From: Chloroflexota bacterium
GTDB lineage: Bacteria > Chloroflexota > Dehalococcoidia > DSTF01 > RBG-16-68-14
Reading direction: 5' to 3'
Length of the DNA stretch: 64,000 nucleotides
NCBI GenBank assembly: GCA_003228685.1
Contig: QIFC01000116.1
Location: forward strand, 9,800-73,799
Under the pieces are notes generated by a model. The model was not told where the DNA came from. It saw only the letters and a program-made list of their open reading frames with translations, and searched no databases. Below are positions 1-64,000 of this stretch, in pieces (position 1 is the first letter of the stretch; each line of letters starts with the position of its first letter). The position numbers were made by a program, and so were the translations under genes.

Positions 1-1
1 G

Positions 2-451
2 CGCTTAGGTGCCTTCTTCGTACTGTTTGCGAGCTTGGCATTGGGCACGGCATGTGGCGATAGTGACAGCGCGAACGACGCCGCGAACCGCACGCCGCAG
101 CCCAACGCAACCGAGGTTCCACGAACGGCCAACGAAGGCGGAGAGCCCCCGATCTTCTGGCGAACAGCAGACAACTTCGCGTCCGTACGTGCCGACGAGC
201 CGTACAAGGTCGTTTTCAGAATCACCAGCGGCTACGACGAGGAAGCGATCTCGCTTGTCTTGGCGCCCAAGGGCTCCGACGAAGAAATCGGGATCACGCC
301 CAACAGAGCCGAGCCAGAAGGCGACGATCTACCGGGCTCATACTATCCCACGTCCCTCTTGCTCTCGAAGCCGGGTACGTGGGAGCTAACCATCGTGGCG
401 GGCGATGATACGGCTACTGTCCAATTCGAGGTGGCTGAGCCGGCCGGCTGA
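2..451 (+). CDS. putative lipoprotein, 5' end cut by window edge
   Basis: Frame is open from base 2. It reads ..LGAFFVLFASLALGTAC-GDSD, a signal peptide plus lipobox Cys. Same frame as track ORF 35..451. No family recognised. Confidence 0.5.
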   Translation, partial: RLGAFFVLFASLALGTACGDSDSANDAANRTPQPNATEVPRTANEGGEPPIFWRTADNFASVRADEPYKVVFRITSGYDEEAISLVLAPKGSDEEIGITPNRAEPEGDDLPGSYYPTSLLLSKPGTWELTIVAGDDTATVQFEVAEPAG

Positions 452-474
452 AGCTGGGCGGCTGACGCCGCCGC

Positions 475-1224
475 CTAGTCGCCGGAGCCGAAGTAGAGGT
501 CGTCGTAGAAGACATCAGCCGACGACCGCCCGTCATCTGGCGTACGATCGTCCCATCGGACCTCGAACAGGACACGCAGCCGATCGAAACCTTCCGGGAC
601 AACTCCCCAAAGCTCTAGGAAGTCCTGCCGCACGTCGCGCTCAAAGCGCACCCACTCGCCAACGCGGGGCTGTTCTTCTGACACCATCACATAGCGGGCG
701 TTGCTGATTTGCGTTGGCTGGCTGTCCACGCCGGCGAGGATATACCTGATCTGGTGATTTCCAATGCCCGCAACCTCTGGCGGAACGTTGTCAGCGTCCC
801 ACACAATGACGACAGCCTGCAAATACTGAATCGGGGTGCCTTTGTCCCAACGCTCGACGAAGTACTCCGCGGATAGCGTTTCTGGAAAGGTGACGGTGGC
901 GACCTCTTGATTCACACCATAGACGCGCACCTCGCCGCCATCGTCAGACCTGAGTTGCAAGAGCGCGCTCTGATCGCCAGTGTACGCTCGCTCGTCACTG
1001 ATTGAAAACGGCGTGCCCCACGCGGAACTGTCCAACGAGCACCAGGACTGCGCCCCTTCTTCGAAGCCGCCATTAGCCAAGAGATTGCCGTCTCCCGCTA
1101 TAGCTTCCGTGATCGTGGGCTGCTGGCATGGAGTAGTCGCCTCGCCTCTGAGCGTCTCGGCGCCACAGGAAACGAGGAACGCCGCGGCAACGAGAGCTAA
1201 CGCGAGCAGGTATGTACCTCGCAT
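475..1224 (-). CDS. putative lipoprotein with CBM4/9-like sugar-binding module
   Basis: N-terminus MRGTYLLALALVAAAFLVSCG is a signal peptide plus lipobox. The NLLANGGFEEG...W motif resembles CBM4_9-type modules (from memory). Confidence 0.5.
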   Translation of the reverse strand: MRGTYLLALALVAAAFLVSCGAETLRGEATTPCQQPTITEAIAGDGNLLANGGFEEGAQSWCSLDSSAWGTPFSISDERAYTGDQSALLQLRSDDGGEVRVYGVNQEVATVTFPETLSAEYFVERWDKGTPIQYLQAVVIVWDADNVPPEVAGIGNHQIRYILAGVDSQPTQISNARYVMVSEEQPRVGEWVRFERDVRQDFLELWGVVPEGFDRLRVLFEVRWDDRTPDDGRSSADVFYDDLYFGSGD

Positions 1225-1742
1225 TATCCGAGGATGTCCGGCTCGAACGTTACCAGATCACCGACCTGGAGGTCCCAAGTCTGGATCACGCCAGCGTTCA
1301 CCTCAAGGACATACTTCACGGGCTCGCTGGGACTGATCCCGGTCAAGACTTCGTCATTGTTTGCCGCTGGGTGTGGGACGTTCTCCGTCAGGTCGACCAC
1401 GGTTCCATTCGTGGATATCCACACGAAATCAAGCGAGATCAGCATGTTGCTCATGTGGAAGCCGGGCACGCGTTCCTCAGTCATGAAGAAGAGCATGCCC
1501 GCGTCGTCAGCCAGCGATATCCGGCCGCTCAGCCCTTGCCCGCGCTCCTCCGCCGTGACCGCCGTGTCAGCCCGGATCACCAGCTCGCGAATGTAGACTT
1601 GGACGCTCTCCGGTGGCGTTGGCGCGGCGGCGGCCCGCTCAGTCGCGACAGGCGTGCCTTGGGGACGCTCGTCGGAGTCACCACAGCCCGCGATGAGCAC
1701 GACAGCCAGACCCAAGAGCGTAACGAACGCGCGTAAGGACAC
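1224..1742 (-). CDS. DUF192 (COG1430) family secreted protein
   Basis: Signal/lipobox VLIAGCG. Core GLSGR..L..DAGMLFF......FHMSNM.ISLDFVWI..NG.VV matches the DUF192 pattern. One-base overlap with the downstream gene. Confidence 0.7.
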   Translation of the reverse strand: MSLRAFVTLLGLAVVLIAGCGDSDERPQGTPVATERAAAAPTPPESVQVYIRELVIRADTAVTAEERGQGLSGRISLADDAGMLFFMTEERVPGFHMSNMLISLDFVWISTNGTVVDLTENVPHPAANNDEVLTGISPSEPVKYVLEVNAGVIQTWDLQVGDLVTFEPDILG

Positions 1743-1749
1743 GGTCTTC

Positions 1750-4392
1750 CTACGGTGGAAGCTGGTCTACCAGCCCCGCAGTGAACTGCAAGATCAGCGC
1801 CGCATCGATCGCGTTGATACGGCCATCGCCATTCGCGTCGGCGTTGGCTTGGCACGGGAGCGATTCCACGAGGCCCGCGACGAGCTGCTGCACTAGTGCG
1901 GCGTCGATCGCGTTCACCTCGCCGCTGCAATCCGCATCGCCCTGCGAAAGGACGATGATGCGCCCCAGCTGCAGGGCCGGATGGATCGCACAGTAATAGA
2001 GATAGGTGCCCGGCGAATCGAACGTGTACTCGAAGGTACCACCGCCATCGACGAGACCAGAGTCGAACTCCGGCGATAGCGTTGGGCTGCTGCAGGACTC
2101 ACCACACTCTGTCACCGTGTGGCCGACCTCCGCGGGACCAAAGTCCCACTGCACGGTCGTGCCGGGGTCGATTATTGTGTCGCAGACGTCACCCTGGAAC
2201 AGTGGGCCACAGAACCAGATATCGCCCACGGCAACCGTGGCGACGCCGGGATCCGCCTTTTGGAAGCACTTCATCGCATTCACATCGTCCGCGACCCGGA
2301 GACCAAGTTGGCCGGCGCTGAAGTGTACGCTTGGCCCTGGCCGCAAGACATCCGCCCCGCTGGCACCCAGGTCGTCTAATGTCGGCGAATCGGCGCTGAG
2401 CGAGAACAGGATCGTGTCGAAGTCAGGGTCGTAGAGCGACCCGAAGCCAACGTCGGAGATGCACATCCCATCAATGTCGTCGCCGGGCTGCAGTCCCAGC
2501 GTTTGGGCGGACGCATACAAGCCTGGCTCGACGATGCCTGCGGCCCAAAGAATATCGGCTGGGCTTCGACCGAAGGCAGCGAGCGAAGGGGAGCCTTCCG
2601 ATAGCGAGAAGAAGACTGTGTCGTCCAGCGTGCCATCGCCGATGACATCGACCGCAGACGGTGGCTGCTCGTTTAGCGCATCAAGGTCGTCCGAGGTTGG
2701 AAGCTCGATCAGTCCCAGTGGATGGCTCGTCGGGCAGGGGCCCTCAACGCCATCGCCGTCAAAGAAGAGGACGTTCGTCGCATCCGCATTCGTCGCGAAT
2801 TCATCAGCCTGAGGTTGCGCAGGCGAGCATGCGGCTTGTTGCGCGACGCCACTGCCGCCTAGGCCCGTGCTACCAGGCGCGACCGAGAACGCAAGATACC
2901 AGTCGTTCTCCTCGAAGTCTTTGCCGAAGGAGAGCGCGTCAAGGTCATCCTGGTCGCCGTCCAGGCCGTCATCGCAGCCATCCGAGGTCAAGCCCAAGTT
3001 CTCGCAGGGGATGAAGACAGGCAGGCCCGCTCCTGAAATGCCGCCAGTGCCGATGAAGTCGACGGTCAGGACGAGATTGCCAGCGAGGCCTGCGAAGCCA
3101 CCCGCCTGGAGATAGTAAGTCGTGTTCGCCTCGAGCGGCAGGGTCAGTTCCGATTGGAGCCCCCCGGAGCTATCGTCGTTGCATTCTAGCGCTGTCAGCG
3201 AGGTGAGGTTCGTGCCGGTATAGATCGCAAGGACGGTATCGTAGTTGCTTCCGGCGGTCGACGCTATCACTGTTCCCGCCGACGGTGTGGTGAACGTATA
3301 CCAGACGGTCGCGCCTTTAGCGTTGAAGATAATGCACCCTGCTGGATTCAGTTGCTCGCCCTCTTCGATCGTTGCCCCAACCGTGCTCTGTGCGCCGCTG
3401 AACGGAAACGTTTGGATGGGAAACGCGCCCACGAAGTCGTCGTTTCCTCGCGGTGAAGGCGCCGGCACGCCAAAGCCAAATAGGTCCGCCGGATGAGCGC
3501 CCGACGGGCCGCCAGCGGCGACGGAGAATGTCGGATCTTCCGGCAGCGCCGGTTCTGTTGGCGTAGAGGTAGGGGTCGGAGAGATCGGCGTGTTGGTCGG
3601 CGTCGACGGGCAGACCGCTTCCGGGCACGGAGTGATTGTTGGCGTCGGGGTGAGCGTAGGCGTACAGGACTCCGGCGGGCAGAACGTTGGGCTGGGCGTT
3701 GGCGTTTTGGCCACGCCTACAGTAATTGAGATTCTTTCCACACAGACCTGAGCCGGGAAGCCCGGCACGGGGTCTCTTGGGTCAAGGCTTGGCTGGAACA
3801 GTGAAACGCACGGGTCCAGCTGAGCGCCGTAGGTGACCCCAACCGGCGGCCATGAATCGATCAGCTCCTGGGAATCGCCGTCGCCCGGCCAGAGGCGGAT
3901 CGGTTCCTCATTGTGCAGGACCAACTCGCTCCGGGGGCTGGCCGGGACGTGCGCCTCTACGAAGAGATCGAAGAAACTGTGAGCCGGGAACTGGTCAGGT
4001 GGCTCCTGCAAGCTGCGGATCTCGCCGAGCGATGCGAGGTCGGGGCTCTGGTTGATGCTCACAGGGCCGGTTAAGCTGTTGCCCTGCAAGTTGATCGAAG
4101 TAATTTCGGCGATTACGACCTCGACGCCCGTCGTCTCGTCGATGACGGGGTCGCCGCGCTCTACATCAAACGTACCACTGAGAGAGATCGTCTCCTCGCC
4201 AAGGCGGCTGCTAATGCTCACCTCGGCGGTTACGTTGAACGTGTCCGAGCCGGCTGGTGGAAGCGCGTTGACTGATTGCGTCAGAGAGATGACGCCGACG
4301 GCGACGAGTCCGAGCAGCAGCCCGAAAGGAACCAGAATCGTTGGAATGGCACGCCTGAGACTCAAAGCAACAATATCCCTTCCTCCCCACAA
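1750..4392 (-). CDS. large secreted multidomain protein (PT-rich linker, cupredoxin-like domain, C-terminal dockerin-like repeats)
   Basis: 880 aa with an N-terminal membrane anchor/signal. TPTP-rich linker. Repeated DD(L/I/V)(D/N)A(L/M) modules. Cupredoxin signature GHTV...YLYYCAIHP. C-terminal pair DCSGEVNAIDAALVQQ / DANGDGRINAIDAALILQ resembles type-I dockerin EF-hand repeats. Confidence 0.65.
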   Translation of the reverse strand: MWGGRDIVALSLRRAIPTILVPFGLLLGLVAVGVISLTQSVNALPPAGSDTFNVTAEVSISSRLGEETISLSGTFDVERGDPVIDETTGVEVVIAEITSINLQGNSLTGPVSINQSPDLASLGEIRSLQEPPDQFPAHSFFDLFVEAHVPASPRSELVLHNEEPIRLWPGDGDSQELIDSWPPVGVTYGAQLDPCVSLFQPSLDPRDPVPGFPAQVCVERISITVGVAKTPTPSPTFCPPESCTPTLTPTPTITPCPEAVCPSTPTNTPISPTPTSTPTEPALPEDPTFSVAAGGPSGAHPADLFGFGVPAPSPRGNDDFVGAFPIQTFPFSGAQSTVGATIEEGEQLNPAGCIIFNAKGATVWYTFTTPSAGTVIASTAGSNYDTVLAIYTGTNLTSLTALECNDDSSGGLQSELTLPLEANTTYYLQAGGFAGLAGNLVLTVDFIGTGGISGAGLPVFIPCENLGLTSDGCDDGLDGDQDDLDALSFGKDFEENDWYLAFSVAPGSTGLGGSGVAQQAACSPAQPQADEFATNADATNVLFFDGDGVEGPCPTSHPLGLIELPTSDDLDALNEQPPSAVDVIGDGTLDDTVFFSLSEGSPSLAAFGRSPADILWAAGIVEPGLYASAQTLGLQPGDDIDGMCISDVGFGSLYDPDFDTILFSLSADSPTLDDLGASGADVLRPGPSVHFSAGQLGLRVADDVNAMKCFQKADPGVATVAVGDIWFCGPLFQGDVCDTIIDPGTTVQWDFGPAEVGHTVTECGESCSSPTLSPEFDSGLVDGGGTFEYTFDSPGTYLYYCAIHPALQLGRIIVLSQGDADCSGEVNAIDAALVQQLVAGLVESLPCQANADANGDGRINAIDAALILQFTAGLVDQLPP

Positions 4393-4472
4393 GCAGGCAG
4401 GTGCGAGTTAGCTTTATGTAGCCTACGGGCCTCCAATGCAGGCGTCAAGCCAGATTTGGACTGCGGCCTTAG

Positions 4473-5885
4473 CTAGGGCGGATACCAGATATCTCGTTCG
4501 GTTGGGGCCGCTTCGCCTCGATTCAAGTGCCACGGCGTAATGACCTCCAGATCCTTGTCGTATGCGATCCGCACTGCGGACGCCAGCATCATGCCATCGT
4601 TTGGAGCTAGGGAAAGTGATCTCGGATGCTGTGTCACAATCAAACGTCCGTCTTCGGGCAGGTCTGGATAGGTGGCCTTGAGACTCGCGATGAAGACGCC
4701 GGCCTCCTCTCCCTTCGCTGTCCACCAGTTCTGCTGGTCCATGTTCAGCACTCCAAGCCACAGCATGACGCCCGCCGTCAGAGCCGCGCCCGCGCCCAGG
4801 CGGGCCACATCCAGCTTCAGTGAGGGAGCCAGTTCGATAGCGCGCGCGATTCCGATGCCGCCCAGTATCGCCAACCCGACGAGGGGTAGGTAGAGATAGC
4901 GGCCCACCAACCATACTTGCGGGAAGACCAGCACCGGACCGATCGCAAGGAGGAACCAGCCCGCCAGGAACCACTCCCTCCGCGAGCCAAGCACGGCCGC
5001 GGCCACCACGGCCGCGATCACAGCCATGCCTGCGGCGCCCTGCTGAACGCTCAGCACAGACGTCTGAGACGTCTCGCCAACAATCGGCGCGGCCACGAGC
5101 GAGGCGAGGATATGGATGTTGACAAATACTTCAATGCTGAAGATGTCATTGTCGCCGTTTGCGGCCAGGTTGCCCACGAGCGTCAGCCGCAGCGGGAAAT
5201 ACACCAGCGGCAGCAAAAGGAAGGGCAGTAGCCCCCACGGCACCCGGCGTTCCCGGAGGAACCCAGGATCGCCCAGTAGGACGTGATAGCCCGCGATGAT
5301 CGGCACGAGCACGATACCCGATTCCTTCGCTCCCAGAGCAAACAGGACCGCGCAGAACGACAAGCTCGTCAGGGCAACGCGGGCTCTGCCTTCGACCTCC
5401 AGAGCTTTCGCGTAGAGCAGCACGGCGCTCAGGCTGAAGAAGACCAGAAGCAGATCCGTCGTCGATGACACCCACACGACCGCGTCCGCATATTGCGGAT
5501 GAAACGCCCAGATGATCGCGCCCACAACCGAGGCGACGTTCGAATTAGTGAGGCGCTTCGCCAACATGTAGACCAGCACCGCGTTCGCGCTGTGCATCGT
5601 TGCGTTGAAGACGTAATACGGCAGCGGATTCGTGCCGAAGGCCTGATACTCGAACCAGAAGACGGTGTAGTAGATGGGGCGGTAGAGATCGCCTGTGCCG
5701 ATCACGTTCCTGCCACCGTCGCTGGGATCGAAGATACGAAGGAAAAACGTCGTCGCGTCTGTACTGCGAATGGCGTCGAGGTGATTGAAGTCGAGGACAG
5801 CGAAGAGCCCGTCGAACGATGGTACGAAGAGGAGAAACGCTGCCAGAAACACGCCGGCCGGGGCCAGTCTGGACGCCTGGGCCAC
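4473..5885 (-). CDS. polytopic membrane protein, GT-C (ArnT/PMT-like) glycosyltransferase-like
   Basis: Many hydrophobic helices. Start re-picked at GTG 5885 (SD AGAGGGAAG 5 nt upstream), which avoids a ~100-nt overlap with fabF. Family assignment is by general resemblance only. Confidence 0.45.
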   Translation of the reverse strand: MAQASRLAPAGVFLAAFLLFVPSFDGLFAVLDFNHLDAIRSTDATTFFLRIFDPSDGGRNVIGTGDLYRPIYYTVFWFEYQAFGTNPLPYYVFNATMHSANAVLVYMLAKRLTNSNVASVVGAIIWAFHPQYADAVVWVSSTTDLLLVFFSLSAVLLYAKALEVEGRARVALTSLSFCAVLFALGAKESGIVLVPIIAGYHVLLGDPGFLRERRVPWGLLPFLLLPLVYFPLRLTLVGNLAANGDNDIFSIEVFVNIHILASLVAAPIVGETSQTSVLSVQQGAAGMAVIAAVVAAAVLGSRREWFLAGWFLLAIGPVLVFPQVWLVGRYLYLPLVGLAILGGIGIARAIELAPSLKLDVARLGAGAALTAGVMLWLGVLNMDQQNWWTAKGEEAGVFIASLKATYPDLPEDGRLIVTQHPRSLSLAPNDGMMLASAVRIAYDKDLEVITPWHLNRGEAAPTERDIWYPP

Positions 5886-5895
5886 GAGCTTCCCT

Positions 5896-7140
5896 CTATT
5901 CGTGATAACGGCGCATGACAAGCGACCCGTTCTGGCCGCCCAGCCCGAAGGAGTTCGAAAGCACAGCATCGACTTCATGCGCGCGAGCTTCATTCGGGAC
6001 GTAGTCTAGGTCGCACTCCGGATCGGGATGTTCGTAGTTGATCGTCGGAGGCAACATGTTGTCGCGAATCGTGAGCACGGCGACCACGGCCTCCACCCCT
6101 CCGGCGCCTGACCCTGAGTGGCCGATCATCGATTTGATCGAACTGATCGGAACGCGCCGCGCATCCTGTTCACCCAAGGCGATCTTGATCGCCGCCGTCT
6201 CTGCCTTGTCGTTCAACTGCGTTGATGTCCCGTGGGCATTGATGTAGCTCACATCTTCCGGCTTGAGTCCGGCTGACCGCAGCGCCCGTTGCATAGCCAG
6301 CGCTTGGCCTCGGTAATCGGGCGCCGTGTCGTCCGTCGCGTCGAACGACCAGCCAGCACCGGCGAACTCGGCTAAGATCGACGCGCCGCGCTCCTGTGCT
6401 CGCTCCTCCGTCTCCAGGAGCAACATCCCCGCGCCCTCCGCGAGCACGAAGCCCGTGCGCGTCGCGTCGAACGGACGGGATGCGCGATGCGGATCGTCGT
6501 TCCCCTCTTTTGTAAGGGCGCCGAGCACGCCCATCGTGGCGATGCCGACCGGCGTGACAACTGCTTCCGCCGCCCCCGCCAGCAGCACATCTGCCGCGCC
6601 GCTCTGGATCATGTTGAGCGCCTGCCCCAGCGCATCGGTGCCGGACGCGCAGGCGGAGTTGATCGTGGAGTTCGGCCCGCGCACGCCCAGCACTCTCCCC
6701 ACGCGCGCGGCAGCCATGTAGGCGCCGTACTTGGGGATCAGCAGCGGGTTCACCCTGTGGGCCCCACGCGTCTCAATGACGTGCTCCTGATTGCCCATCT
6801 CGAACACGCCACCCGCGGATGCCACGATCACGCCAATCTCATCGCGGTTTGAATCGTCAATCTCAAGGGCGGCGGAGCAGAGCGCCTGCTTGCTAGCCGC
6901 AACGGCTAACTGGGCAAAACGGCCCGAGCGGCGAGCCATCCTGTGGTCCATATACTGCCTCGGGTCGAAGTCCTTGATCTCGCCAGCAATCTTGATCTGC
7001 TGCTGGGTGGTATCGAAGCCCCGAATGAGGTCGATGCCGGGAGTGCCGGCCAATAGGTTCTTCCAGCTGCTTTCGACATCCAGCCCCACCGGAGTAAGAA
7101 GGCCTATCCCCGTGACGACGACTCGACGTGATCCGCTCAT
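5896..7140 (-). CDS. fabF: beta-ketoacyl-ACP synthase II
   Basis: RRVVVTGIGLLTPVG N-terminus, active-site ACASG, HGTSTQLND and GHSGSGAGG motifs. Start re-picked at ATG 7140, preceded by GGAGG. Confidence 0.9.
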   Translation of the reverse strand: MSGSRRVVVTGIGLLTPVGLDVESSWKNLLAGTPGIDLIRGFDTTQQQIKIAGEIKDFDPRQYMDHRMARRSGRFAQLAVAASKQALCSAALEIDDSNRDEIGVIVASAGGVFEMGNQEHVIETRGAHRVNPLLIPKYGAYMAAARVGRVLGVRGPNSTINSACASGTDALGQALNMIQSGAADVLLAGAAEAVVTPVGIATMGVLGALTKEGNDDPHRASRPFDATRTGFVLAEGAGMLLLETEERAQERGASILAEFAGAGWSFDATDDTAPDYRGQALAMQRALRSAGLKPEDVSYINAHGTSTQLNDKAETAAIKIALGEQDARRVPISSIKSMIGHSGSGAGGVEAVVAVLTIRDNMLPPTINYEHPDPECDLDYVPNEARAHEVDAVLSNSFGLGGQNGSLVMRRYHE

Positions 7141-7426
7141 GACTACCTCCGCGTCCTCTGCGAAGTGAACATTTCTTCCCTGTTTTGCCAACCCGCCCGC
7201 GACTCTGGCGCCCCCTGGGCCGCGAGTTTGACTTACACAGCATACCAGTCCGGGCGTGGCAGGATAGGTTCGTTCAGTCACCCCGATCCAAGTGGTGGGT
7301 GCTGGCACCCTCGTAGATGGTATTCACCTCATGTCTTGGAGTATTGCGACAAGCCGGACAACGCCGGGCATCAAAAACCGCGGACATCCGTGTCCGCAGT
7401 CTGCTAGCAAGGTACCGGCCGCGCCG

Positions 7427-7867
7427 CTAGTTACCTAGGCGCCTTCGCCTATTCATCGCGCCATGTATCGCGGCCAACGTCAACTCTTCAGCCGAGTCTC
7501 CGTCTTGCGGCATGGTGGCGTAGGCCGTCTCCCACACCGTGTTGCGGATCGGCTGAGAACGCAGTCGCAGGTCGCCCTGCAAGCGGTACGCGAAGACGCG
7601 TGCCGCGACTGTGCCCGTTTCGCGCAGCCCAACCACAAGGATTTCGCTATCTAACAGGCCAACGATGTCGTCATCGCGCACTAGTCCATGTGCGTGCTGA
7701 CCGCACGCTTCAATGACTTGAGCAATGTCCTCGCCCGGGAGTCGCTGCGGAACACCAGCGACGATCGTATACGGCTCGCCTCCCACAGCGGCTCGTTCGA
7801 CGGCGACCATGAGACGTCGCTCAAGTTCGAGGCCTCGTTCTAGCTTGACTTCTGCGTCTGAGATCAT
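7427..7867 (-). CDS. hypothetical protein, possibly a degenerate GGDEF-like domain
   Basis: VRDDDIVGLLDSEILVVGL aligns by eye to R..D.vaRlGGDEFavll. AEELTLAAIHGAMNRRRR aligns to ae.Ll..AD.AlY.AK..Gr. The GGDEF signature itself is absent. Confidence 0.3.
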   Translation of the reverse strand: MISDAEVKLERGLELERRLMVAVERAAVGGEPYTIVAGVPQRLPGEDIAQVIEACGQHAHGLVRDDDIVGLLDSEILVVGLRETGTVAARVFAYRLQGDLRLRSQPIRNTVWETAYATMPQDGDSAEELTLAAIHGAMNRRRRLGN

Positions 7868-7944
7868 TTTTTCCCTTCAGCTAACCGAACGCTTCCTATG
7901 CGGGATCGTTTCTGCTATACCTTGCAACCTGAGGAGGCAGCCAC

Positions 7945-9165
7945 ATGTCAGGTGCGCTAGAAGGCGTTCGAATCCTCGATATGACGATCTGGCAGCAAGG
8001 TACGTCTGCTTCGGCCATGCTCGCCGACCTGGGCGCGGACGTCATCAAGATCGAGGAAGCAGAACGTGGCGACCCTGGACGCGGGCTGCACGTCATCGAA
8101 CGTGTCGGCGGGCTCAGCGCCTACTTCCAAGCCCTCAATCGAGGCAAGCGTTCGATCGCGCTCGATCTGAAACAGCCAGAGGCCCGCAGCGTCTTCTTCC
8201 GCCTCGCTGAAGGGGCCGACGTATTCTTGACGAACTACCGGCCCGGCGTCGCCGAGCGCCTCGGCATCGGCTACAAAGAGACGTCGAAGGCAAACCCAGC
8301 AATCATCTACGCTCGCGCGTCCGGCTACGGACGAGACGGACCGGAGGCGATGCAGGGATCGTTCGACATCCTGGGCCAGGCACGGGGCGGCCTGATGGCC
8401 ATCACGGGCGACCCCGACAGGACGCCCAAGAACACGGGCGCCCCAATCGCCGATCAGGTTGGCGGCATGATGGCCGCCTTCGGGATCCTTGCCGCGCTGC
8501 TTCATCGTCAGCGAACGGGCGAAGGCCAGGAGGTCGACGTCTCGCTGCTCGGCAGCGTGATGGCGCTCCAGTCGTTCAACATCACCAGCCACCTCTTCTC
8601 CGGCGAGCTGCCCGATCGGTTCCCCCGGGCCGGACACACACCGTTCTGGAATGTGTATCAAGGTAATACCGGCGAGTACTTCGCTATCGGCATGCTCTTG
8701 AACCGCGGCTGGTCCGACGTCTGCGACGTGATCGGACGCGGCGACCTTGAGCATGACGAGCGGTTCGACAGCTACCGGGGCCGCGTGGTCGACAACAGAT
8801 TGGAACTCATCGAGATTCTCGATAGCGAGTTCGCCAAGCGTCCTGCCGCCGAATGGGTGGAGTTGCTGAGCGAACGAGGCATGTTCTGCGCGCGCGTTCA
8901 GGACTACGCGGCCATCGCGAAGGACCCGCAAGTTCTGGCAAACGGCTATATCGTCGACGTGCCGCGCCCGGACGGCGATCCCGTGCGCATGGTCGCGACG
9001 CCCGTTCAATTCAGCAAGACTCCTGCGGCGATCAGGGGGCTCGCGCCCGAGCACGGCCAGCACACCGAGGAGATCCTGCTTGAGGCGGGCTACTCCTGGG
9101 ACGAGATCGAAGCGCTGCGGACCGGCGGCGCGATCGGCACCAAGCGTAACGAGCCACCATCATAG
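7945..9165 (+). CDS. family III CoA-transferase (CaiB/BaiF type)
   Basis: GVRILDMT....G..A...LADLGADVIKIE....GDP.R N-terminal signature. GGAGG upstream of the ATG. Confidence 0.85.
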   Translation: MSGALEGVRILDMTIWQQGTSASAMLADLGADVIKIEEAERGDPGRGLHVIERVGGLSAYFQALNRGKRSIALDLKQPEARSVFFRLAEGADVFLTNYRPGVAERLGIGYKETSKANPAIIYARASGYGRDGPEAMQGSFDILGQARGGLMAITGDPDRTPKNTGAPIADQVGGMMAAFGILAALLHRQRTGEGQEVDVSLLGSVMALQSFNITSHLFSGELPDRFPRAGHTPFWNVYQGNTGEYFAIGMLLNRGWSDVCDVIGRGDLEHDERFDSYRGRVVDNRLELIEILDSEFAKRPAAEWVELLSERGMFCARVQDYAAIAKDPQVLANGYIVDVPRPDGDPVRMVATPVQFSKTPAAIRGLAPEHGQHTEEILLEAGYSWDEIEALRTGGAIGTKRNEPPS

Positions 9166-9176
9166 GAGACGCGTCC

Positions 9177-10118
9177 ATGCAGATGCCCACCATCCTGATT
9201 CCCACCGGCGCGTGGAACATGCGCGCCGGAATCACCTCAGAAGAAGTGCTGGACGCCGCACGCAAGGCGGAGGAAGCCGGCATCGATGGCCTCTTCGCGG
9301 GAGACCACGTGACGTTCTACGGCAACGGCAACGACGGCCTGGTGAACCTCGCCGCCGTTGCCACAGTCACCGAACGCGCGAAGCTGATGACGAGCGTCTA
9401 TCTGCTGGCCCTGCGCCACCCGACGCCGGTCGCGCTGCAGTGCGCGATGATCGATCAACTCTCGAACGGGCGATTGATCTTGGGCGTCGGCATCGGCGGC
9501 GAGGATAAGAACGAATGGCTCGCCTGCGGCATCGACCCGAGGACGCGCGCCCGCCGCACGGACGAAGCGTTGCAGATCCTGCGATCGCTCTGGACGCAGG
9601 AAGAGACGACGTTCGAAGGCAAGTACTTCCAGCTAGACAAGGTACGCATGCAGCCAAAGCCGATGCGTGACGAAGGCATTCCGATCCACATCGGCGGGCG
9701 CTCCGACGCCGCGCTGCGACGGACGGCACGATACGGCGACGCGTGGACCGCGATCTGGGTCTCGCCGCGTCGCATGAACGAAGCGCGGGAGAAGATCGAC
9801 GAGTGGGCGGCGAAGGAAGGGCGCGACGGTAGCAAGATCGGCCTCGGTCTGCAGCTGTGGCACTCGGTCGACGCCGACCGCGACGAGGCCCGCCGGAGGC
9901 TCTCCAAGCGCATGCAGGGCTTCTACCAGATCCCGTTCGAGAACTTCGAGAAGTACTGCCCCTACGGCAAGCCGGAGGAGATCGCGGAGTACCTCGGGCC
10001 GTTCTTGGAAGCAGGCATGGACCACGTCAATCTGCTCGCCGTGCAGAGCAACCAGGAGGGCGTCGTCGAAGCGGCCGCATCCGTCAGGGAAGCGATCAGG
10101 AAGGTGGTGAGCGCGTGA
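9177..10118 (+). CDS. LLM-class (luciferase-like, probably F420-dependent) oxidoreductase
   Basis: Typical LLM layout: ..AEEAGIDGLFAGDH......LAAVA..TERAKLMTSV..LALRHP...A....D.LS.GRLILGVG.G. Confidence 0.75.
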   Translation: MQMPTILIPTGAWNMRAGITSEEVLDAARKAEEAGIDGLFAGDHVTFYGNGNDGLVNLAAVATVTERAKLMTSVYLLALRHPTPVALQCAMIDQLSNGRLILGVGIGGEDKNEWLACGIDPRTRARRTDEALQILRSLWTQEETTFEGKYFQLDKVRMQPKPMRDEGIPIHIGGRSDAALRRTARYGDAWTAIWVSPRRMNEAREKIDEWAAKEGRDGSKIGLGLQLWHSVDADRDEARRRLSKRMQGFYQIPFENFEKYCPYGKPEEIAEYLGPFLEAGMDHVNLLAVQSNQEGVVEAAASVREAIRKVVSA

Positions 10119-10966
10119 CGGCAGAGATTCGCCAGGCGCGCGCGGAGGATGTTCCTGAGCTGGGACGCGTCTGCTACGAAGCCTTCAAGGACCTCTGTGA
10201 CCGCCACGGATTTCCGAGCGACTTCGCGAGCGTCGAATTCGCGCAGCAGGTCATCGGCATGCTGGTCGCGCAGGAACAGGTCTACAGCATCGGCGCCTTT
10301 GACGGAGACGCCGCCAAAGGCTCGAACTTCATCAACATGTGGGGCGAGGTCGCCGGCATCGGCCCTATCTCCGTCGACCTCGCCGCCCAGGGCGAAGGCA
10401 TCGGCAGGAGGCTGATGGCTGACGTGATCGGGGCGGCGCGCGAGCAGGGGCACGACATGGTCCGGCTCTGTCAGGACTCCTTCAACATGCAATCGCTCGC
10501 GCTCTACACGTCCATGGGATTCGATACCAAGGAGCCGCTGGCCTATCTAGCGCTGTCCAGCGAAGGGCAGCCCGACCCCGGCTTCAGGCCGGCCACGGCA
10601 GCCGATTTCGATCAAATGGACGATCTGTGCCAGAGCATCTACCACGTCAGTCGCAGAGGCGACTACGAGGCCTTCCTCTCGCTGGGTTTCCCGATGTTCG
10701 TCCTCGACCGCGGGCAGATCGTTGGCTATCACATCGGCTCAGCGTTGGGCCACGGCGTCGCGGAGACGGCCGAAGACCTGCTTACACTGCTCGCCGGATA
10801 CGGCGCCAACGTTCCTAGCGCGCATTCCTTCGTGCCGATCCGGGATGGAGCGTTGTACCGGGGCGCGCTGGCCGCGGGACACCGCAACGTCAAGGTGATG
10901 AACCTGATGGCACTCGGCCCGTATGAGGAGCCGCAGGGCACCTACGCGCCATCGGTGATGTTCTAG
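10115..10966 (+). CDS. GNAT-family N-acetyltransferase
   Basis: Start re-picked at GTG 10115, which overlaps the LLM stop (GTGA coupling). Motif-A-like segment GEGIGRRLMADVIGAAREQG. The upstream 86 codons of track ORF 9857.. overlap the LLM gene in another frame. Confidence 0.65.
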   Translation: MTAEIRQARAEDVPELGRVCYEAFKDLCDRHGFPSDFASVEFAQQVIGMLVAQEQVYSIGAFDGDAAKGSNFINMWGEVAGIGPISVDLAAQGEGIGRRLMADVIGAAREQGHDMVRLCQDSFNMQSLALYTSMGFDTKEPLAYLALSSEGQPDPGFRPATAADFDQMDDLCQSIYHVSRRGDYEAFLSLGFPMFVLDRGQIVGYHIGSALGHGVAETAEDLLTLLAGYGANVPSAHSFVPIRDGALYRGALAAGHRNVKVMNLMALGPYEEPQGTYAPSVMF

Positions 10967-11340
10967 ATCAGGCCCGAGAGCGCGGCCACGAACGTTTTCG
11001 GATCCTCAAGCGAGACCGTGATACAGGTGTGGTTGGCGAACCCCCACACGCGCAGGGTCTCCTTCAATCGAATGTCGACGATGCCATCGTATGAACCGGT
11101 CAGTCCGAACCGTTCGCCGAAGCCAATCCGCCACCCGATACCCCGCCACCACGCCCATTCAGATTCCTCAACGCTCTCAATATCTTCGAGACGAAGCGTG
11201 TTCTGATAGAAGTAGCCGAACCGGACGGCGAGAGACTCGCCGCTAATCTCCAAATAGGAGTTCGACTGCCTGGCGCCAAGTAGCAGTAGTACTGGACGCC
11301 AGACCGGATCCAACCTCATTGCGAATCGCGTTCCGCTCAT
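10963..11340 (-). CDS. hypothetical protein
   Basis: 125-aa ORF with a 4-nt overlap with the upstream DUF1028 gene. No family recognised. Confidence 0.45.
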   Translation of the reverse strand: MSGTRFAMRLDPVWRPVLLLLGARQSNSYLEISGESLAVRFGYFYQNTLRLEDIESVEESEWAWWRGIGWRIGFGERFGLTGSYDGIVDIRLKETLRVWGFANHTCITVSLEDPKTFVAALSGLI

Positions 11341-12011
11341 GACTTCTCTGCCTCCAGCTTCCTTGCTTGCAGATCTCGTGCTTCGGCCAGCACTTCCTGA
11401 AAGTGCCCGATCACCATGTCGCCGAGACGGCGCAACTCCGCCACAGGGTCTGTATGTTGGTCGACTCGAATGTCTATCTTCGAAAGATGGTCGTCATGCC
11501 GCAAGGGCGCAACGAGGAGCGCCGCGGACTCACGCCCGCGCTTGTCGCCGCCTGCCGCCTGGCCGGCTTCTAACGCGCGGATCAAGCGCTCGCCCAGGAA
11601 CCCCTTGGAACCCTCGAACGCCTCGGCCATCGCATTGATAGTGTCTTCGCCGACAAGCATGTTTCCCTGCACAGAGTAGTGCTCGCCTTCATGCGAGCCG
11701 TACCAGTCCACGCAGCCGTCTCCAGAGTAGACGTACGGCGTGTTGTCGCGGTCGATGCCGGCGACCTGACGCAGACTCGCCTCTTCGTCTTGCACGAGCA
11801 GCGATATCAGCGCCGCCTCCGAGGTGAGCCCCAGCTCTATCAGCTTCAGGCCATCAACGCCAAGCCTCACGTTCGTGAACGACTGAGTCGCGATCGCGCC
11901 GACGCCCGGCTTCACGTGCGGGACCATGGCGCCTACGCAGGGCACAGCCGTCGAGACCGCGACACCGAAGTGCCCCGTCTCAGGATCGCGCGCGATGATA
12001 GAAAACGTCAT
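11337..12011 (-). CDS. DUF1028 family (Ntn-hydrolase fold) protein
   Basis: MTFSIIARDPETG.FGVAV.T....VGA.VPH..PGVGAIATQS N-terminus is characteristic of DUF1028. Confidence 0.75.
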   Translation of the reverse strand: MTFSIIARDPETGHFGVAVSTAVPCVGAMVPHVKPGVGAIATQSFTNVRLGVDGLKLIELGLTSEAALISLLVQDEEASLRQVAGIDRDNTPYVYSGDGCVDWYGSHEGEHYSVQGNMLVGEDTINAMAEAFEGSKGFLGERLIRALEAGQAAGGDKRGRESAALLVAPLRHDDHLSKIDIRVDQHTDPVAELRRLGDMVIGHFQEVLAEARDLQARKLEAEKS

Positions 12012-12021
12012 GCTGATGCTC

Positions 12022-12540
12022 CTAGCGACCGCCCAACGTTACCGTATCCAAGACCTTGGTCGCCACGTCGCCGACTTCGTCATCCATGTCTAACTCGATT
12101 AACGACGCGGGTGCGTTCGCCTTGTCCGCTTCCGCCAGATCCCACCACTCCTCAATCTGACGGGGCTCAATGCCCTTACCGCGTCCTTCGTTTCGTGCTA
12201 GGGCGACATCCTTTGAAACGCGGCAATAGAAATCGACAACGATCGCTTGTCGTTGTAACGCCAGCTTGCGCACCTGTTCAAGCGCTCCTCGCTCCTCCGA
12301 CGAGACGATCAGTCCCTCTACGATGACGTTGTAGTTCCGACGCAGGTAGTTTGAAGACAGAGCGACGACGTTCTCGAATACAACGGCCTTATTGTCCTCT
12401 CCCGGCACGATCGACCAGTTGAAGAGGTCCGTGTCTATGACCGCTGTCTTGGACGGGGAGCGTCGTTGAATCTCTCTTGCCAGCGTACTCTTACCGGAGG
12501 CCGCCGGGCCGCGAAGGATGATGCAGAACTGAGCAGGCAT
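12022..12540 (-). CDS. P-loop kinase/ATPase (AAA_33-like)
   Basis: Walker A GPAASGKST near the N-terminus. Small size. Locally lower GC. Confidence 0.6.
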   Translation of the reverse strand: MPAQFCIILRGPAASGKSTLAREIQRRSPSKTAVIDTDLFNWSIVPGEDNKAVVFENVVALSSNYLRRNYNVIVEGLIVSSEERGALEQVRKLALQRQAIVVDFYCRVSKDVALARNEGRGKGIEPRQIEEWWDLAEADKANAPASLIELDMDDEVGDVATKVLDTVTLGGR

Positions 12541-12565
12541 GTCACGTCAGGGACGACCGGAAGGG

Positions 12566-12982
12566 TCAGTGTGTAGGCCTAAAGCGAATGAGCGTGGCTT
12601 CGTCGCTGACGCGGTCGAAGACGGCCTCAACGGGCATGTCCGTCTTCATGTCATCGGGCTTGCAGTCCACGATGTTCGTCACCAGACGAGGCCCCTCAGC
12701 TAGCTCGACGATCGCGTAATTGTACGGCGTCTCGTCCGCGAACGCCGGGTGGTACTTCTGGTGCATGATTCCATATGTGTACAGCTTCCCGTTGCCGGAC
12801 GCCTGCGCCCATTCCGATTCCGTTGACCAGCAATCGAGGCAGCGTTCGCGACCCGGCAGGCGATACGTCCCGCACTGCGAGCACTTCACGAGCATCAGCT
12901 TGCCCTCGTTCGCGCCATCGAAAAACGGCTTCGATGCCTCGTCAGCGACGGGGATGGGCAGCGTGTACTCTTGGTCTGCCAT
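12566..12982 (-). CDS. DUF35 Zn-ribbon/OB-fold protein (thiolase partner)
   Basis: Start re-picked at ATG 12982 (MADQEY..). CSQCG...P....C..C zinc ribbon followed by an OB-fold-like segment. Sits next to a thiolase-like gene, the usual pairing. Confidence 0.75.
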   Translation of the reverse strand: MADQEYTLPIPVADEASKPFFDGANEGKLMLVKCSQCGTYRLPGRERCLDCWSTESEWAQASGNGKLYTYGIMHQKYHPAFADETPYNYAIVELAEGPRLVTNIVDCKPDDMKTDMPVEAVFDRVSDEATLIRFRPTH

Positions 12983-12993
12983 GAATCGGTTCC

Positions 12994-14184
12994 TTACGCT
13001 GGATGCGGGCTGAGGATCAGCGTGCTGTGATGATCGAGGATGCCGCCGTTCCCGGAGACCAGCACGACGTCGTGTTTCTCCACCTGGCGCTCGCCTCCCG
13101 TCCCTCGGGCCTGCACGATGCCCTCGGAGAGCGGCGTCATACCCCACATGTAGTAGCCGGAGAGCTGGCCGCCGCCCGTGTTCGTCGGCAGCGAACCTCC
13201 GGGTCCAAGCTTCCCGTCCGCGACGAACGGGCCGCCCTCGCCCTTCGCGCAGAAGCCATAGTCCTCCAGCGTCACGAGTACCGTGTACGTGTAGCAGTCG
13301 TAGAGCTGGCAAACGTCGATGTCGTCTATCTCGATGCCCGCCATGCTGAAGGCGCGCTCTTTGGCGATCGGCGCGCCCGTCTGCGTCTCGACATCCCAGC
13401 CGGCTCGCTTCAGATCGCCGGGGTGCCCCTGCCCCATCCCCCAGATGTAAGCCGGCGGCTGTTTCAGCCCCTTGGCCGCCTCCGCTGAGGAGACGATCAC
13501 CGCGACGCCACCGTTCGAAACCAGGCAGCAATCCAGCAGGTGAAGCGGCTCCGCGATCCAGCGTGATGCGTGGTAGTCCTCGATCGTCATCGGCTCGCGC
13601 TGCTGCGCGTGCGGGCTCTTCCGCGCCCACGCGCGCTGCGCAACGGCGATCGCCCCGAAGTGGTCGTTGGTCGTGCCGTACATGCCCATGTGCCGCCGCG
13701 CCGCCAGCGCGTACTGCGCGTTGACGCCGAACATGCCGAAGGCCGTATAGAGACCGGACATGCCCGGCGGGACGTATCCTCCACCGCCAGTGCCGCTATA
13801 GGCGCCTCCACCACCACGACTCTCTCGCAGCGGTGCGTCAGCAAACACACACACCACGTGGTTCGCCATGCCATTCGCGATTGCCAGCGCCGCGTACTGG
13901 ACCATCATCGCCGCCGTCGCCCCGCCCGCCGTCATTCCCGACAGCAGCCGCAGGTTCGTCAGGCCTAGGTGGTTCTGGAGGTCGAGGCCGCCCATCCCCG
14001 GTAACGGCGTGACGCCCGCGTTCACCAGCAGGCCATCGACATCTTCTTTGCGAAGACCGGAGTCCTCCAGCGCGAGCCGGATCGCCTCTGCGGCGAACCA
14101 CGCCGCACTGTGGCCATAGACCTTCCCCTGCTCGGTGATCCCGAGCCCGGAAATAGCCGTCTTTCCCTTGAGGTTCTGAGTCAT
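12994..14184 (-). CDS. thiolase-like (SCP-x/lipid-transfer type) protein
   Basis: Start re-picked at ATG 14184 (MTQNLKGKTAISGLG..). Thiolase-fold pattern with a C-terminal NTGGG.LSG. Confidence 0.75.
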   Translation of the reverse strand: MTQNLKGKTAISGLGITEQGKVYGHSAAWFAAEAIRLALEDSGLRKEDVDGLLVNAGVTPLPGMGGLDLQNHLGLTNLRLLSGMTAGGATAAMMVQYAALAIANGMANHVVCVFADAPLRESRGGGGAYSGTGGGGYVPPGMSGLYTAFGMFGVNAQYALAARRHMGMYGTTNDHFGAIAVAQRAWARKSPHAQQREPMTIEDYHASRWIAEPLHLLDCCLVSNGGVAVIVSSAEAAKGLKQPPAYIWGMGQGHPGDLKRAGWDVETQTGAPIAKERAFSMAGIEIDDIDVCQLYDCYTYTVLVTLEDYGFCAKGEGGPFVADGKLGPGGSLPTNTGGGQLSGYYMWGMTPLSEGIVQARGTGGERQVEKHDVVLVSGNGGILDHHSTLILSPHPA

Positions 14185-14282
14185 ACGTATCCGCTCCCAG
14201 CGCCCACCTACTATGCCGCACTGCGGTTGGTGTCGCAAGATTCGTCGACGCACCTGGCAGCGAGGCTTATCATGAAGAAGCG

Positions 14283-15055
14283 ATGCTTGCGCGGCCCGTA
14301 CTCTTTGCCCTCCTAGGCGCCCTACTGCTCCTTGCCTGCCGCCCCACACCGAGCGAGCCAATCCAGTATCTGCATCGCGAGGACTCGATCATCATTCAGG
14401 TAGTGCCGTCGACACAGACGCGTCTGAGATCGAGCGCCGCCTGGCGGTGCCCGATCTCACGCTCTACGGCGACGGCACGCTGATCTACCAGAGCGGTTCG
14501 GGAGATGGCACGCGATTGCTAGAGACGACGCTGCCGGAGGATGCCGTTCGGGAGCTGCTAGAGGACATCGTGGACGAAGGTTTCCTCGACTTCCTCTACG
14601 AGCAACCAGCGCCGGAAGGCGCGTCCGGCCCAACGACGTTCTTCTACGGCCAAACGCGTGACCGCGCGAACGCCGTCAGCATTCGAGGCGCGAACGATCT
14701 TCTGCCCGAGGACGCCGGCGATGAATTCGACCAGTACCGTAAGGTTCAAGACTTCGTTGAGACGCTTCGCTCGCTCGACCCTGTGGCGCTTGGTGGAACG
14801 AAGTCCGTAGCCTATCTGCCAGAGAGTTATCTGACGGTGTCGACCGAACGTAGCGAGGGAGACGTTACGGAACGCGTCCTGCTGGGCGAGGAAGCTGACG
14901 AGTTGCTCCAAAGCCTAGGTGGAATCGCGGATCTGAGCCTGGAGCAGCTACGCGGACCCCTCACGCTGATGCCGGACGCACTTCCCTCGCAGGAAGTTGG
15001 CATCGCGCCGCTCCTGCCGTTCTACCAGAACTTCCCGGAGTTCGACCTGCAATAG
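14283..15055 (+). pseudogene. lipoprotein gene split by a frameshift (or a sequence error)
   Basis: Track ORF 14283..14483 carries the signal peptide and lipobox (LLLLAC). The body (14447..15055) is in the -1 frame. That frame is open back to 14276 with no start codon, and a sensible protein sequence continues across ~14400. Confidence 0.45.
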
Positions 15056-15056
15056 A

Positions 15057-15089
15057 AGAGAGGCCCTTCCGGGCCTCTCTTGGTGTTTT
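15057..15089 (+). terminator. intrinsic terminator between convergent genes
   Basis: AGAGAGGCCC-TTCC-GGGCCTCTCT, a perfect 10-bp stem, followed by TGGTGTTTTG. Lies 2 nt after the stop at 15055. Confidence 0.75.
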
Positions 15090-15102
15090 GCGTTGGCTCA
15101 CG

Positions 15103-15924
15103 CTAGCAGCAGGTAGCCGCTGCCTTGACGGCGCTGATGTCAGCGCTCGCGAAACCTTTGTTCTCGCCCTGGTTCGTCACTTCGATCTTGATATCCGTGA
15201 AGCCCGCCGAACTCAGCTTGGCCTCGACTTCGCCGATCTCCAGCGCGCCCGCGATGCAGCCGGCCCAGCTTGCGAGATCGGAGGTCTCCTGCTCGGTGGG
15301 CGTGCGCGTCCAGACAATGTCGGACACTCGCATGCGTCCACCCGGCTTGAGGACGCGATGCGACTCGCGGAAGACGGCGTCCTTGTCAGGTGAGAGGTTG
15401 ATGACGCAGTTCGAGATGATCACGTCGAACTGGTCGTCCGGGAGCGGCATCGACTCCATCTCGCCCTTCGTGAACTCGACGTTCGTCGCGCCAACTTTCT
15501 CCAGGTTACGGGCGGCCAGCTCCAGCATGCTGTCGGTCATATCGAGGCCAACGACACTGCCCGACTCACCGACCTGCTGCGCGGCCAGGAAGCAATCGAG
15601 GCCGCTGCCGCTGCCGAGATCGAGGACAGCCTCGCTGGCTCGCAGCTCAGCGATCGCCATCGGGTTGCCGCAGCCAAGCGACATCTCCTGAACCTCCTCC
15701 GGCAAGGTGCCCAACTCCTGGGCGCTGTAGAGTCTGTCGGCCCAGCCTGATGACTCCTCCTGCGGCGCTTCCGAAGCTCCGCAACAGTCGTCGTCCGCAG
15801 ACGCGTCGCCGGACGTGGCCGGCCGCTCTATCGTCTCCGTCTTGCCGAGCTGCTGTCGCGCTCGCGAGCCGTAGTGCTCCTCTACTGCGCCCTTGATCTC
15901 TTCTGCTGTTCGTTCGGTCGTCAT
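15103..15924 (-). CDS. arsM: arsenite S-adenosylmethionine methyltransferase
   Basis: Start re-picked at ATG 15924 (GGAGG upstream). SAM motif VLDLGSGSG. ArsM hallmarks LGCGNP, VIISNCVINL, WAGCIAGAL, an N-terminal CC pair and a C-terminal CC. Confidence 0.75.
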   Translation of the reverse strand: MTTERTAEEIKGAVEEHYGSRARQQLGKTETIERPATSGDASADDDCCGASEAPQEESSGWADRLYSAQELGTLPEEVQEMSLGCGNPMAIAELRASEAVLDLGSGSGLDCFLAAQQVGESGSVVGLDMTDSMLELAARNLEKVGATNVEFTKGEMESMPLPDDQFDVIISNCVINLSPDKDAVFRESHRVLKPGGRMRVSDIVWTRTPTEQETSDLASWAGCIAGALEIGEVEAKLSSAGFTDIKIEVTNQGENKGFASADISAVKAAATCC

Positions 15925-16319
15925 GCTAGGACCTCCTCTTTCGTGTCCGCTGCGTTCAGCTTCATGCCTGCCTCTATTCCGTCCTGTAGAGCGGGCAGCA
16001 CAGAAGTCCAAACTTCCGCTGCCGCTCGAAATGCCGCTCGTCCGCGGTCTGTCAGCTCGCACACCTTGCGCTGCCGCTGGCCCCGCGCCTCCGTGTGGCA
16101 GGTGATATAGCCGCCTTCCGTCAGCTCCCGAATCGTGGGGTAGATCATCGCGTCCGTTGGCTCGCAGCAGCCATCACACGCCTCCGTGACGGCGCGCGCC
16201 AACTCATAACCGTGGCGCGGACGCTCGTTGAGAGCCGCCAAGACGAGAAAGCGTCCCGTCCCGCGGCTGGCAAGCGTCTGCCAGTAGCTCTTTTCCGTCA
16301 GGTCTCGCTTTGTGGTCAT
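15921..16319 (-). CDS. PadR-family transcriptional regulator with a Cys triad
   Basis: Start re-picked at ATG 16319. LVLAALNERPRHGYELA......IYPTIRELTEGGYI is the PadR winged-helix pattern. Unusual CDGCC insert. ATGA overlap with arsM. Confidence 0.7.
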   Translation of the reverse strand: MTTKRDLTEKSYWQTLASRGTGRFLVLAALNERPRHGYELARAVTEACDGCCEPTDAMIYPTIRELTEGGYITCHTEARGQRQRKVCELTDRGRAAFRAAAEVWTSVLPALQDGIEAGMKLNAADTKEEVLA

Positions 16320-16442
16320 ACCTATGCTCCCGATACCTTGCTGCCCTATACCTATGTACACTATATATCTCTTTCCAAGGGATGTCAAGCGGCGGGGGCG
16401 CAGCAAGCGGCGCCCCTACGATGGCGTGGCCGGTGTGAGTGA

Positions 16443-16988
16443 TCATAGGTGGCGGTGGAGGTAGACGAGCCGGCCGAGGCGTTGCGATTGCATGGCTTCA
16501 AGGCAGCGAAGGTTGCGGTCGACGAGGCGGTGGAGGTGGGCCTCGTAGCGGATGATCTTCTTGAGGTCGCTCTTTTGAGGGATGAGGCGCTCGTCGCGTG
16601 TCCGAGCGAGCTGTTCGGGATTCGGGTCGGGCTGGTCGACGTGCTTGGCGACGAGGTCCTCGAGGCCGTGGGGGATGGGCATGAGGCTCATGGGGCCGTG
16701 CCCGGCACTTTCGATGAAGCCGGCGGTGACGGCGACGAGGTGGCGGTCGACGCGGTTGAGCTGCCAGAGTGAGAGGGCGACGCGCCGGGCGAGGACGTGT
16801 TCGAGGCGGCCTTCGGGCAGGAGGCTCTCAAGGATGCCTTCGAGGTGGGCCTCCCAGTCGCGGGGGTCCTCGACGCCGGGGATGACGGGGCTGACCGAGG
16901 TGATACCGTGGGTCACGGCCCGCGTGTTTTCCCTGGACCTGCGCCTCCTGGCGACTGCCTTCCCTGGTGTCTTGTCGCTGTCCTGCAT
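16443..16988 (-). CDS. hypothetical protein
   Basis: 181-aa ORF with AGGAGGG upstream. Basic N-terminus. No family recognised. Confidence 0.45.
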   Translation of the reverse strand: MQDSDKTPGKAVARRRRSRENTRAVTHGITSVSPVIPGVEDPRDWEAHLEGILESLLPEGRLEHVLARRVALSLWQLNRVDRHLVAVTAGFIESAGHGPMSLMPIPHGLEDLVAKHVDQPDPNPEQLARTRDERLIPQKSDLKKIIRYEAHLHRLVDRNLRCLEAMQSQRLGRLVYLHRHL

Positions 16989-17252
16989 GGTCTTCCGCCC
17001 TCCTGTTCCAGCGTTCTTCGAGAACGGCGCTGCTTAGATACGTTAGTTTCGTATTCTTGTGTTTGGCGCTGTGTATGCTTGATGATGGCTGAGCTTCGCT
17101 CAGCTTGGCAGTCGCTGCGGCGACTGCACGATGGTTCGGAGCTGGAAGCTGGCCGCTCGGGGTCCTCATGATAAGTAAGGGTATGCGGGAGGCGGGTTAG
17201 CTCAGAGGGCGTTCTGTCAACAGAGACGTGAGCGGGCCAGCGGATGCGTGGT

Positions 17253-17271
17253 GGCGGGTCTCAGACCCGCC
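17253..17271. repeat. REP-like palindromic element, copy 1
   Basis: GGCGGGTC-TCA-GACCCGCC followed by CCTAC. Same architecture as the copies at 29953 and 47733. Confidence 0.7.
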
Positions 17272-17328
17272 CCTACAGGGCACAGGCCGACTGCGGATGG
17301 GCGGCCCGCGAGCCGCCCGGCACCGGAG

Positions 17329-20157
17329 TCAATCCCCCACTGCCTCGCGCGCCAGGTTCAGCGCGAGCAGCCTCGCCAGGATGTCGCCATCGTCAGGCTC
17401 GTCGTTCCAGCCATAGGCGGCGAACACCGCATCATCTAGCGCCTTGTGGGCGTTGTCCAGCCACGTTGGGCGTTCGTTGTAGAGGTTCGTGAGCGTCCGC
17501 TTCTTCAGCGCCTTCTCCCCGATGTCCTCGTTGGGATTCAGCCAGGTCTCGCGCAGCTCGTTCAGCTCTTGCGCCGCCTCGGCGATGGCCTCCTCTTGCT
17601 CGGCTGCAGGGCGCGGGAAGGGGAACGTCTCGAATGTCGACGTAGGGGTGTAGCGCGGTCTGCTTTCGAGCTGAGTGCCCTTCCTGAGAGCCCAGAGTTC
17701 ATGAGCGCGAGAATGAAGCACGCCGAAGAAGTATTCGTTGTCACGTGCGAAGACGAAGACTTGAGAATCAGCCAATACCTCCGCTGGCAGCCAGACGAAC
17801 AAACGATATTTTGTCAGGCGGGGTGTCGCCAGGTAACGTTTTAAACCGGCAAGAGCGACCCGCATAGCGGGGCGTGACTCAGCATGAACCCACCACCGCT
17901 GTGCGTAGACCTTACGTTTGTTGCTCTTGCGAATGGGCTTCACTTCCTTCTTGGCGTATTCAAACGGGCCCTCGTACTGCGCCGCCTGCTCTTCGGACAT
18001 CCCAGGCGGGAAATCGATGATCCACATGTTCCGCGGTCGCCGCGTGATGTCGAGGCCGTTCACCCACGGCCTGACCACGTCGCTATTGGGTTTGCCGTGT
18101 GGGTTTGGAGAGGCCAGAAACTTCTTCGCCACAGTCTCCAAAATGTCGAACGGGCCAACCTTTGTTACGCCCATGAACGAGATTCCTAGATTCTCCTTGA
18201 GCCGACGGGCCTGCGTAAGATCGGTACGCCCGGTCAGATTCGCGTTGATGCCTTCCACGGGCCGCGCGCGCTGAAGGCCATGTTCCGGATCGTCGTCTGG
18301 CAGCTCGTTGAGCAACCGCCGCGTCTCGCTGCCATCGTCGAAGCCCACCATCGAGACTCTTACAGCGACACCGTCTTGGATCCACTTGCGGTCGGCCTGA
18401 GCGTAGAAGATGTCACCTGTCTCTTTGATGCGCTCGAGCACGCGCCGGTTCTTGCCGCCCCGGATCGCCTGGGTCGCGAGCAAACCGGCGCGGCTTGTGC
18501 TCCCTGACTCGATCGCGGCGCGGGCCCTCTCGAACCAGTAGCAGCACAAGTCCGCCTCGCGGGGCACACGCTCATCCCAGACCGCGAACAGCCTGTCGAC
18601 GTAATCATCACCCAGCGCGGTGCGTAGCCTCTTGCCGCCCACGAACGGCGGATTGCCGACGATGATGTCCACTTCCGGCCACTCAGGTTCTCTGGGCTTT
18701 TTGCCTGTCAGGCCGAGCACGGCGTCCTTGTGCTCGATCTGATCCAAGGGCTCCAATATGGGCTCCTCGTCATCTAGGGCCATCGCGTTCCGGCGCTTCC
18801 ACTGCAGGTAGCCGATCCAGATGACGATCGAAGCCAACTCGTGCGCATAGGGATTGGTCTCGATTCCGTACAGTTGTCGCGGGTGTACCATGGGACTGAG
18901 GTCGATTCCGTGGAGTCCAGAGAATGCGATCACCTGCTTCTCCAGCGCCTTCAGCAACGCAAGAGAGACGTACAGGAAGTTGCCCGAGCCGCAAGCCGGG
19001 TCGAGGACGCGCACGCTTCCAAGATGAGCGAGGAAGTCCTTCAACGTTTTCGCGGCTTTCTTAGGCGTCTTCGGAAGTTGCTCTTCGGCCTGCGAACGCA
19101 CCTCCTCCCACTCACGCTCCAGCGGCGCCATCAGGACTGGCTTCACGATTAACTCGATGTCGGTTCGGGACGTGTAGACCGCGCCAAGCTTCTTTTGTTG
19201 AGCCGGATCGAGGATGCGAACGAACAGCGTTCCGAAGATCGACGGCTCCACGTCCGACCAATTGAGCCGGTCGAGCTCTGCGAGTGTAAGGATCTGCTGC
19301 GTCGTGATTTCGTCTGGAACATCAGTGTCTTCGAACAGCCGCCCATTGAAGTGCGGGATCTGGCGCATGTTGAACTCGCCGCCGTCTTGCATGACCGCGA
19401 ACAGATCGGAGAGATGCTTCCTGAAGCCCTTATTGTCGCCGCTCTTCTTGTGGATGTTGATGATGTCAGAGAATGACTCGCGAGGCAACAGGTCGACGTC
19501 CGTGGCGAACATGCAGAAGATCATGCGCGTTATGAAGCGCGCGATACGCATATCCTCCACATTCCCGAAGGTGCGAAGCCACTCGGCGATCTCACCAAAG
19601 AGCTCAGCGGCGTCGGCCGTGATTTGGTCGGTGGTACGTCCCGGCTTGAGCTGGTCTGGGTCCTCGAACATCTTCTTGAGGACTTGCAGCGCCGTGAGCT
19701 TCGGTGCGTCCTTCGGCGGCTCTCCGGAAAGCGTGGTTATCTCAACATGGGCATCCGTGCTGATGTCCGCGTTCTGGAATCGGTAAATCCAGCTCTCCGT
19801 GTTGGTCCAGTTCGTGTGAACTTCAAACCGCTCGAAGTCCGAGACGACCAGCAGCGGTGGGTTTTCCAGCGACTCACGATAGGTCTGCACCTGCTTGTAG
19901 GCCGCCTCGAGCGTCTTGTGCTTCCCCTTCGTCTTGTATTCCCAGGCGAAGTGATTCCTCAGCCAGACATCCGCGAAGCCGTTGCCGTCTAGTTTCGTCG
20001 CGCCCTTCTGGAACGCGTAGAACACGCCTTCGGGATCCGCCTTGTTGGGCGTGTCCTCACCGAGCAGTGCGCAGAGGTCGTTGAAGTGCTCTACGTAGGA
20101 CGCCGCCTCCTTGCCCACGGAAGCGTCCCACTTACTAACGAACTCAGCCGCCTTCAT
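17329..20157 (-). CDS. MmeI-family (Type IIL/IIG-like) N6-adenine DNA methyltransferase, possibly methylase-only
   Basis: Start re-picked at ATG 20157 (MKAAEFVSKW). N-terminal FADVW..NHFAWEYK.KG......AY.Q...Y...L.NPPLLVVSD block typical of the MmeI/YeeA-like family. Motif I DPACGSGNFL. Motif IV GNPPFVGG. Confidence 0.75.
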   Translation of the reverse strand: MKAAEFVSKWDASVGKEAASYVEHFNDLCALLGEDTPNKADPEGVFYAFQKGATKLDGNGFADVWLRNHFAWEYKTKGKHKTLEAAYKQVQTYRESLENPPLLVVSDFERFEVHTNWTNTESWIYRFQNADISTDAHVEITTLSGEPPKDAPKLTALQVLKKMFEDPDQLKPGRTTDQITADAAELFGEIAEWLRTFGNVEDMRIARFITRMIFCMFATDVDLLPRESFSDIINIHKKSGDNKGFRKHLSDLFAVMQDGGEFNMRQIPHFNGRLFEDTDVPDEITTQQILTLAELDRLNWSDVEPSIFGTLFVRILDPAQQKKLGAVYTSRTDIELIVKPVLMAPLEREWEEVRSQAEEQLPKTPKKAAKTLKDFLAHLGSVRVLDPACGSGNFLYVSLALLKALEKQVIAFSGLHGIDLSPMVHPRQLYGIETNPYAHELASIVIWIGYLQWKRRNAMALDDEEPILEPLDQIEHKDAVLGLTGKKPREPEWPEVDIIVGNPPFVGGKRLRTALGDDYVDRLFAVWDERVPREADLCCYWFERARAAIESGSTSRAGLLATQAIRGGKNRRVLERIKETGDIFYAQADRKWIQDGVAVRVSMVGFDDGSETRRLLNELPDDDPEHGLQRARPVEGINANLTGRTDLTQARRLKENLGISFMGVTKVGPFDILETVAKKFLASPNPHGKPNSDVVRPWVNGLDITRRPRNMWIIDFPPGMSEEQAAQYEGPFEYAKKEVKPIRKSNKRKVYAQRWWVHAESRPAMRVALAGLKRYLATPRLTKYRLFVWLPAEVLADSQVFVFARDNEYFFGVLHSRAHELWALRKGTQLESRPRYTPTSTFETFPFPRPAAEQEEAIAEAAQELNELRETWLNPNEDIGEKALKKRTLTNLYNERPTWLDNAHKALDDAVFAAYGWNDEPDDGDILARLLALNLAREAVGD

Positions 20158-20310
20158 GCCGCCAATTATAGAGCACGGGCGCGGGAGGTGGAGAATTCCG
20201 GCCTCCCTCGATCCAACGATAGCTCCGTTCGCTAACCCCCGTCTCCCCTCACGGGAGAGAGTCCGGAGGAGAAGACAAACCCGAATGACCGAGATGCTCT
20301 CTTGCAAGGC

Positions 20311-20338
20311 GAGATTCCTCGCTTCGCTCGGAATGACA
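20311..20338. repeat. short imperfect-palindrome repeat, family 2, copy A
   Basis: GAGATTCCTCGCTTCGCTCGGAATGACA. Related to 30283-30342 (GAGAGATTCTTCGCC...GCTCGGCTCAGAATGACAA). Confidence 0.55.
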
Positions 20339-20383
20339 GAGCGGGGGCTCGCCACCGGCCCAGGGCGCTAGGCGACTCTGGGG

Positions 20384-22543
20384 CTACTTGGATTGAGCCA
20401 GGAGCAGATCTGTGCTGTGGCCGTATTTCTTGAGGAAGCGGTAGAAGTTGCGCTTGCTCAGGCGGTCGCGTTCCTCTGCCGGAGTACGTTCCCAGTCCGT
20501 ATGCGCATGCCGGCGCAGCGGCAGGTCCGCAACGAGGCGATTGCGATAGCCTCGCTCGCGCATCGCCAGGCTGTAGTCGAGATCCAGATGGCGATAGAAG
20601 CGAAACTTCTCGTCCATGAGGCCCACTTCACGGACGAGCGAGCGCCGAAGCGCCATGAGATACCCTTCAACGGCGTCGACGTCCGGCCCCGGAGCGTCCT
20701 CGAAGTCGCGCATGTCCTCGCTGTTGACGCCGAACGGGCCGACGATGCCCGTAGTGCCATCCTCCAGCGCGGCCGCGATCTGTTGCAAGAACTCGTCCGT
20801 CGGCTCTACGCTCGTGTCGAGCAGAATGACGATCATCCCCTTGGCCGCGCGCAGGCCGCAGTTGCGCGCCGCGCCGATCCCGATGTTGTGGTCGCACGTA
20901 ATCGCTCGCACGCGGTCGTCTTGCTGCGTCAGTCCGAAGAGCCAATCACCCGTGCCATCAGACGAACCGTTGTCGACGACGATCAGCTCGACGGAATGCC
21001 CATCGGACTGGGCGAGCACGGCCGACGCGGCCCGCCGCAGGCCCTCCAGATCGTCTCGCCCGGTGAGGATCACGCTGAAGTCGAACTCGTCCGGCTCGTC
21101 AAGGAACGAAGGCACGTCATCGGACGAATGCAGGACGCCAATATCGCTGGGCGCGGAGGTCGCTCGTGGCACGACCGCCAGCCCTCCGCGCACGTCGCGG
21201 ACCTCGTAGCCGGCGTCCTCGACGCGCTTCCGCAGCGCGTCCGCCGGCGCAAAGTCCGCGCGCTTGCGCAGCTCTTGCCGCTCATCGATCAATGCCCGCA
21301 CCGCGCCGGGAACTTCGTTCGCCTGCGGCAGGAAATCGAATCCAAGTACTTCGTCGAAGTCACGCAGCAGACGTGTCTTCGTCCGCGGCAACGTGTCCGA
21401 GCGAACGAGCCGCCAGACCGTCGCCAGCGCGCGAGGCAGGTGCAGGTCATCCTGGAGGGCATCCCAGAACGCCTCTTCCCACGCGCTCCCGTCGCTCACG
21501 CCAGTGTCGTCGCCAGTCGCTCCGACCGCCTGGAACGCCTCTTGCCGCAGCTTGCTCAGGCCCGCAGACGCCGCGTGCAACGATTCGAACGTAAAGTTGA
21601 GACGCTTGCGATAGTGGACTGTGGCGCACAGATAACGGAACGCCATCGGCTCGAAGCCACGGCCGAGGAGCTGCGATAACGTATAGACGTTGCCGGTCGA
21701 TTTCGCCATCTTCAGTCCATCGACCAGGAGGTGCTGGCCGTGGACCCACTGTCCGACCACCCGATGACCGAGGGCGCCTTCGCTCTGGGCGATCTCGTCT
21801 TCGTGGTGCGGAAAGATATTGTCGACGCCTCCGGTATGCAGATCGAAGCGCTCGCCGAGGAGGTGTGTCGACATGGCGGAGCACTCGATGTGCCAACCGG
21901 GGAAGCCATCGCCCCACGGGCTGGACCACTTCGCGACCCGTCCCTTCTCGGCTGCCTTCCAGAGCGAAAAGTCTCGGGCATTCTCTTTCAGAGGATCGGT
22001 TTCAGCGCGAACGCCCTCAAGTAGCCCTTCGCCCGTGTTGCCGGACAGCTTGCCGTACTCAAGGAAGCGCTCGACTCGGTAGTAGACGTTCCCGCTCACT
22101 TCGTAAGCCAGTTCTTTTTCGATCAAGCTCTCGATCATCTCGATCATGTGCGCGATGTGGTCCGTCGCTCGCGGAAACTCGTGGGCAGGCTTGATGTTTA
22201 GCGCCTTCTCGTCCCGAAGGAACGACTCCGTGTAGTGCTCGGCGATCTCCGCAGGCGTCTTGCCGGCTTCGATCGCGGCAGCGATCACTTTGTCTTCGCC
22301 TCGCTCCAGCAGCTCCTGCCGCATGTGCCCAACGTCAGTAATATTCTTGACGTGGTGGACCTGGAAGTTCTGCGCTTCTAGGACCCTGCGCAGCCAGTCC
22401 GCGAGCAGATAGGTCCGTAGGTTGCCGATGTGGACATCGCGATAGACGGTCGGCCCGCACGAGTAGATACTCGCCTTGCGTGGCTCAAGGGGCTCGAAGG
22501 GCTGTTTTGTCCGGGTTAGTGTGTCATAGAGCTGAAGCACCAT
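20384..22543 (-). CDS. cysS: cysteine--tRNA ligase fused to a C-terminal GT2 glycosyltransferase domain
   Basis: CGPTVY..VHIGN (HIGH), WHIECS, HHEDEIAQ and KMAKSTGN (KMSKS) are present. CysRS-type C-terminal ADALRKRVEDAGYEVRD. An extra ~230 aa follows: FSVIL...VELIVVDNGSSDGT...HNIGIGAARNCG...ILLDTSV, a GT2 pattern. Confidence 0.8.
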   Translation of the reverse strand: MVLQLYDTLTRTKQPFEPLEPRKASIYSCGPTVYRDVHIGNLRTYLLADWLRRVLEAQNFQVHHVKNITDVGHMRQELLERGEDKVIAAAIEAGKTPAEIAEHYTESFLRDEKALNIKPAHEFPRATDHIAHMIEMIESLIEKELAYEVSGNVYYRVERFLEYGKLSGNTGEGLLEGVRAETDPLKENARDFSLWKAAEKGRVAKWSSPWGDGFPGWHIECSAMSTHLLGERFDLHTGGVDNIFPHHEDEIAQSEGALGHRVVGQWVHGQHLLVDGLKMAKSTGNVYTLSQLLGRGFEPMAFRYLCATVHYRKRLNFTFESLHAASAGLSKLRQEAFQAVGATGDDTGVSDGSAWEEAFWDALQDDLHLPRALATVWRLVRSDTLPRTKTRLLRDFDEVLGFDFLPQANEVPGAVRALIDERQELRKRADFAPADALRKRVEDAGYEVRDVRGGLAVVPRATSAPSDIGVLHSSDDVPSFLDEPDEFDFSVILTGRDDLEGLRRAASAVLAQSDGHSVELIVVDNGSSDGTGDWLFGLTQQDDRVRAITCDHNIGIGAARNCGLRAAKGMIVILLDTSVEPTDEFLQQIAAALEDGTTGIVGPFGVNSEDMRDFEDAPGPDVDAVEGYLMALRRSLVREVGLMDEKFRFYRHLDLDYSLAMRERGYRNRLVADLPLRRHAHTDWERTPAEERDRLSKRNFYRFLKKYGHSTDLLLAQSK

Positions 22544-22599
22544 CCCACCTCCGTGCTCCGGTGCCTAGCCTCGGCCGTTTGCGGACAAGGAATCGACGG

Positions 22600-22821
22600 T
22601 TACTGGAAGAGACATCCAGAGTCTCCTCGCCAGCCGATCTCCACTCGTTCATCCTCGTGAATGAAGATCGGCACAGTCACTGCCAGCTTCACGGCTTCCT
22701 GGTACCACTGATCGTTGGTGTTGATGTTTCGCTCTTCGAAATCGATTTTTTCTTCTACCATCTCACGCTTCGCGCGTGCGCACGTTCCGCATCCAGGTAT
22801 CGAGTACATGATGAGGGCCAT
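22600..22821 (-). CDS. glutaredoxin-like (thioredoxin-fold) small protein
   Basis: 73 aa. IMYSIPGCGTCARAK active-site CxxC at the start of helix 1. The VP motif (TVPIF) is typical of the fold. Confidence 0.7.
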   Translation of the reverse strand: MALIMYSIPGCGTCARAKREMVEEKIDFEERNINTNDQWYQEAVKLAVTVPIFIHEDERVEIGWRGDSGCLFQ

Positions 22822-22898
22822 TGCGCGTTCCTCCGTGCGAAGCTAGAACGAATCATATTCTAGCACTTCGGGCATGAGGAGTCGTAACTCTGATCACA

Positions 22899-22929
22899 AG
22901 AAGATGCCCGCCGATGGCGGGCATCTTCT
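22899..22929 (-). terminator. intrinsic terminator-like hairpin
   Basis: AGAAGATGCCCGCC-GAT-GGCGGGCATCTTCT, a perfect 14-bp stem, 18 nt downstream of the stop at 22947. On the minus strand the stem runs into TTCTTGTG. Confidence 0.6.
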
Positions 22930-22946
22930 ACTTAACATGAGGACTG

Positions 22947-24104
22947 CTAGTGGCTATCGCCAGTGCCATCGCTATGGCTATCAGTATCGCCACCGGGACC
23001 GCGACCGCCTCCATCGTCTAGGATCGCCACCTGGGCCTGCGATTGCAGCTCGAAGAGATCTTCGTTGAGGTAGACGAACACGCCTTCGCTGTTGTCCACG
23101 CCCGTCTCCGGGTAGACCCATGCGTGCATCATCCAGCGCAGGTCGCCAATGAAGTTGCCGTTGTCAGCGGCGCAGCTTTCAGCGGTGTTGTCCTCGGAAA
23201 TAACCCCGGCGCGCGTACAGAGACCGTAGTGCGCATGCCAAAGGTCCAGGCTGCCCGTGAATCCGGCTGGCGGAGTATCGACCGTCGCGCCGGCCTGGCC
23301 CGGCAGGAGCAGATACCAGACGCCGACAAGGGCCCAGTCGTTTTCGGGGTTTCCCAGCTTACTGTAGAGCAGTCCCTCGGGCTTGCCTGCGTCGAAGACG
23401 CCATCTGTGAGGTACTGGTTGTTCAGGAAGTGAGCGCCCATAAACGGCACGTCGTTCGTCGTATTGTTGTACCCTGCCGCCCTGGCCTTTTCGACGGTGT
23501 CGAACTGCACCGCGAACTCTCGCGCCGCCGTGAGTTCGGAGCGAAGCGCCTCTACCTCCGTAGGAAGCACGGAGCCCCCTGGCACGCTGCGCAGGATCTG
23601 CGCATCATCAAACGTCAGGAACTGGTTGATCGTTGGCTGCTCGCCAAGTTCGTGCGCGTACCCTGGGGGTTGGATTTCATTATTGGAGACTTGCTCTGTG
23701 AGGGCGGCGCCCTCTTCTGACGCTTGGTTCGCGACCGTCGCGCTGGAGATGCCTTCGTCACCCATGCCACCCATGTACGTCACGGCAGCGAGCGCGACCG
23801 CCCCGACGCCGATGACGCCGGTCGCTATCGAGGCCAGCGACATGTTCGTGCCATTCGCCCAGCCCTGCCGGGTGCCAAGCATCATGGTGGCAGCGATGAC
23901 CGTTGCCACCATGCCCGCGACAGCCGCAGCGTCTATCCAGACACCACCGTTGTCCAGGGTCACGCTCAGCGTCACGCTAAGGACCGCAAGCGCGACCGCT
24001 CCGGCGAGGACCAGGATGGCCAGAATGCGGCCTGAATTCGAGAGCAGCCCGGTGGACGCCGCCGGCGCCACGCGTGTTTCCTGATTTGACGCGGGAGTAC
24101 TCAT
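22947..24104 (-). CDS. membrane-anchored extracytoplasmic protein of unknown function
   Basis: Start re-picked at ATG 24104 (GGAG upstream). Hydrophobic helices are followed by a soluble domain with His-containing motifs (LWHAHYG, MHAWVYPE). Asp/His-rich tail. Divergent from copC/copD. Confidence 0.55.
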   Translation of the reverse strand: MSTPASNQETRVAPAASTGLLSNSGRILAILVLAGAVALAVLSVTLSVTLDNGGVWIDAAAVAGMVATVIAATMMLGTRQGWANGTNMSLASIATGVIGVGAVALAAVTYMGGMGDEGISSATVANQASEEGAALTEQVSNNEIQPPGYAHELGEQPTINQFLTFDDAQILRSVPGGSVLPTEVEALRSELTAAREFAVQFDTVEKARAAGYNNTTNDVPFMGAHFLNNQYLTDGVFDAGKPEGLLYSKLGNPENDWALVGVWYLLLPGQAGATVDTPPAGFTGSLDLWHAHYGLCTRAGVISEDNTAESCAADNGNFIGDLRWMMHAWVYPETGVDNSEGVFVYLNEDLFELQSQAQVAILDDGGGRGPGGDTDSHSDGTGDSH

Positions 24105-24246
24105 CCTAGTAGGCTCCTCAATACACTGAACGTCGGTCAGATCTGAATGAAGCTCAGGCTTACACCAATACTTAGCATTGTCTATTCTCGACGCTGAGAG
24201 CAAGGCTGTCAAGGGGAGCCCACCAAGGAGTGGGAGCGGGAGGGTT

Positions 24247-26226
24247 GTGGTAGATAGTCTAATCTCGGTCCGTACGCTCCTCTTAGGCATCGTCGTCGGC
24301 CTCCTCGGCGTCGCGGGGTGGGCGGCATTCGCGGGAACACCAAGCTCATTCGCCCACGCCGTTCAGCTCGCTTCGAGTCCGGCGCCCAAGGAGCAACTCC
24401 TGGAATGGCCGCGCACGATCTCGCTCAGCTTCAGCGAGCCGCTAGAGCCGTCGGTTACGTCCGTTCAGATCTGGGACACCAGCCCTGCCGAATTGCCGGT
24501 GTCAGCGCCCACGTACCAGAGCGAGGACTCGCTTACGGTGGATGTTATCGACGAGTTGCCTCCGGGTATCTACACGGTGATCTGGCGCAACCTCTCGACA
24601 GTCGACGGCCACACCTGGGCCGGATCGTTCACGTTTACCGTGCTGAACCCGGAGGGAACGGTCCCAGGTGGCTCGGTCCCGACGGAACTCCTGGACCTAG
24701 CTCAGGCGCCATCCAACACGCCGGACTTGCTCGACACCACCGCCCGCTGGATCGTCCTGCTGGGCTCCGCCGTCATGCTGGGCGGCGTCGCGTACGTGTT
24801 GCTCGTCTTGCTGCCATCGTTGCGGGTCCTCTCGGGCGAATCGCAGAACGCGCTCCGCAAGCTCTCAGTGGGCATCCTGGTTGCCAGCACTGCGATCGCA
24901 GCCTTCTTTGTCCTCCAGGGCAGTCTGATCCAGCTCCTCATGCAGGCCGACGATCTTGGCGGCCTGGACAAGGTCGACAACCTCCTCACTGAAACCCGCT
25001 TTGGGAAGTTCCTGATCGCCAGACAGGCGCTGCTGCTCGCCACTCTGGTTGCGGCCTTCCTCGCCTGGCACACCAAGGGGAGCGCGCTCATTCCGGCGCT
25101 GTTAGTCTTGCTCGTCTCCGCGTTTGGCGTGATCTTCACGCAATCGATGGTCAGCCACGCCGCGGCGCCGCACGGCGAGTTCTGGAAGATCACGACCGAC
25201 CTGCTACACCTCGCCGCGGCCTCGCTCTGGATCGGCGGACTGATTCACGTCGGACTTGCAATGCCGCGCTGGCTGGAGGAGCTATCTGGGCCGGCACGCA
25301 CGATCTTCACTGCGGCCTCATTCCGGCACTTCTCCGTGCTCGCCGCGTTCTCCGTCGTGATCCTGATGGTGAGCGGAGTGATTAGCGCCTTCGCACAGTT
25401 CACTTCATTCAGCCAACTCTTCGACACCAACTACGGGCTAAGTCTTATCGGCAAGATGGGAATCATGCTGCCGCTGCTCGCCGTAGCGGGGCTCGGCGCA
25501 TTCCGGCTCCAGCCCCGCATTGTCGAGGCGGGCATTCAGCTGCGCGGCGCGGCCATCGACGACGGCTCAGAGAGCGCGGTCGCGAACCTCCAGCGGCTGG
25601 TCACGAACATGGTCCGCTTAGAGGCCGTCTTTGCCATCTTGGTCCTGGTGGCTGTCGCTGTGCTCGCGCAACTGCAGCCGGCCCGCGCGGTGGGCGAGGC
25701 GAGGGCCGCGTCGGGCGAAACAGACATCGCCAGCGCCGACCCGCTCGCCGAGGAGCGAGGATATGTCCTGAGAGCGTCGCAGATTGGCGGCCTTGTCGTC
25801 TCCTTGAAAATCGAACCCGGGCTAGTCGGATTGAACAACTTCGAGGTCGGAGTCGGTTCGGAGTTTGGTGCCGTCGGTGAGGTCCTGCTCGTCCGTCTCG
25901 ATTTTGAACACCCGGACCCCGAGATCGGTGGGTCGCGCCTCGAGCTGCCGCTGCTTGGCAGCCAGAAGTACGCGACAGATGGCCCCAACCTCAGCCAGCC
26001 CGGCGAATGGATCGTCAGCGCCACCGTCGAGCGACCTGGCGAGGACGACATTACCGCGAACTTCGACGTGCCGGTGGGAGTCGAGACGGATGGCGACTCA
26101 ACGATCTGGGACTGGCCGTTCGATGGTATGGCTTCGACAGGCGCTCTCATCGCGCTGGGCGTTGGCGCCGCTGGCCTCGTTCTCACCCTCGTCTGGCAGC
26201 GCCGCAACATGGGCCACCTCACCTGA
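24247..26226 (+). CDS. CopC-CopD fusion copper-resistance/transport protein with a C-terminal YtkA/FixH-like domain
   Basis: Signal peptide ends ..SSFA-HAVQLASSPAP (mature N-terminal His of CopC). CopC beta-sandwich, then multiple TM helices (CopD), then an Ig-like domain and a final TM. Start is uncertain: GTG 24247 with GGGAGG upstream, versus the track TTG at 24178. Confidence 0.75.
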   Translation: MVDSLISVRTLLLGIVVGLLGVAGWAAFAGTPSSFAHAVQLASSPAPKEQLLEWPRTISLSFSEPLEPSVTSVQIWDTSPAELPVSAPTYQSEDSLTVDVIDELPPGIYTVIWRNLSTVDGHTWAGSFTFTVLNPEGTVPGGSVPTELLDLAQAPSNTPDLLDTTARWIVLLGSAVMLGGVAYVLLVLLPSLRVLSGESQNALRKLSVGILVASTAIAAFFVLQGSLIQLLMQADDLGGLDKVDNLLTETRFGKFLIARQALLLATLVAAFLAWHTKGSALIPALLVLLVSAFGVIFTQSMVSHAAAPHGEFWKITTDLLHLAAASLWIGGLIHVGLAMPRWLEELSGPARTIFTAASFRHFSVLAAFSVVILMVSGVISAFAQFTSFSQLFDTNYGLSLIGKMGIMLPLLAVAGLGAFRLQPRIVEAGIQLRGAAIDDGSESAVANLQRLVTNMVRLEAVFAILVLVAVAVLAQLQPARAVGEARAASGETDIASADPLAEERGYVLRASQIGGLVVSLKIEPGLVGLNNFEVGVGSEFGAVGEVLLVRLDFEHPDPEIGGSRLELPLLGSQKYATDGPNLSQPGEWIVSATVERPGEDDITANFDVPVGVETDGDSTIWDWPFDGMASTGALIALGVGAAGLVLTLVWQRRNMGHLT

Positions 26227-26246
26227 CGAACCCAGCTTGTTCAGCC

Positions 26247-27446
26247 TTACAACAGCACCCCCGACTCTCGCAGCGCGGCGATCTCTTCGTCCGACGTGCT
26301 CAACAGGCCTCGTAGGACCTCGCCGGTGTGCTCGCCAATCGCGGGAGCGGGTCCCTTGATGCCGCCCGGCGTCCGTGAGAGCTTGACCGGCGTGTTCGCC
26401 AGCGGCAGCTTGCCGGCGACCGGGTGGTCAACCTCGACGAGCATCTCGCGGGCGCGCACCTGGGGGTGCTCCGCCGCCTCCGGGATGGTGTTGAGCGGCC
26501 CGCACGGGATGCCGATCGCGTCGAACTCACGAAGCCACTCCTCCGTAGAACGCTTCTTCATCGCCTCGAACATGATCGGCTCCAACTCCGCGTGGTTCTC
26601 GGTGCGGTCTGCGTTCGTCGCAAAGCGCTCGTCGTAGATCAGCGCCGGCGTGCCCAGCAGCGCGCACAGCATCTCCCACTGGTGCTCCGCACCGCCCCAG
26701 AGCGCCAGCACCAGGTAGCCATCCTTCGTTGGGAACGCCTGGAACGGCGTCGCTGATGGGTGGCGAGTGCCGATCGGGCCCGGTGCATCGCCCGTCGCGA
26801 AGTAGCGCATGAAGGCGTTCTCCAGAATCGCCACCTGGCAGTCCAGCATGCTCACGTCCACCATCTGGCCCTCGCCGCTCTTCTCGCGCTCCTGCAACGC
26901 CGCCAGCACGCCGATCGCGGTGAAGAGGCCCCCCGCGATGTCGCCCAGCGAGAGGCCCGGGCGCGTTGGCGGGCCGTCGGGGTAGCCGGTGATGCTCATC
27001 ACGCCGCCCATCCCCTGCACGACGACGTCGAGGGCCGGCCGCAGCCTGTCCGGCCCCGTCTGCCCGAACCCCGAGGTCGCCGCGTAGATGATGCGCGGGT
27101 TGCGCTCCCGCAGCGCTTCGTAACCAAGCCCAAGGCCGTCCATCGCGCCCGGCGTGAAGTTCTCGACAACCACGTCTGCCTGTTCGACGAGCTTGAGGAA
27201 CAGCTCTTTCCCCTCCTCTTTCGCCAAATCGATCGAGATGCTCTTCTTGCCTCGGTTGATGCTCATGAAGTAGCCGCTGACGCCGTTGATATGCGGCCCT
27301 GTCGTTCGCGCCAGGTCGCCGTGGGGCGGGCGCTCCACCTTGATCACCTCAGCGCCGAGATCGCAGAGCACCATTGCTCCGTAGGGGCCCGAGAGCACCC
27401 ACGTGAGATCCAAAACGGTGATGCCGTCTAATGGTCCAGCCATCAT
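26247..27446 (-). CDS. family III CoA-transferase (CaiB/BaiF type), second copy
   Basis: GITVLDLT....GP.....L.DLGAEVIKVE.P..GD..R signature. Confidence 0.85.
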   Translation of the reverse strand: MMAGPLDGITVLDLTWVLSGPYGAMVLCDLGAEVIKVERPPHGDLARTTGPHINGVSGYFMSINRGKKSISIDLAKEEGKELFLKLVEQADVVVENFTPGAMDGLGLGYEALRERNPRIIYAATSGFGQTGPDRLRPALDVVVQGMGGVMSITGYPDGPPTRPGLSLGDIAGGLFTAIGVLAALQEREKSGEGQMVDVSMLDCQVAILENAFMRYFATGDAPGPIGTRHPSATPFQAFPTKDGYLVLALWGGAEHQWEMLCALLGTPALIYDERFATNADRTENHAELEPIMFEAMKKRSTEEWLREFDAIGIPCGPLNTIPEAAEHPQVRAREMLVEVDHPVAGKLPLANTPVKLSRTPGGIKGPAPAIGEHTGEVLRGLLSTSDEEIAALRESGVLL

Positions 27447-27510
27447 CTACCTCCTTTAGCGCCATCGCAGGCGAGGGTCTTCAGGCCTCGCAGAAACATC
27501 GTACTCTTTG

Positions 27511-28416
27511 CTAATCCGCGGACGCGACTTCAGCCTCGATGCGTTCGTCTCTTCTGGGCCGGATCGCCAGGTACACGCCGATCAGCACCAGCACGCCGCC
27601 GGCCATCTCGGCAATAGTCGGCTGCTCGTCCAGAATGAGGACCGCGAGCGCCGTCGTCCCGACGGGCTCCAGCAGGATCGCCATCGCGACGATTACGGCG
27701 GACAGGTACGCCAGCGACCAGTTGATCGATGAGTGGCCGATCAGTTGCGGGCCCAGCGCCAGCAGACCGATCATGATGTACGTTTTCGTCGAGTAGCCGG
27801 TAAGATCGTCGCCGGAGATCAGCAGCGCGGCGAACAGGCAGATGGCCGACACCGGATACACGACTCCGATGTAGCGCGTGAAGGAGGTCGTTGGGCGGAC
27901 GCTCCGGCCGATCATGAGATAGGCCGCCGCGAACACCCCGCCCAACATCGCGTAGAGGTCGCCGGCCAGCGTTCCGAGGCCATCGCCAATGTCCTCGGCA
28001 GCCATCATGGCGATGCCAACCGTCGCGACGAGCAGCGCGGCCCAGACGTACGGCTCGACCTTCTCGCGAAGCAGCAGAGGCGAGGCGATCGCCACCCACA
28101 ACGGCTGCGTCGCGACGAGCACGACGGACGTCACGACCGACGTGTGCTGGAGGGAACTCACCCAGAACGCGAAGTGCGCCGCCAGCAGCGCGCCCGAGAG
28201 CACCATCAAGGCGAACGTCTTGCCAACGAACGGCTCCGGCGAGCGCCGATGCTGGATCAGCGCTATCGCTCCCACGGGCACGGACGCCAGCGCCAGCCGA
28301 TAGCCGGCGATGATCAGGAACGGCGCGGTCGCCTCGCGGATCAGGATCGCCGACCAGGAGACCGCCGCCACGCCAATGAGCAGCACCGTATACGGCAGCC
28401 AGGGTCGCTCAGCCAT
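27511..28416 (-). CDS. DMT-superfamily (EamA-type) transporter
   Basis: About 10 predicted TM helices in two EamA-like halves, 301 aa. Confidence 0.7.
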   Translation of the reverse strand: MAERPWLPYTVLLIGVAAVSWSAILIREATAPFLIIAGYRLALASVPVGAIALIQHRRSPEPFVGKTFALMVLSGALLAAHFAFWVSSLQHTSVVTSVVLVATQPLWVAIASPLLLREKVEPYVWAALLVATVGIAMMAAEDIGDGLGTLAGDLYAMLGGVFAAAYLMIGRSVRPTTSFTRYIGVVYPVSAICLFAALLISGDDLTGYSTKTYIMIGLLALGPQLIGHSSINWSLAYLSAVIVAMAILLEPVGTTALAVLILDEQPTIAEMAGGVLVLIGVYLAIRPRRDERIEAEVASAD

Positions 28417-28452
28417 AGCGCCATGCTAGCAGCAGGTGTCTAGGGCTGGCAC

Positions 28453-29934
28453 TCACACCCACGCCAGGTCGTCGTTCGTACGCTCCATCTCGATGAGGCG
28501 GTCGAAGCGCAGGCCCGTGACGGCGCCGCTCGCGTCACGCACGAGAGCCACGCGCGGCGGCTCGATGGCGTTCGTATCGAGCGTGAAGAACCCGAGATCG
28601 TGTTCGTCAGGCAGCATGCGCGCGCCATCCTTCCAGGGGCCTCTCCGCGCGTGCAATTCGAGACCTCCATCTAGCAGGGAGATCTGGATCCGCCCGGTGC
28701 CGGTGATGATGCGCAGATTCGTCAGCGGGCCCGGCATCGGCGCTTGGTAGACACCTGGAGCCTGCTCGAGCAGGTCGTCGTCGACGGACCATCCTTCGAC
28801 AGGCTCAGGATGGGATGCCGGTTCGTTGAAGAGCGCCCGCATGATGCGGCTGGCCGCCGACCCAAGCTGCTCAGAGTTGATGTTGCAGTGGGTCAGCAGC
28901 GCGACGTTCTCCTGAGGGAAGATCCACATGCCGGTGCCCCAGCCGCCCGCGACGCCTCCGCCATGTTCGAAGGTGAAGCGCCCGAAGCGGCGTTCGCGGA
29001 AGAACGCATACCCGATGCTCTGCAGACGTTCATCCGGACACCACTGCGGCGACGTCATCTGGTCGAACGTCTCGGGTTTCACGATGCCCGCGCTCTTCTT
29101 GAGCAGCGCCGACGCATACTTCGCCATGTCCGGGATCGTCGACTGCACGGCTCCTGCGGCGCGTCCCTTCACGTACTGATAGCGGCCTCGGTGGTTGAAT
29201 CCGTCGACGGGCTCGCCCTCCGCCGCCGGGACCTCCGCGCCCGCCTGCTTCGCCAACTCAATCGCGTCCTGCGGCGGCGCGGTATGGTAGCCGGTCGTGA
29301 GGCCGTCGTGCGGCAGGTCGTGGCAGTCGGTGTTGGCCATGCCCAGAGGCTCGAAGATGCGCTTGCGCAGCACCTCATCGACGCTTCCTGCATCTTCTGC
29401 CCGCATGACGATCTCGCCCAGCAGCGTGAAGGCATGGTTCGCATAGGCCCACTTGGCGCCGGGCTCGACCTCGACCGTGATGCCCTCTGGGTACGCCTCC
29501 TCGATCGGGGGTGCGAACGGCTCCTCCGACCAGAGCGTCGGGTTGATGTCGCGGATCTGGCTCGGGAGCGGGGCCTCCCCGATGCCAGTCGTGTGCGTCA
29601 GCATGTGCCGGATCCTGATCTGGTCGCCGGGCCCGTGGAACTTCACCTCGGGGATGTGATCGACCAGCCGGTCCTCGAGCGAGAGCTTGCCTTCGTCGAC
29701 CAGCGCCATCGTGCTGAGCGCGATCATTGTCTTCGTGATCGAGCCGATGCGCTGGCGCAGTTCCGGAGCCTGTTTCTTGCCACTCTCGATGTCGGCGAAG
29801 CCGAAGCCCTCGGCGAACACGAGGTCGTCGCCTGCGACGATGCCAATGCCGATTCCGGGCAGGTGATATTCGTCGACCACTGCCTGCGCCTCGGCGCGGA
29901 CGCGATCGAAGTCAGCGTTCGTCAGGCTAGTCAA
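28453..29934 (-). CDS. serine hydrolase, beta-lactamase (class C/PBP-like) family
   Basis: SxxK motif SITK in the IGSITKTMIA context. Typical GIGIV..G.....GFG N-terminal region. Confidence 0.75.
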   Translation of the reverse strand: MTSLTNADFDRVRAEAQAVVDEYHLPGIGIGIVAGDDLVFAEGFGFADIESGKKQAPELRQRIGSITKTMIALSTMALVDEGKLSLEDRLVDHIPEVKFHGPGDQIRIRHMLTHTTGIGEAPLPSQIRDINPTLWSEEPFAPPIEEAYPEGITVEVEPGAKWAYANHAFTLLGEIVMRAEDAGSVDEVLRKRIFEPLGMANTDCHDLPHDGLTTGYHTAPPQDAIELAKQAGAEVPAAEGEPVDGFNHRGRYQYVKGRAAGAVQSTIPDMAKYASALLKKSAGIVKPETFDQMTSPQWCPDERLQSIGYAFFRERRFGRFTFEHGGGVAGGWGTGMWIFPQENVALLTHCNINSEQLGSAASRIMRALFNEPASHPEPVEGWSVDDDLLEQAPGVYQAPMPGPLTNLRIITGTGRIQISLLDGGLELHARRGPWKDGARMLPDEHDLGFFTLDTNAIEPPRVALVRDASGAVTGLRFDRLIEMERTNDDLAWV

Positions 29935-29952
29935 TGGCCGTTCCTTCCCAAC

Positions 29953-29973
29953 GGGCAGGTCTGAGACCTGCCC
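29953..29973. repeat. REP-like palindromic element, copy 2
   Basis: GGGCAGGTC-TGA-GACCTGCCC followed by CTAC. Confidence 0.7.
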
Positions 29974-30282
29974 CTACGTCCTTGCGACGGTGACCGCAAC
30001 CGGAGAAGTTTGTTCTGCAAAAACGCCTTCTGAAGTCAACGTTATGTCTGGTCTTGCATCTGGATTGTCGATTTCGCTTGCCATAAGCAGTTTCGATATG
30101 TCAACTGATTTCGATCCTCCACAGCCGCGGCAACTCTCTGCGATCACATGAGCATACGGGGGCCGAGAGAGAACGGCAAGAGCCTTGTGGCGCTCATGGC
30201 TCCATTACCCGCTCACAGCCCGCCTTCCAACCATTCGCCTCTGTCCCTGGCAGGCAAACGATGCCCGTAGGGGGAAGGGACG

Positions 30283-30342
30283 AGAGATTCTTCGCCCTCC
30301 CGGCCCGATCCGATCCCCTCCCCGCTCGGCTCAGAATGACAA
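30283..30342. repeat. short imperfect-palindrome repeat, family 2, copy B
   Basis: GAGAGATTCTTCGCC...GCTCGGCTCAGAATGACAA. Its ends match the element at 20311-20338, with a longer C-rich centre. Confidence 0.5.
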
Positions 30343-30387
30343 TATGGCGAACTCCAGCGCCCAGCCTCTCCTTTCCAGCGCCAGTCC

Positions 30388-32031
30388 CTACTTCTTCCCG
30401 GGGCCGTAGAGCGCGCGTCCGGAGAACGTTCCCGTGTGCTCGCCGTCCTGGAGCGCGAGCCGGCCGTTCACGACAACGTCGCGCACGCCGGTCGAGTACT
30501 GGTGCGGCGCCTCGAACGTCGCGTGGTCCTGGACCGAGTCCGGGTCGAAGACGACGAGGTCCGCGAAGTAGCCCTCTTCGATCCGCCCGCGCTTGTCCAG
30601 CTCCAGATTATCGGCGGGCAGCCTGGCTAGCTTTCGGACCGCCTCAGGCAGCGTGAGCGCCTTCTCGTCGCGGACGTACTTGCCGAGCAGCCGCGCGAAG
30701 TTGCCATACGCCCGCGGGTGCGTCGACCGGTTCAGGAACGCGCCCTCAGCGGCAATCGATTGCGCGTCCGACCCGAACGACATCCACGGCAGCGCCACCT
30801 GCCGCCGGACGTTCTCGTCCGACATCATGAAGTACGCCGTATCGATCCGGGACCTGTCCCGCAGGACTAAATCCATCAGCGCGTCGATCTCGTCCGTGCC
30901 CTCGATCTCGGCGATCTGGGCGAGCGTCTTCCCCTGGTACTTGCGATTCTCTTCTCGCCGCACGCCGAGTATGAGGATGCGTTCGCCGCCGCCCGCGCCC
31001 TTGTAGAGATTCTCCCAACCGTCGCCGGTCTCTTCGATCGCCTTGCGGATCAGGGCTCGCACACCATCGTCGTCCAGGCGCTCAAGCAGCTTGCGAGGCC
31101 CGCCGTCGTGGAACCACGGCGGGATCGCGTTCGAGAGGCCGGTCCCGCCGGCCGTGTAGGTGTACATGTCCGCGGTCACGCGCTCGCCAGCCGCGCGCGC
31201 CCCTTCGATCAGTGTTATTGCGCGCTCCATCTTCGGCCAGTTGTCGCGGCCCGCCGCCTTTAGGTGGTAGACCTCGGCGGGCACTTCGCCCTCGCGGCCG
31301 ATGCGGACCAGCTCCTCGATGCCCTCCAGCAGCTCGTTGCCCTCGTTGCGCATGTGGGAGATGTACTTGCCGCGATACGGCGACGCCGCTTTGCAGAGTT
31401 CGATCAGCTCCTCTGTCGAGGCGAAGAAGGCCGGCGGGTAGATGAGCGACGACCCGATGCCGAGCGCGCCGACCGACATCTCGTCTCGGACCAGGCCGCG
31501 CATGGTATCCAGCTCGGCATCCGTCGCGGGCCGGTCGTCCAAGCCGACCGCGTACGTGCGCAGCGTCGTCGCGCCGATGTACGACGCGACGTTCTGCGAG
31601 ACGCCCACGCTCTCCGCGTGCGCGAGGTACTCCGCCAGCGACTGCCACGGTACGTCGACCTTGGGTTCGTTCTGGTTCTCGCGCATGCGCTCCCGTATTT
31701 CATCGGTCAGCGGCCCCATTGAGTTCCCCTCGCCGAAGATCTGCGTCGTCACGCCCTGCTTCAGCTCGCCCAGCGAGCGCGGGTCCTGGAGGATGCTGAA
31801 GTAGGAGTGGCTGAGCATGTTGATGAAGCCCGGCGCGACCGCCAGCCCGCTCGCGTCGATCACGGTCGCTGCGTGCGCGCCCGCCTGCGCCCCTGCGTGG
31901 GCGTCGGCGCTCGCCCCGATCACGGCGATCCGGTCGCCATCGACCGCCACGTCGCTCACGAACGGCTCCCCGCCGCTGCCGTCGTAGACCGTCCCGCCGC
32001 GGACGATCAGATCGAACGTCTCACTCGCCAT
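30388..32031 (-). CDS. N-acyl-D-amino-acid deacylase (D-aminoacylase) family amidohydrolase
   Basis: FDLIVRGGTVYDGSG....SDVAVDGDRIA.IG start, FINMLSHS metal-binding region, 547 aa. The overall pattern is typical of the family. Confidence 0.8.
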   Translation of the reverse strand: MASETFDLIVRGGTVYDGSGGEPFVSDVAVDGDRIAVIGASADAHAGAQAGAHAATVIDASGLAVAPGFINMLSHSYFSILQDPRSLGELKQGVTTQIFGEGNSMGPLTDEIRERMRENQNEPKVDVPWQSLAEYLAHAESVGVSQNVASYIGATTLRTYAVGLDDRPATDAELDTMRGLVRDEMSVGALGIGSSLIYPPAFFASTEELIELCKAASPYRGKYISHMRNEGNELLEGIEELVRIGREGEVPAEVYHLKAAGRDNWPKMERAITLIEGARAAGERVTADMYTYTAGGTGLSNAIPPWFHDGGPRKLLERLDDDGVRALIRKAIEETGDGWENLYKGAGGGERILILGVRREENRKYQGKTLAQIAEIEGTDEIDALMDLVLRDRSRIDTAYFMMSDENVRRQVALPWMSFGSDAQSIAAEGAFLNRSTHPRAYGNFARLLGKYVRDEKALTLPEAVRKLARLPADNLELDKRGRIEEGYFADLVVFDPDSVQDHATFEAPHQYSTGVRDVVVNGRLALQDGEHTGTFSGRALYGPGKK

Positions 32032-32071
32032 TACGCGCGTATTCTACAGCATGAGCGTCCCGCAAGCGATG

Positions 32072-32845
32072 CTAGGAAAGAGTCCAGGTGTCGTCTGCGT
32101 TTCCGCTTTTCGCATAGGAAGCACCGTGCTTCTTGAGGTACGCCTGGAGAGGCTTATGCGGTATTCGCTTCAACTTGCCGAAGTTCGTGTCTTCGTTGAA
32201 GTCTCTGCCCTCGCTCTCCTTTCGACCGTAGGAGGAGTCGTCGAGTTCTTCTCCCGAAGCGAGCTTGCGGCGCGCAGTGTTGCTTGGGATCGTAGGGGTC
32301 TCATAGTCGCCGAACCACCTGCCACCGGCCTCGATCATCCGCCGGTCCCTGGCGCTCACGATCGAGATCATTGGAAAGAGGCCAAGATCAATAATCACCG
32401 GACTGCAGCCGGGTGGACTGAGACCGTTCTCCTGGAGTCTATATGCGATAACTAGCAGGACATCTGTGTCCGGCTCGACGTTCTTAAGCGTCACCTTCTG
32501 CGTTACTCTCGCTGATGGCTCGCGAGGTGTTGGTGGCTTCTTCATGGGAATCTCGGGATTATCCACATATAGAAGCTTTAGTTCGAGCCGCAGACCGGAC
32601 TTGTGCCGGTAATCGGGGTATCCTTCGCGCTCACCGAGAATTCCCTCGTGTTTCTCAATCCCTACGTCAGGGATTCCAGGCAGGTGCGGTAGGCACGCAT
32701 CCATGAGAGTTCCAACTAATGTGCCCACCTGCGAAGGTTCGAACTCGGCCAACGCGATCTTTGGTAGCGACAGTCCATCGAACTGCACGCCCCGAAGTGG
32801 CTCTAGCTCCTTCCTGAGTTTGCGAATGTCCTTCGCAGCTATCAT
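32072..32845 (-). CDS. Type II restriction endonuclease (PD-(D/E)xK), R subunit of an AhdI-type system
   Basis: YPDYRHKSGLRLELK reads as PD-x10-E-L-K. ATGA overlap with the upstream controller gene. Divergent from the M+S genes. Lower GC than the flanks. Confidence 0.6.
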   Translation of the reverse strand: MIAAKDIRKLRKELEPLRGVQFDGLSLPKIALAEFEPSQVGTLVGTLMDACLPHLPGIPDVGIEKHEGILGEREGYPDYRHKSGLRLELKLLYVDNPEIPMKKPPTPREPSARVTQKVTLKNVEPDTDVLLVIAYRLQENGLSPPGCSPVIIDLGLFPMISIVSARDRRMIEAGGRWFGDYETPTIPSNTARRKLASGEELDDSSYGRKESEGRDFNEDTNFGKLKRIPHKPLQAYLKKHGASYAKSGNADDTWTLS

Positions 32846-33111
32846 CCCGTTTCAACAGAAGCTGGAGAGACCCAGTGTGCCCGGAGTCCCTCGGGAAGTA
32901 CGGCTTCAAGCGACGCGTTCAGAGCCTTCGACCACCGGATGAACTCCACGACATCGATACGCCGCTCGCAGGTCTCGACCTTAGAAACGAGCGACTGATG
33001 AACGCCGAGGCGTTTTGCTAACTGAACCTGAGAGAGACCAGCGTGCCTTCGGGCTGCGCGCAGCCGGGCTACGATTTCGACATAATCCGGATCTCGAATG
33101 GTTTTTGGCAT
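32842..33111 (-). CDS. controller (C) protein, XRE-family HTH
   Basis: 89 aa. LSQVQLAKRLGVHQSLVSKVE helix-turn-helix. Sits immediately upstream of the endonuclease and is translationally coupled to it. Confidence 0.7.
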   Translation of the reverse strand: MPKTIRDPDYVEIVARLRAARRHAGLSQVQLAKRLGVHQSLVSKVETCERRIDVVEFIRWSKALNASLEAVLPEGLRAHWVSPASVETG

Positions 33112-33230
33112 GCTCTAATCTACACCCAACTCTATAACCAGAAGTGACATATCCCAACATCGCATGTTCTGAAAACCTTTGACAGCAGCCTTGAAACAAC
33201 CGTTCTGATGTGATAAGTTAGCCATTAACC

Positions 33231-34559
33231 ATGGCCAAACGACACACGCTTCTACCCAACTCACTAGAGACGCTCTTTGTCCGGCTTGAAGAGCTTGTGC
33301 TCGCGAACTCTGGCGAGGATGAGTTCGAGGAAGTCTTTAAGCTGCTCATCGCAAAGCTCTGGGACGAGACACGCGGTGAGAAATCGTTCGGGAGTGGCAG
33401 TACGCCCGAAGAACGACACTCTCAGCTAGACGCTGTCCTCACGGAAGCCGCCGCAGGTTGGCCCGGCATACTCCCAGAATGGAGGACCAGGCTGACGCCG
33501 CAGCATCTCGACACGTGCCTGGAAGTGCTGGCACCCCTGGAAGTTCTGAACACTGGTCTAGAGCCTCTGGACGCCCTGTTCGAATTTCTGATGAACCGCT
33601 CTGCCAAGGGTGCAAAAGGACAGTACTTCACACCTCGTTACGTCGTGGACTTCTGTGTACAGATGCTGGCGCCAAGAAAAGGAGAACGAGTCGTCGATCC
33701 AGCATCAGGGTCTGGCGCGTTTCTCTGGCACAGTCTTAACTGGCTCCTGGAAAACGGTGAGTTGCGAAAGGAAGACGTTCGGTCCTACGCTGAGCAGTGC
33801 TTGTGGGGGTTTGATTTCGATGGACGTGCAGTGAGAATTGCCAAAGCAATGATGCTCATCGCAGGCGACGGCTCAACGAATGTCTTTCGCGTGAACAGCC
33901 TACTCAAGCCAGGGACTACACTCTTTGGTCCGGACACGAGCGGGTTGAACGGCGGTCTGGACGAAGATTCAGTGTTTACAATTGAGGACGTATGCCGAAC
34001 GAAATTGAGGAGTCGCCCGGAATTCGACGTGCTTCTAACCAACCCTCCCTTCGCTGGTGAGATTCGAGAGCGCGAGATCCTGGAGTCGTATCGGCTGTCT
34101 CGCGGGAAAAGACGTGTCGAAAGGGATGTGTTATTCCTGGAGCGCTGCGTGGAGCTTCTCCGTCCCGGAGGCCGGATGGCAATTGTGTTGCCTCACAACA
34201 AGTTTGCTGGCCGCGAATACGGTGACCTTAGATCCTGGACCCGCCGACACCTTCGGATAGCAGCAGTTGTTGGACTCGGGCGAAATACGTTCCTCCCTCA
34301 TACGCATCAGAAGGCCAACATATTGTTCGCCGAGAAGCGAGCCCGCGCTGAAATGCCAGACCAGGGGGAGCGCATCTTCTTCGCTGTTTCAGAGGAGGAT
34401 GGTAAGGATGCTCAAGGCCGCCTTCGCCTAGCAGAGGCCGGCACGGGCGACGACAACCATCGGGAAGGAATCCCATCCTGGAGCTCGGTCGCTCACGATC
34501 TTGGCGACATCGTCCGCGAATTCAACGACTTCCGGGTTAGTGAAGGCATCTTCGAGTAG
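33231..34559 (+). CDS. N6-adenine DNA methyltransferase, HsdM-like (M subunit)
   Basis: GQYFTPR, motif I VVDPASGSGAFL, motif IV LTNPPFAG. Confidence 0.8.
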   Translation: MAKRHTLLPNSLETLFVRLEELVLANSGEDEFEEVFKLLIAKLWDETRGEKSFGSGSTPEERHSQLDAVLTEAAAGWPGILPEWRTRLTPQHLDTCLEVLAPLEVLNTGLEPLDALFEFLMNRSAKGAKGQYFTPRYVVDFCVQMLAPRKGERVVDPASGSGAFLWHSLNWLLENGELRKEDVRSYAEQCLWGFDFDGRAVRIAKAMMLIAGDGSTNVFRVNSLLKPGTTLFGPDTSGLNGGLDEDSVFTIEDVCRTKLRSRPEFDVLLTNPPFAGEIREREILESYRLSRGKRRVERDVLFLERCVELLRPGGRMAIVLPHNKFAGREYGDLRSWTRRHLRIAAVVGLGRNTFLPHTHQKANILFAEKRARAEMPDQGERIFFAVSEEDGKDAQGRLRLAEAGTGDDNHREGIPSWSSVAHDLGDIVREFNDFRVSEGIFE

Positions 34560-34564
34560 ACGAA

Positions 34565-35257
34565 ATGGCTGTTTCAGTGATAGTCGATGCGGCTGGACTC
34601 GCGGCGAACGCAGTACTCGCGCCAGAGCGATACCATCCGCGCAGGACGATGGCCTTGGCTCAACACGCAAGCAAGACTGTGGCTGACGTTGCAGTACTTA
34701 TTCGGGACTCAGTGACAACGGCGACGGCTTCTGAACAAGCTGCCAACTTCAGAATTCTTGACACTTCCCATGTTGTTGAAGGATACGTCCGACCCCGGCG
34801 GGATTGCGTCGGCCCGGAACAGCTAGGGAGTACGAAGCGCGCGATACAGATCGGTGATGTCTTAGTGTCGCGCCTGCGCCCTTATCTCAGGCAGATCGGT
34901 GTAGTGGACAGAGAGTTGATTGGAAGGGACGACTCTGACTGCGCGGTCGTTTGTTCGACGGAGTTCTTCGTCCTTAGATCACCTGACGGGGGCTCGATCG
35001 CCTTCCTGGTTCCCTACTTCTTGACCGCATCGGTCCAGGACGTGTTTGCGGCGGCCGTCGAGGGAGGTCATCATCCCCGCTTCGGCTCGGAGGTGCTACT
35101 TGGCATACCCATCCCTGATGAGCTCCTTGCGAAGAGAGAGCAAATCTCAGCTGACATGGAAGATGCCGTGTACGCCATGCGCCAAGCCGAGCAGGTTATA
35201 GGTGGCGGAATAGCTCGGCTTCAGTCTTGGGTGGCGCGCGAGTCGGGCCCGCAGTAA
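34565..35257 (+). CDS. half-size specificity (HsdS-like, single TRD) subunit
   Basis: 230 aa. IQIGDVLVSRLRPYLRQIGVV matches the S-subunit TRD motif (gD.l..r..p.l.k). Helical C-terminal spacer region. Lies 5 nt after the M gene. Confidence 0.6.
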   Translation: MAVSVIVDAAGLAANAVLAPERYHPRRTMALAQHASKTVADVAVLIRDSVTTATASEQAANFRILDTSHVVEGYVRPRRDCVGPEQLGSTKRAIQIGDVLVSRLRPYLRQIGVVDRELIGRDDSDCAVVCSTEFFVLRSPDGGSIAFLVPYFLTASVQDVFAAAVEGGHHPRFGSEVLLGIPIPDELLAKREQISADMEDAVYAMRQAEQVIGGGIARLQSWVARESGPQ

Positions 35258-35321
35258 GAACCTCTGACGCAAACGCTGACCCTCGCGCACCCGGCACTCC
35301 GTCGGCTAGAATGGCGGGGCT

Positions 35322-36656
35322 ATGAGCGAACCTGACATCAACTGGGACGAGGTGATCGAGGAAGCCACCGGCATCCTCTCCCGCTACCTCACGATCGACA
35401 CGACGAACCCGCCCGGCAACGAGGAGCCGGCCGTCCGCTTCCTGGAAGAGATCTTCCGCAAGAACGACATCGACGACATCACGTTCTACGACGCCTCTGA
35501 CGAGGTGTCCAAGGGCCGCCTCAACATGCTCGTCCGGCTGCCCGGCGACGGCTCGGCCAAGCCGATTGTGCTGCTCAACCACACGGACGTGGTGCCCGTC
35601 GAGCGCTCAGGCTGGGACGAGGACCCGTTCTCAGGGCTCGTCAAGGACGGCATCATCTGGGGCCGCGGCGCCGTCGACATGAAGGGCATGGGCGTCATCG
35701 AGATGATCGCCATGCTGCTGATCAAGCGGCTCGGCATTCGCCTCAAGCGCGACATCGTCTTCCTGGCGGTCGCCGACGAAGAGGCCGGCAGCGAATACGG
35801 CGCGGAGTTCCTCGCCCGCGAGCACCCAGAGGTGCTGGACGCCGAGTACGTCCTGAACGAAGGCGGCTGGGGTACGACGCAAGTGATGGGCGTCGACCGG
35901 CCGTCGTTTAGTTGCGCCGTCAGCGAAAAGGGCCCCTGCTGGCTCAAGCTCAGCACCGAAGGCCGCCCCGGGCACGGCTCCGTGCCGCACGGCGACAACG
36001 CGCTCGATAGGCTGCTGCGCGCGCTCCAGCGGATCCAGGAGTGGGACCGCCCGCACACCGTGGTGCCGGAGCTAGCCGCCTACTTCTCGGAAGCCCACCG
36101 CGCCGGCTATCTGAAGGACGAGCCGACCGACGCTTCGATCTTGGAGATGGCCGAAAGCAACCTGCTCTACAGCGCCCTGACGACGAACACCATCAGCCTC
36201 ACGACGGTCAACGCCGGCGTGAAGCACAACGTCATCCCGGCCACCGCGGAAGCGACGATCGATTGCCGGCTGCTGCCGGGAACCGACGCCGAAGCGTTCA
36301 TCGAGGAGGTGCGCGCCGTCATCGACGACCCGCAGGTCACGATCGAGCGCGCCCTCGTCAGCAACACGCCGCCGTCGCCGATCGATACGGAGCTGATGGA
36401 CGTGATCAAGCAGGTCACCCGCGAACACGTCGAGGACGCCGCTGTCCTGCCGAGCGTCTCGACCGGCTTCACGGACTCGCGCGTCTTCCGCAACGCGGGC
36501 GTCACGGCCTACGGCTTCATTCCCGTGCTGCAGGACCTGTCGGAGGCGGTCACGATCCACGGGCACAACGAACGCATCTCGATCGAGAACCTGCGCCTCG
36601 GCTGCCAGATGATGTTCGAGATCGCCCGGCGCATCGCGCGCCGAATCAGCTCCTAA
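35322..36656 (+). CDS. M20-family metallopeptidase (ArgE/DapE/CPG2-like)
   Basis: LLNHTDVVP, RGAVDMKG, VADEEAGS and NEGG motifs in the canonical order. Confidence 0.8.
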   Translation: MSEPDINWDEVIEEATGILSRYLTIDTTNPPGNEEPAVRFLEEIFRKNDIDDITFYDASDEVSKGRLNMLVRLPGDGSAKPIVLLNHTDVVPVERSGWDEDPFSGLVKDGIIWGRGAVDMKGMGVIEMIAMLLIKRLGIRLKRDIVFLAVADEEAGSEYGAEFLAREHPEVLDAEYVLNEGGWGTTQVMGVDRPSFSCAVSEKGPCWLKLSTEGRPGHGSVPHGDNALDRLLRALQRIQEWDRPHTVVPELAAYFSEAHRAGYLKDEPTDASILEMAESNLLYSALTTNTISLTTVNAGVKHNVIPATAEATIDCRLLPGTDAEAFIEEVRAVIDDPQVTIERALVSNTPPSPIDTELMDVIKQVTREHVEDAAVLPSVSTGFTDSRVFRNAGVTAYGFIPVLQDLSEAVTIHGHNERISIENLRLGCQMMFEIARRIARRISS

Positions 36657-36751
36657 CGGCACATCAGCACCGAACGGCCCTTCGGCCCTATCGGCGCGCC
36701 GAGAATCCTGGTACGATCTGCCCGGATCGAATCAATTCGAGGAGGAATCAG

Positions 36752-37501
36752 ATGAACGCTAATGACATTGAGCTGATTGGCATCATGGGTGGCGGGGTGA
36801 TGGGCGGCGGGATCGCGCAGAGCTGCATTGTCGGCGGGTTTCACGTCACCATCCGCGACCTGAACGACGAACTGAACGAGAAGACGCGCGAGACGATGAT
36901 CGAAGGCCGGTTCGGCCTGCGCGGCGCCGTCGAACGGGGGAAGCTCACACAGGAAGGGTTGGATGAGGCGCTCGGGAACCTCTCGTTCACGACGAACGTG
37001 GAGGACCTGCGCGACGCCGACCTGATCATCGAGGCGGTGCCTGAGGGACGCGAACTCAAGAAGAAGGTCTTCGCCGAACTGGACGGCGTGATCAAGCCGG
37101 AAGCGGTCTTCGCTACGAACACCTCCGGGTTCTCGATCTCCGACCTGAACGAAGCCGTCTCGCGCAAGGCGCAGTTCATCGGCATGCACTTCTTCAGTCC
37201 AGCCTTCGTGATGCGGCTGATCGAGATCGTCTACGCGCCGGAGACGAGCGAGGACACGATCAAGCTTCTGGAGGCCGTCGGCGAGAAGATGAAGAAAGAG
37301 ACCGTCCGCGTCAAGGACGCCCCGAACGCCTACGGCTTCGTCGCGAACCGCATCTACTTCGCGGCTGTCGCAGAAGCTCGCAAGGTGATGGACGAAGAGA
37401 TCGCTTCGGTAGACGACATCAACAAAGCGATGCGCTTTGGCTTCAACTGGCCGGCCGGGCCCCTGGAGATGATCACCGGCGCCCGAAAGGGGTGGCAGTA
37501 A
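36752..37501 (+). CDS. 3-hydroxyacyl-CoA dehydrogenase family protein, short C-terminus
   Basis: Start re-picked at ATG 36752 (GGAGG upstream). IGIMGGGVMGGGIA Rossmann motif, FATNTSGFSI, HFFSPA. Ends at ..GPLEMITGARKGWQ, roughly 40 aa earlier than typical family members. Confidence 0.75.
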   Translation: MNANDIELIGIMGGGVMGGGIAQSCIVGGFHVTIRDLNDELNEKTRETMIEGRFGLRGAVERGKLTQEGLDEALGNLSFTTNVEDLRDADLIIEAVPEGRELKKKVFAELDGVIKPEAVFATNTSGFSISDLNEAVSRKAQFIGMHFFSPAFVMRLIEIVYAPETSEDTIKLLEAVGEKMKKETVRVKDAPNAYGFVANRIYFAAVAEARKVMDEEIASVDDINKAMRFGFNWPAGPLEMITGARKGWQ

Positions 37502-37539
37502 GAGATTCGCAGGAGCTGCTGAAGCTGATAACGGTTGTG

Positions 37540-37557
37540 AGCGAAAGTACTTTCGCT
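37540..37557 (+). terminator. terminator-like hairpin after the dehydrogenase gene
   Basis: AGCGAAAG-TA-CTTTCGCT palindrome, followed by TATGTTGT. Confidence 0.45.
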
Positions 37558-37573
37558 TATGTTGTCTAGCCGA

Positions 37574-37602
37574 TTGACAACTCGATCTACCAGGCGTATT
37601 CT
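37574..37602 (+). promoter_or_regulatory. sigma-70-type promoter for the riboswitch leader
   Basis: TTGACA, 17 nt, TATTCT. The same hexamer pair and spacing occur at 45115-45143. Confidence 0.55.
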
Positions 37603-37624
37603 AGATCCTGCAAACAGCTTCAGA

Positions 37625-37780
37625 CCCTGCTTGCCTAATCCTGTGCGAGCACTGCTCGCGTCGGGAACGGGGGACCCAAGTAAACTGGGGTGAATCTCTA
37701 AGCGGTCGAAGACCGCCGAGGGAGGGCCAGTTCCTTCAGGCCTAACCCGGCAGCTAACCTCGTAGGCATCTGGAGGAGGT
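37625..37780 (+). promoter_or_regulatory. ydaO/yuaA-class (c-di-AMP) riboswitch
   Basis: Ordered conserved blocks UAAUC, GAGC..GCUC, ACGGGGGACCCA, GGGGUGAAUC, GCCGAGGGAGG, AACCCGGCAGCUAACCUCGUAGGC. The closing helix is TGCCTA (37632-37637) with TAGGCA (37763-37768). Confidence 0.8.
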
Positions 37781-37913
37781 GACACGTAGCGCGTACGGGC
37801 CGCATCGCCGGCGGTGTACGATTCTCGCCTGCGGCTGGCGACCGCCAATACAGAACAACACGTCAACCGGCAACACAAGAACAACGCCTTGTCGTCCACA
37901 AGGAGGTGCACGC

Positions 37914-38372
37914 GTGGCAAAGCTAGAGACCGAGGTACACGTCAGAAGGTCCCGCACGAAGTTCAAGGGACTGCTGATCACCGCCGACCCATCGCTGGCG
38001 CGCGCGTTCCGGCGAGAGCTGACCAACTGCGCAGATTGCTCGATCTCGTTTGAACTTCAGGCGAATTTCGACGAAGCGTGCCGGGCGGGTGGCGGGCCTT
38101 ACTTGTGTGTCACGATCGATTTGGACGGAGCTGTCGCGCCGAAAGAAGCCGTGCGACTAGCCCGCAGCGCGTGGCCGCTCGCACGAATCGCCGTGCTCAG
38201 CTTCTGGTGGAGCGAGCAGGCAGACGCCGCGATGGATCAGGCCGACGTCATCATTCACAAACCGCTCCGGGCTGCCGAACTACGCGCGTTCCTGAGATCA
38301 CCCACCGGAGCGCCCAAGATCGAACACGTGTCCACAGTCGAAGAGCAGCACGTCGTCGCCGCAAGCCGGTAG
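37914..38372 (+). CDS. stand-alone response-regulator receiver (REC) domain protein
   Basis: Start re-picked at GTG 37914 (AAGGAGG 7 nt upstream). By-eye CheY alignment: LLITAD (D13), CVTIDLDG (D57), AVLSF (T/S87), IIHKP (K109). Confidence 0.6.
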   Translation: MAKLETEVHVRRSRTKFKGLLITADPSLARAFRRELTNCADCSISFELQANFDEACRAGGGPYLCVTIDLDGAVAPKEAVRLARSAWPLARIAVLSFWWSEQADAAMDQADVIIHKPLRAAELRAFLRSPTGAPKIEHVSTVEEQHVVAASR

Positions 38373-38381
38373 CATCGACGC

Positions 38382-39062
38382 TTAGGCGACGGGGCGGATA
38401 CCGTTCTTCAAACTGTCGCGTTCGTGCCAGCCTTCCTTCGCCGCGATCAGCGGCACGAAGCGGCATTCGCCCAGCTTCTCCAACGCAACACCGGCCGGCG
38501 ACTTCGTCACACGAACGAGTTGCTGCATCTTCCGGTCCCCTACCGGCACGACCAGCCTGCCACCTTGCCCTAGCTGGCCGATGAGCGACCGCGGGACGTT
38601 CGGCGCACCGGCCGTGACGATAATCGCGTCGAACGGCGCCTCCTCTGCCAACCCCAACTCCTCGCCCGCCTGAAGCACTCGCACGTTCGCGCAGCCTAGC
38701 TCGTCGAGCCGGTGTGCCGCCGCCCGCGCAAGGTCTGGCAACCTCTCTACGCTGACAACCTCACGCGCCAGCTTCGACAGGATGGCGGCCTGGTAGCCCG
38801 AACCGGTGCCGACCTCGAGCACTTTTTCATCGCCCGTGAGCTTGAGTGCCTGAGTCATGATCGCGACCATGAGCGGCTGTGAGATCGTCTGGTCGCGCGC
38901 GATCGGCAGAGCCCTGTCCTCGTATGCATGGCGGCGCAACTGCTCTGGGATGAAGTGTTCGCGCGGGACGCCGCCGATCGCGGCGAGCACGCGAGCATCC
39001 GTAATCTCACCACGCAGCGAGCGCACGAGCGCCTCGCGGGCCAGTTGGAAATCAATGGTCAT
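38382..39062 (-). CDS. pcm: protein-L-isoaspartate O-methyltransferase
   Basis: TISQP.MVA.M, VLEVGTGSGYQAA.L, GGRLV.PVG. Confidence 0.85.
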   Translation of the reverse strand: MTIDFQLAREALVRSLRGEITDARVLAAIGGVPREHFIPEQLRRHAYEDRALPIARDQTISQPLMVAIMTQALKLTGDEKVLEVGTGSGYQAAILSKLAREVVSVERLPDLARAAAHRLDELGCANVRVLQAGEELGLAEEAPFDAIIVTAGAPNVPRSLIGQLGQGGRLVVPVGDRKMQQLVRVTKSPAGVALEKLGECRFVPLIAAKEGWHERDSLKNGIRPVA

Positions 39063-39074
39063 AGGAGCGCTTCG

Positions 39075-39416
39075 CTAGGACGTTGAAGCTCTGGCCAACT
39101 CCGGATCGATCGCCGTGAAGGAACGTTCGACGTGCGAACCTTGTTCGATACGCTGCATGATCTCGGCCCGGACGGTCAGCACATGCTGCGTGTTCGCAGC
39201 CTGATCCGCTTCCTCTTCGGAGTTCCAAACTGTGATCCGCCCAACGCGGCCTCGTGGATCGCCCTCCAACAGCGCATACCCGCGGACGTAGCCAGGCTTG
39301 CCGATAAAGAACGTGAGCAGATTGTCCATCAGTCCCGCCACAAGCTCTTCCGAGCCCTGCTTGGCATTCATGAGCGAGATCCTGACGTAAAAGGTAGCTT
39401 CTGCAGGGTGATCCAT
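39075..39416 (-). CDS. ABM-domain (antibiotic biosynthesis monooxygenase-like) protein
   Basis: Start re-picked at ATG 39416 (GGAGGG upstream). 113-aa ferredoxin-like pattern with ITVWNSEEEA. Confidence 0.5.
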   Translation of the reverse strand: MDHPAEATFYVRISLMNAKQGSEELVAGLMDNLLTFFIGKPGYVRGYALLEGDPRGRVGRITVWNSEEEADQAANTQHVLTVRAEIMQRIEQGSHVERSFTAIDPELARASTS

Positions 39417-39490
39417 GGCGCCCTCCTTTGTACCCGTTAATGGTATCACGGCAGCGGGCCGCTGGGCAGCGGGCCGCTCGGTAGCGGGGC

Positions 39491-40519
39491 CTAGATAGCG
39501 GCAGCTAGCTTCCAGAAGAGGCGCTGAAGCTGAGTAGCCAGATCCGTGGGCAGCCGCGCGACGGAATCCTCCCGCGCCAGATCGGCCAGATCGCCTTGGG
39601 GATCCTGCACTCGCGTCACCAACTGCCAGGCGCCCAGCGCATGGAGCGCCTTCCAATAAGCCAAGCGATGATCATCAATTGGGTGCAGGCGGCGATACGA
39701 CCGCAAATACTGCCACTGTAGGTAGCCACGCGCGGCGCGCAGCGCGATGCGCTCCAGCGCATTTTCCGCGATGATCGGCGCGATCCAGAAGACGAGTAGC
39801 GAACGCGCGACGTCAAAGTGCCGGTCGCCCAGCGCGGCGTCCGACCAGTCCAAGACGTTCGCCGCGCCTGACTCGTCGGCCAGGATGTTGAGCGGATGAA
39901 AGTCGCCGTGGCAGAGCACCACTTCTTCCATCGCCACAGTGGCCTTGTTTTGCTCCAGCCACTCCAGCGCCCGCGCCTGATCCGCGTCGCCGGTGTGATC
40001 GCCGCGCAGCTCAACAAGCTTGCGCTCCACCAGCGGCGCGCCGCGTTCCAACGGGCAGTCTGCCGTCGGCAAGGCGTGCAGGGCCACCTGCAGGTCGGCC
40101 ATCTGCCGTAGCAAGCGGCCAACCGCGAGCGGGCTTGCCGTCACGATGTCGAGCATCGGCTTGCCGTCCACGCGCGGCATCACCATGATGGGCAGACCGA
40201 ACTCGGCCGCCTGGCGGTCGAACAGCAGCGGCTCGACCGCGGGATAACCCTGCGACGCGGCGAACGATTGCACGTCCGCCTCCTTCTGAGCCTTCTCCGC
40301 CTGATCCTCGGACGTGTAGAGGCGCAGCACGAGCGGCGCGCTCCATTGGGGACCCAGCCCATCCGCGTTTAGGTGGAATGAGTAGATGCGTGTATCCATC
40401 CCGCGGCCCAATGGCGTCGGAGGTTCCAAGTATATGATGCCGGAGACATGGAGCTTATCCGCTACGTACTGGCGCAGGGCATCCGCTACTTCGGCTGGGT
40501 TTGCGGGATTGACCGCCAT
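39491..40519 (-). CDS. aminoglycoside/choline-kinase-type phosphotransferase (APH family)
   Basis: Start re-picked at ATG 40519. Catalytic loop LCHGDFHPLNIL and VLDWSDAALGDRHFD. Confidence 0.7.
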   Translation of the reverse strand: MAVNPANPAEVADALRQYVADKLHVSGIIYLEPPTPLGRGMDTRIYSFHLNADGLGPQWSAPLVLRLYTSEDQAEKAQKEADVQSFAASQGYPAVEPLLFDRQAAEFGLPIMVMPRVDGKPMLDIVTASPLAVGRLLRQMADLQVALHALPTADCPLERGAPLVERKLVELRGDHTGDADQARALEWLEQNKATVAMEEVVLCHGDFHPLNILADESGAANVLDWSDAALGDRHFDVARSLLVFWIAPIIAENALERIALRAARGYLQWQYLRSYRRLHPIDDHRLAYWKALHALGAWQLVTRVQDPQGDLADLAREDSVARLPTDLATQLQRLFWKLAAAI

Positions 40520-40523
40520 CAGT

Positions 40524-41378
40524 CTAGGCTCCTTCCGGCGCGGCCAGCGCGTCCCAGGCCGCGAAGCCAAGCTTGCCGAGCAGCACGTTGCCCTCGGATT
40601 CTCGCCCGGTACCGCCCGGCCCGGTGCCACCTTCGCAGAAGGCCGCCATCACGAAGTAGCCCCGCTCGCCATGGAAGACCGAGCCCCCTGTGCGGATGCC
40701 GCCGGGCGACGCACCACCCTTCTCGGCAACCCAGTTCTGCTGGTAGTTGGGAAGCGTGTTCATCTCGCTCCACGGCAGCTTGCCCGACAGCTCGTGGCGA
40801 TAGTCCTGGCGTCGCAGGATACGCAGCATGTCCTCGGAAGCCTCCGTTGACACCGCTTCGTGCCGCGCGAGCAGCTCCAGGTTACGCGCCATCTCCGCCG
40901 CCGTACTCACCCACGTCTTGCGGACGTCCAGCCCCACGAGCTTCTCGCTCCAGCGCTCGAAGATGGTCGTCTGTTCCATGCCCATGCGGCGCTGCTGCTC
41001 GTTGATGAAGTCATGACCCACGAGATCAGCCACCATGTTCGTCGCGACGTTGTCGGAGATGATGATCATGAGAACGGCGGCGTCGCGCACGGACATCTCG
41101 ACGCCAGACGACATTCGCTGGAGGACGCCCGAACCGGGAAAGCGATGTTCATCGCCGAACGTGATCCGATCATCGAGCGCGATGCGTCCGTCTTCGACGG
41201 CCTGATATAGCGCGATGAGGACCGGCACCTTGATCAAGGACGCCGCCGGCATCACGTCGTTTTCGTCGTACCCGATACGCTCGCCCGAACCGATGTCGGT
41301 CAGCGCGTACGTCCACTTGCCCGTATACGTCTCGCCGATCCGGCGTAGCTCTTCATCGAGTGCGGCTGGTTTGCTCAT
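40524..41378 (-). CDS. class A beta-lactamase-related serine hydrolase
   Basis: SLIK (SxxK) and SDN motifs. The third motif reads RTG instead of KTG. Confidence 0.55.
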   Translation of the reverse strand: MSKPAALDEELRRIGETYTGKWTYALTDIGSGERIGYDENDVMPAASLIKVPVLIALYQAVEDGRIALDDRITFGDEHRFPGSGVLQRMSSGVEMSVRDAAVLMIIISDNVATNMVADLVGHDFINEQQRRMGMEQTTIFERWSEKLVGLDVRKTWVSTAAEMARNLELLARHEAVSTEASEDMLRILRRQDYRHELSGKLPWSEMNTLPNYQQNWVAEKGGASPGGIRTGGSVFHGERGYFVMAAFCEGGTGPGGTGRESEGNVLLGKLGFAAWDALAAPEGA

Positions 41379-41418
41379 GTCAGAGTGACTATCGTAACAG
41401 GTTGAGCGAGCGCGGATA

Positions 41419-42195
41419 CTACTTGCGAGGCTCCCAGGAGAAGTAGCGCAGCGATACGAGCACGCCGAGGACGCCCCAGGCGGCGATCACTGCCAGCGCG
41501 CCCCACTCGAAGCCGGCGCCGGTCTCGAACGGGTTGAACGCGGTTCCCAGCGCTTCGGAGAAGTGCTTCACGGGGAAGATCGCGCCGAACGTCTGTAGCC
41601 AGTCGGGCGCGTCCTGCAGCGGAATGAAGATGTCCGATATGAACAGCAGCGGCAGGATCGAGCCGTTGACGACAGCCGGCGCGGCGTCCGCGTTGCTGAT
41701 CAGGCCCGTCATCGCCAGCCCCAGCGCGCAGAACGAAGCGGCGCCGATCACTAGCGTCACGATGAACGCGGGCATCGTGTTCGTCGGGACGTCCACGTCG
41801 TAGAAGATGGCCCCGACCGCGACGACGATCGCGACCAGCAGCACGGCCACGAGCGTCGCGTGGACGATCTTGCCGAAGAGAAACGCCCAGGAGGGCAGCG
41901 GCGTACCGCGCGTTCGCTTGAGCAGGCCGTTATCGCGCGCGATCGACACCATCATGGCGATATTCGTATAGCAGGCGCTGATCACGGCGAGCGCGGCGAT
42001 GCCCGGCACGTAGAACGTGCTGCCGCTGACCTCACCCACAAACCCACGGTCGATCAGATCGTCGCCGAAGAGCAGGTTGAAGATCACGAGAAACATCAGC
42101 GGCAGCGCGACCGTGAAGAAGACGGCCGGCGGGTTGCGCCAGAACGTGCGGTTCTCGTAGACCACTTGCCGCAGCGCGAGCCGAACGTCGTTCAC
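41419..42195 (-). CDS. ABC-2 type transporter permease
   Basis: Six TM helices. 4-nt overlap with the upstream ATPase gene. Confidence 0.75.
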   Translation of the reverse strand: MNDVRLALRQVVYENRTFWRNPPAVFFTVALPLMFLVIFNLLFGDDLIDRGFVGEVSGSTFYVPGIAALAVISACYTNIAMMVSIARDNGLLKRTRGTPLPSWAFLFGKIVHATLVAVLLVAIVVAVGAIFYDVDVPTNTMPAFIVTLVIGAASFCALGLAMTGLISNADAAPAVVNGSILPLLFISDIFIPLQDAPDWLQTFGAIFPVKHFSEALGTAFNPFETGAGFEWGALAVIAAWGVLGVLVSLRYFSWEPRK

Positions 42196-43133
42196 TGCTC
42201 GGCCTCCGGGCCCTCTTCAAGTTCCGGGTCGGCTGTGAGCTTCAGGTAGACGTCCTCAAGCGTCCACGGCGCGACGGTCAGGCCTTCGAGTTCGACCGAG
42301 TGCTCGGTGGCCCACGATGTCAGCGCGTATAGGAGCGCCGTCGGCCCGCTCGTCTCGATCACGATCCGTCCGTCGATCAGCGTGGCGAACTCGCTGACGG
42401 GGTACGGTGGCGGGCCGTCGCCGGGATCTTCGAACGAGATCGTGGTAATCGCCTCACGGCCGATCAGGTCGATCGGCGCGCCTTCGGCGACGATCTCGCC
42501 CCGCGCGATGATGGCGACGCGGTCGGCCAGGTACTGTGCCTCCTCCATGTAGTGCGTGGTGAGGAAGACGGTCTTGCCGGCGGCGTTGAGGCCCTTGATC
42601 ATCTCCCAGGCGTTGCGGCGCGCGGCCGGGTCGAAGCCCGTCGTCGGCTCGTCCAGGAAGAGTAGATCCGGGTCGCCCGCCAGCCCGATCGCGACGTCGA
42701 GGCGGCGTTGCTGGCCACTCGAAAGCCGCCGCACCAGGCTAGTGCGCTTCTCCTCCAGGCCGACCATCTCGATAATCTGATCGCGCGGGAGTGGGTGCGG
42801 GTAGTAGCCGCGGAACAGCTCGATTACTTCCTCAACCGTCAGGTAGCGCTCGACGCCCGTATCCTGCAGCACGATGCCGATGCGGTCCTTGAAGTCGCGC
42901 TCGTTCCGCTGCGGGTCGTGGCCCAGCACCGACACCTCGCCCGCTGTCCGCTCGCGATGCCCTTCCAGAATCTCGAGCGTCGTCGTCTTGCCGGCCCCGT
43001 TCGGCCCCAGCAGCGCAAACACTTCGCCTTGGCTGACGTGCAGGTCGATCCCGCGCACGGCCTCCAGGTCGCCGTACGACTTGCGGAGGTTGGTGACCGA
43101 AATGGCGGTGGCGGTTGCTGTCTCAGTTGTCAC
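42192..43133 (-). CDS. ABC transporter ATP-binding protein (DrrA-like)
   Basis: Walker A GPNGAGKTT, signature LSSGQQRR, Walker B LLFLDEPT. Confidence 0.85.
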   Translation of the reverse strand: MTTETATATAISVTNLRKSYGDLEAVRGIDLHVSQGEVFALLGPNGAGKTTTLEILEGHRERTAGEVSVLGHDPQRNERDFKDRIGIVLQDTGVERYLTVEEVIELFRGYYPHPLPRDQIIEMVGLEEKRTSLVRRLSSGQQRRLDVAIGLAGDPDLLFLDEPTTGFDPAARRNAWEMIKGLNAAGKTVFLTTHYMEEAQYLADRVAIIARGEIVAEGAPIDLIGREAITTISFEDPGDGPPPYPVSEFATLIDGRIVIETSGPTALLYALTSWATEHSVELEGLTVAPWTLEDVYLKLTADPELEEGPEAEQ

Positions 43134-43170
43134 GGCGCTTATGGTAGCACCGGCGGGAGGCGCGAGCCCC

Positions 43171-45075
43171 CTACACTAGCTCCTTCACCTTCGCGGCCAG
43201 CTTGCGGGTGAAGCCGAGCGTCGCGGCGATGTCGTCGACGTCCGCCTCACGCACGCCTTTCACGCTGCCGAACTTGCGTTGCAGCGCCTTCTTCTTCTTC
43301 GGGCCCACGCCCGGCACGGCGTCCAGCGCCGACTGCAGCGAGCGCTTCGCCCGCAGCTTGCGGTGGTAGGTGATCGCGAATCGGTGCGCCTCGTCGCGGA
43401 CGCGCTGGACCAGATAGAGCGCCTGGCTTGTGCGCGGCAGCACGATCGGCTCCTCCATGTCCTTGACGAACAGCTCTTCGTTGCGCTTCGCCAGCCCGGC
43501 CGCGGGCACGTGCTCGACGCCCAAGTCACGCATCACGTCGAGCGCGGCATTGAGCTGCCCCTTCCCGCCGTCGACGATCAGCAGGTCCGGCAGCGTCTGC
43601 CAGGCCTGCGCTTTCGCGATGTCTTGCGGGCGTTGGCCGTGCGCGGTGGGCGCACGGCCGTGCGCCCCTACAGCGCCATCTCGATCGCTGGCCTTTTCGG
43701 CAGGGGCGTTGGCCTTCTTGAAGCGGCGGCCCAGCACTTCGGCCATCGACGCGAAGTCGTCGGCGCCCTCCACGGCGCGGATCTTGAAGCGGCGATACTC
43801 CTGCGGCCGTGGCCGCCCGTCGACGAACACGACCATGCTGCCGACAGAGTTCGTGCCCTGCGTATTGGAGATGTCGTAGCACTCGATGCGGTGCGGCGTC
43901 GCGGGCAGGTTCAGCTCTTCCTCCAGCTCGTCCAGGGCCGCTTCCGTCTTGCCCGTGTCGGCCAGCCAGCGGGCGTGCGCCTGGTCCTGCGCCTCCTTAG
44001 CATTGTCCTGCGCCATCCGCACTAGCCGCTTCTTCTCACCGCGCTGCGGGACGAACATCCGCACGGGGCCGCCTCGCCGCTCATCGAACCACGCCCCCAA
44101 CAGCTCCGCCTCCGGCACCTCGACCGGCAGCAGCAAACGGCGCGGGACATACGTCGCCGATTCGTAGAACTGCTTGAGGAAGCTGCCCAGCACCTCGCCA
44201 TCAGTAGCGTCGGCCGCGCCGGCAAGCGTGAAGCTGTCGGTGCCGACCATCTTCACGCCCCGCACGAAGAGCACCTGCACCACGGCCTCCGCGTCCTTGC
44301 GGGAGAGCCCGAAGATATCGGCGTCGAGCGGCTTCGTAGACGCGACGGTCTGCTTCTCGGTAACGCGCTCGATCGCGCGGATCTGGTCGCGAACGTGGCT
44401 GGCACGTTCGAACTGCAGCGCTTCGGACGCCTCGCTCATCTGCGCTTTCAGGTTGCGCACGACCTCATCAGTACGCCCTTCGAGGAAGAGGATCGTCTGG
44501 CGGATCACCTCCGCGTACTCCTCCTGCGTACAGTAGGCGGTGCATGGCGCAATGCACCGATGGATGAAGTACTCCAGGCAGGGCCGCGGTTCCTTGCCCG
44601 TGATGGTCATCGTGCACGTTCGCCACGGGAAGAGCTTCTTCGTGACATCAAGCGTCTTGCGGATCGAGCTGGCGGACGCGTACGGCCCGAAGTAACGCGC
44701 GCCGTCCTTTTCGACACGGCGCGTGATGTAGATGCGCGGGAAGGGATCGTTCAGGTCGACTTTCAGGTATGGGTAGTGTTTGTCGTCTTTGAGCCGCACG
44801 TTGAAGAACGGCTGATGGCGCTTCACCAACGTCGCTTCCAGGTGCAGCGCCTCCTGCTCCGTGTGCGTCACCACGTACTCGAAGTCGGCAATCTTCTCGC
44901 GCAGGATGCGCGTCCTGTGCTCCATGCTCTGCGGCGCCCCGAAATACGAGCGCATGCGCGTCCGCAACACGGCCGCCTTGCCGACGTAGATCACTTGCGC
45001 CTGTTCGTTGCGGAAGATGTACACGCCGGGCTTTCGCGGGACCGATTTCAGCCGTTCGAGGAGCGATTCTGGCAT
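43171..45075 (-). CDS. uvrC: excinuclease ABC subunit C
   Basis: GIY-YIG N-terminus (PGVYIF...VIYVGKA), UvrBC-interaction region, RNase-H-like endonuclease domain and C-terminal (HhH)2. ATG 45075 is preferred over the track's TTG at 45111. Confidence 0.9.
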   Translation of the reverse strand: MPESLLERLKSVPRKPGVYIFRNEQAQVIYVGKAAVLRTRMRSYFGAPQSMEHRTRILREKIADFEYVVTHTEQEALHLEATLVKRHQPFFNVRLKDDKHYPYLKVDLNDPFPRIYITRRVEKDGARYFGPYASASSIRKTLDVTKKLFPWRTCTMTITGKEPRPCLEYFIHRCIAPCTAYCTQEEYAEVIRQTILFLEGRTDEVVRNLKAQMSEASEALQFERASHVRDQIRAIERVTEKQTVASTKPLDADIFGLSRKDAEAVVQVLFVRGVKMVGTDSFTLAGAADATDGEVLGSFLKQFYESATYVPRRLLLPVEVPEAELLGAWFDERRGGPVRMFVPQRGEKKRLVRMAQDNAKEAQDQAHARWLADTGKTEAALDELEEELNLPATPHRIECYDISNTQGTNSVGSMVVFVDGRPRPQEYRRFKIRAVEGADDFASMAEVLGRRFKKANAPAEKASDRDGAVGAHGRAPTAHGQRPQDIAKAQAWQTLPDLLIVDGGKGQLNAALDVMRDLGVEHVPAAGLAKRNEELFVKDMEEPIVLPRTSQALYLVQRVRDEAHRFAITYHRKLRAKRSLQSALDAVPGVGPKKKKALQRKFGSVKGVREADVDDIAATLGFTRKLAAKVKELV

Positions 45076-45114
45076 CGTGATCTCATAGTAGCGTAGGGCG
45101 TTTCCCGACAAGCG

Positions 45115-45143
45115 TTGACAGTTGTCAGCAGAACCAATATTCT
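45115..45143 (+). promoter_or_regulatory. sigma-70-type promoter of the MTase-REase-vsr operon
   Basis: TTGACA, 17 nt, TATTCT. The -35 box lies inside the palindrome TGACAGTTGTCA (45116-45127). Confidence 0.5.
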
Positions 45144-45164
45144 ACATCAGAAGCGAGGGCGTTC

Positions 45165-46454
45165 TTGGTTACCAAATTGCAATCACCAAAGTGCATCGAC
45201 CTATTTTGCGGAGCTGGAGGTCTCTCTGAAGGATTCCGCCAGGCCGGTTTCGAAACGCTCTTTGCTAACGACATCGACGCGAACGCGCTAGAAACCTTCG
45301 CGCTCAACCACCCGAAGACGCCGCTCATCTATCACGGGGCAGTGGAACAGATACAGCCTCGAAAGATAACTCGATCGCTAGGATTGAGAAAAGGGGAGCT
45401 AGATGTTCTCGTCGGCGGGCCACCATGCCAAGGTTTCTCGATCAATGCCCCTGACAGGGCACTGGATGATCCGAGAAACCACCTTTTTCGCTACTACATT
45501 CAGTTTGTAGATGCGTTGCGACCGAAGGCGATCGTGATGGAGAACGTGCCAGGGCTGGTCTCCATGGGAAACTGGGCGTTCTTACAGACGATCTCTGGGG
45601 CTCTCACCAAACTTGGCTATGAAGTTGAGGCGAAGATCCTCTACGCCGCGCACTACGGCGTGCCTCAAGAGCGTTGGCGCCTTGTGATCATGGGGAGCCG
45701 AGTAGGTTCAGTTCAGTTTCCAAGCCCAACGCACTTCGCCCCTGGGCGCCCGAACTTCGCAGGTGGACGGACCATGACCTTCCGACATGCGCTCCGCAGC
45801 GACTCCAACGGCTCGGAACTCCTGCCGTTTACAACGGTCGCGGAGGCCATCAGTGACCTTCCTCGACTGGAGCCCGGCCAGGGCAGCGAGAACGAGCCAT
45901 ATCTCAGCAGCCGAAAACCGCCCTCTACTTATGCCCGCGAACTTCGGAGAGGCTCCAAAGTCGTTTCAAATCACGTCGCTCCTAAGATCGCCAAGGTGAA
46001 CCGTGAGCGGGTCAAGTTCGTTCCGCCTGGAGGCAGCTGGCGGGACATACCTCATGAACTTCTACCGAAGGGAATGCAACGTGCTAGGCGCAGCGACCAC
46101 ACAAAGCGTTACGGGAGGCTCGCTGCAGACGGGCTATCAGGAACGATCATGACAAAGTGTGACCCTCACTGGGGAGCGGTATTCTTGCCAGATCAGGACC
46201 GAACGCTTTCTGTACGAGAGGCAGCCCGCCTCCAATCGTTTCCAGATCATTACGTCTTCCGTGGTCCACGCGTTTCTCAGTACACACAGGTAGGCAACGC
46301 CGTACCGCCGTTGCTGGCGAAGGCGATAGGCCTCCAGGTTCTCTCCTTGCTGAGGTCATCGAACCAGGGCAGCCGTCGGTTCAGGTCGATCAGAGACCGC
46401 AGAACAGCCGCAAGAAAGCCAGTGGAGCGAAAGACGCAGAAGGCGAAGGCCTAG
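45165..46454 (+). CDS. DNA (cytosine-5)-methyltransferase
   Basis: Motif I DLFCGAGG, motif IV GGPPCQGFS, ENVPGL, and C-terminal QSFPD...QVGNAVPP. TTG start with GAGGG 5 nt upstream. Confidence 0.9.
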   Translation: MVTKLQSPKCIDLFCGAGGLSEGFRQAGFETLFANDIDANALETFALNHPKTPLIYHGAVEQIQPRKITRSLGLRKGELDVLVGGPPCQGFSINAPDRALDDPRNHLFRYYIQFVDALRPKAIVMENVPGLVSMGNWAFLQTISGALTKLGYEVEAKILYAAHYGVPQERWRLVIMGSRVGSVQFPSPTHFAPGRPNFAGGRTMTFRHALRSDSNGSELLPFTTVAEAISDLPRLEPGQGSENEPYLSSRKPPSTYARELRRGSKVVSNHVAPKIAKVNRERVKFVPPGGSWRDIPHELLPKGMQRARRSDHTKRYGRLAADGLSGTIMTKCDPHWGAVFLPDQDRTLSVREAARLQSFPDHYVFRGPRVSQYTQVGNAVPPLLAKAIGLQVLSLLRSSNQGSRRFRSIRDRRTAARKPVERKTQKAKA

Positions 46455-46461
46455 AGCGCGC

Positions 46462-47280
46462 ATGGCCGTCCTCCGAATCGCAGAGATATTTGGGCACGGA
46501 GTGGAGAATCTCTCAACCAGTGCGAGACTCGATAGGGAGGAAAGACACTGCCCCATTCGGGACAGCAACTGCACAAAGTCCAACGCTGCCAATCCTCTCG
46601 GAGTGTGTAGCTTGTCAGATGGAACAAATGCCACTTCAATCTGCCCAGTACGCTTCCAAGAAGGCAATCGGCTATTCGTGGACGCTGCACGGCTTGCGTT
46701 CGGGGCCGGCAAGCGGTTCACGCCGGTTCCTGAGGTGAAGATCCTTCGAACGAAGGATGGCAAGAAGATCGGGAAAATCGACTTCATCCTGGCGCAACTT
46801 GATGCCGATGATAGGCCAGTGGACTTCGCGGCTCTTGAGGTGCAGGCAGTATATTTCTCTGGACGTTCGATTAGACCTGCAATGGAATACTACCTTACCC
46901 ATGATGAACTGGACGTGGCAATAAGCGAACGGCGCCCGGATTATCGATCATCTGCCCAGAAGCGGCTAATGCCGCAGCTCAGTTTGAAGATTCCCGTGTT
47001 TCGGCGTTGGGGCAAGAAGTTCTTTGTGGCTGTGGATTCCCTCTTCTATGCTGCGCTGCCGGAGTTCCAGAGTGTGGGTCAGGCAAACGCTGAATTGACG
47101 TGGCTCTCCTATCCCCTGGCGAAGACTGGCCCTGACTACCACTTGGAGGACCCAGAGATCATCCACTGCCTTTGGGACGACATTTTGAATGCGCTTCGCG
47201 AAGGTGCAGCCCCGGAGCCAGATGAGATAGTAGAGGAACTAGGGCGCAGGATGGATCGCGAACGAATATTCTCGACTTAG
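46462..47280 (+). CDS. NotI-family-like Type II restriction endonuclease
   Basis: AEIFGHGV N-terminus and a Cys4 cluster C-x6-C-x11-C-x11-CPVRF resemble the NotI N-terminal metal site (from memory). Sits between a C5-MTase and vsr. Confidence 0.55.
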   Translation: MAVLRIAEIFGHGVENLSTSARLDREERHCPIRDSNCTKSNAANPLGVCSLSDGTNATSICPVRFQEGNRLFVDAARLAFGAGKRFTPVPEVKILRTKDGKKIGKIDFILAQLDADDRPVDFAALEVQAVYFSGRSIRPAMEYYLTHDELDVAISERRPDYRSSAQKRLMPQLSLKIPVFRRWGKKFFVAVDSLFYAALPEFQSVGQANAELTWLSYPLAKTGPDYHLEDPEIIHCLWDDILNALREGAAPEPDEIVEELGRRMDRERIFST

Positions 47281-47299
47281 TCTCCTTCACTAGCCTTCT

Positions 47300-47743
47300 A
47301 TGCCAGACATCTTCACAACCGAGAAGCGAAGTCAGATCATGTCCCGCATCAGGGCCAGCGGAACTGCACCCGAGCGCCAGTTGTACAATCTTGTGAGACG
47401 CGAATTGGGCCATCGATGGCGGATAGATTCGAACGTTCAAGATCTCCCCGGTCGTCCGGACATCGTTATTCCGTCGCTGGATCTGGTGATCTTCATGGAC
47501 GGCTGTTTCTATCACTCCTGCCCTGTGCACGGACACGTTCCGAAATCCAACACCGCGTACTGGTCTCCCAAACTCGCGCGGACGGCGCTGCGTGACAAAT
47601 CCAACCGTCGGCGGCTGCAGTACCGCGGCTTCGCCGTTTGGCGATATTGGGAACATGACCTCAAACCCGCGGTCATCGGTCGAACTCACAGCAGGCTCAG
47701 CAAGAGACTGTCGAAGCGAAAAGCGGCCATCTGGCAGGTCTGA
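47300..47743 (+). CDS. vsr: very-short-patch repair endonuclease
   Basis: TPE..L...L...G.R.R......LPGRPDIV......IFMDGCFYH.C......P..N..YW..K. Confidence 0.85.
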   Translation: MPDIFTTEKRSQIMSRIRASGTAPERQLYNLVRRELGHRWRIDSNVQDLPGRPDIVIPSLDLVIFMDGCFYHSCPVHGHVPKSNTAYWSPKLARTALRDKSNRRRLQYRGFAVWRYWEHDLKPAVIGRTHSRLSKRLSKRKAAIWQV

Positions 47744-47751
47744 GACCTGCC
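47733..47751. repeat. REP-like palindromic element, copy 3
   Basis: GGCAGGTC-TGA-GACCTGCC. The TGA in the loop is the vsr stop codon. Confidence 0.7.
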
Positions 47752-47820
47752 CCGCCCGCTGTTCGGTTGCGAGCGCATTCGATGTTATACTCACGCACAG
47801 CTACTACGAACGGTTGAGAC

Positions 47821-48525
47821 TTGTTCAGATACTACGTCGACCTCTTTAATATCGATTTCTTCCTCTTTCTCGCGTTCGCGGGCGCGGTGACGGCTGCGCT
47901 CTTGCTCGGCATCGCGTTCCACGAATTCTGCCACGCGTTCACATCGAGCCAGCTCGGCGACCAGACGGCGCGCAATCTGGGGCGCGTCACGCTGAACCCG
48001 CTCGCGCATCTCGATCCATTCGGCACGCTGCTGCTCTTCTTCGCCGGCTTCGGCTGGGGCAAGCCTGTCCCCGTGAACGCCTACGCCCTCCGGAACGGGC
48101 CGCGGACGGGCATGGCCGTCGTAGCGGCCGCGGGGCCGGTATCGAACCTGGGCGTGGCCGCCGTCATGGCCCTGCCTATCAGGCTCGGCTGGACTCCCTG
48201 GCACAACCCCTTCGTGATCAACGCTTTCGCCGTCGAATCCTGGTCCGCGAACGACTACTTCGGTCTCTTCCTGAGTGCAAGCGTGTTCATCAATTCCACT
48301 CTCGCGGTGTTCAATCTGCTGCCGATAGCCCCGCTCGATGGCTTCAAAGTCTGGGTCGGCCTGCTGCCAATGGAATTAGCCCGGCCCATAGCGCGATTGG
48401 AGCGCTACGGTATCCTGATACTGTTGGGATTTTTCTTTCTGGGACCCGCAGTAGGCATCAACGTCTTTAGTGAAGTTGTAAGGCCCATCGTGGACACCGT
48501 CTCAGACAGTCTGACGGGAGTCTGA
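47821..48525 (+). CDS. site-2 protease family (M50) membrane metalloprotease
   Basis: HEFCHAF (HExxH) within a TM helix. Later [10 protein letters not shown] motif. TTG start. Confidence 0.75.
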
Positions 48526-48526
48526 C

Positions 48527-49027
48527 ATGCGGATAGCGAGCCGCGCACTGTATCGCAGCCGCCAGTTCTTCGGTTCCGTGCGCCCGCGCGTCGACGAGGC
48601 GCTGCGCGAGCAGGCGTTCGCGCTCCTGAACGACAGCCAGCGGACGCTCTTTTCCTTGATGACAACGCGCGACCAACAGCACTGCCTCAACGTCTACAAC
48701 GCGCTGCGCGACAACGGCCACGAAGACGCCGACCTCCTCGTCGCGGCGCTGCTGCACGACGCCGGCAAGGGCACGATCGAGCTGTGGCATCGCGTGGCGT
48801 TCGTGGTATTGGAGGCGACGTCGCCCAGGCAACTCGATCGATTCGCCCGGCCAGGCGGCGGAAGAGACTGGCGAGAGGCCCTCTACCGCTGCCGCAACCA
48901 CGCTCAGTTGGGCGCGGATCTAGCGCGGGAGGCCGGATCTTCGGATCGCGTCGCCGGCCTCATCAGCGAACACACGCCTGAGGACAGACAACTGGCCGCG
49001 CTCAAGGCGGCTGACGAGAGCGTCTGA
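48527..49027 (+). CDS. HD-domain protein
   Basis: AALLHDAGK (HD motif). Confidence 0.65.
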   Translation: MRIASRALYRSRQFFGSVRPRVDEALREQAFALLNDSQRTLFSLMTTRDQQHCLNVYNALRDNGHEDADLLVAALLHDAGKGTIELWHRVAFVVLEATSPRQLDRFARPGGGRDWREALYRCRNHAQLGADLAREAGSSDRVAGLISEHTPEDRQLAALKAADESV

Positions 49028-50049
49028 TGCCGAGAGTAGCCATCATCGGGCTCGGGCTGATCGGCGGGTCGATCGGCCTCGCCTTGAAGCGAGCCGGCCT
49101 TCCTGACCTGGAGATCGTTGGCCACGATGCGGAGTACGGCGTCAATAGGGACGCGCGCAAGCTCGGGGCGATCGATAAGGAAGCTCGCCACCCGGCGCAG
49201 GCCGCGGAAGGCGCCGCCTTGGTGGTCATTGCGACGCCCATCCTGCAGGTCAAGGCGGCGTTCGAGGCGATCGCCCCCGCGCTTGCCAGCGGCGCCGTCG
49301 TGACCGACACCGCAAGCACGAAGCGCGATATTATGCGCTGGGCCGCCGACTTCCTGCCAGAGGACGTCAGCTTCGTCGGCGGCCATCCAATCGCCGGCAA
49401 GGAGACATCCGGCGTCAGCGCGGCGGAGGCATCGCTCTTCGATGGACGCCCTTGGGCGATGATCCCGGCCATGGATGCGACCGAGCCGGCGATCAGAACA
49501 GTCGAGAACCTCATCAGCGCGATAGGGGCGGTGCCGGCGTTGATCGATGCAGAGGAGCATGATAGCTATCTGGCAGCGATGAGCCACCTGCCATTGGTCC
49601 TCTCGACGGCGCTCTTCTCGCTCGCCAGCCGGAGTCAGGCCTGGCCGGAGCTGGCGCCGTTCGCCGGCCCCGGCTTCCGCGACACCACCCGCCTGGCGTC
49701 ATCCAACCCCAGCATGAGCCACGACATCTCGTTGACGAACCGCGAGAACCTCCTACATTGGCTGGACCGCTACATGGAAGAGCTGGCGAGCCTGCGGAAG
49801 ATTATCGACTCCAGCGATACCCAAGAGGAGTTGATCGACCGATTCGCAAGCGCCCAGGCCGCGCGAGACGCATTCATGGTGGCGCCGCCAAGGAAACCCG
49901 GCCCTGAGCAAGCAAGCGACCCGATGAGCGCAGGCGAACGCATGATGTCCTTCATGGTGGGCGAGTACGTCGTGCGGCGCTCGAAGGAAGTGCAGGAGCT
50001 TCTGGAGAAGCGCGCCTCCGGCGAGCTAGACGATCGCGGAAAGAGATAG
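49027..50049 (+). CDS. tyrA: prephenate dehydrogenase
   Basis: VAIIGLGLIGGSIGLALK Rossmann motif, GGHPIAG. TGATG overlap with the upstream gene. Confidence 0.85.
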   Translation: MPRVAIIGLGLIGGSIGLALKRAGLPDLEIVGHDAEYGVNRDARKLGAIDKEARHPAQAAEGAALVVIATPILQVKAAFEAIAPALASGAVVTDTASTKRDIMRWAADFLPEDVSFVGGHPIAGKETSGVSAAEASLFDGRPWAMIPAMDATEPAIRTVENLISAIGAVPALIDAEEHDSYLAAMSHLPLVLSTALFSLASRSQAWPELAPFAGPGFRDTTRLASSNPSMSHDISLTNRENLLHWLDRYMEELASLRKIIDSSDTQEELIDRFASAQAARDAFMVAPPRKPGPEQASDPMSAGERMMSFMVGEYVVRRSKEVQELLEKRASGELDDRGKR

Positions 50050-51401
50050 TGAGCCGCAGCGTTCAGCGTCCGTCACGGCTCAGAGGCACCATCCGCGTGC
50101 CGGGCGACAAGTCGATCTCGCATCGGACAGCCCTGCTCGGTGCGCTCGCCGAGGGCACGACACACGTACGCCGCTTCCTCGCCTCTGACGATTGCCTCGC
50201 GACGCTCGACGCGCTTCGGGCCCTCGGCGTTAACTGGCGCCTGCAAAATGAGGCGCCAGGCATCGCGTCTCTTGAGATCGATGGAGTTGGGCTGCACGGG
50301 CTCACCGAGCCCGACAACGTCATCGACGTGCGCAACTCGGGCACGACGGGGCGGCTGCTGTCCGGCATCCTCGCCGGCCAGCCGTTTCACTCCGTGCTCA
50401 CCGGGGACGCTATGCTTCGTGCGCGGCCGTTCGGACGCGTCGTAACGCCCTTGAGCGAGATGGGTGCGCGGCTCTCAGGGCGCCAGAACGATTCACTGCT
50501 TCCCTTATCAATCAGAGGCGGCTCCCTCCACGGCATCCGCTATCGGCTGCCTGTGGCCAGCGCGCAGGTGAAGTCAGCCGTGCTGCTTGCGGGCCTGTTC
50601 GCCGAAGGCGAGACGATCGTTGAGGAGCCGTTGGCGACGCGCGACCACACCGAACGTCTCCTCCGCACGATGGGCGCCGATCTCACGCGAGAGGGGCCGG
50701 GGATCAAGCTCCAACCGCCTGAAGAACTCGCTCCGCTGGACATTGAAGTGCCGGGCGACATCAGTACGGCAGCGTTCTGGCTCGTCGCCGCTGCCGCGCA
50801 TCCAGACGCGGAGATCGATTTGCCCAAGGTGGGCATCAACCCCACTCGCACCGGCCTGCTGGACATCCTGTCGATGATGGGCGCGGAGATAGACATCGGG
50901 GAGCGGCGTATGGCCGGCGAGGAGCCCGTCGCGGACCTCCACGTGAGGAGTTCGCAGCTGCACGGCGTAGAGATCGGCGGCGAACTCGTCCTGCGCTCCA
51001 TGGATGAGTTGCCCGCCATGGCTGTGGCAGCATCATTTGCGCAGGGACGCACGATTGTCCGCGACGCCGCGGAGTTGCGCGTGAAGGAGTCGGACCGCAT
51101 CGCGGCGTTGACGTCGCAATTGCAGAAGCTAGGCGTGGCGATCGAAGAGCAGCCGGACGGTTTCGTCATCGAAGGCGGCGGCGCTCTAAATAGCGGAGGC
51201 GCTCTAAATAGCGGAGGCGCTCTAAGGAGCGGAGGCGCGGTCAAGGGCGCTAAAGTGAGCGGAGCCGGCGACCACCGGCTGACGATGTCGCTGGCGATCG
51301 CGGGGCTGCTCGCGGAGGGGGAGACCGCTATAGAAGACGAGGAGTCCGTCGACATCTCCTACCCGGGGTTCTGGAAGGAGATCGACGGCCTGGTGAGCTA
51401 G
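50049..51401 (+). CDS. aroA: 3-phosphoshikimate 1-carboxyvinyltransferase (EPSP synthase)
   Basis: PGDKSISHR, NSGTT.R, RPF.R and KESDR motifs. GTG start overlaps the tyrA stop. Confidence 0.9.
   Translation: MSRSVQRPSRLRGTIRVPGDKSISHRTALLGALAEGTTHVRRFLASDDCLATLDALRALGVNWRLQNEAPGIASLEIDGVGLHGLTEPDNVIDVRNSGTTGRLLSGILAGQPFHSVLTGDAMLRARPFGRVVTPLSEMGARLSGRQNDSLLPLSIRGGSLHGIRYRLPVASAQVKSAVLLAGLFAEGETIVEEPLATRDHTERLLRTMGADLTREGPGIKLQPPEELAPLDIEVPGDISTAAFWLVAAAAHPDAEIDLPKVGINPTRTGLLDILSMMGAEIDIGERRMAGEEPVADLHVRSSQLHGVEIGGELVLRSMDELPAMAVAASFAQGRTIVRDAAELRVKESDRIAALTSQLQKLGVAIEEQPDGFVIEGGGALNSGGALNSGGALRSGGAVKGAKVSGAGDHRLTMSLAIAGLLAEGETAIEDEESVDISYPGFWKEIDGLVS
51180..51233 (+). repeat. in-frame 18-bp tandem repeat x3 inside aroA
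   Basis: GGCGCTCTAAATAGCGGA occurs twice, then GGCGCTCTAAGGAGCGGA, then a partial unit. It encodes GALNSG-GALNSG-GALRSG. Confidence 0.85.
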
Positions 51402-51427
51402 CCGAGTAAGAGGCAAGGAGGGAAACC

Positions 51428-51694
51428 ATGCCGGCAGAATTGATCCACATCGGGTTCGGAAACTACATCTCGGCAACCCATATGATTGGCGTGGCGTCAC
51501 CCAGTTCGGCGCCGATCAAACGTCTGATCCACGAAGGCCGTGGCAAGGGCGTCACGCTGGACATGACGAGCGGACGCCGAACCAAGGCCGTGATCTTCAT
51601 GGAGAACGGCGCCGTCGTCCTGGCTGCGATCACACCGGAGACGATCGAAGGCCGCGTCAGGACGCAGCTGCACGGAGCTGACGAAGTTGACTAG
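51428..51694 (+). CDS. remA: RemA/DUF370 family protein
   Basis: IHIGFGN.I.......I..P.SAPIKR.I.......G...D.T.GR.TKAVI....G.V.L.AI. Upstream of gmk, as is typical. Confidence 0.8.
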   Translation: MPAELIHIGFGNYISATHMIGVASPSSAPIKRLIHEGRGKGVTLDMTSGRRTKAVIFMENGAVVLAAITPETIEGRVRTQLHGADEVD

Positions 51695-52319
51695 CACCAG
51701 TTCAAGTGCCACCACCGGCGACGCTGGCGCTACCGACGGTGGCCCGTTGTTCGTCGTGATCTCAGGTCCCTCATGCGCGGGCAAAGACAGCGTGTTGGGC
51801 GCTCTGCGAGAGCGGCACTATCCGGCCCACTTCACGGTGACGGCGACCACGCGCCCCAAACGAGAGGGCGAGAGCTTCATTCGATCCGTGAGTGAGAGTG
51901 GTTTCGCTGAACTACTTGAGAACAACGGCCTGCTGGAGCACGCGGAGGTCTACGGCCACCATTACGGCGTCCCCAAGGCGCCCCTGCGCGAGGCGATCGA
52001 GGGCGGCCAGGACATTATCATGCGCGTCGACGTCCAAGGCGCGGCGACGATCAAGAAGCTGGTGCCGGCCACAGTGCTGATCTTCCTGACCCTGGCTTCC
52101 GTCGCTGAGATCGAAGCGAGGCTACGATCGCGAGGCGAGGACGATGAAACGACGGTCCAGAGGCGGCTCAAGGCCGCCGTTCGCGAACTGGACGAACTCC
52201 CGAAGTTCGATTACGCGGTGGTCAACGAACGCGATCGTCTGGACGAAACGGTCGACCAGATCGAGGCGATCCTGCTCGCGGAACGCTGCCGCATCGGACG
52301 CGATAAGGTAGCGCTCTAG
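51687..52319 (+). CDS. gmk: guanylate kinase
   Basis: ISGPS.AGK P-loop, TTR.KR.GE, Y.F. TTG start assumed, so the start is uncertain. Confidence 0.8.
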   Translation: MTSTSSSATTGDAGATDGGPLFVVISGPSCAGKDSVLGALRERHYPAHFTVTATTRPKREGESFIRSVSESGFAELLENNGLLEHAEVYGHHYGVPKAPLREAIEGGQDIIMRVDVQGAATIKKLVPATVLIFLTLASVAEIEARLRSRGEDDETTVQRRLKAAVRELDELPKFDYAVVNERDRLDETVDQIEAILLAERCRIGRDKVAL

Positions 52320-52323
52320 CATC

Positions 52324-53208
52324 GTGGCTACCGTCCGCGTGCCCGCCACCAGCGCCAACCTCGGCTCGGGGTTCGACGCGCTGGGCCTCGCGCTCGCCCT
52401 CTCCGCCAACGTCTCCGTGTCACTCGAACCGCACGAGGGAGACGGCCATTCGCTCGCGCCCATGGTGGCCGCCGCCGCGCGTACCGCGTATCGAAAGGCC
52501 GGCCAGCCAGAGCCAGCGGAGCTGCGCGTCGTCTGGAAGGATACGGATCCCGAACGGCCGATACCGATCGCCCGCGGCCTCGGCGCCAGCGCGGCCGCTC
52601 GCGCGGCCGGCATCGTCGCCGCGAACGCCCTCATGGACAAGCCGCTCACCGACGACCAGCTCCTAAGCGTTGGCGCGGAACTGGAGGGCCACGCGGACAA
52701 CATCGCGCCGGCGCTCTTCGGCGGCATGCAGATCACGGTCCACGACGCAGATACGTGGCTCCGCCTCCGCGTGCCGCTTGCCAGCGGTCTCAAGATCGTC
52801 CTGTTCGTCCCAGACCTGGAGATGCCAACACGAGAGAGCCGGGCGAGACTGCCTCAGCGCTTGTCTCGGGAAGACGCCATCTTTAACGTTGGCCGCGCCG
52901 CGTTGCTCGTCGCCGCGCTGGGACAAGGAACCTGGGACCTGCTCGACACCGCCACTCAGGACCGTCTCCACCAACGCTCCCGTGCCGAGTTTTTTCCGGC
53001 GCTCGACGACATCATCGAGGCGGCCAAAGACGCCGGGGCGCACGGCGCGTACCTCTCCGGCGGCGGCTCCGCGATCGCGGCCTTCACGACGGAGGACGAA
53101 GAACGGGTGGCGCGCTTGATGCAGCAGGCCGCTGTCGCTCGCGGCTTTAGCGGCCGCTCGTTGATCACGGAGCCAAGCGCGGCCGGCACAGAGTTGCTGG
53201 ACAGCTAG
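52324..53208 (+). CDS. thrB: homoserine kinase
   Basis: VRVPATSANLGSGFDALG, IPIARGLGASAA (GHMP motif), SGGGSAI. Confidence 0.85.
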   Translation: MATVRVPATSANLGSGFDALGLALALSANVSVSLEPHEGDGHSLAPMVAAAARTAYRKAGQPEPAELRVVWKDTDPERPIPIARGLGASAAARAAGIVAANALMDKPLTDDQLLSVGAELEGHADNIAPALFGGMQITVHDADTWLRLRVPLASGLKIVLFVPDLEMPTRESRARLPQRLSREDAIFNVGRAALLVAALGQGTWDLLDTATQDRLHQRSRAEFFPALDDIIEAAKDAGAHGAYLSGGGSAIAAFTTEDEERVARLMQQAAVARGFSGRSLITEPSAAGTELLDS

Positions 53209-53214
53209 CCCGCG

Positions 53215-53643
53215 TTACGCCGTAGGCGTGAGCACTACTACTTGGATCGTGCGTTCCGTTTCGTCCTCGTAGTCCTGATATCCGTGATACGCCTCTAGGA
53301 GCAGCGGCCACAGTCGCGCTCGCTCCTCTTCGTTCGCGGTCTCCGCGCGCACCTTCTTGACCTTCTTGCCGGCCTGGGCCGTCGCCTCCGGGTTGGCCTG
53401 GACGTTGTACAGCCACGCAGGGTGGTTCTTATTCCCGCCGTTGGACGCGACGACGACCATGTTTTCACCATCGCGCAGGTACTGAAGCGGCGTGGCCCGC
53501 TTCTTGCCGCTCCTGCGGCCTGTGGTGGTCAGCAGCAGCATCGGCCGGCCGCCTAGGTTCGCGCCGATCGAGCCTCCCGTGAGCTTGTACAGCCCACGAT
53601 GAATCGTAGCGATCGTGTGCATCAGAGTTGGGTTCATGGCCAT
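53215..53643 (-). CDS. deazaflavin (F420)-dependent nitroreductase family (DDN-like) protein
   Basis: LLLTTTGRRSGKKR.TPL......G...VVASNGG...HPAW..N..ANP pattern. Confidence 0.75.
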   Translation of the reverse strand: MAMNPTLMHTIATIHRGLYKLTGGSIGANLGGRPMLLLTTTGRRSGKKRATPLQYLRDGENMVVVASNGGNKNHPAWLYNVQANPEATAQAGKKVKKVRAETANEEERARLWPLLLEAYHGYQDYEDETERTIQVVVLTPTA

Positions 53644-53654
53644 TGCATCGTCTC

Positions 53655-55001
53655 CTACTCTTCTCGCACCGCGAACAGCCGTTGCGGCTCCGCGATGCCC
53701 TTCAGCTCGTGCTCGCCTCGGTCATCGAACGTGACGCCCGCCGACGTGCGCGCTAGCCCACGCACGATGTCTGACACAAGAATCTCCCCCGGCTCGGCGA
53801 CGCCCTGCACTCGCGCCGCGACCTGCACCGTGCCACCGTGGACGCTATTCCCCTCGCGCACCACGTCGCCGGCATGGATGCCGAGATGGAGCGGCAAGCC
53901 CGCCTCGTTGCCGAGGTCGCGGCAGCGTTGCGCCACCTCGATCGCCTGCCTTGCCGATGTGAACACCGCCATCACGCCGTCGCCCAACACCTTGCCCTCG
54001 ACCGGCGTCCCACCGGCGGCCGTGATGGCGGCCCGCAGCCTGCCGTCCAGATCTCTCTCCTTCTCGCGGTAGGCGGCGTCGCCCAGCTTGGTCGTCAGTT
54101 CTGTCGAGCCTGCGATGTCGAGGAAGAGGATGACGGCGGTGCCGGTGGGGAGGCTACGCGGCTCAGGGCCTGCTTCCATCATTGGGACCTCGCGTCCTTC
54201 ATCTAAAAACTGCCCGATGCGTTTCGCTGTTTCTCCGTGGTCGGCTAAGGGACCGGAACCTCCGATAACGACGAAGCGGGCATCCGGGATCTGGGTGGCA
54301 ACTTCCCGGCTGGCAGAGATGATCGCAGCGCCAAAGCCATGCGGGCGGAAGACGAGAGTTGGCGCTTGGACATGAGGGAGGAAGGACCTGATATCGTATC
54401 CGGACATGAACCCGACATACTCGGCAGCAATGGCTGGTGATACGGCGTCGCGGAGGGCGGCTGCCTGCGCGTGCCTGAGTTCGGCGGGCGCCTGAGCATA
54501 GACGATGTCGGTCATCATTCTCCGTGCCAACGACCAATTCGTGTTGATAAGCTCGAGCAAGCTGTGGACGACTTTCGGGCTCCACCCATTTTCACCACGG
54601 GGATACACCGCGTTTAGGACGAGCCGAGCCAACCGTCCAGGGTATTGGGCGGCATAGGCAACACAGATCGCAGCGCCATCAACCCATCCCGCGAGGTCGA
54701 ACTGCTGCAGGCTGAGCTGATCAACGACGGCTGCCAGATCGGAGACTTGAGCGTCCAACGACAGATCATGAACGTCGCGCGCTGAAGCGCCCACCCCGCG
54801 CCGGTCGATACTGATCACTCGCCGGCCCTGAGCAAGGCCCTCGACATGAGACTGAAAGTTGTCTTCTTCCGAGCTGAGCCCATGAGTGACAAGCCACGAA
54901 TTGACTTGCACAAGCGGCATCGTCTGGGCGTCACCATGGACTGCGTAGGCGATGCGCGTGCCATCGGTGCTGGTACAGAAGCGAATCTGCGACTCCATCA
55001 C
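53655..55001 (-). CDS. alpha/beta-hydrolase-fold domain fused to a class III nucleotidyl cyclase domain
   Basis: N-terminal ABH fold with GWVDG at the nucleophile-elbow position. C-terminal FLDIAGST...KVLGDGVMAVF...GIHAGDV...VQVAARV cyclase pattern. Confidence 0.75.
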   Translation of the reverse strand: MMESQIRFCTSTDGTRIAYAVHGDAQTMPLVQVNSWLVTHGLSSEEDNFQSHVEGLAQGRRVISIDRRGVGASARDVHDLSLDAQVSDLAAVVDQLSLQQFDLAGWVDGAAICVAYAAQYPGRLARLVLNAVYPRGENGWSPKVVHSLLELINTNWSLARRMMTDIVYAQAPAELRHAQAAALRDAVSPAIAAEYVGFMSGYDIRSFLPHVQAPTLVFRPHGFGAAIISASREVATQIPDARFVVIGGSGPLADHGETAKRIGQFLDEGREVPMMEAGPEPRSLPTGTAVILFLDIAGSTELTTKLGDAAYREKERDLDGRLRAAITAAGGTPVEGKVLGDGVMAVFTSARQAIEVAQRCRDLGNEAGLPLHLGIHAGDVVREGNSVHGGTVQVAARVQGVAEPGEILVSDIVRGLARTSAGVTFDDRGEHELKGIAEPQRLFAVREE

Positions 55002-55011
55002 TCCTGCTCCC

Positions 55012-55986
55012 TTAGGCTCCCGATGTCCCGAGTAGCGACTTCAAGAAGTCGTTACGTTTTGCCTCGGCGGCCAGGCCGATAGGAGTCGGAAACGCGTCAA
55101 AGCCATGGGGAGCGCCTGGGTAGGCTGCAAGCTCCGCGTCGATTCCAGCGCTGATCCAGCGGTCATACATGAAGAGCGAGTCATCAAGTAGCGGATCACG
55201 GGTGCCGATCGTGAACAGGGCCGGCGGCATGTTGGTCAGATCCGCGTACATCGGCGAGATGTCCGGATCGTGCAGATTTCCGCCCCTTGCGTAGTGACGC
55301 ACGAACCACTCCATCATTGGCGTGTTAAGCACAAGCGGTTCATCGCCGAAGTTCCTGGCACTCGGCGTGAGTGTGAGATCAAACGGGCCGTACGAGAGGT
55401 AAGCTCCCGTGAACCCGGTGTATCCGTGCTTGTCTCTCATTCGCAGCATCGTGACCACGGACAGACTGGCGCCTGACGACTCGCCGCCAATCAACAGCGC
55501 ATCGCTCCCGTACTCCTCCTTGGCATGCTTCACCAACCAGGCCGCAGCGGCTTCGCAATCATCCGGTCCCGCCGGATACGGGTCTTCTGGCGCCTGGCGG
55601 AATTCCACCGACACAACGGCGAGATTGCAGCTATCGGCGATCGATGCGAGCGTACCATCCTGTGCGTTCGCGCTCCCGAAGACCCAGCCACCTCCGTGGA
55701 TGTGACACAGCACCCCCAAGGGGTTGTCAGGTACGATCTGGCGCAGAGTCAGGCTTCCTCCCGGGCCTGGGATGGTGCGTTCAGTTGCGCGATCAGATTT
55801 CGGAGGTTGGGGGGCGGAAGCATCTTCCTTAACACTCTTCCGTAGTGCGGCCACTGCGGCTGGCGTCAGTTCATAAATTCGTGGGCTCTTGGTACCGGCC
55901 CCCACGATGTCCGCGTTCATCTTGGTGGTTTCCGGCGTGATCGCCGCAAACAGTTCCTTGCTAAGATTGCTGGTCATCTTCCTCAC
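55012..55986 (-). CDS. alpha/beta hydrolase, HSL-type esterase/lipase
   Basis: HGGGW oxyanion motif and GESSGA (GxSxG). The start overlaps the upstream gene by ~26 nt, so the start is uncertain. Confidence 0.75.
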   Translation of the reverse strand: MRKMTSNLSKELFAAITPETTKMNADIVGAGTKSPRIYELTPAAVAALRKSVKEDASAPQPPKSDRATERTIPGPGGSLTLRQIVPDNPLGVLCHIHGGGWVFGSANAQDGTLASIADSCNLAVVSVEFRQAPEDPYPAGPDDCEAAAAWLVKHAKEEYGSDALLIGGESSGASLSVVTMLRMRDKHGYTGFTGAYLSYGPFDLTLTPSARNFGDEPLVLNTPMMEWFVRHYARGGNLHDPDISPMYADLTNMPPALFTIGTRDPLLDDSLFMYDRWISAGIDAELAAYPGAPHGFDAFPTPIGLAAEAKRNDFLKSLLGTSGA

Positions 55987-58186
55987 TGGCCCGCACCGCG
56001 AACAGCCGCTGTGGCTCTGCGATGCCCTTCAGCTCGTGCTCGCCGCGATCTTCAAACGCGACGCCCGCCGACGTGCGCGCCAAGTCGCGAACCGTCTGTG
56101 ATACTAACACCTCGCCTGGTTCCGCAACGCCCTGCACCCGGGCCGCGACCTGCACCGCGCCGCCGTGGACGTTCTTGCCCTCGCGCACCACATCGCCCGC
56201 GTGGATACCGAGGTGGAGCGGCAGCCCTGCCTCGTTTCCGAGGGCGCGGCAGCGCTGCGCGGCTTCGATCGCCTGGCGCGCCGACGAGAACACGCTCATG
56301 ATGCCGTCGCCCAGCACCTTGCCTTCGACAGGCGTTCCGCCCGCGTCGGTGATAGCGCGTCGCAGCAAAGCGTCCAGCCCGCGCTCGCGCTCGCGATAGG
56401 CGGCGTCACCGAGCTTCGTCGTCAGCGCGGTGGAGTCCGCGATATCGAGGAAGAAGATGGCAGACATACCTGAGGGGGCGCTAACTGGCTCTGCGGCGGC
56501 GCGTTCCAGCTCTGCGAGAACCTCATCGGCGGTGCCTGGTCGTTCAGCCTTATTCTTAGCCAGCAGCTTCATGATCAGGCGGTCAATGCTCGGCGGGACG
56601 GACGCGTTGCGCTGCGCCGAGGACTCCGCCTCGACGTTGACGTGCTGGTACATGATGGCGTTGGGATCATCGCCTACGAACGGAGGTCGGCCTGTCACTA
56701 GCTCATAGAGCAGGACTCCGAAGGCGTACAGGTCGCTTCTAGCATCTACATCGCCGCCGGTCGCTTGCTCCGGCGCCATGTACATCGCCGTGCCTGTGAC
56801 GGCGCCGGGTACCGTCACACGAGCGCGACCGGTCGAGAGAGCGACGCCAAAGTCGCCGAGCTTGGCCTTTCGATCCTCTGTGAGCCAGACATTCTCTGGC
56901 TTGAGGTCGCGATGAACAATGCCGCGACTGTGCGCGAATGAGAGGGCGCGACAGATATCGGTTGCGACCTCAAGCGCTCGCTCAGGCGACAGCGGGCCAC
57001 CAGCCGCGGCTAGCTCGGCTCGCAGCTCGCCGCCCGGCACGTACTCAGAGACGATATACGGTGCCCCGTCCTCTTCTCCGAAGTCATAGACCGTAACGAT
57101 GTTCGAATGCGCACCGAACTGGGCTATCGTCTGGGCTTCCTGTTTGATGCGCTGCCTGTCGTTCTCATCGAGCAGAGCAGGGTTGAGGGTCGCTACGGCA
57201 CATTGGCGGTCCAGCGTCGTATCATCGACGAGATACACGGTCTTTTGCGCCCCCTGGCCGAGGAGGCGTTGCGCAACGTAGCGACCCGAGGCGAACGTCT
57301 TGCTCGCTGGCTCGCTCACAAGCGTCGCGTTGCCGGCAGGCGGCATGCTTTCTGTCGCGGGCGCCGTGTACTCAACGCCGGTCAGGAACTCGATCGTCGG
57401 CGGCAATACCTGGTCGGCGTGGACCCAAGGAAAGTGCGCGTCGCCATCCAGCGGCATGAACGAACAGTCCGGGATGCGTCGCGCCATATATTGACCCCAG
57501 ACAAACGGAACCACCTCATCGCCGCGCCTGTGCAGCACCAACGACGGGGTCGTGATGTCCTCCAGCACCGACTGAGTATCGGCGGACGCCTGCTCCAGCT
57601 GGTCCGCCATCTCCGGCGTCGTTGAGTCGCTCAACATCCGCGCCAAGCTCTCCAGCGTCTCGCGCTCGGCGCCGCTTGGAAAGAACCTGTTGGCCTGCGT
57701 CTTGTTGTAGAGTTCCCAATCGGTCTTACGAAGAGCGCGCAAGGCTGCGAGCTTCTCCTCCTCAAGCTCGCCTGGCCCCGTCCGCCCTTGCGAGAAGGTC
57801 CCGTAGAGGATCATCCGCCGCACCCTGTCCGGATGGCGGGCTGCGTACGTCAAGCAGGGCGTCCCGCCCCACGACACGCCGAACAGGTCGATTTTGGTTG
57901 CGCCTACAGCGTCGACGACCGCCTCGATGTCCATCATGTCATCTTCTAACGTGAAGTCCGTCCGGTTGCGATCGGACAGCCCGCAGCCGTGGCGGTCGTA
58001 CATGACCAATGTGCGCACTTCGGCGAGGCGCTGGCAGAATGCCTCCTGTGCTACGCTGCCACCCAGGTACCAGTCCAGGTGTGTGAGCCCGCCCGGAGGC
58101 ATGACCAGCGTGGGACCGCTGCCCATCGACACGTACGCTGTTCTCACTCCGTCTGGCCGCCGTGCATACTGAATTCGTGGCTTCAT
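55961..58186 (-). CDS. alpha/beta hydrolase - Ser/Thr protein kinase - class III cyclase tri-domain protein
   Basis: ABH with GVSWG. Kinase with HRDLKPENVWL, DFGVA and APE. C-terminal cyclase domain is ~84% identical (hand count) to that of 53655..55001. Confidence 0.8.
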   Translation of the reverse strand: MKPRIQYARRPDGVRTAYVSMGSGPTLVMPPGGLTHLDWYLGGSVAQEAFCQRLAEVRTLVMYDRHGCGLSDRNRTDFTLEDDMMDIEAVVDAVGATKIDLFGVSWGGTPCLTYAARHPDRVRRMILYGTFSQGRTGPGELEEEKLAALRALRKTDWELYNKTQANRFFPSGAERETLESLARMLSDSTTPEMADQLEQASADTQSVLEDITTPSLVLHRRGDEVVPFVWGQYMARRIPDCSFMPLDGDAHFPWVHADQVLPPTIEFLTGVEYTAPATESMPPAGNATLVSEPASKTFASGRYVAQRLLGQGAQKTVYLVDDTTLDRQCAVATLNPALLDENDRQRIKQEAQTIAQFGAHSNIVTVYDFGEEDGAPYIVSEYVPGGELRAELAAAGGPLSPERALEVATDICRALSFAHSRGIVHRDLKPENVWLTEDRKAKLGDFGVALSTGRARVTVPGAVTGTAMYMAPEQATGGDVDARSDLYAFGVLLYELVTGRPPFVGDDPNAIMYQHVNVEAESSAQRNASVPPSIDRLIMKLLAKNKAERPGTADEVLAELERAAAEPVSAPSGMSAIFFLDIADSTALTTKLGDAAYRERERGLDALLRRAITDAGGTPVEGKVLGDGIMSVFSSARQAIEAAQRCRALGNEAGLPLHLGIHAGDVVREGKNVHGGAVQVAARVQGVAEPGEVLVSQTVRDLARTSAGVAFEDRGEHELKGIAEPQRLFAVRASEEDDQQS

Positions 58187-58294
58187 GGCGCACTATCTTA
58201 GCACTCTCTGAAGTCCATCGCATGCGCGCCGCTCGCAGCCGTTCTCCAGCTACAGCCCATGCGTTAGAGTTCCCATAAGGAGCGAAAGTCAGAT

Positions 58295-59527
58295 ATGGCC
58301 CTGATCGTCCAGAAGTACGGCGGCACCTCCGTAGCCGACGCCGATCGCATTAAGCACGTGGCACAACGCCTCGCCGCGCGCCATGCCGCCGGCGACAAGC
58401 TCGTCGTCGTCGTGTCCGCGATGGGCAGCACGACGAACGAGTTGCTCCAGCTCGCTGCGCAGGTCAGCGACCACCCGGAGGCGAGAGAGCTGGACGTGCT
58501 GCTCTCAACCGGCGAGATGGTGACCAAGACCCTCGTCGCGATGGCGCTCCATACGCTCGATGTCGAAGCGGTCAGCCTCACGGGCGCGCAGGCAGGCCTG
58601 CAAACTGACACCTCGCACGGCCGCGCGCGCATCCTCGCCGTCGAGCCCGCCCGCATCGAGCGCGAGCTGGAGCGGGGCCGCGTCGTCATCGTCGCCGGCT
58701 TCCAGGGCATCAGCGAGGAACTCGAGGTCACCACGCTGGGACGGGGCGCGTCAGACATCACGCCCGTCGCGCTCGCTGCCGCCCTGAAGGCGAAACAGTG
58801 CGAGATCTACACGGACGTGGACGGCATCTACTCAGCCGACCCCCGCATCGAACCAAACGCGCGGCGGCTGCGGGACATCAGCTACGAAGAGATGCTGGAA
58901 CTCTCGTCGCTGGGCGCGCGAGTCCTCCACCCGCGAGCGGCGGAGCTGGCGATGGTCTTCAACATCCCGGTCGTTGTCGCATCCAGCTTTGAGGAAGGCA
59001 CCGGCACACTCATCCACGGAGGCGTCACGATGGAACAGTTCAACAAAGTCCGCGGCATTGCTGATGACCCGCACGTCGCCAAGATCACGCTGCGCGGCGT
59101 GCCCGACCAGCCCGGCATCGCGGCGGCCATCTTCGAACCACTTGCGGAGCACCACATCTCCGTCGACACGATCGTCCAGAACGCCAGCGTGGAGCGCCTC
59201 ACCGACCTGACGTTTACACTCGCAAGCAGCGACCTGTCTGCGGCCACGAAGATCGTGAAGGAGGCTGCCAAGCAGATCGGCGCCGGCGAGGTGATCGCCG
59301 AAGATCACGTCGGCAAGGTGAGCATCGTTGGCACGGGCATCCAGTCCGCGCCGGGTTATGCCGCTCGCATGTTCCGCGCACTCAGCGAGGCCGGCATCAA
59401 CATGGAGATGATCTCTACAAGCGAGATCCGCATCACATGCATCATGCAAGAAACAGACGTGGAGAAGGCCGTGCGCGCGCTGCACGCCACGTTCGAGATG
59501 GAGAAGGCGGAGGCATCGGAGTTGTAA
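58295..59527 (+). CDS. lysC: aspartate kinase
   Basis: ALIVQKYGGTSV N-terminus. C-terminal ACT domains. Confidence 0.9.
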   Translation: MALIVQKYGGTSVADADRIKHVAQRLAARHAAGDKLVVVVSAMGSTTNELLQLAAQVSDHPEARELDVLLSTGEMVTKTLVAMALHTLDVEAVSLTGAQAGLQTDTSHGRARILAVEPARIERELERGRVVIVAGFQGISEELEVTTLGRGASDITPVALAAALKAKQCEIYTDVDGIYSADPRIEPNARRLRDISYEEMLELSSLGARVLHPRAAELAMVFNIPVVVASSFEEGTGTLIHGGVTMEQFNKVRGIADDPHVAKITLRGVPDQPGIAAAIFEPLAEHHISVDTIVQNASVERLTDLTFTLASSDLSAATKIVKEAAKQIGAGEVIAEDHVGKVSIVGTGIQSAPGYAARMFRALSEAGINMEMISTSEIRITCIMQETDVEKAVRALHATFEMEKAEASEL

Positions 59528-60882
59528 TGGAGCCTGTTGGAATCGGCCTGCTCGGCATTGGGAACATCGGCAAGGAGGTCTTCTCTTACCTGCGAGGGGT
59601 GCCGGACGTCCGCGTTCTACGCATCGCGCGACGCCGCGTCAACGCGCCGGCGCCGGCGGCCATCAAGAAGCTGGTAACGCGTCGCGCCCAGTCCGTGATC
59701 GACGATCCGGCCATCGACATCATCGTCGAGATCACGGGCGACGCCGAACGAGGCGCTCAGTACATCCTGGATTCGATCGACAGTGGCAAGCACACGGTCA
59801 CGGCGAACAAGGAGGCCATTGCCGTGCGCTGGCGCGAGATCATGGCGCTCGCCCGCAAGCGAGGCGTGTCTGTCGGGTTCGAGGCGACTGTGGGCGGCGG
59901 CATGCCTGTTGTGCGCGCCGTCCAGCGTCACGACGCCAACGACGAAGTGCAGAACTTCGCGGGCATCCTCAACGGCACGTGTAACTTCATTCTCGGACGG
60001 ATGAAGGAGTACATCGTCCGCCACATGGACGACCCGCATATCCAGAAGCGGTCCCTCCCGCTGGAGGACGCGCTGGCGGAAGCGCAGCGGCTCGGCTACG
60101 CGGAGCCTGACCCGACAATGGACATCAACGGCTTCGACACGAAGTTCAAGGTCGCCATCCTCGCGAACCTGGCCTTCGATAGCTACTTCGACCCGAACGA
60201 CATCTACTGCGAAGGCATCAGGGACCTGAACCAGCGCATCCTCGCTTCCGACTTCTACTTCCTGCATCACCAGCGCTACCTCGGCGGCAAGTACGCGCTG
60301 AAGCTCGCCGGCGTGGCCGAACGGACCGGACGCCGGCCCACGCTGCGCGTGCACCCTGCCCTGATCGAGACGGACGGCCCGCTCGCGGACCTGGCAGCGG
60401 TGGACCAGAACTTCAACGCCCTCACGCTGAACGGCCGTCGCTTGGGCACGCAGTTCATCAAGGGGCTGGGCGCCGGCCCCAAGCCGACGGCCATCTCTGT
60501 CGCCAGCGATGTCCGAGAGATCGCAGCGGCCGTCCTCAGCTCGAGCGGCGCCGGAACCAACGCCGGCCCCCCTGTGCCATCGGCGCGCCGTGGTGGAGCG
60601 CCCGGCAACTTCGACCGCGTCAAGACGCGCGGCTTCATTCGCTCGGTCTCACCGGACGTGAAGGGTATCTACGCGAAGAAGCTGGACATCCTGGCGCGGC
60701 ACAAGGTCAACGTGCAGTCGGTGGTCAACATCAAGGAGTTCGTCTACGGCCGCGACCGCTACATGCCCGACTACATCGAGATCGACCCCGCGCCAGACGG
60801 CGCCGTCCGCGACGTGCTGAAGGCGTTCGGCCGCCTGCGCGGCGTCCGCGACCCGATGTACTTCCGCATCTTGGAACTCTAA
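59527..60882 (+). CDS. hom: homoserine dehydrogenase
   Basis: Start re-picked at ATG 59527 (TAATG overlap with lysC). GLLGIGNIGKEV Rossmann motif, GILNGTCNFIL, AEPDPT.D..G.D. C-terminal ACT-like region. Confidence 0.85.
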   Translation: MEPVGIGLLGIGNIGKEVFSYLRGVPDVRVLRIARRRVNAPAPAAIKKLVTRRAQSVIDDPAIDIIVEITGDAERGAQYILDSIDSGKHTVTANKEAIAVRWREIMALARKRGVSVGFEATVGGGMPVVRAVQRHDANDEVQNFAGILNGTCNFILGRMKEYIVRHMDDPHIQKRSLPLEDALAEAQRLGYAEPDPTMDINGFDTKFKVAILANLAFDSYFDPNDIYCEGIRDLNQRILASDFYFLHHQRYLGGKYALKLAGVAERTGRRPTLRVHPALIETDGPLADLAAVDQNFNALTLNGRRLGTQFIKGLGAGPKPTAISVASDVREIAAAVLSSSGAGTNAGPPVPSARRGGAPGNFDRVKTRGFIRSVSPDVKGIYAKKLDILARHKVNVQSVVNIKEFVYGRDRYMPDYIEIDPAPDGAVRDVLKAFGRLRGVRDPMYFRILEL

Positions 60883-60899
60883 CCGCGAACGCTAACGGC

Positions 60900-62984
60900 G
60901 TGACTGCCATGCACGACCATCCCGAAGGCCCCCGTACGCTCTGGACGCAGGTCAGGGACGGGCTGCCCCTGCTGCCCGAGACCGTCACTCGTGGTCTCGA
61001 GCTGGAGCAGGGACACCATCCAACCCTGACGAAATTGCGGGAAGCTCTCGGCTTCGACCTGGACCTCGATGGCGTACAGAACGCCGCTCGCGAGGTGCGG
61101 CTGCCACGCGAGGAGCCGCCAACAGACGAGCTGCTGACGCACTACATCGACTCGATGTATCGCGGCATCGCCTCCTCTAGGCTAGTCCGCGTTGTCGTAT
61201 CTGACGGTGGCCTGGCGGCGATGCGAGCGAAGGGGCCTGTTCACCTCCGCAACGGTGAACGGCTGAGCGTGCTCGTCGTCGTGGACAACCAGACGGAGCG
61301 CGACTTCGACTTCTCGGCGCAACTGGCCGGACAGACTGAGAGCGCCGCGGTCGAGGCCGGGCGCGTCGCATCGGTGCTGGTCCATAGCGGCGAGACGCCG
61401 ATCGGCACGGGCGAGATCGACGTCGAGGTGAAGTGTGACAGCAAGAAGGTAACGCAACAGGTCCCGGTAGAGGTCAGTTCGTCCTGGACGCTCTCCGTGA
61501 AAATGCTGGACGACGAAACGGGCGAGCCGGCCGCCGCGCGCGTCTACCTGAGCGACGATTTGGGACCGGCGTGGCCGGCCGCCGCGAAGGTGCGGCGCGA
61601 CGAACACGACAACGCCTTCTTCCACGCCGATGGACGCTTCGAGGCGACCGTCAGCGGCGATGCGAAGCTGATCATCGCCCGCGGGATGGAGTACGAGCCG
61701 CTGGAGCTGACGGTCCCTGCTGAAAGCGAAGGCCAGTCAGTCCGCCTGCGACGCTGGTCCCACATGTCGCGGCAGGGCTGGTGGAGCGGCGACGTCCACG
61801 TCCATCTCCACTACGGCGGCGAGTACCTGCTCGACCCGGCACACGCTTCGCTGGTCCAGCGCGGCGAAGATGTCAACTTCATGAACATGATGGTCGCCAA
61901 CCAGGGCAGCGGCTTCGTGCACGACGAGGCCTACTTCGAAGGGCGGCCGCACGAGCTGAGCGACGCGGAGCACATCCTGCGTTGGGGCGAGGAGTACAGA
62001 AACGACTTCTATGGCCACCTCTGCATGTACGGCATCACAGCGCTCGTACCGCCCATCTACAGCGGGTTTCGCCTCAGCGAGCACTCGCACGACCTGCCGG
62101 CCAACGCCCTCGCGGCGGACCGCTGCCACGAAGCCGGCGGCACGCTGAGCTATGCGCACCCGCTCTTCGGCACGGGAGACCTCGACCGCGTCTTCACCCA
62201 TCCGCGCACCGTCGAGGCGAAGGAGCTGCCGGTCGACATGGCGCTCGGCAAGGTCGACGCCCTCGACGTGATGTCGTATCCCGGTTCCGACCTGGAGACG
62301 TCGGAACTGTGGTACAAGCTGCTCAACTGCGGATTCCGCGTTCCCGCCACGGCCGGGACCGACACGTTCATGAACTTCGTGGGGACGGGCATCTTCAGCA
62401 ACCCGCCCGCGGGCAACCGCGTCTTCGCGAACGTAGACGGCGCGTTCACGACCGCGTCCTGGTGCCAGGCGATACGCGAAGGACGAACGTTCGTCACCAA
62501 CGGCCCGATGCTCAGCCTCAGCGTCGAAGGCCAGCCGATCGGCGCAAACCTGCAATCCGAGCCCGGCGGTCGCGTGCGAGTCGAAGCTGAGGCGCGTTCG
62601 TTGCGCGTGATCGAGCGCCTCGAGCTAGTCGTGAACGGCGACATCGTCGCCACTGCCGACGCGACAGACGCGGGGCGGCCGGCGCGGATCGAGACCGAAG
62701 TAGCGATAGCCGCGGATAGCTGGATCTCCGCGCGCGCCCTGGGACCGCCGCATCCCCAGGTCTTCGGCGGACCTCTCTTCGGACACACCAGCCCGGTGTA
62801 CGTGAGCGTTGGAGAAGAGAACCCACGAACGCGAGAAGCCGCAGCCTACTTCGTCGAATGGATCGACCGCCTGATCGGCCTCTGCAACGAACAAGGGCGG
62901 TATCCATCGGACACGGAGCGCGACGAGGTCATCAAGCTGTTTCGCGCAGCGCAGGCGCACTACGAGCGAATGGTCTCCGGCTGA
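60900..62984 (+). CDS. putative metal-dependent hydrolase (PHP/CehA-McbA-like core) with a large N-terminal extension
   Basis: WWSGDVHVHLHYGGE resembles the metal-binding start of PHP/CehA-McbA-type hydrolases. 694 aa. The rest is not recognised. Confidence 0.4.
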   Translation: MTAMHDHPEGPRTLWTQVRDGLPLLPETVTRGLELEQGHHPTLTKLREALGFDLDLDGVQNAAREVRLPREEPPTDELLTHYIDSMYRGIASSRLVRVVVSDGGLAAMRAKGPVHLRNGERLSVLVVVDNQTERDFDFSAQLAGQTESAAVEAGRVASVLVHSGETPIGTGEIDVEVKCDSKKVTQQVPVEVSSSWTLSVKMLDDETGEPAAARVYLSDDLGPAWPAAAKVRRDEHDNAFFHADGRFEATVSGDAKLIIARGMEYEPLELTVPAESEGQSVRLRRWSHMSRQGWWSGDVHVHLHYGGEYLLDPAHASLVQRGEDVNFMNMMVANQGSGFVHDEAYFEGRPHELSDAEHILRWGEEYRNDFYGHLCMYGITALVPPIYSGFRLSEHSHDLPANALAADRCHEAGGTLSYAHPLFGTGDLDRVFTHPRTVEAKELPVDMALGKVDALDVMSYPGSDLETSELWYKLLNCGFRVPATAGTDTFMNFVGTGIFSNPPAGNRVFANVDGAFTTASWCQAIREGRTFVTNGPMLSLSVEGQPIGANLQSEPGGRVRVEAEARSLRVIERLELVVNGDIVATADATDAGRPARIETEVAIAADSWISARALGPPHPQVFGGPLFGHTSPVYVSVGEENPRTREAAAYFVEWIDRLIGLCNEQGRYPSDTERDEVIKLFRAAQAHYERMVSG

Positions 62985-62997
62985 GCCGCCTGCGAGG

Positions 62998-63687
62998 CTA
63001 CGTCAGGTACGGGATGTTGACGCCGTTCGCGCCCAGGAAGGCCAGCGTCAGGCCGCGGATGTTCTTGCCGATCAGCACCGCGAGCATGAAGCGCCAGAAG
63101 TTCATTCGCGAGGCGCCGGCCGTGATCCCAGCCAGTTCGAAGGTCGGGTTGGGGATCGCGGAGAGCACCAGCAGCGTGGCAAAGCCGTAGTGGTCCATCA
63201 GCCAGTCGACCCAGTGGATCACGCGCTCCACCAGCCGCCGCACAGGCTTCGGCGCCTTGATGTCTTGATCGACCACCACCTCGGAGCCAACGGTCCCGGC
63301 GGCGTATGCCGTCACCTCGCCCAAGGCCATGCCCGTCCCGCCCAGCAGTCCGACGAGCACCGGGTTGAGAATGGCTCCCTGCTGCAGGATCAGCGCCTGC
63401 CCGATGGCCGTCAGTCCTGGAACCGGGATGAAGACGGTTGCCGTGCTCGCCAAGTTCGCAAGAAACACGCCGGAGTAGCCGAACGTGGCGAAGCGCTCTT
63501 CGCTCACGTCGACCCAGATCGGCAGGAGCAGCATGCCGATGGACAGCCCCATGACCAAACCGCCGACGAGTACCGCCAGCAGAAGCCGCCCTCTGCGGCT
63601 CCGCGGCATCCGGTTCATGACCCGCTGATAGAGAGCGGTCCCCCAGGGCAGCTCCGGGCCGGCCGTCGATTCGGCCTCGTTCTCCAT
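62998..63687 (-). CDS. DedA/YqaA-type (VTT domain) membrane protein
   Basis: Several TM helices. FIPVPG...G motif typical of the family. Confidence 0.55.
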   Translation of the reverse strand: MENEAESTAGPELPWGTALYQRVMNRMPRSRRGRLLLAVLVGGLVMGLSIGMLLLPIWVDVSEERFATFGYSGVFLANLASTATVFIPVPGLTAIGQALILQQGAILNPVLVGLLGGTGMALGEVTAYAAGTVGSEVVVDQDIKAPKPVRRLVERVIHWVDWLMDHYGFATLLVLSAIPNPTFELAGITAGASRMNFWRFMLAVLIGKNIRGLTLAFLGANGVNIPYLT

Positions 63688-63795
63688 GGCGTCAGCTTAT
63701 CGCGGCTGGCGGCGAGCGGGCCAGACGGCGCCACTGCCTTGACGCGCGGGCGTGGCCAAACTACGCTGTGGCCACGCAGCAAAAGGAGTTGACCC

Positions 63796-64000
63796 ATGCT
63801 TACCTACATCGACCGCATCCAACTGGCAGTCCACGATCGCGCGAAGGCCACCGAGACGTTTCGAGACCTGCTCGGCGCGGAGGTCTCCGGCGAAGACGGC
63901 GTCAAGCTGCTCGGGGCCCGCCGTACCGTTGTGCAAGCGGGTATCAGCGAGTTCGAGCTGCTGCAGCCAGACGGCGATGGCCTGGTTCAGCAGCACCTGG
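63796..64000 (+). CDS. VOC (glyoxalase/bleomycin-resistance fold) family protein, 3' end cut by window edge
   Basis: AAAGGAG then ATG at 63796. MLTYIDRIQLAVHDRAKATETFRDLLGAEV is a typical VOC first beta-alpha unit. Open to the end of the window and not in the ORF track. Confidence 0.6.
   Translation, partial: MLTYIDRIQLAVHDRAKATETFRDLLGAEVSGEDGVKLLGARRTVVQAGISEFELLQPDGDGLVQQHL

Follow-up and report, generated by a model that had tools for sequence, protein, structure and literature searches.

Is cyclic di-AMP (c-di-AMP) coupled to two-component signalling through an RNA switch, and what would the product of the switched gene do? The question arises from an initial annotation of a 64-kb stretch of DNA (64,000 nucleotides, hereafter the window) from an uncultured, GC-rich Chloroflexota lineage (63% GC), of which one related MAG is labelled Dehalococcoidia. 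The annotation proposed that a ydaO-class riboswitch lies in the leader of a gene for a stand-alone CheY-like receiver and controls it. We examined the RNA element, the boundaries of its transcription unit, the identity of the encoded protein, and the persistence of the arrangement in related genomes.

The RNA element was readily identified. Infernal with the Rfam models placed a c-di-AMP riboswitch aptamer (RF00379) at positions 37622-37783 of the + strand, with a score of 79.7 bits (E = 6.9e-17) against a gathering score of 38 bits, and the match spans the whole model (1-134 of 134) and is not truncated. RF00379 was the only Rfam family at threshold in the 64-kb window, and no other RNA family gave a better match. 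Given this score, this E-value and the lack of any other family at threshold, the match is far beyond chance, and the ydaO-class identity that had been recognized from the order of a few sequence blocks is borne out by a full-length match with its conserved blocks intact. The core blocks AAUCC, ACGGGGGACCCA, GGGGUGAAUC and AACCCG-CAGCUAACCUCG are all present in the alignment to the consensus, and none of them varies among the orthologous leaders. The blocks listed in the initial annotation were likewise all found in place, including TGCCTA (37632-37637) and TAGGCA (37763-37768), within which 37632-37635 pairs with 37765-37768 to form the closing helix P1. Comparison of 14 orthologous leaders shows covariation in the variable stems of the aptamer, and in eight pairs both sides have changed.

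In this riboswitch class, as known from published crystal structures, a hairpin loop forms a pseudoknot with the 3' tail. Its counterpart here would join the hairpin loop UUCCUUCAG (37731-37739, + strand), whose core UCCUUC is invariant, to the tail CUGGAGGAG (37770-37778, + strand), which is nearly invariant in all leaders and with which the aptamer properly ends on its 3' side. The two strands are complementary at nine positions, one of which is a compensatory column (C-G in eight leaders, U-G in two, and U-A in L004 and L015); comparative support for the pseudoknot is limited, since nearly all of the remaining columns are invariant. Judged by its sequence, the leader RNA at 37622-37783 is a genuine RF00379-class c-di-AMP riboswitch, and it presumably binds c-di-AMP.

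The transcription unit to which the aptamer belongs is short and well delimited. On its 5' side, the gene for 3-hydroxyacyl-CoA dehydrogenase upstream closes with a terminator-like hairpin followed by a U-rich run (37538-37559, + strand; -14.4 kcal/mol, z = -3.3, equalled by 2 of 200 shuffles); the sequence of this hairpin is kept in L022/L023, and the unit that contains the riboswitch is bounded by it on the 5' side. Next comes the sigma-70-type promoter of the initial annotation, confirmed at 37574-37602 (+ strand) as TTGACA (37574-37579), a 17-nt spacer and TATTCT (37597-37602), with 10 of 12 matches to consensus; it is the sole promoter-like site within the 2.5 kb from 37000 to 39500. In the leaders that we checked by eye, the promoter has the same TTGACA hexamer (TTCACG in L013), a TAnnnT-like hexamer and the 17-nt spacing, and it also persists in loci that have no aptamer.

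The gene itself runs from a GTG start at 37914 to 38372 on the + strand and encodes 152 amino acids, as the initial annotation had it; its assignment as a receiver-fold gene draws on the ORF, the family alignment, a structure model, Foldseek and remote homology. The start is backed by the length of the homologues (about 150 amino acids) and by a Shine-Dalgarno region, AAGGAGGUG at 37900-37908 (+ strand), that recurs as CAAGGAGGTG-N6-start in nearly all loci. Specifically, CAAGGAGGTG-N6-ATG/GTG was found in 20 of the 22 loci examined, the exceptions being L015, with the variant CATGGAGGTA and a longer spacer, and L017, whose start was called at a point downstream of the Shine-Dalgarno sequence. 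We rejected a longer ORF of 197 amino acids from a GTG at 37779; the extension is absent or not conserved elsewhere, and the conserved Shine-Dalgarno sequence indicates 37914. Downstream, the convergent pcm gene for protein-L-isoaspartate O-methyltransferase (38382-39062, - strand; PF01135, 3.5e-59) marks the 3' boundary of the unit, which is therefore monocistronic. Between the upstream terminator-like hairpin and the convergent pcm, 37914-38372 is thus the only possible target of the riboswitch in cis.

The protein family is narrow, comprising about 56 clusters of which only 11 representative clusters fall below 1e-10, and was seen only in uncultured Chloroflexota. A survey of its members for the same leader, suggested in the initial annotation, found the RF00379 aptamer ahead of the gene in 17 of the 25 loci with usable upstream DNA, behind which the proteins are only 47-85% identical. 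Outside the window, the aptamer reaches the gathering score in L001, L002, L004, L007, L008, L009, L010, L013, L015, L016, L017, L018, L019, L021, L025 and L027. Seven members of the window's own clade (the window, L001, L002, L021, L008, L009 and L027) retain it at 67-83 bits. In about four related lineages the aptamer has decayed or been deleted: its core is replaced in L022/L023 (whose protein is 78% identical to that of the window), a clean internal deletion has removed it in L020, about half of it is left in L005, L011 and L026 (25.8 bits in L005), and it is absent from L003 and L024. Promoter and Shine-Dalgarno sequence are still there in all of these loci (L003, L005, L011, L020, L022/L023, L024 and L026), so that regulation by the riboswitch is dispensable.

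The convergent pcm gene follows in 20 of the 20 loci that reach far enough downstream, and this adjacency is the most conserved synteny of the family, kept even where the upstream genes differ. No kinase was found among the neighbours of the gene in the loci examined. Within the window, neither a histidine kinase nor a diadenylate cyclase nor a K+/osmolyte gene turned up in the ORFs examined; a search of the window for the RHR motif of diadenylate cyclases found none, and a Pfam scan of its large ORFs returned no kinase or transporter.

How the aptamer would act on the gene is best read from the relatives. In eight related leaders the aptamer tail is followed at once by a GC-rich hairpin (-20 to -31 kcal/mol) and a U-rich tract. 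Those of L007, L025, L016, L017, L018 and L019 are textbook terminators, 5-7 of the next 9 nt being U (in L017, z = -3.1 and 0 of 200 shuffles are as good), and L013 and L015 have weaker versions. In the terminator-bearing leaders the 3' strand of the aptamer can pair with the 5' arm of the terminator, an antiterminator geometry, and this arm is the best partner of the 3' strand in L004, L015 and L018. Because MAFFT set the two types of post-aptamer hairpin out of register, we compared them by per-sequence energies instead of by column-wise covariation. Ensemble folding of full-length leaders versus downstream sequence only gave a mixed and uninformative antiterminator signal.

At the corresponding site, the window has an eroded hairpin (37792-37820, + strand; -12.0 kcal/mol, z = 0.2 and +0.7) followed by AUUCUCGCC, with three U in the next 9 nt. 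This hairpin does not surpass shuffled sequence in stability, and no canonical intrinsic terminator was found after the window's aptamer. We therefore do not place the window in the canonical-terminator class, and infer an OFF switch by homology to the related leaders; that the riboswitch controls the gene, as the initial annotation put it, is likewise a reading taken from the relatives, because the window's own expression platform is degenerate. Intrinsic termination in the window may have little strength, or some other mode may have taken its place. Sequestration of the ribosome-binding site was considered and rejected as a general mechanism: in L016 the element CCACCUCCUCCAG is complementary to the aptamer tail as well as to the Shine-Dalgarno sequence, and no such element is conserved across loci. 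A hairpin at 37886-37918 in the window that would sequester the Shine-Dalgarno sequence is not significant (z = -0.4).

The 152-residue protein carries D25, D69, S96 and K116-P117 and has no output domain. Searches with receiver profiles, by which the initial annotation had proposed to judge the ORF, formally went against it, returning no match to Pfam PF00072 (only PF24896, Receiver_CRE1, with E = 0.17 and 12.5 bits versus a cutoff of 27) and none to NCBIfam. Of the PDB sequences searched with the family profile, the best response regulator had only E = 1.4, and in hhalign with one CheY sequence the alignment was confined to the Lys-Pro region. The receiver assignment therefore rests on fold and remote homology. 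An AlphaFold model shows five strand-helix units, (beta-alpha)5, with pLDDT of 80-90 in the core, and each of the best 50 matches listed by Foldseek against the PDB was a receiver or receiver-like domain (best E 6.7e-6; TM up to about 0.76-0.77, normalized to the target), among them the phosphorylation-independent CpaE, FrzS and HP1043. In a deep profile search of the family, 16 of 47 distant matches were PF00072 proteins, and full-length alignments to these set D69, S96 and K116-P117 on the catalytic Asp, Ser/Thr and Lys-Pro positions.

The CheY-like description thus stands as to fold, remote PF00072 homology and the missing output domain, and falls as to recognizable membership of the Pfam or NCBIfam families; the modelled protein is a divergent receiver-fold remote homologue and not a PF00072 member. 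The three conserved features that the initial annotation had named are retained at aligned positions. D69 ends the strand 65-69 (beta3), is invariant in the family and also aligns with the acceptor Asp of 2qxy; S96, which closes beta4, is shared by most members and replaced by Ala or Cys in a few; and K116-P117, at the end of beta5, is invariant. Of the N-terminal acidic pair after beta1, which in receivers binds Mg2+, only the second residue is retained; the sequence reads A24-D25, the first position being A, G, T or S in the family and the second a nearly invariant Asp. Further invariant residues are specific to the lineage: W87-P88 before beta4, W98-W99 after it, H115, R119 and E122. The ORF is under strong purifying selection.

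Taken together, we consider it probable that this is a c-di-AMP riboswitch in the leader of a monocistronic gene for a divergent orphan receiver, acting as an OFF switch by attenuation. Transcription would start a few bases past the TTGACA-17-TATTCT promoter, and the nascent aptamer (37622-37783), with P1 and the loop-tail pseudoknot formed, would bind c-di-AMP. With ligand bound, the 3' strand and the tail would be locked within the aptamer, and the hairpin at 37792-37820 with its pyrimidine tract would then stop or attenuate transcription before the Shine-Dalgarno sequence at 37900. High c-di-AMP would thereby mean less receiver-like protein, and low c-di-AMP would allow read-through and translation from the strong Shine-Dalgarno sequence. 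The abundance of the protein would in this way be set by c-di-AMP. Both the OFF polarity and the termination mode are ascribed to the window by analogy with its relatives. The product would most likely be a stand-alone module of the CheY/Spo0F type that serves as a phosphorylatable adaptor or a phosphate sink; its phosphorylation and its partners are predictions.

Control in the window's clade might instead bypass an intrinsic terminator altogether, with the real aptamer acting through an element GCCUGCGG at 37827-37834 (+ strand) that would pair with the aptamer 3' strand UCGUAGGC (37760-37767) in the ligand-free state as an anti-P1 helix, and with output through Rho-dependent termination on a stretch rich in C and A and poor in G (37846-37900), through the stability of the mRNA or through initiation of translation, in either polarity. 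The insignificant hairpin and eroded U-tract of the window would fit this, as would the composition of 37846-37900 (19 C and 8 G, the genome being 63% GC). In 10 of 15 loci the aptamer 3' strand has its best partner at one common offset, 82% of the cells in this analyst-chosen register are paired versus 27-49% in slid registers, and L008 and L009 differ here (GGCAA/UUGCC versus GGCAU/AUGCC). However, we treat the alternative helix as a candidate only, because its covariation lacks significance (the observed value is reached by 147 of 500 shuffles). The C-rich, G-poor stretch occurs only in the window, L001 and L022 and not family-wide, the hairpin overlapping the Shine-Dalgarno sequence is not significant, and no conserved anti-Shine-Dalgarno element was found; we regard this route as rather unlikely. 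We think it improbable that the riboswitch of the window is a relic, perhaps still folding and binding, with the gene simply expressed from its conserved promoter. The independent aptamer losses described above (L022/L023, L020, L005/L011/L026 and L003/L024), with promoter and Shine-Dalgarno sequence retained, and the eroded terminator of the window's clade are what a relic would predict, but the window's aptamer is intact in every conserved block, and its retention by seven clade members, with compensatory changes in the variable stems, argues for continuing purifying selection on the RNA. Least probable of all, in our judgement, is that the relevant output is antisense read-through into pcm, by which c-di-AMP would modulate that gene through transcriptional interference. 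The stop codons of the two genes, at 38372 and 38382, are separated by only 9 nt, we found no + strand terminator there, and no other synteny of the family is as stable as the adjacency of the two genes; yet this adjacency persists in the aptamer-less L003, L005, L020, L022 and L026 and is therefore independent of the riboswitch, and purifying selection acts strongly on the protein-coding ORF itself.

These alternatives concern the output of the riboswitch; a further one concerns the protein. It might be a pseudo-receiver, with the receiver fold but no phosphorylation, for example a constitutive protein-protein adaptor, in which case no phosphorelay would be under c-di-AMP control. We hold this possibility to be less likely than not. 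It is consistent with the failure of PF00072 to match, Ala at the first acidic position, the replacement of Ser96 by Ala or Cys in some members, the lack of a kinase among the neighbours in the loci examined, the phosphorylation-independent domains among the Foldseek matches and the invariant lineage-specific residues. On the other side, D69 and K116-P117 are invariant, D25 nearly so, and they align with the catalytic positions of bona fide receivers, as expected if phosphoryl chemistry is retained. We accordingly offer only tentatively the fuller proposal that c-di-AMP is wired into His-Asp phosphotransfer, with the riboswitch setting the level of an orphan phosphorylatable receiver that is a sink or adaptor of a two-component pathway. 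If true, the pathway served might be one that answers to osmotic stress or K+, or one that controls c-di-AMP turnover, to name examples, and the locus would represent a link from second messenger to phosphorelay at the RNA level of a kind not known to have been described for c-di-AMP.

Whichever function the protein has, the riboswitch is of a known class and its target gene is unreported, an unusual one for a well-known RNA sensor. In PMC3766115, PMC7266159 and PMC10117811, the documented c-di-AMP riboswitch regulon covers transporters, osmoprotection and cell-wall remodelling. Published regulons are made up mainly of transporters of K+, amino acids and osmolytes, along with cell-wall hydrolases. 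We found no published pairing of a c-di-AMP riboswitch with a receiver gene in the accessible literature, the primary papers with full gene lists lying outside this search, and within that scope the initial annotation's view of the link as undescribed holds. Paired in a conserved way with a signalling-type protein, the riboswitch would bring in a further regulatory layer, a second messenger setting the dose of a receiver module, and would give a handle for function discovery in an unannotated protein family. The close relatives that keep promoter, Shine-Dalgarno sequence and gene with aptamer or terminator deleted or eroded form a natural experiment on the loss of riboswitch control. Knowledge of the RF00379 class itself is unchanged by the finding.

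The aptamer belongs to the same family as the Bacillus ydaO/kimA, ktrAB and kdp riboswitches. Characterized RF00379 members are OFF switches, and in the Bacillus thuringiensis kdp leader, where aptamer and terminator are followed by about 143 bp to the start codon, c-di-AMP promotes intrinsic termination (PMC6488665). The window shares with that leader the order of aptamer, terminator-type hairpin and some 90-140 nt before the start codon. It differs from the Bacillus riboswitches in its target, an orphan receiver-fold protein instead of a K+/osmolyte transporter or cell-wall enzyme, in its eroded terminator and in its GC-rich, uncultured Chloroflexota host. A GC-rich host with the same aptamer class is also found in Streptomyces, at rpfA, and in actinobacteria with other riboswitch-controlled genes for cell-wall hydrolases, and c-di-AMP binding to the ydaO-like rpfA riboswitch is reported to lead to premature transcription termination (PMC10117811); muralytic enzymes are regulated there, and a signalling-type protein here.

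Among single-domain regulators, CheY, Spo0F and DivK share with the predicted protein the (beta-alpha)5 fold, the lack of an output domain, and Asp, Ser and Lys-Pro at the ends of beta3, beta4 and beta5. Unlike these PF00072 proteins, it has A-D in place of D-D after beta1, its own signature residues (WP, WW, H115, R119 and E122) and a very narrow distribution. Riboswitches of the c-di-GMP-I and -II classes occur upstream of motility, chemotaxis and signalling genes. The placement of a cyclic-dinucleotide riboswitch before a signal-transduction or behaviour gene has also been reviewed (PMC7288161). Our locus resembles these in having a cyclic-dinucleotide sensor directly before a signalling gene, with a different ligand and aptamer. 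A riboswitch is also linked to a response regulator of the two-component type through the AdoCbl-riboswitch sRNAs EutX and Rli55, which sequester the response regulator EutV in trans. There the regulator is titrated by the RNA, whereas here synthesis of the receiver-like protein would be controlled in cis.

A search of the entire window with the Rfam 15 models, using gathering thresholds, returned a single match, to the c-di-AMP (ydaO/yuaA) riboswitch family RF00379, at 37622-37783 on the forward strand (79.7 bits against a gathering score of 38, E = 6.9e-17, model positions 1-134 of 134). This confirms, far beyond chance, the ydaO-class riboswitch proposed in the initial annotation, whose sequence blocks between 37574 and 38372 are all in place, and no other RNA family offers a better match. 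The region is very probably the c-di-AMP riboswitch leader of the 152-aa receiver-like gene at 37914-38372 (forward strand), the first ORF downstream. In the 14 full-length aptamer copies compared, eight pairs in the variable stems have changed on both sides, indicating selection on RNA structure. The tail CUGGAGGAG (37770-37778) is almost invariant across leaders and has a complementary partner in the loop UUCCUUCAG (37731-37739), where the core UCCUUC never varies; in one column the pair changes from C-G to U-A in two related loci, L004 and L015. Crystal structures of the RF00379 class contain a loop-tail pseudoknot, which this predicted pairing fits. Pairing of the tail in the pseudoknot would explain the conservation of a purine-rich sequence resembling a Shine-Dalgarno (SD) element 130 nt before the genuine SD.

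The claimed promoter (TTGACA-17-TATTCT, 37574-37602, forward strand) was found as well, and is the only promoter-like site in 37000-39500. On the upstream side, a gene for a 3-hydroxyacyl-CoA dehydrogenase stops at 37501, and beyond it come a significant hairpin (37538-37559, z = -3.3 relative to shuffled sequence) and a U-rich run. This hairpin, conserved in sequence in L022 and L023 and absent from the output of a consensus terminator scan, is probably the terminator of the dehydrogenase gene. Downstream, the next gene is the convergent protein-L-isoaspartate O-methyltransferase gene pcm (PF01135, 3.5e-59). Given the upstream terminator-like hairpin and convergent pcm, the riboswitch can act in cis solely on the 152-aa ORF. 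The two stop codons (38372 and 38382) lie 9 nt apart and no terminator was found between them, so the transcripts of the two genes must overlap. The GTG start at 37914 is preceded by AAGGAGGUG. Among 22 loci examined, 20 share the arrangement CAAGGAGGTG-N6-ATG/GTG; L015 has a variant, CATGGAGGTA, with a longer spacer, and in L017 the start was called downstream of the SD. An in-frame extension from GTG 37779 was rejected, as it does not recur in other loci.

The initial annotation had described the product as a stand-alone CheY-like receiver, which formally fails on profile searches: there is no match to PF00072 in Pfam and none in NCBIfam, and the sole Pfam match is sub-threshold (PF24896, Receiver_CRE1, E = 0.17). 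A predicted receiver fold and the alignment of the Asp, Ser and Lys-Pro positions are nevertheless supported by deeper tests. A search of 5.8 billion proteins yielded a family of 56 clusters of ~150-aa proteins (47-99% identity), all without Pfam domains, and the organism labels seen were Chloroflexota or Dehalococcoidia MAGs. In the family alignment, D69, W87-P88, W98-W99, H115, K116-P117, R119 and E122 are invariant and D25 almost so. An AlphaFold2 model built from this alignment has five strand-helix units (17-22/26-38, 44-49/52-57, 65-69/76-86, 91-97/101-107 and 112-116/120-128), with core pLDDT of 80-90 and both termini disordered. The best 50 Foldseek matches listed from the PDB are all receiver or receiver-like domains, including 3lte, CosR, BqsR, KdpE, Spo0F, PhoP, MtrA, CpaE, FrzS and HP1043 (among these, best E-value 6.7e-6; TM 0.76-0.77 normalised to target). 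A filter-free HMMER search of 1.84 billion representatives with the family profile gave only 11 clusters below 1e-10, followed by a tail of weak matches, so the family is narrow. PF00072 proteins make up 16 of the 47 weak profile matches scanned (best PF00072 E-value 1e-29), and the alignment spans their full length. In it the DD pair is matched by A24-D25, the phospho-acceptor Asp by D69, the beta4 Ser/Thr by S96 and the beta5 Lys-Pro by K116-P117, in agreement with an alignment to 2qxy. Of the five residues of a canonical active site, the protein retains four. Judged from model and alignment, the product is a predicted stand-alone, strongly divergent receiver-fold protein with putative phosphorylation.

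We retrieved 27 related loci encoding homologues from GTDB genomes, metagenomes and assemblies. The proposed survey of orthologues for the same leader bore out the pairing: RF00379 scores at or above the gathering score upstream of the gene and on its strand in the window and in 16 further loci (L001, L002, L004, L007, L008, L009, L010, L013, L015, L016, L017, L018, L019, L021, L025 and L027). The aptamers of L010 and L025 are cut by contig ends and score 42.7 and 60.5 bits; the other copies score 67-97 bits. L006, L012 and L014 come without upstream DNA. An intact aptamer is missing from eight loci, in about four lineages, representing independent losses. L022 (560-800) and L023 (1-250), whose protein is 78% identical to that of the window, keep the promoter, first bases of the closing helix P1 and SD around a replaced aptamer core; L020 (1-250) has a clean internal deletion (GCCUAA|GGCCGAACCCG); L005 (2720-2819, 25.8 bits), L011 (480-750) and L026 (1280-1500) retain about half of the aptamer; and L003 (2850-2980) and L024 (870-995) have a short leader lacking it. 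The TTGACA promoter, SD and gene are retained in every such lineage, forming a natural series of intermediates in riboswitch loss. Together with the stem changes, this distribution indicates that the pairing is ancestral to the gene family, kept in most members and repeatedly lost.

Gene neighborhoods are also shared. In most loci the upstream side holds genes for an M20 peptidase and a 3-hydroxyacyl-CoA dehydrogenase. On the downstream side, every one of the 20 loci that extend far enough has a convergent pcm, after which come ABM-like, APH and beta-lactamase-family genes. The receiver-like/pcm adjacency is the family's most conserved synteny, persisting where upstream genes differ. The window ORFs examined and the neighbors include no histidine kinase, no diadenylate cyclase and no K+/osmolyte transporter. 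Elsewhere in the window, the catalytic domain of a class I cysteinyl-tRNA synthetase is joined to a glycosyltransferase domain of family 2 in a 719-aa protein (20384-22543, reverse), a fusion also called in syntenic contig L027. Two adjacent signalling proteins (55961-58186 and 53655-55001, reverse) combine alpha/beta hydrolase, Ser/Thr protein kinase and class III nucleotidyl cyclase domains (741 aa) and alpha/beta hydrolase and cyclase domains (448 aa). An 880-aa protein (1750-4392, reverse) has a C-terminal type I dockerin domain, unusual in Chloroflexota, as its only Pfam match. Restriction-modification genes occur at 33231-35257 and 45165-47280 (forward) and 17329-20355 (reverse). The N6 methylase (33231-34559) and C5 cytosine methylase (45165-46454) genes, each with its neighbor, are likely recent insertions, since their GC3 is 0.60-0.62 (most genes, 0.7-0.9) and they are missing at the corresponding place in L027; the MmeI-like enzyme (17329-20355) has a normal GC3 of 0.76.

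Every leader has a hairpin 3' of the aptamer tail. In L007, L025, L016, L017, L018 and L019 it reads GCGCGGGACGAGGG-loop-CCCUCGCCCUGCG (-20 to -28 kcal/mol) with 5-7 U in the following 9 nt, the predicted form of a textbook intrinsic terminator; in L017, z = -3.1 and 0 of 200 shuffles fold as well. In L013 and L015 this stem precedes a weaker U-rich tract. Where a leader carries the terminator sequence, the terminator 5' arm (GUGC...ACGAGG) is a possible pairing partner of the aptamer 3' strand CCUCGUAGGCAU, and the best one in L004, L015 and L018; the predicted pairing has classical antiterminator geometry. The window clade (window, L001, L002, L021, L008 and L009) has a hairpin of other sequence at the same place and an eroded U-tract; that of the window (37792-37820) reaches -12.0 kcal/mol with z = 0.2 (+0.7 for a larger segment) and is followed by AUUCUCGCC.

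Other modes of control were considered. Right after the hairpin, the window clade carries GCCU(A/G)CG(A/G) (37827-37834 in the window), complementary to UCGUAGGC, the 3' strand of the aptamer. In 10 of 15 loci the best partner of this strand lies at that same offset, and 82% of cells are paired against 27-49% in slid registers, the register being hand-chosen; covariation is not significant, and we regard the alternative helix as a hypothesis. Between these elements and the SD, 37846-37900 is C/A-rich and G-poor (C19, G8 of 55 nt) in a 63% GC genome and resembles a Rho-utilisation site by composition; such a stretch occurs only in the window, L001 and L022. As for translational control, no conserved anti-SD was found across the leaders, and an SD-overlapping hairpin in the window is not significant. 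In L016 alone, CCCACCUCCUCCAGCC (740-755), complementary to both the aptamer tail and the SD, would allow a tail/anti-SD/SD switch; L013 has a weaker counterpart, CUCCAG, and the element is not conserved across the family.

Characterised c-di-AMP riboswitches are OFF switches (PMC6488665, PMC10117811), and with the canonical terminators of the relatives this makes repression by transcription attenuation the best-supported reading. On this reading the receiver-like protein would be made at low c-di-AMP. We consider the explanation as a whole probable; its part in which the leader works as an OFF switch through termination is somewhat less secure, though still favored. Because the window's terminator is degenerate, we infer the strength and mode of control there. 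A less likely reading is that c-di-AMP controls how much there is of an orphan receiver that can be phosphorylated, and so feeds into a His-Asp pathway.

In the kdp leader of Bacillus thuringiensis, the intrinsic terminator sits 143 bp before the start codon and is promoted when c-di-AMP binds (PMC6488665), and in Streptomyces rpfA ligand binding leads to premature termination (PMC10117811); the related leaders share this layout and a canonical terminator. A full-text literature search found no report of a receiver or response-regulator target of a c-di-AMP riboswitch, primary complete gene lists lying outside its coverage and an earlier mention being possible. The RNA belongs to a well-known class and its target gene is unusual: PMC3766115, PMC7266159 and PMC10117811 describe a regulon of transporters for K+, amino acids and osmolytes together with enzymes that remodel the cell wall, whereas the target here is predicted to have a receiver fold.
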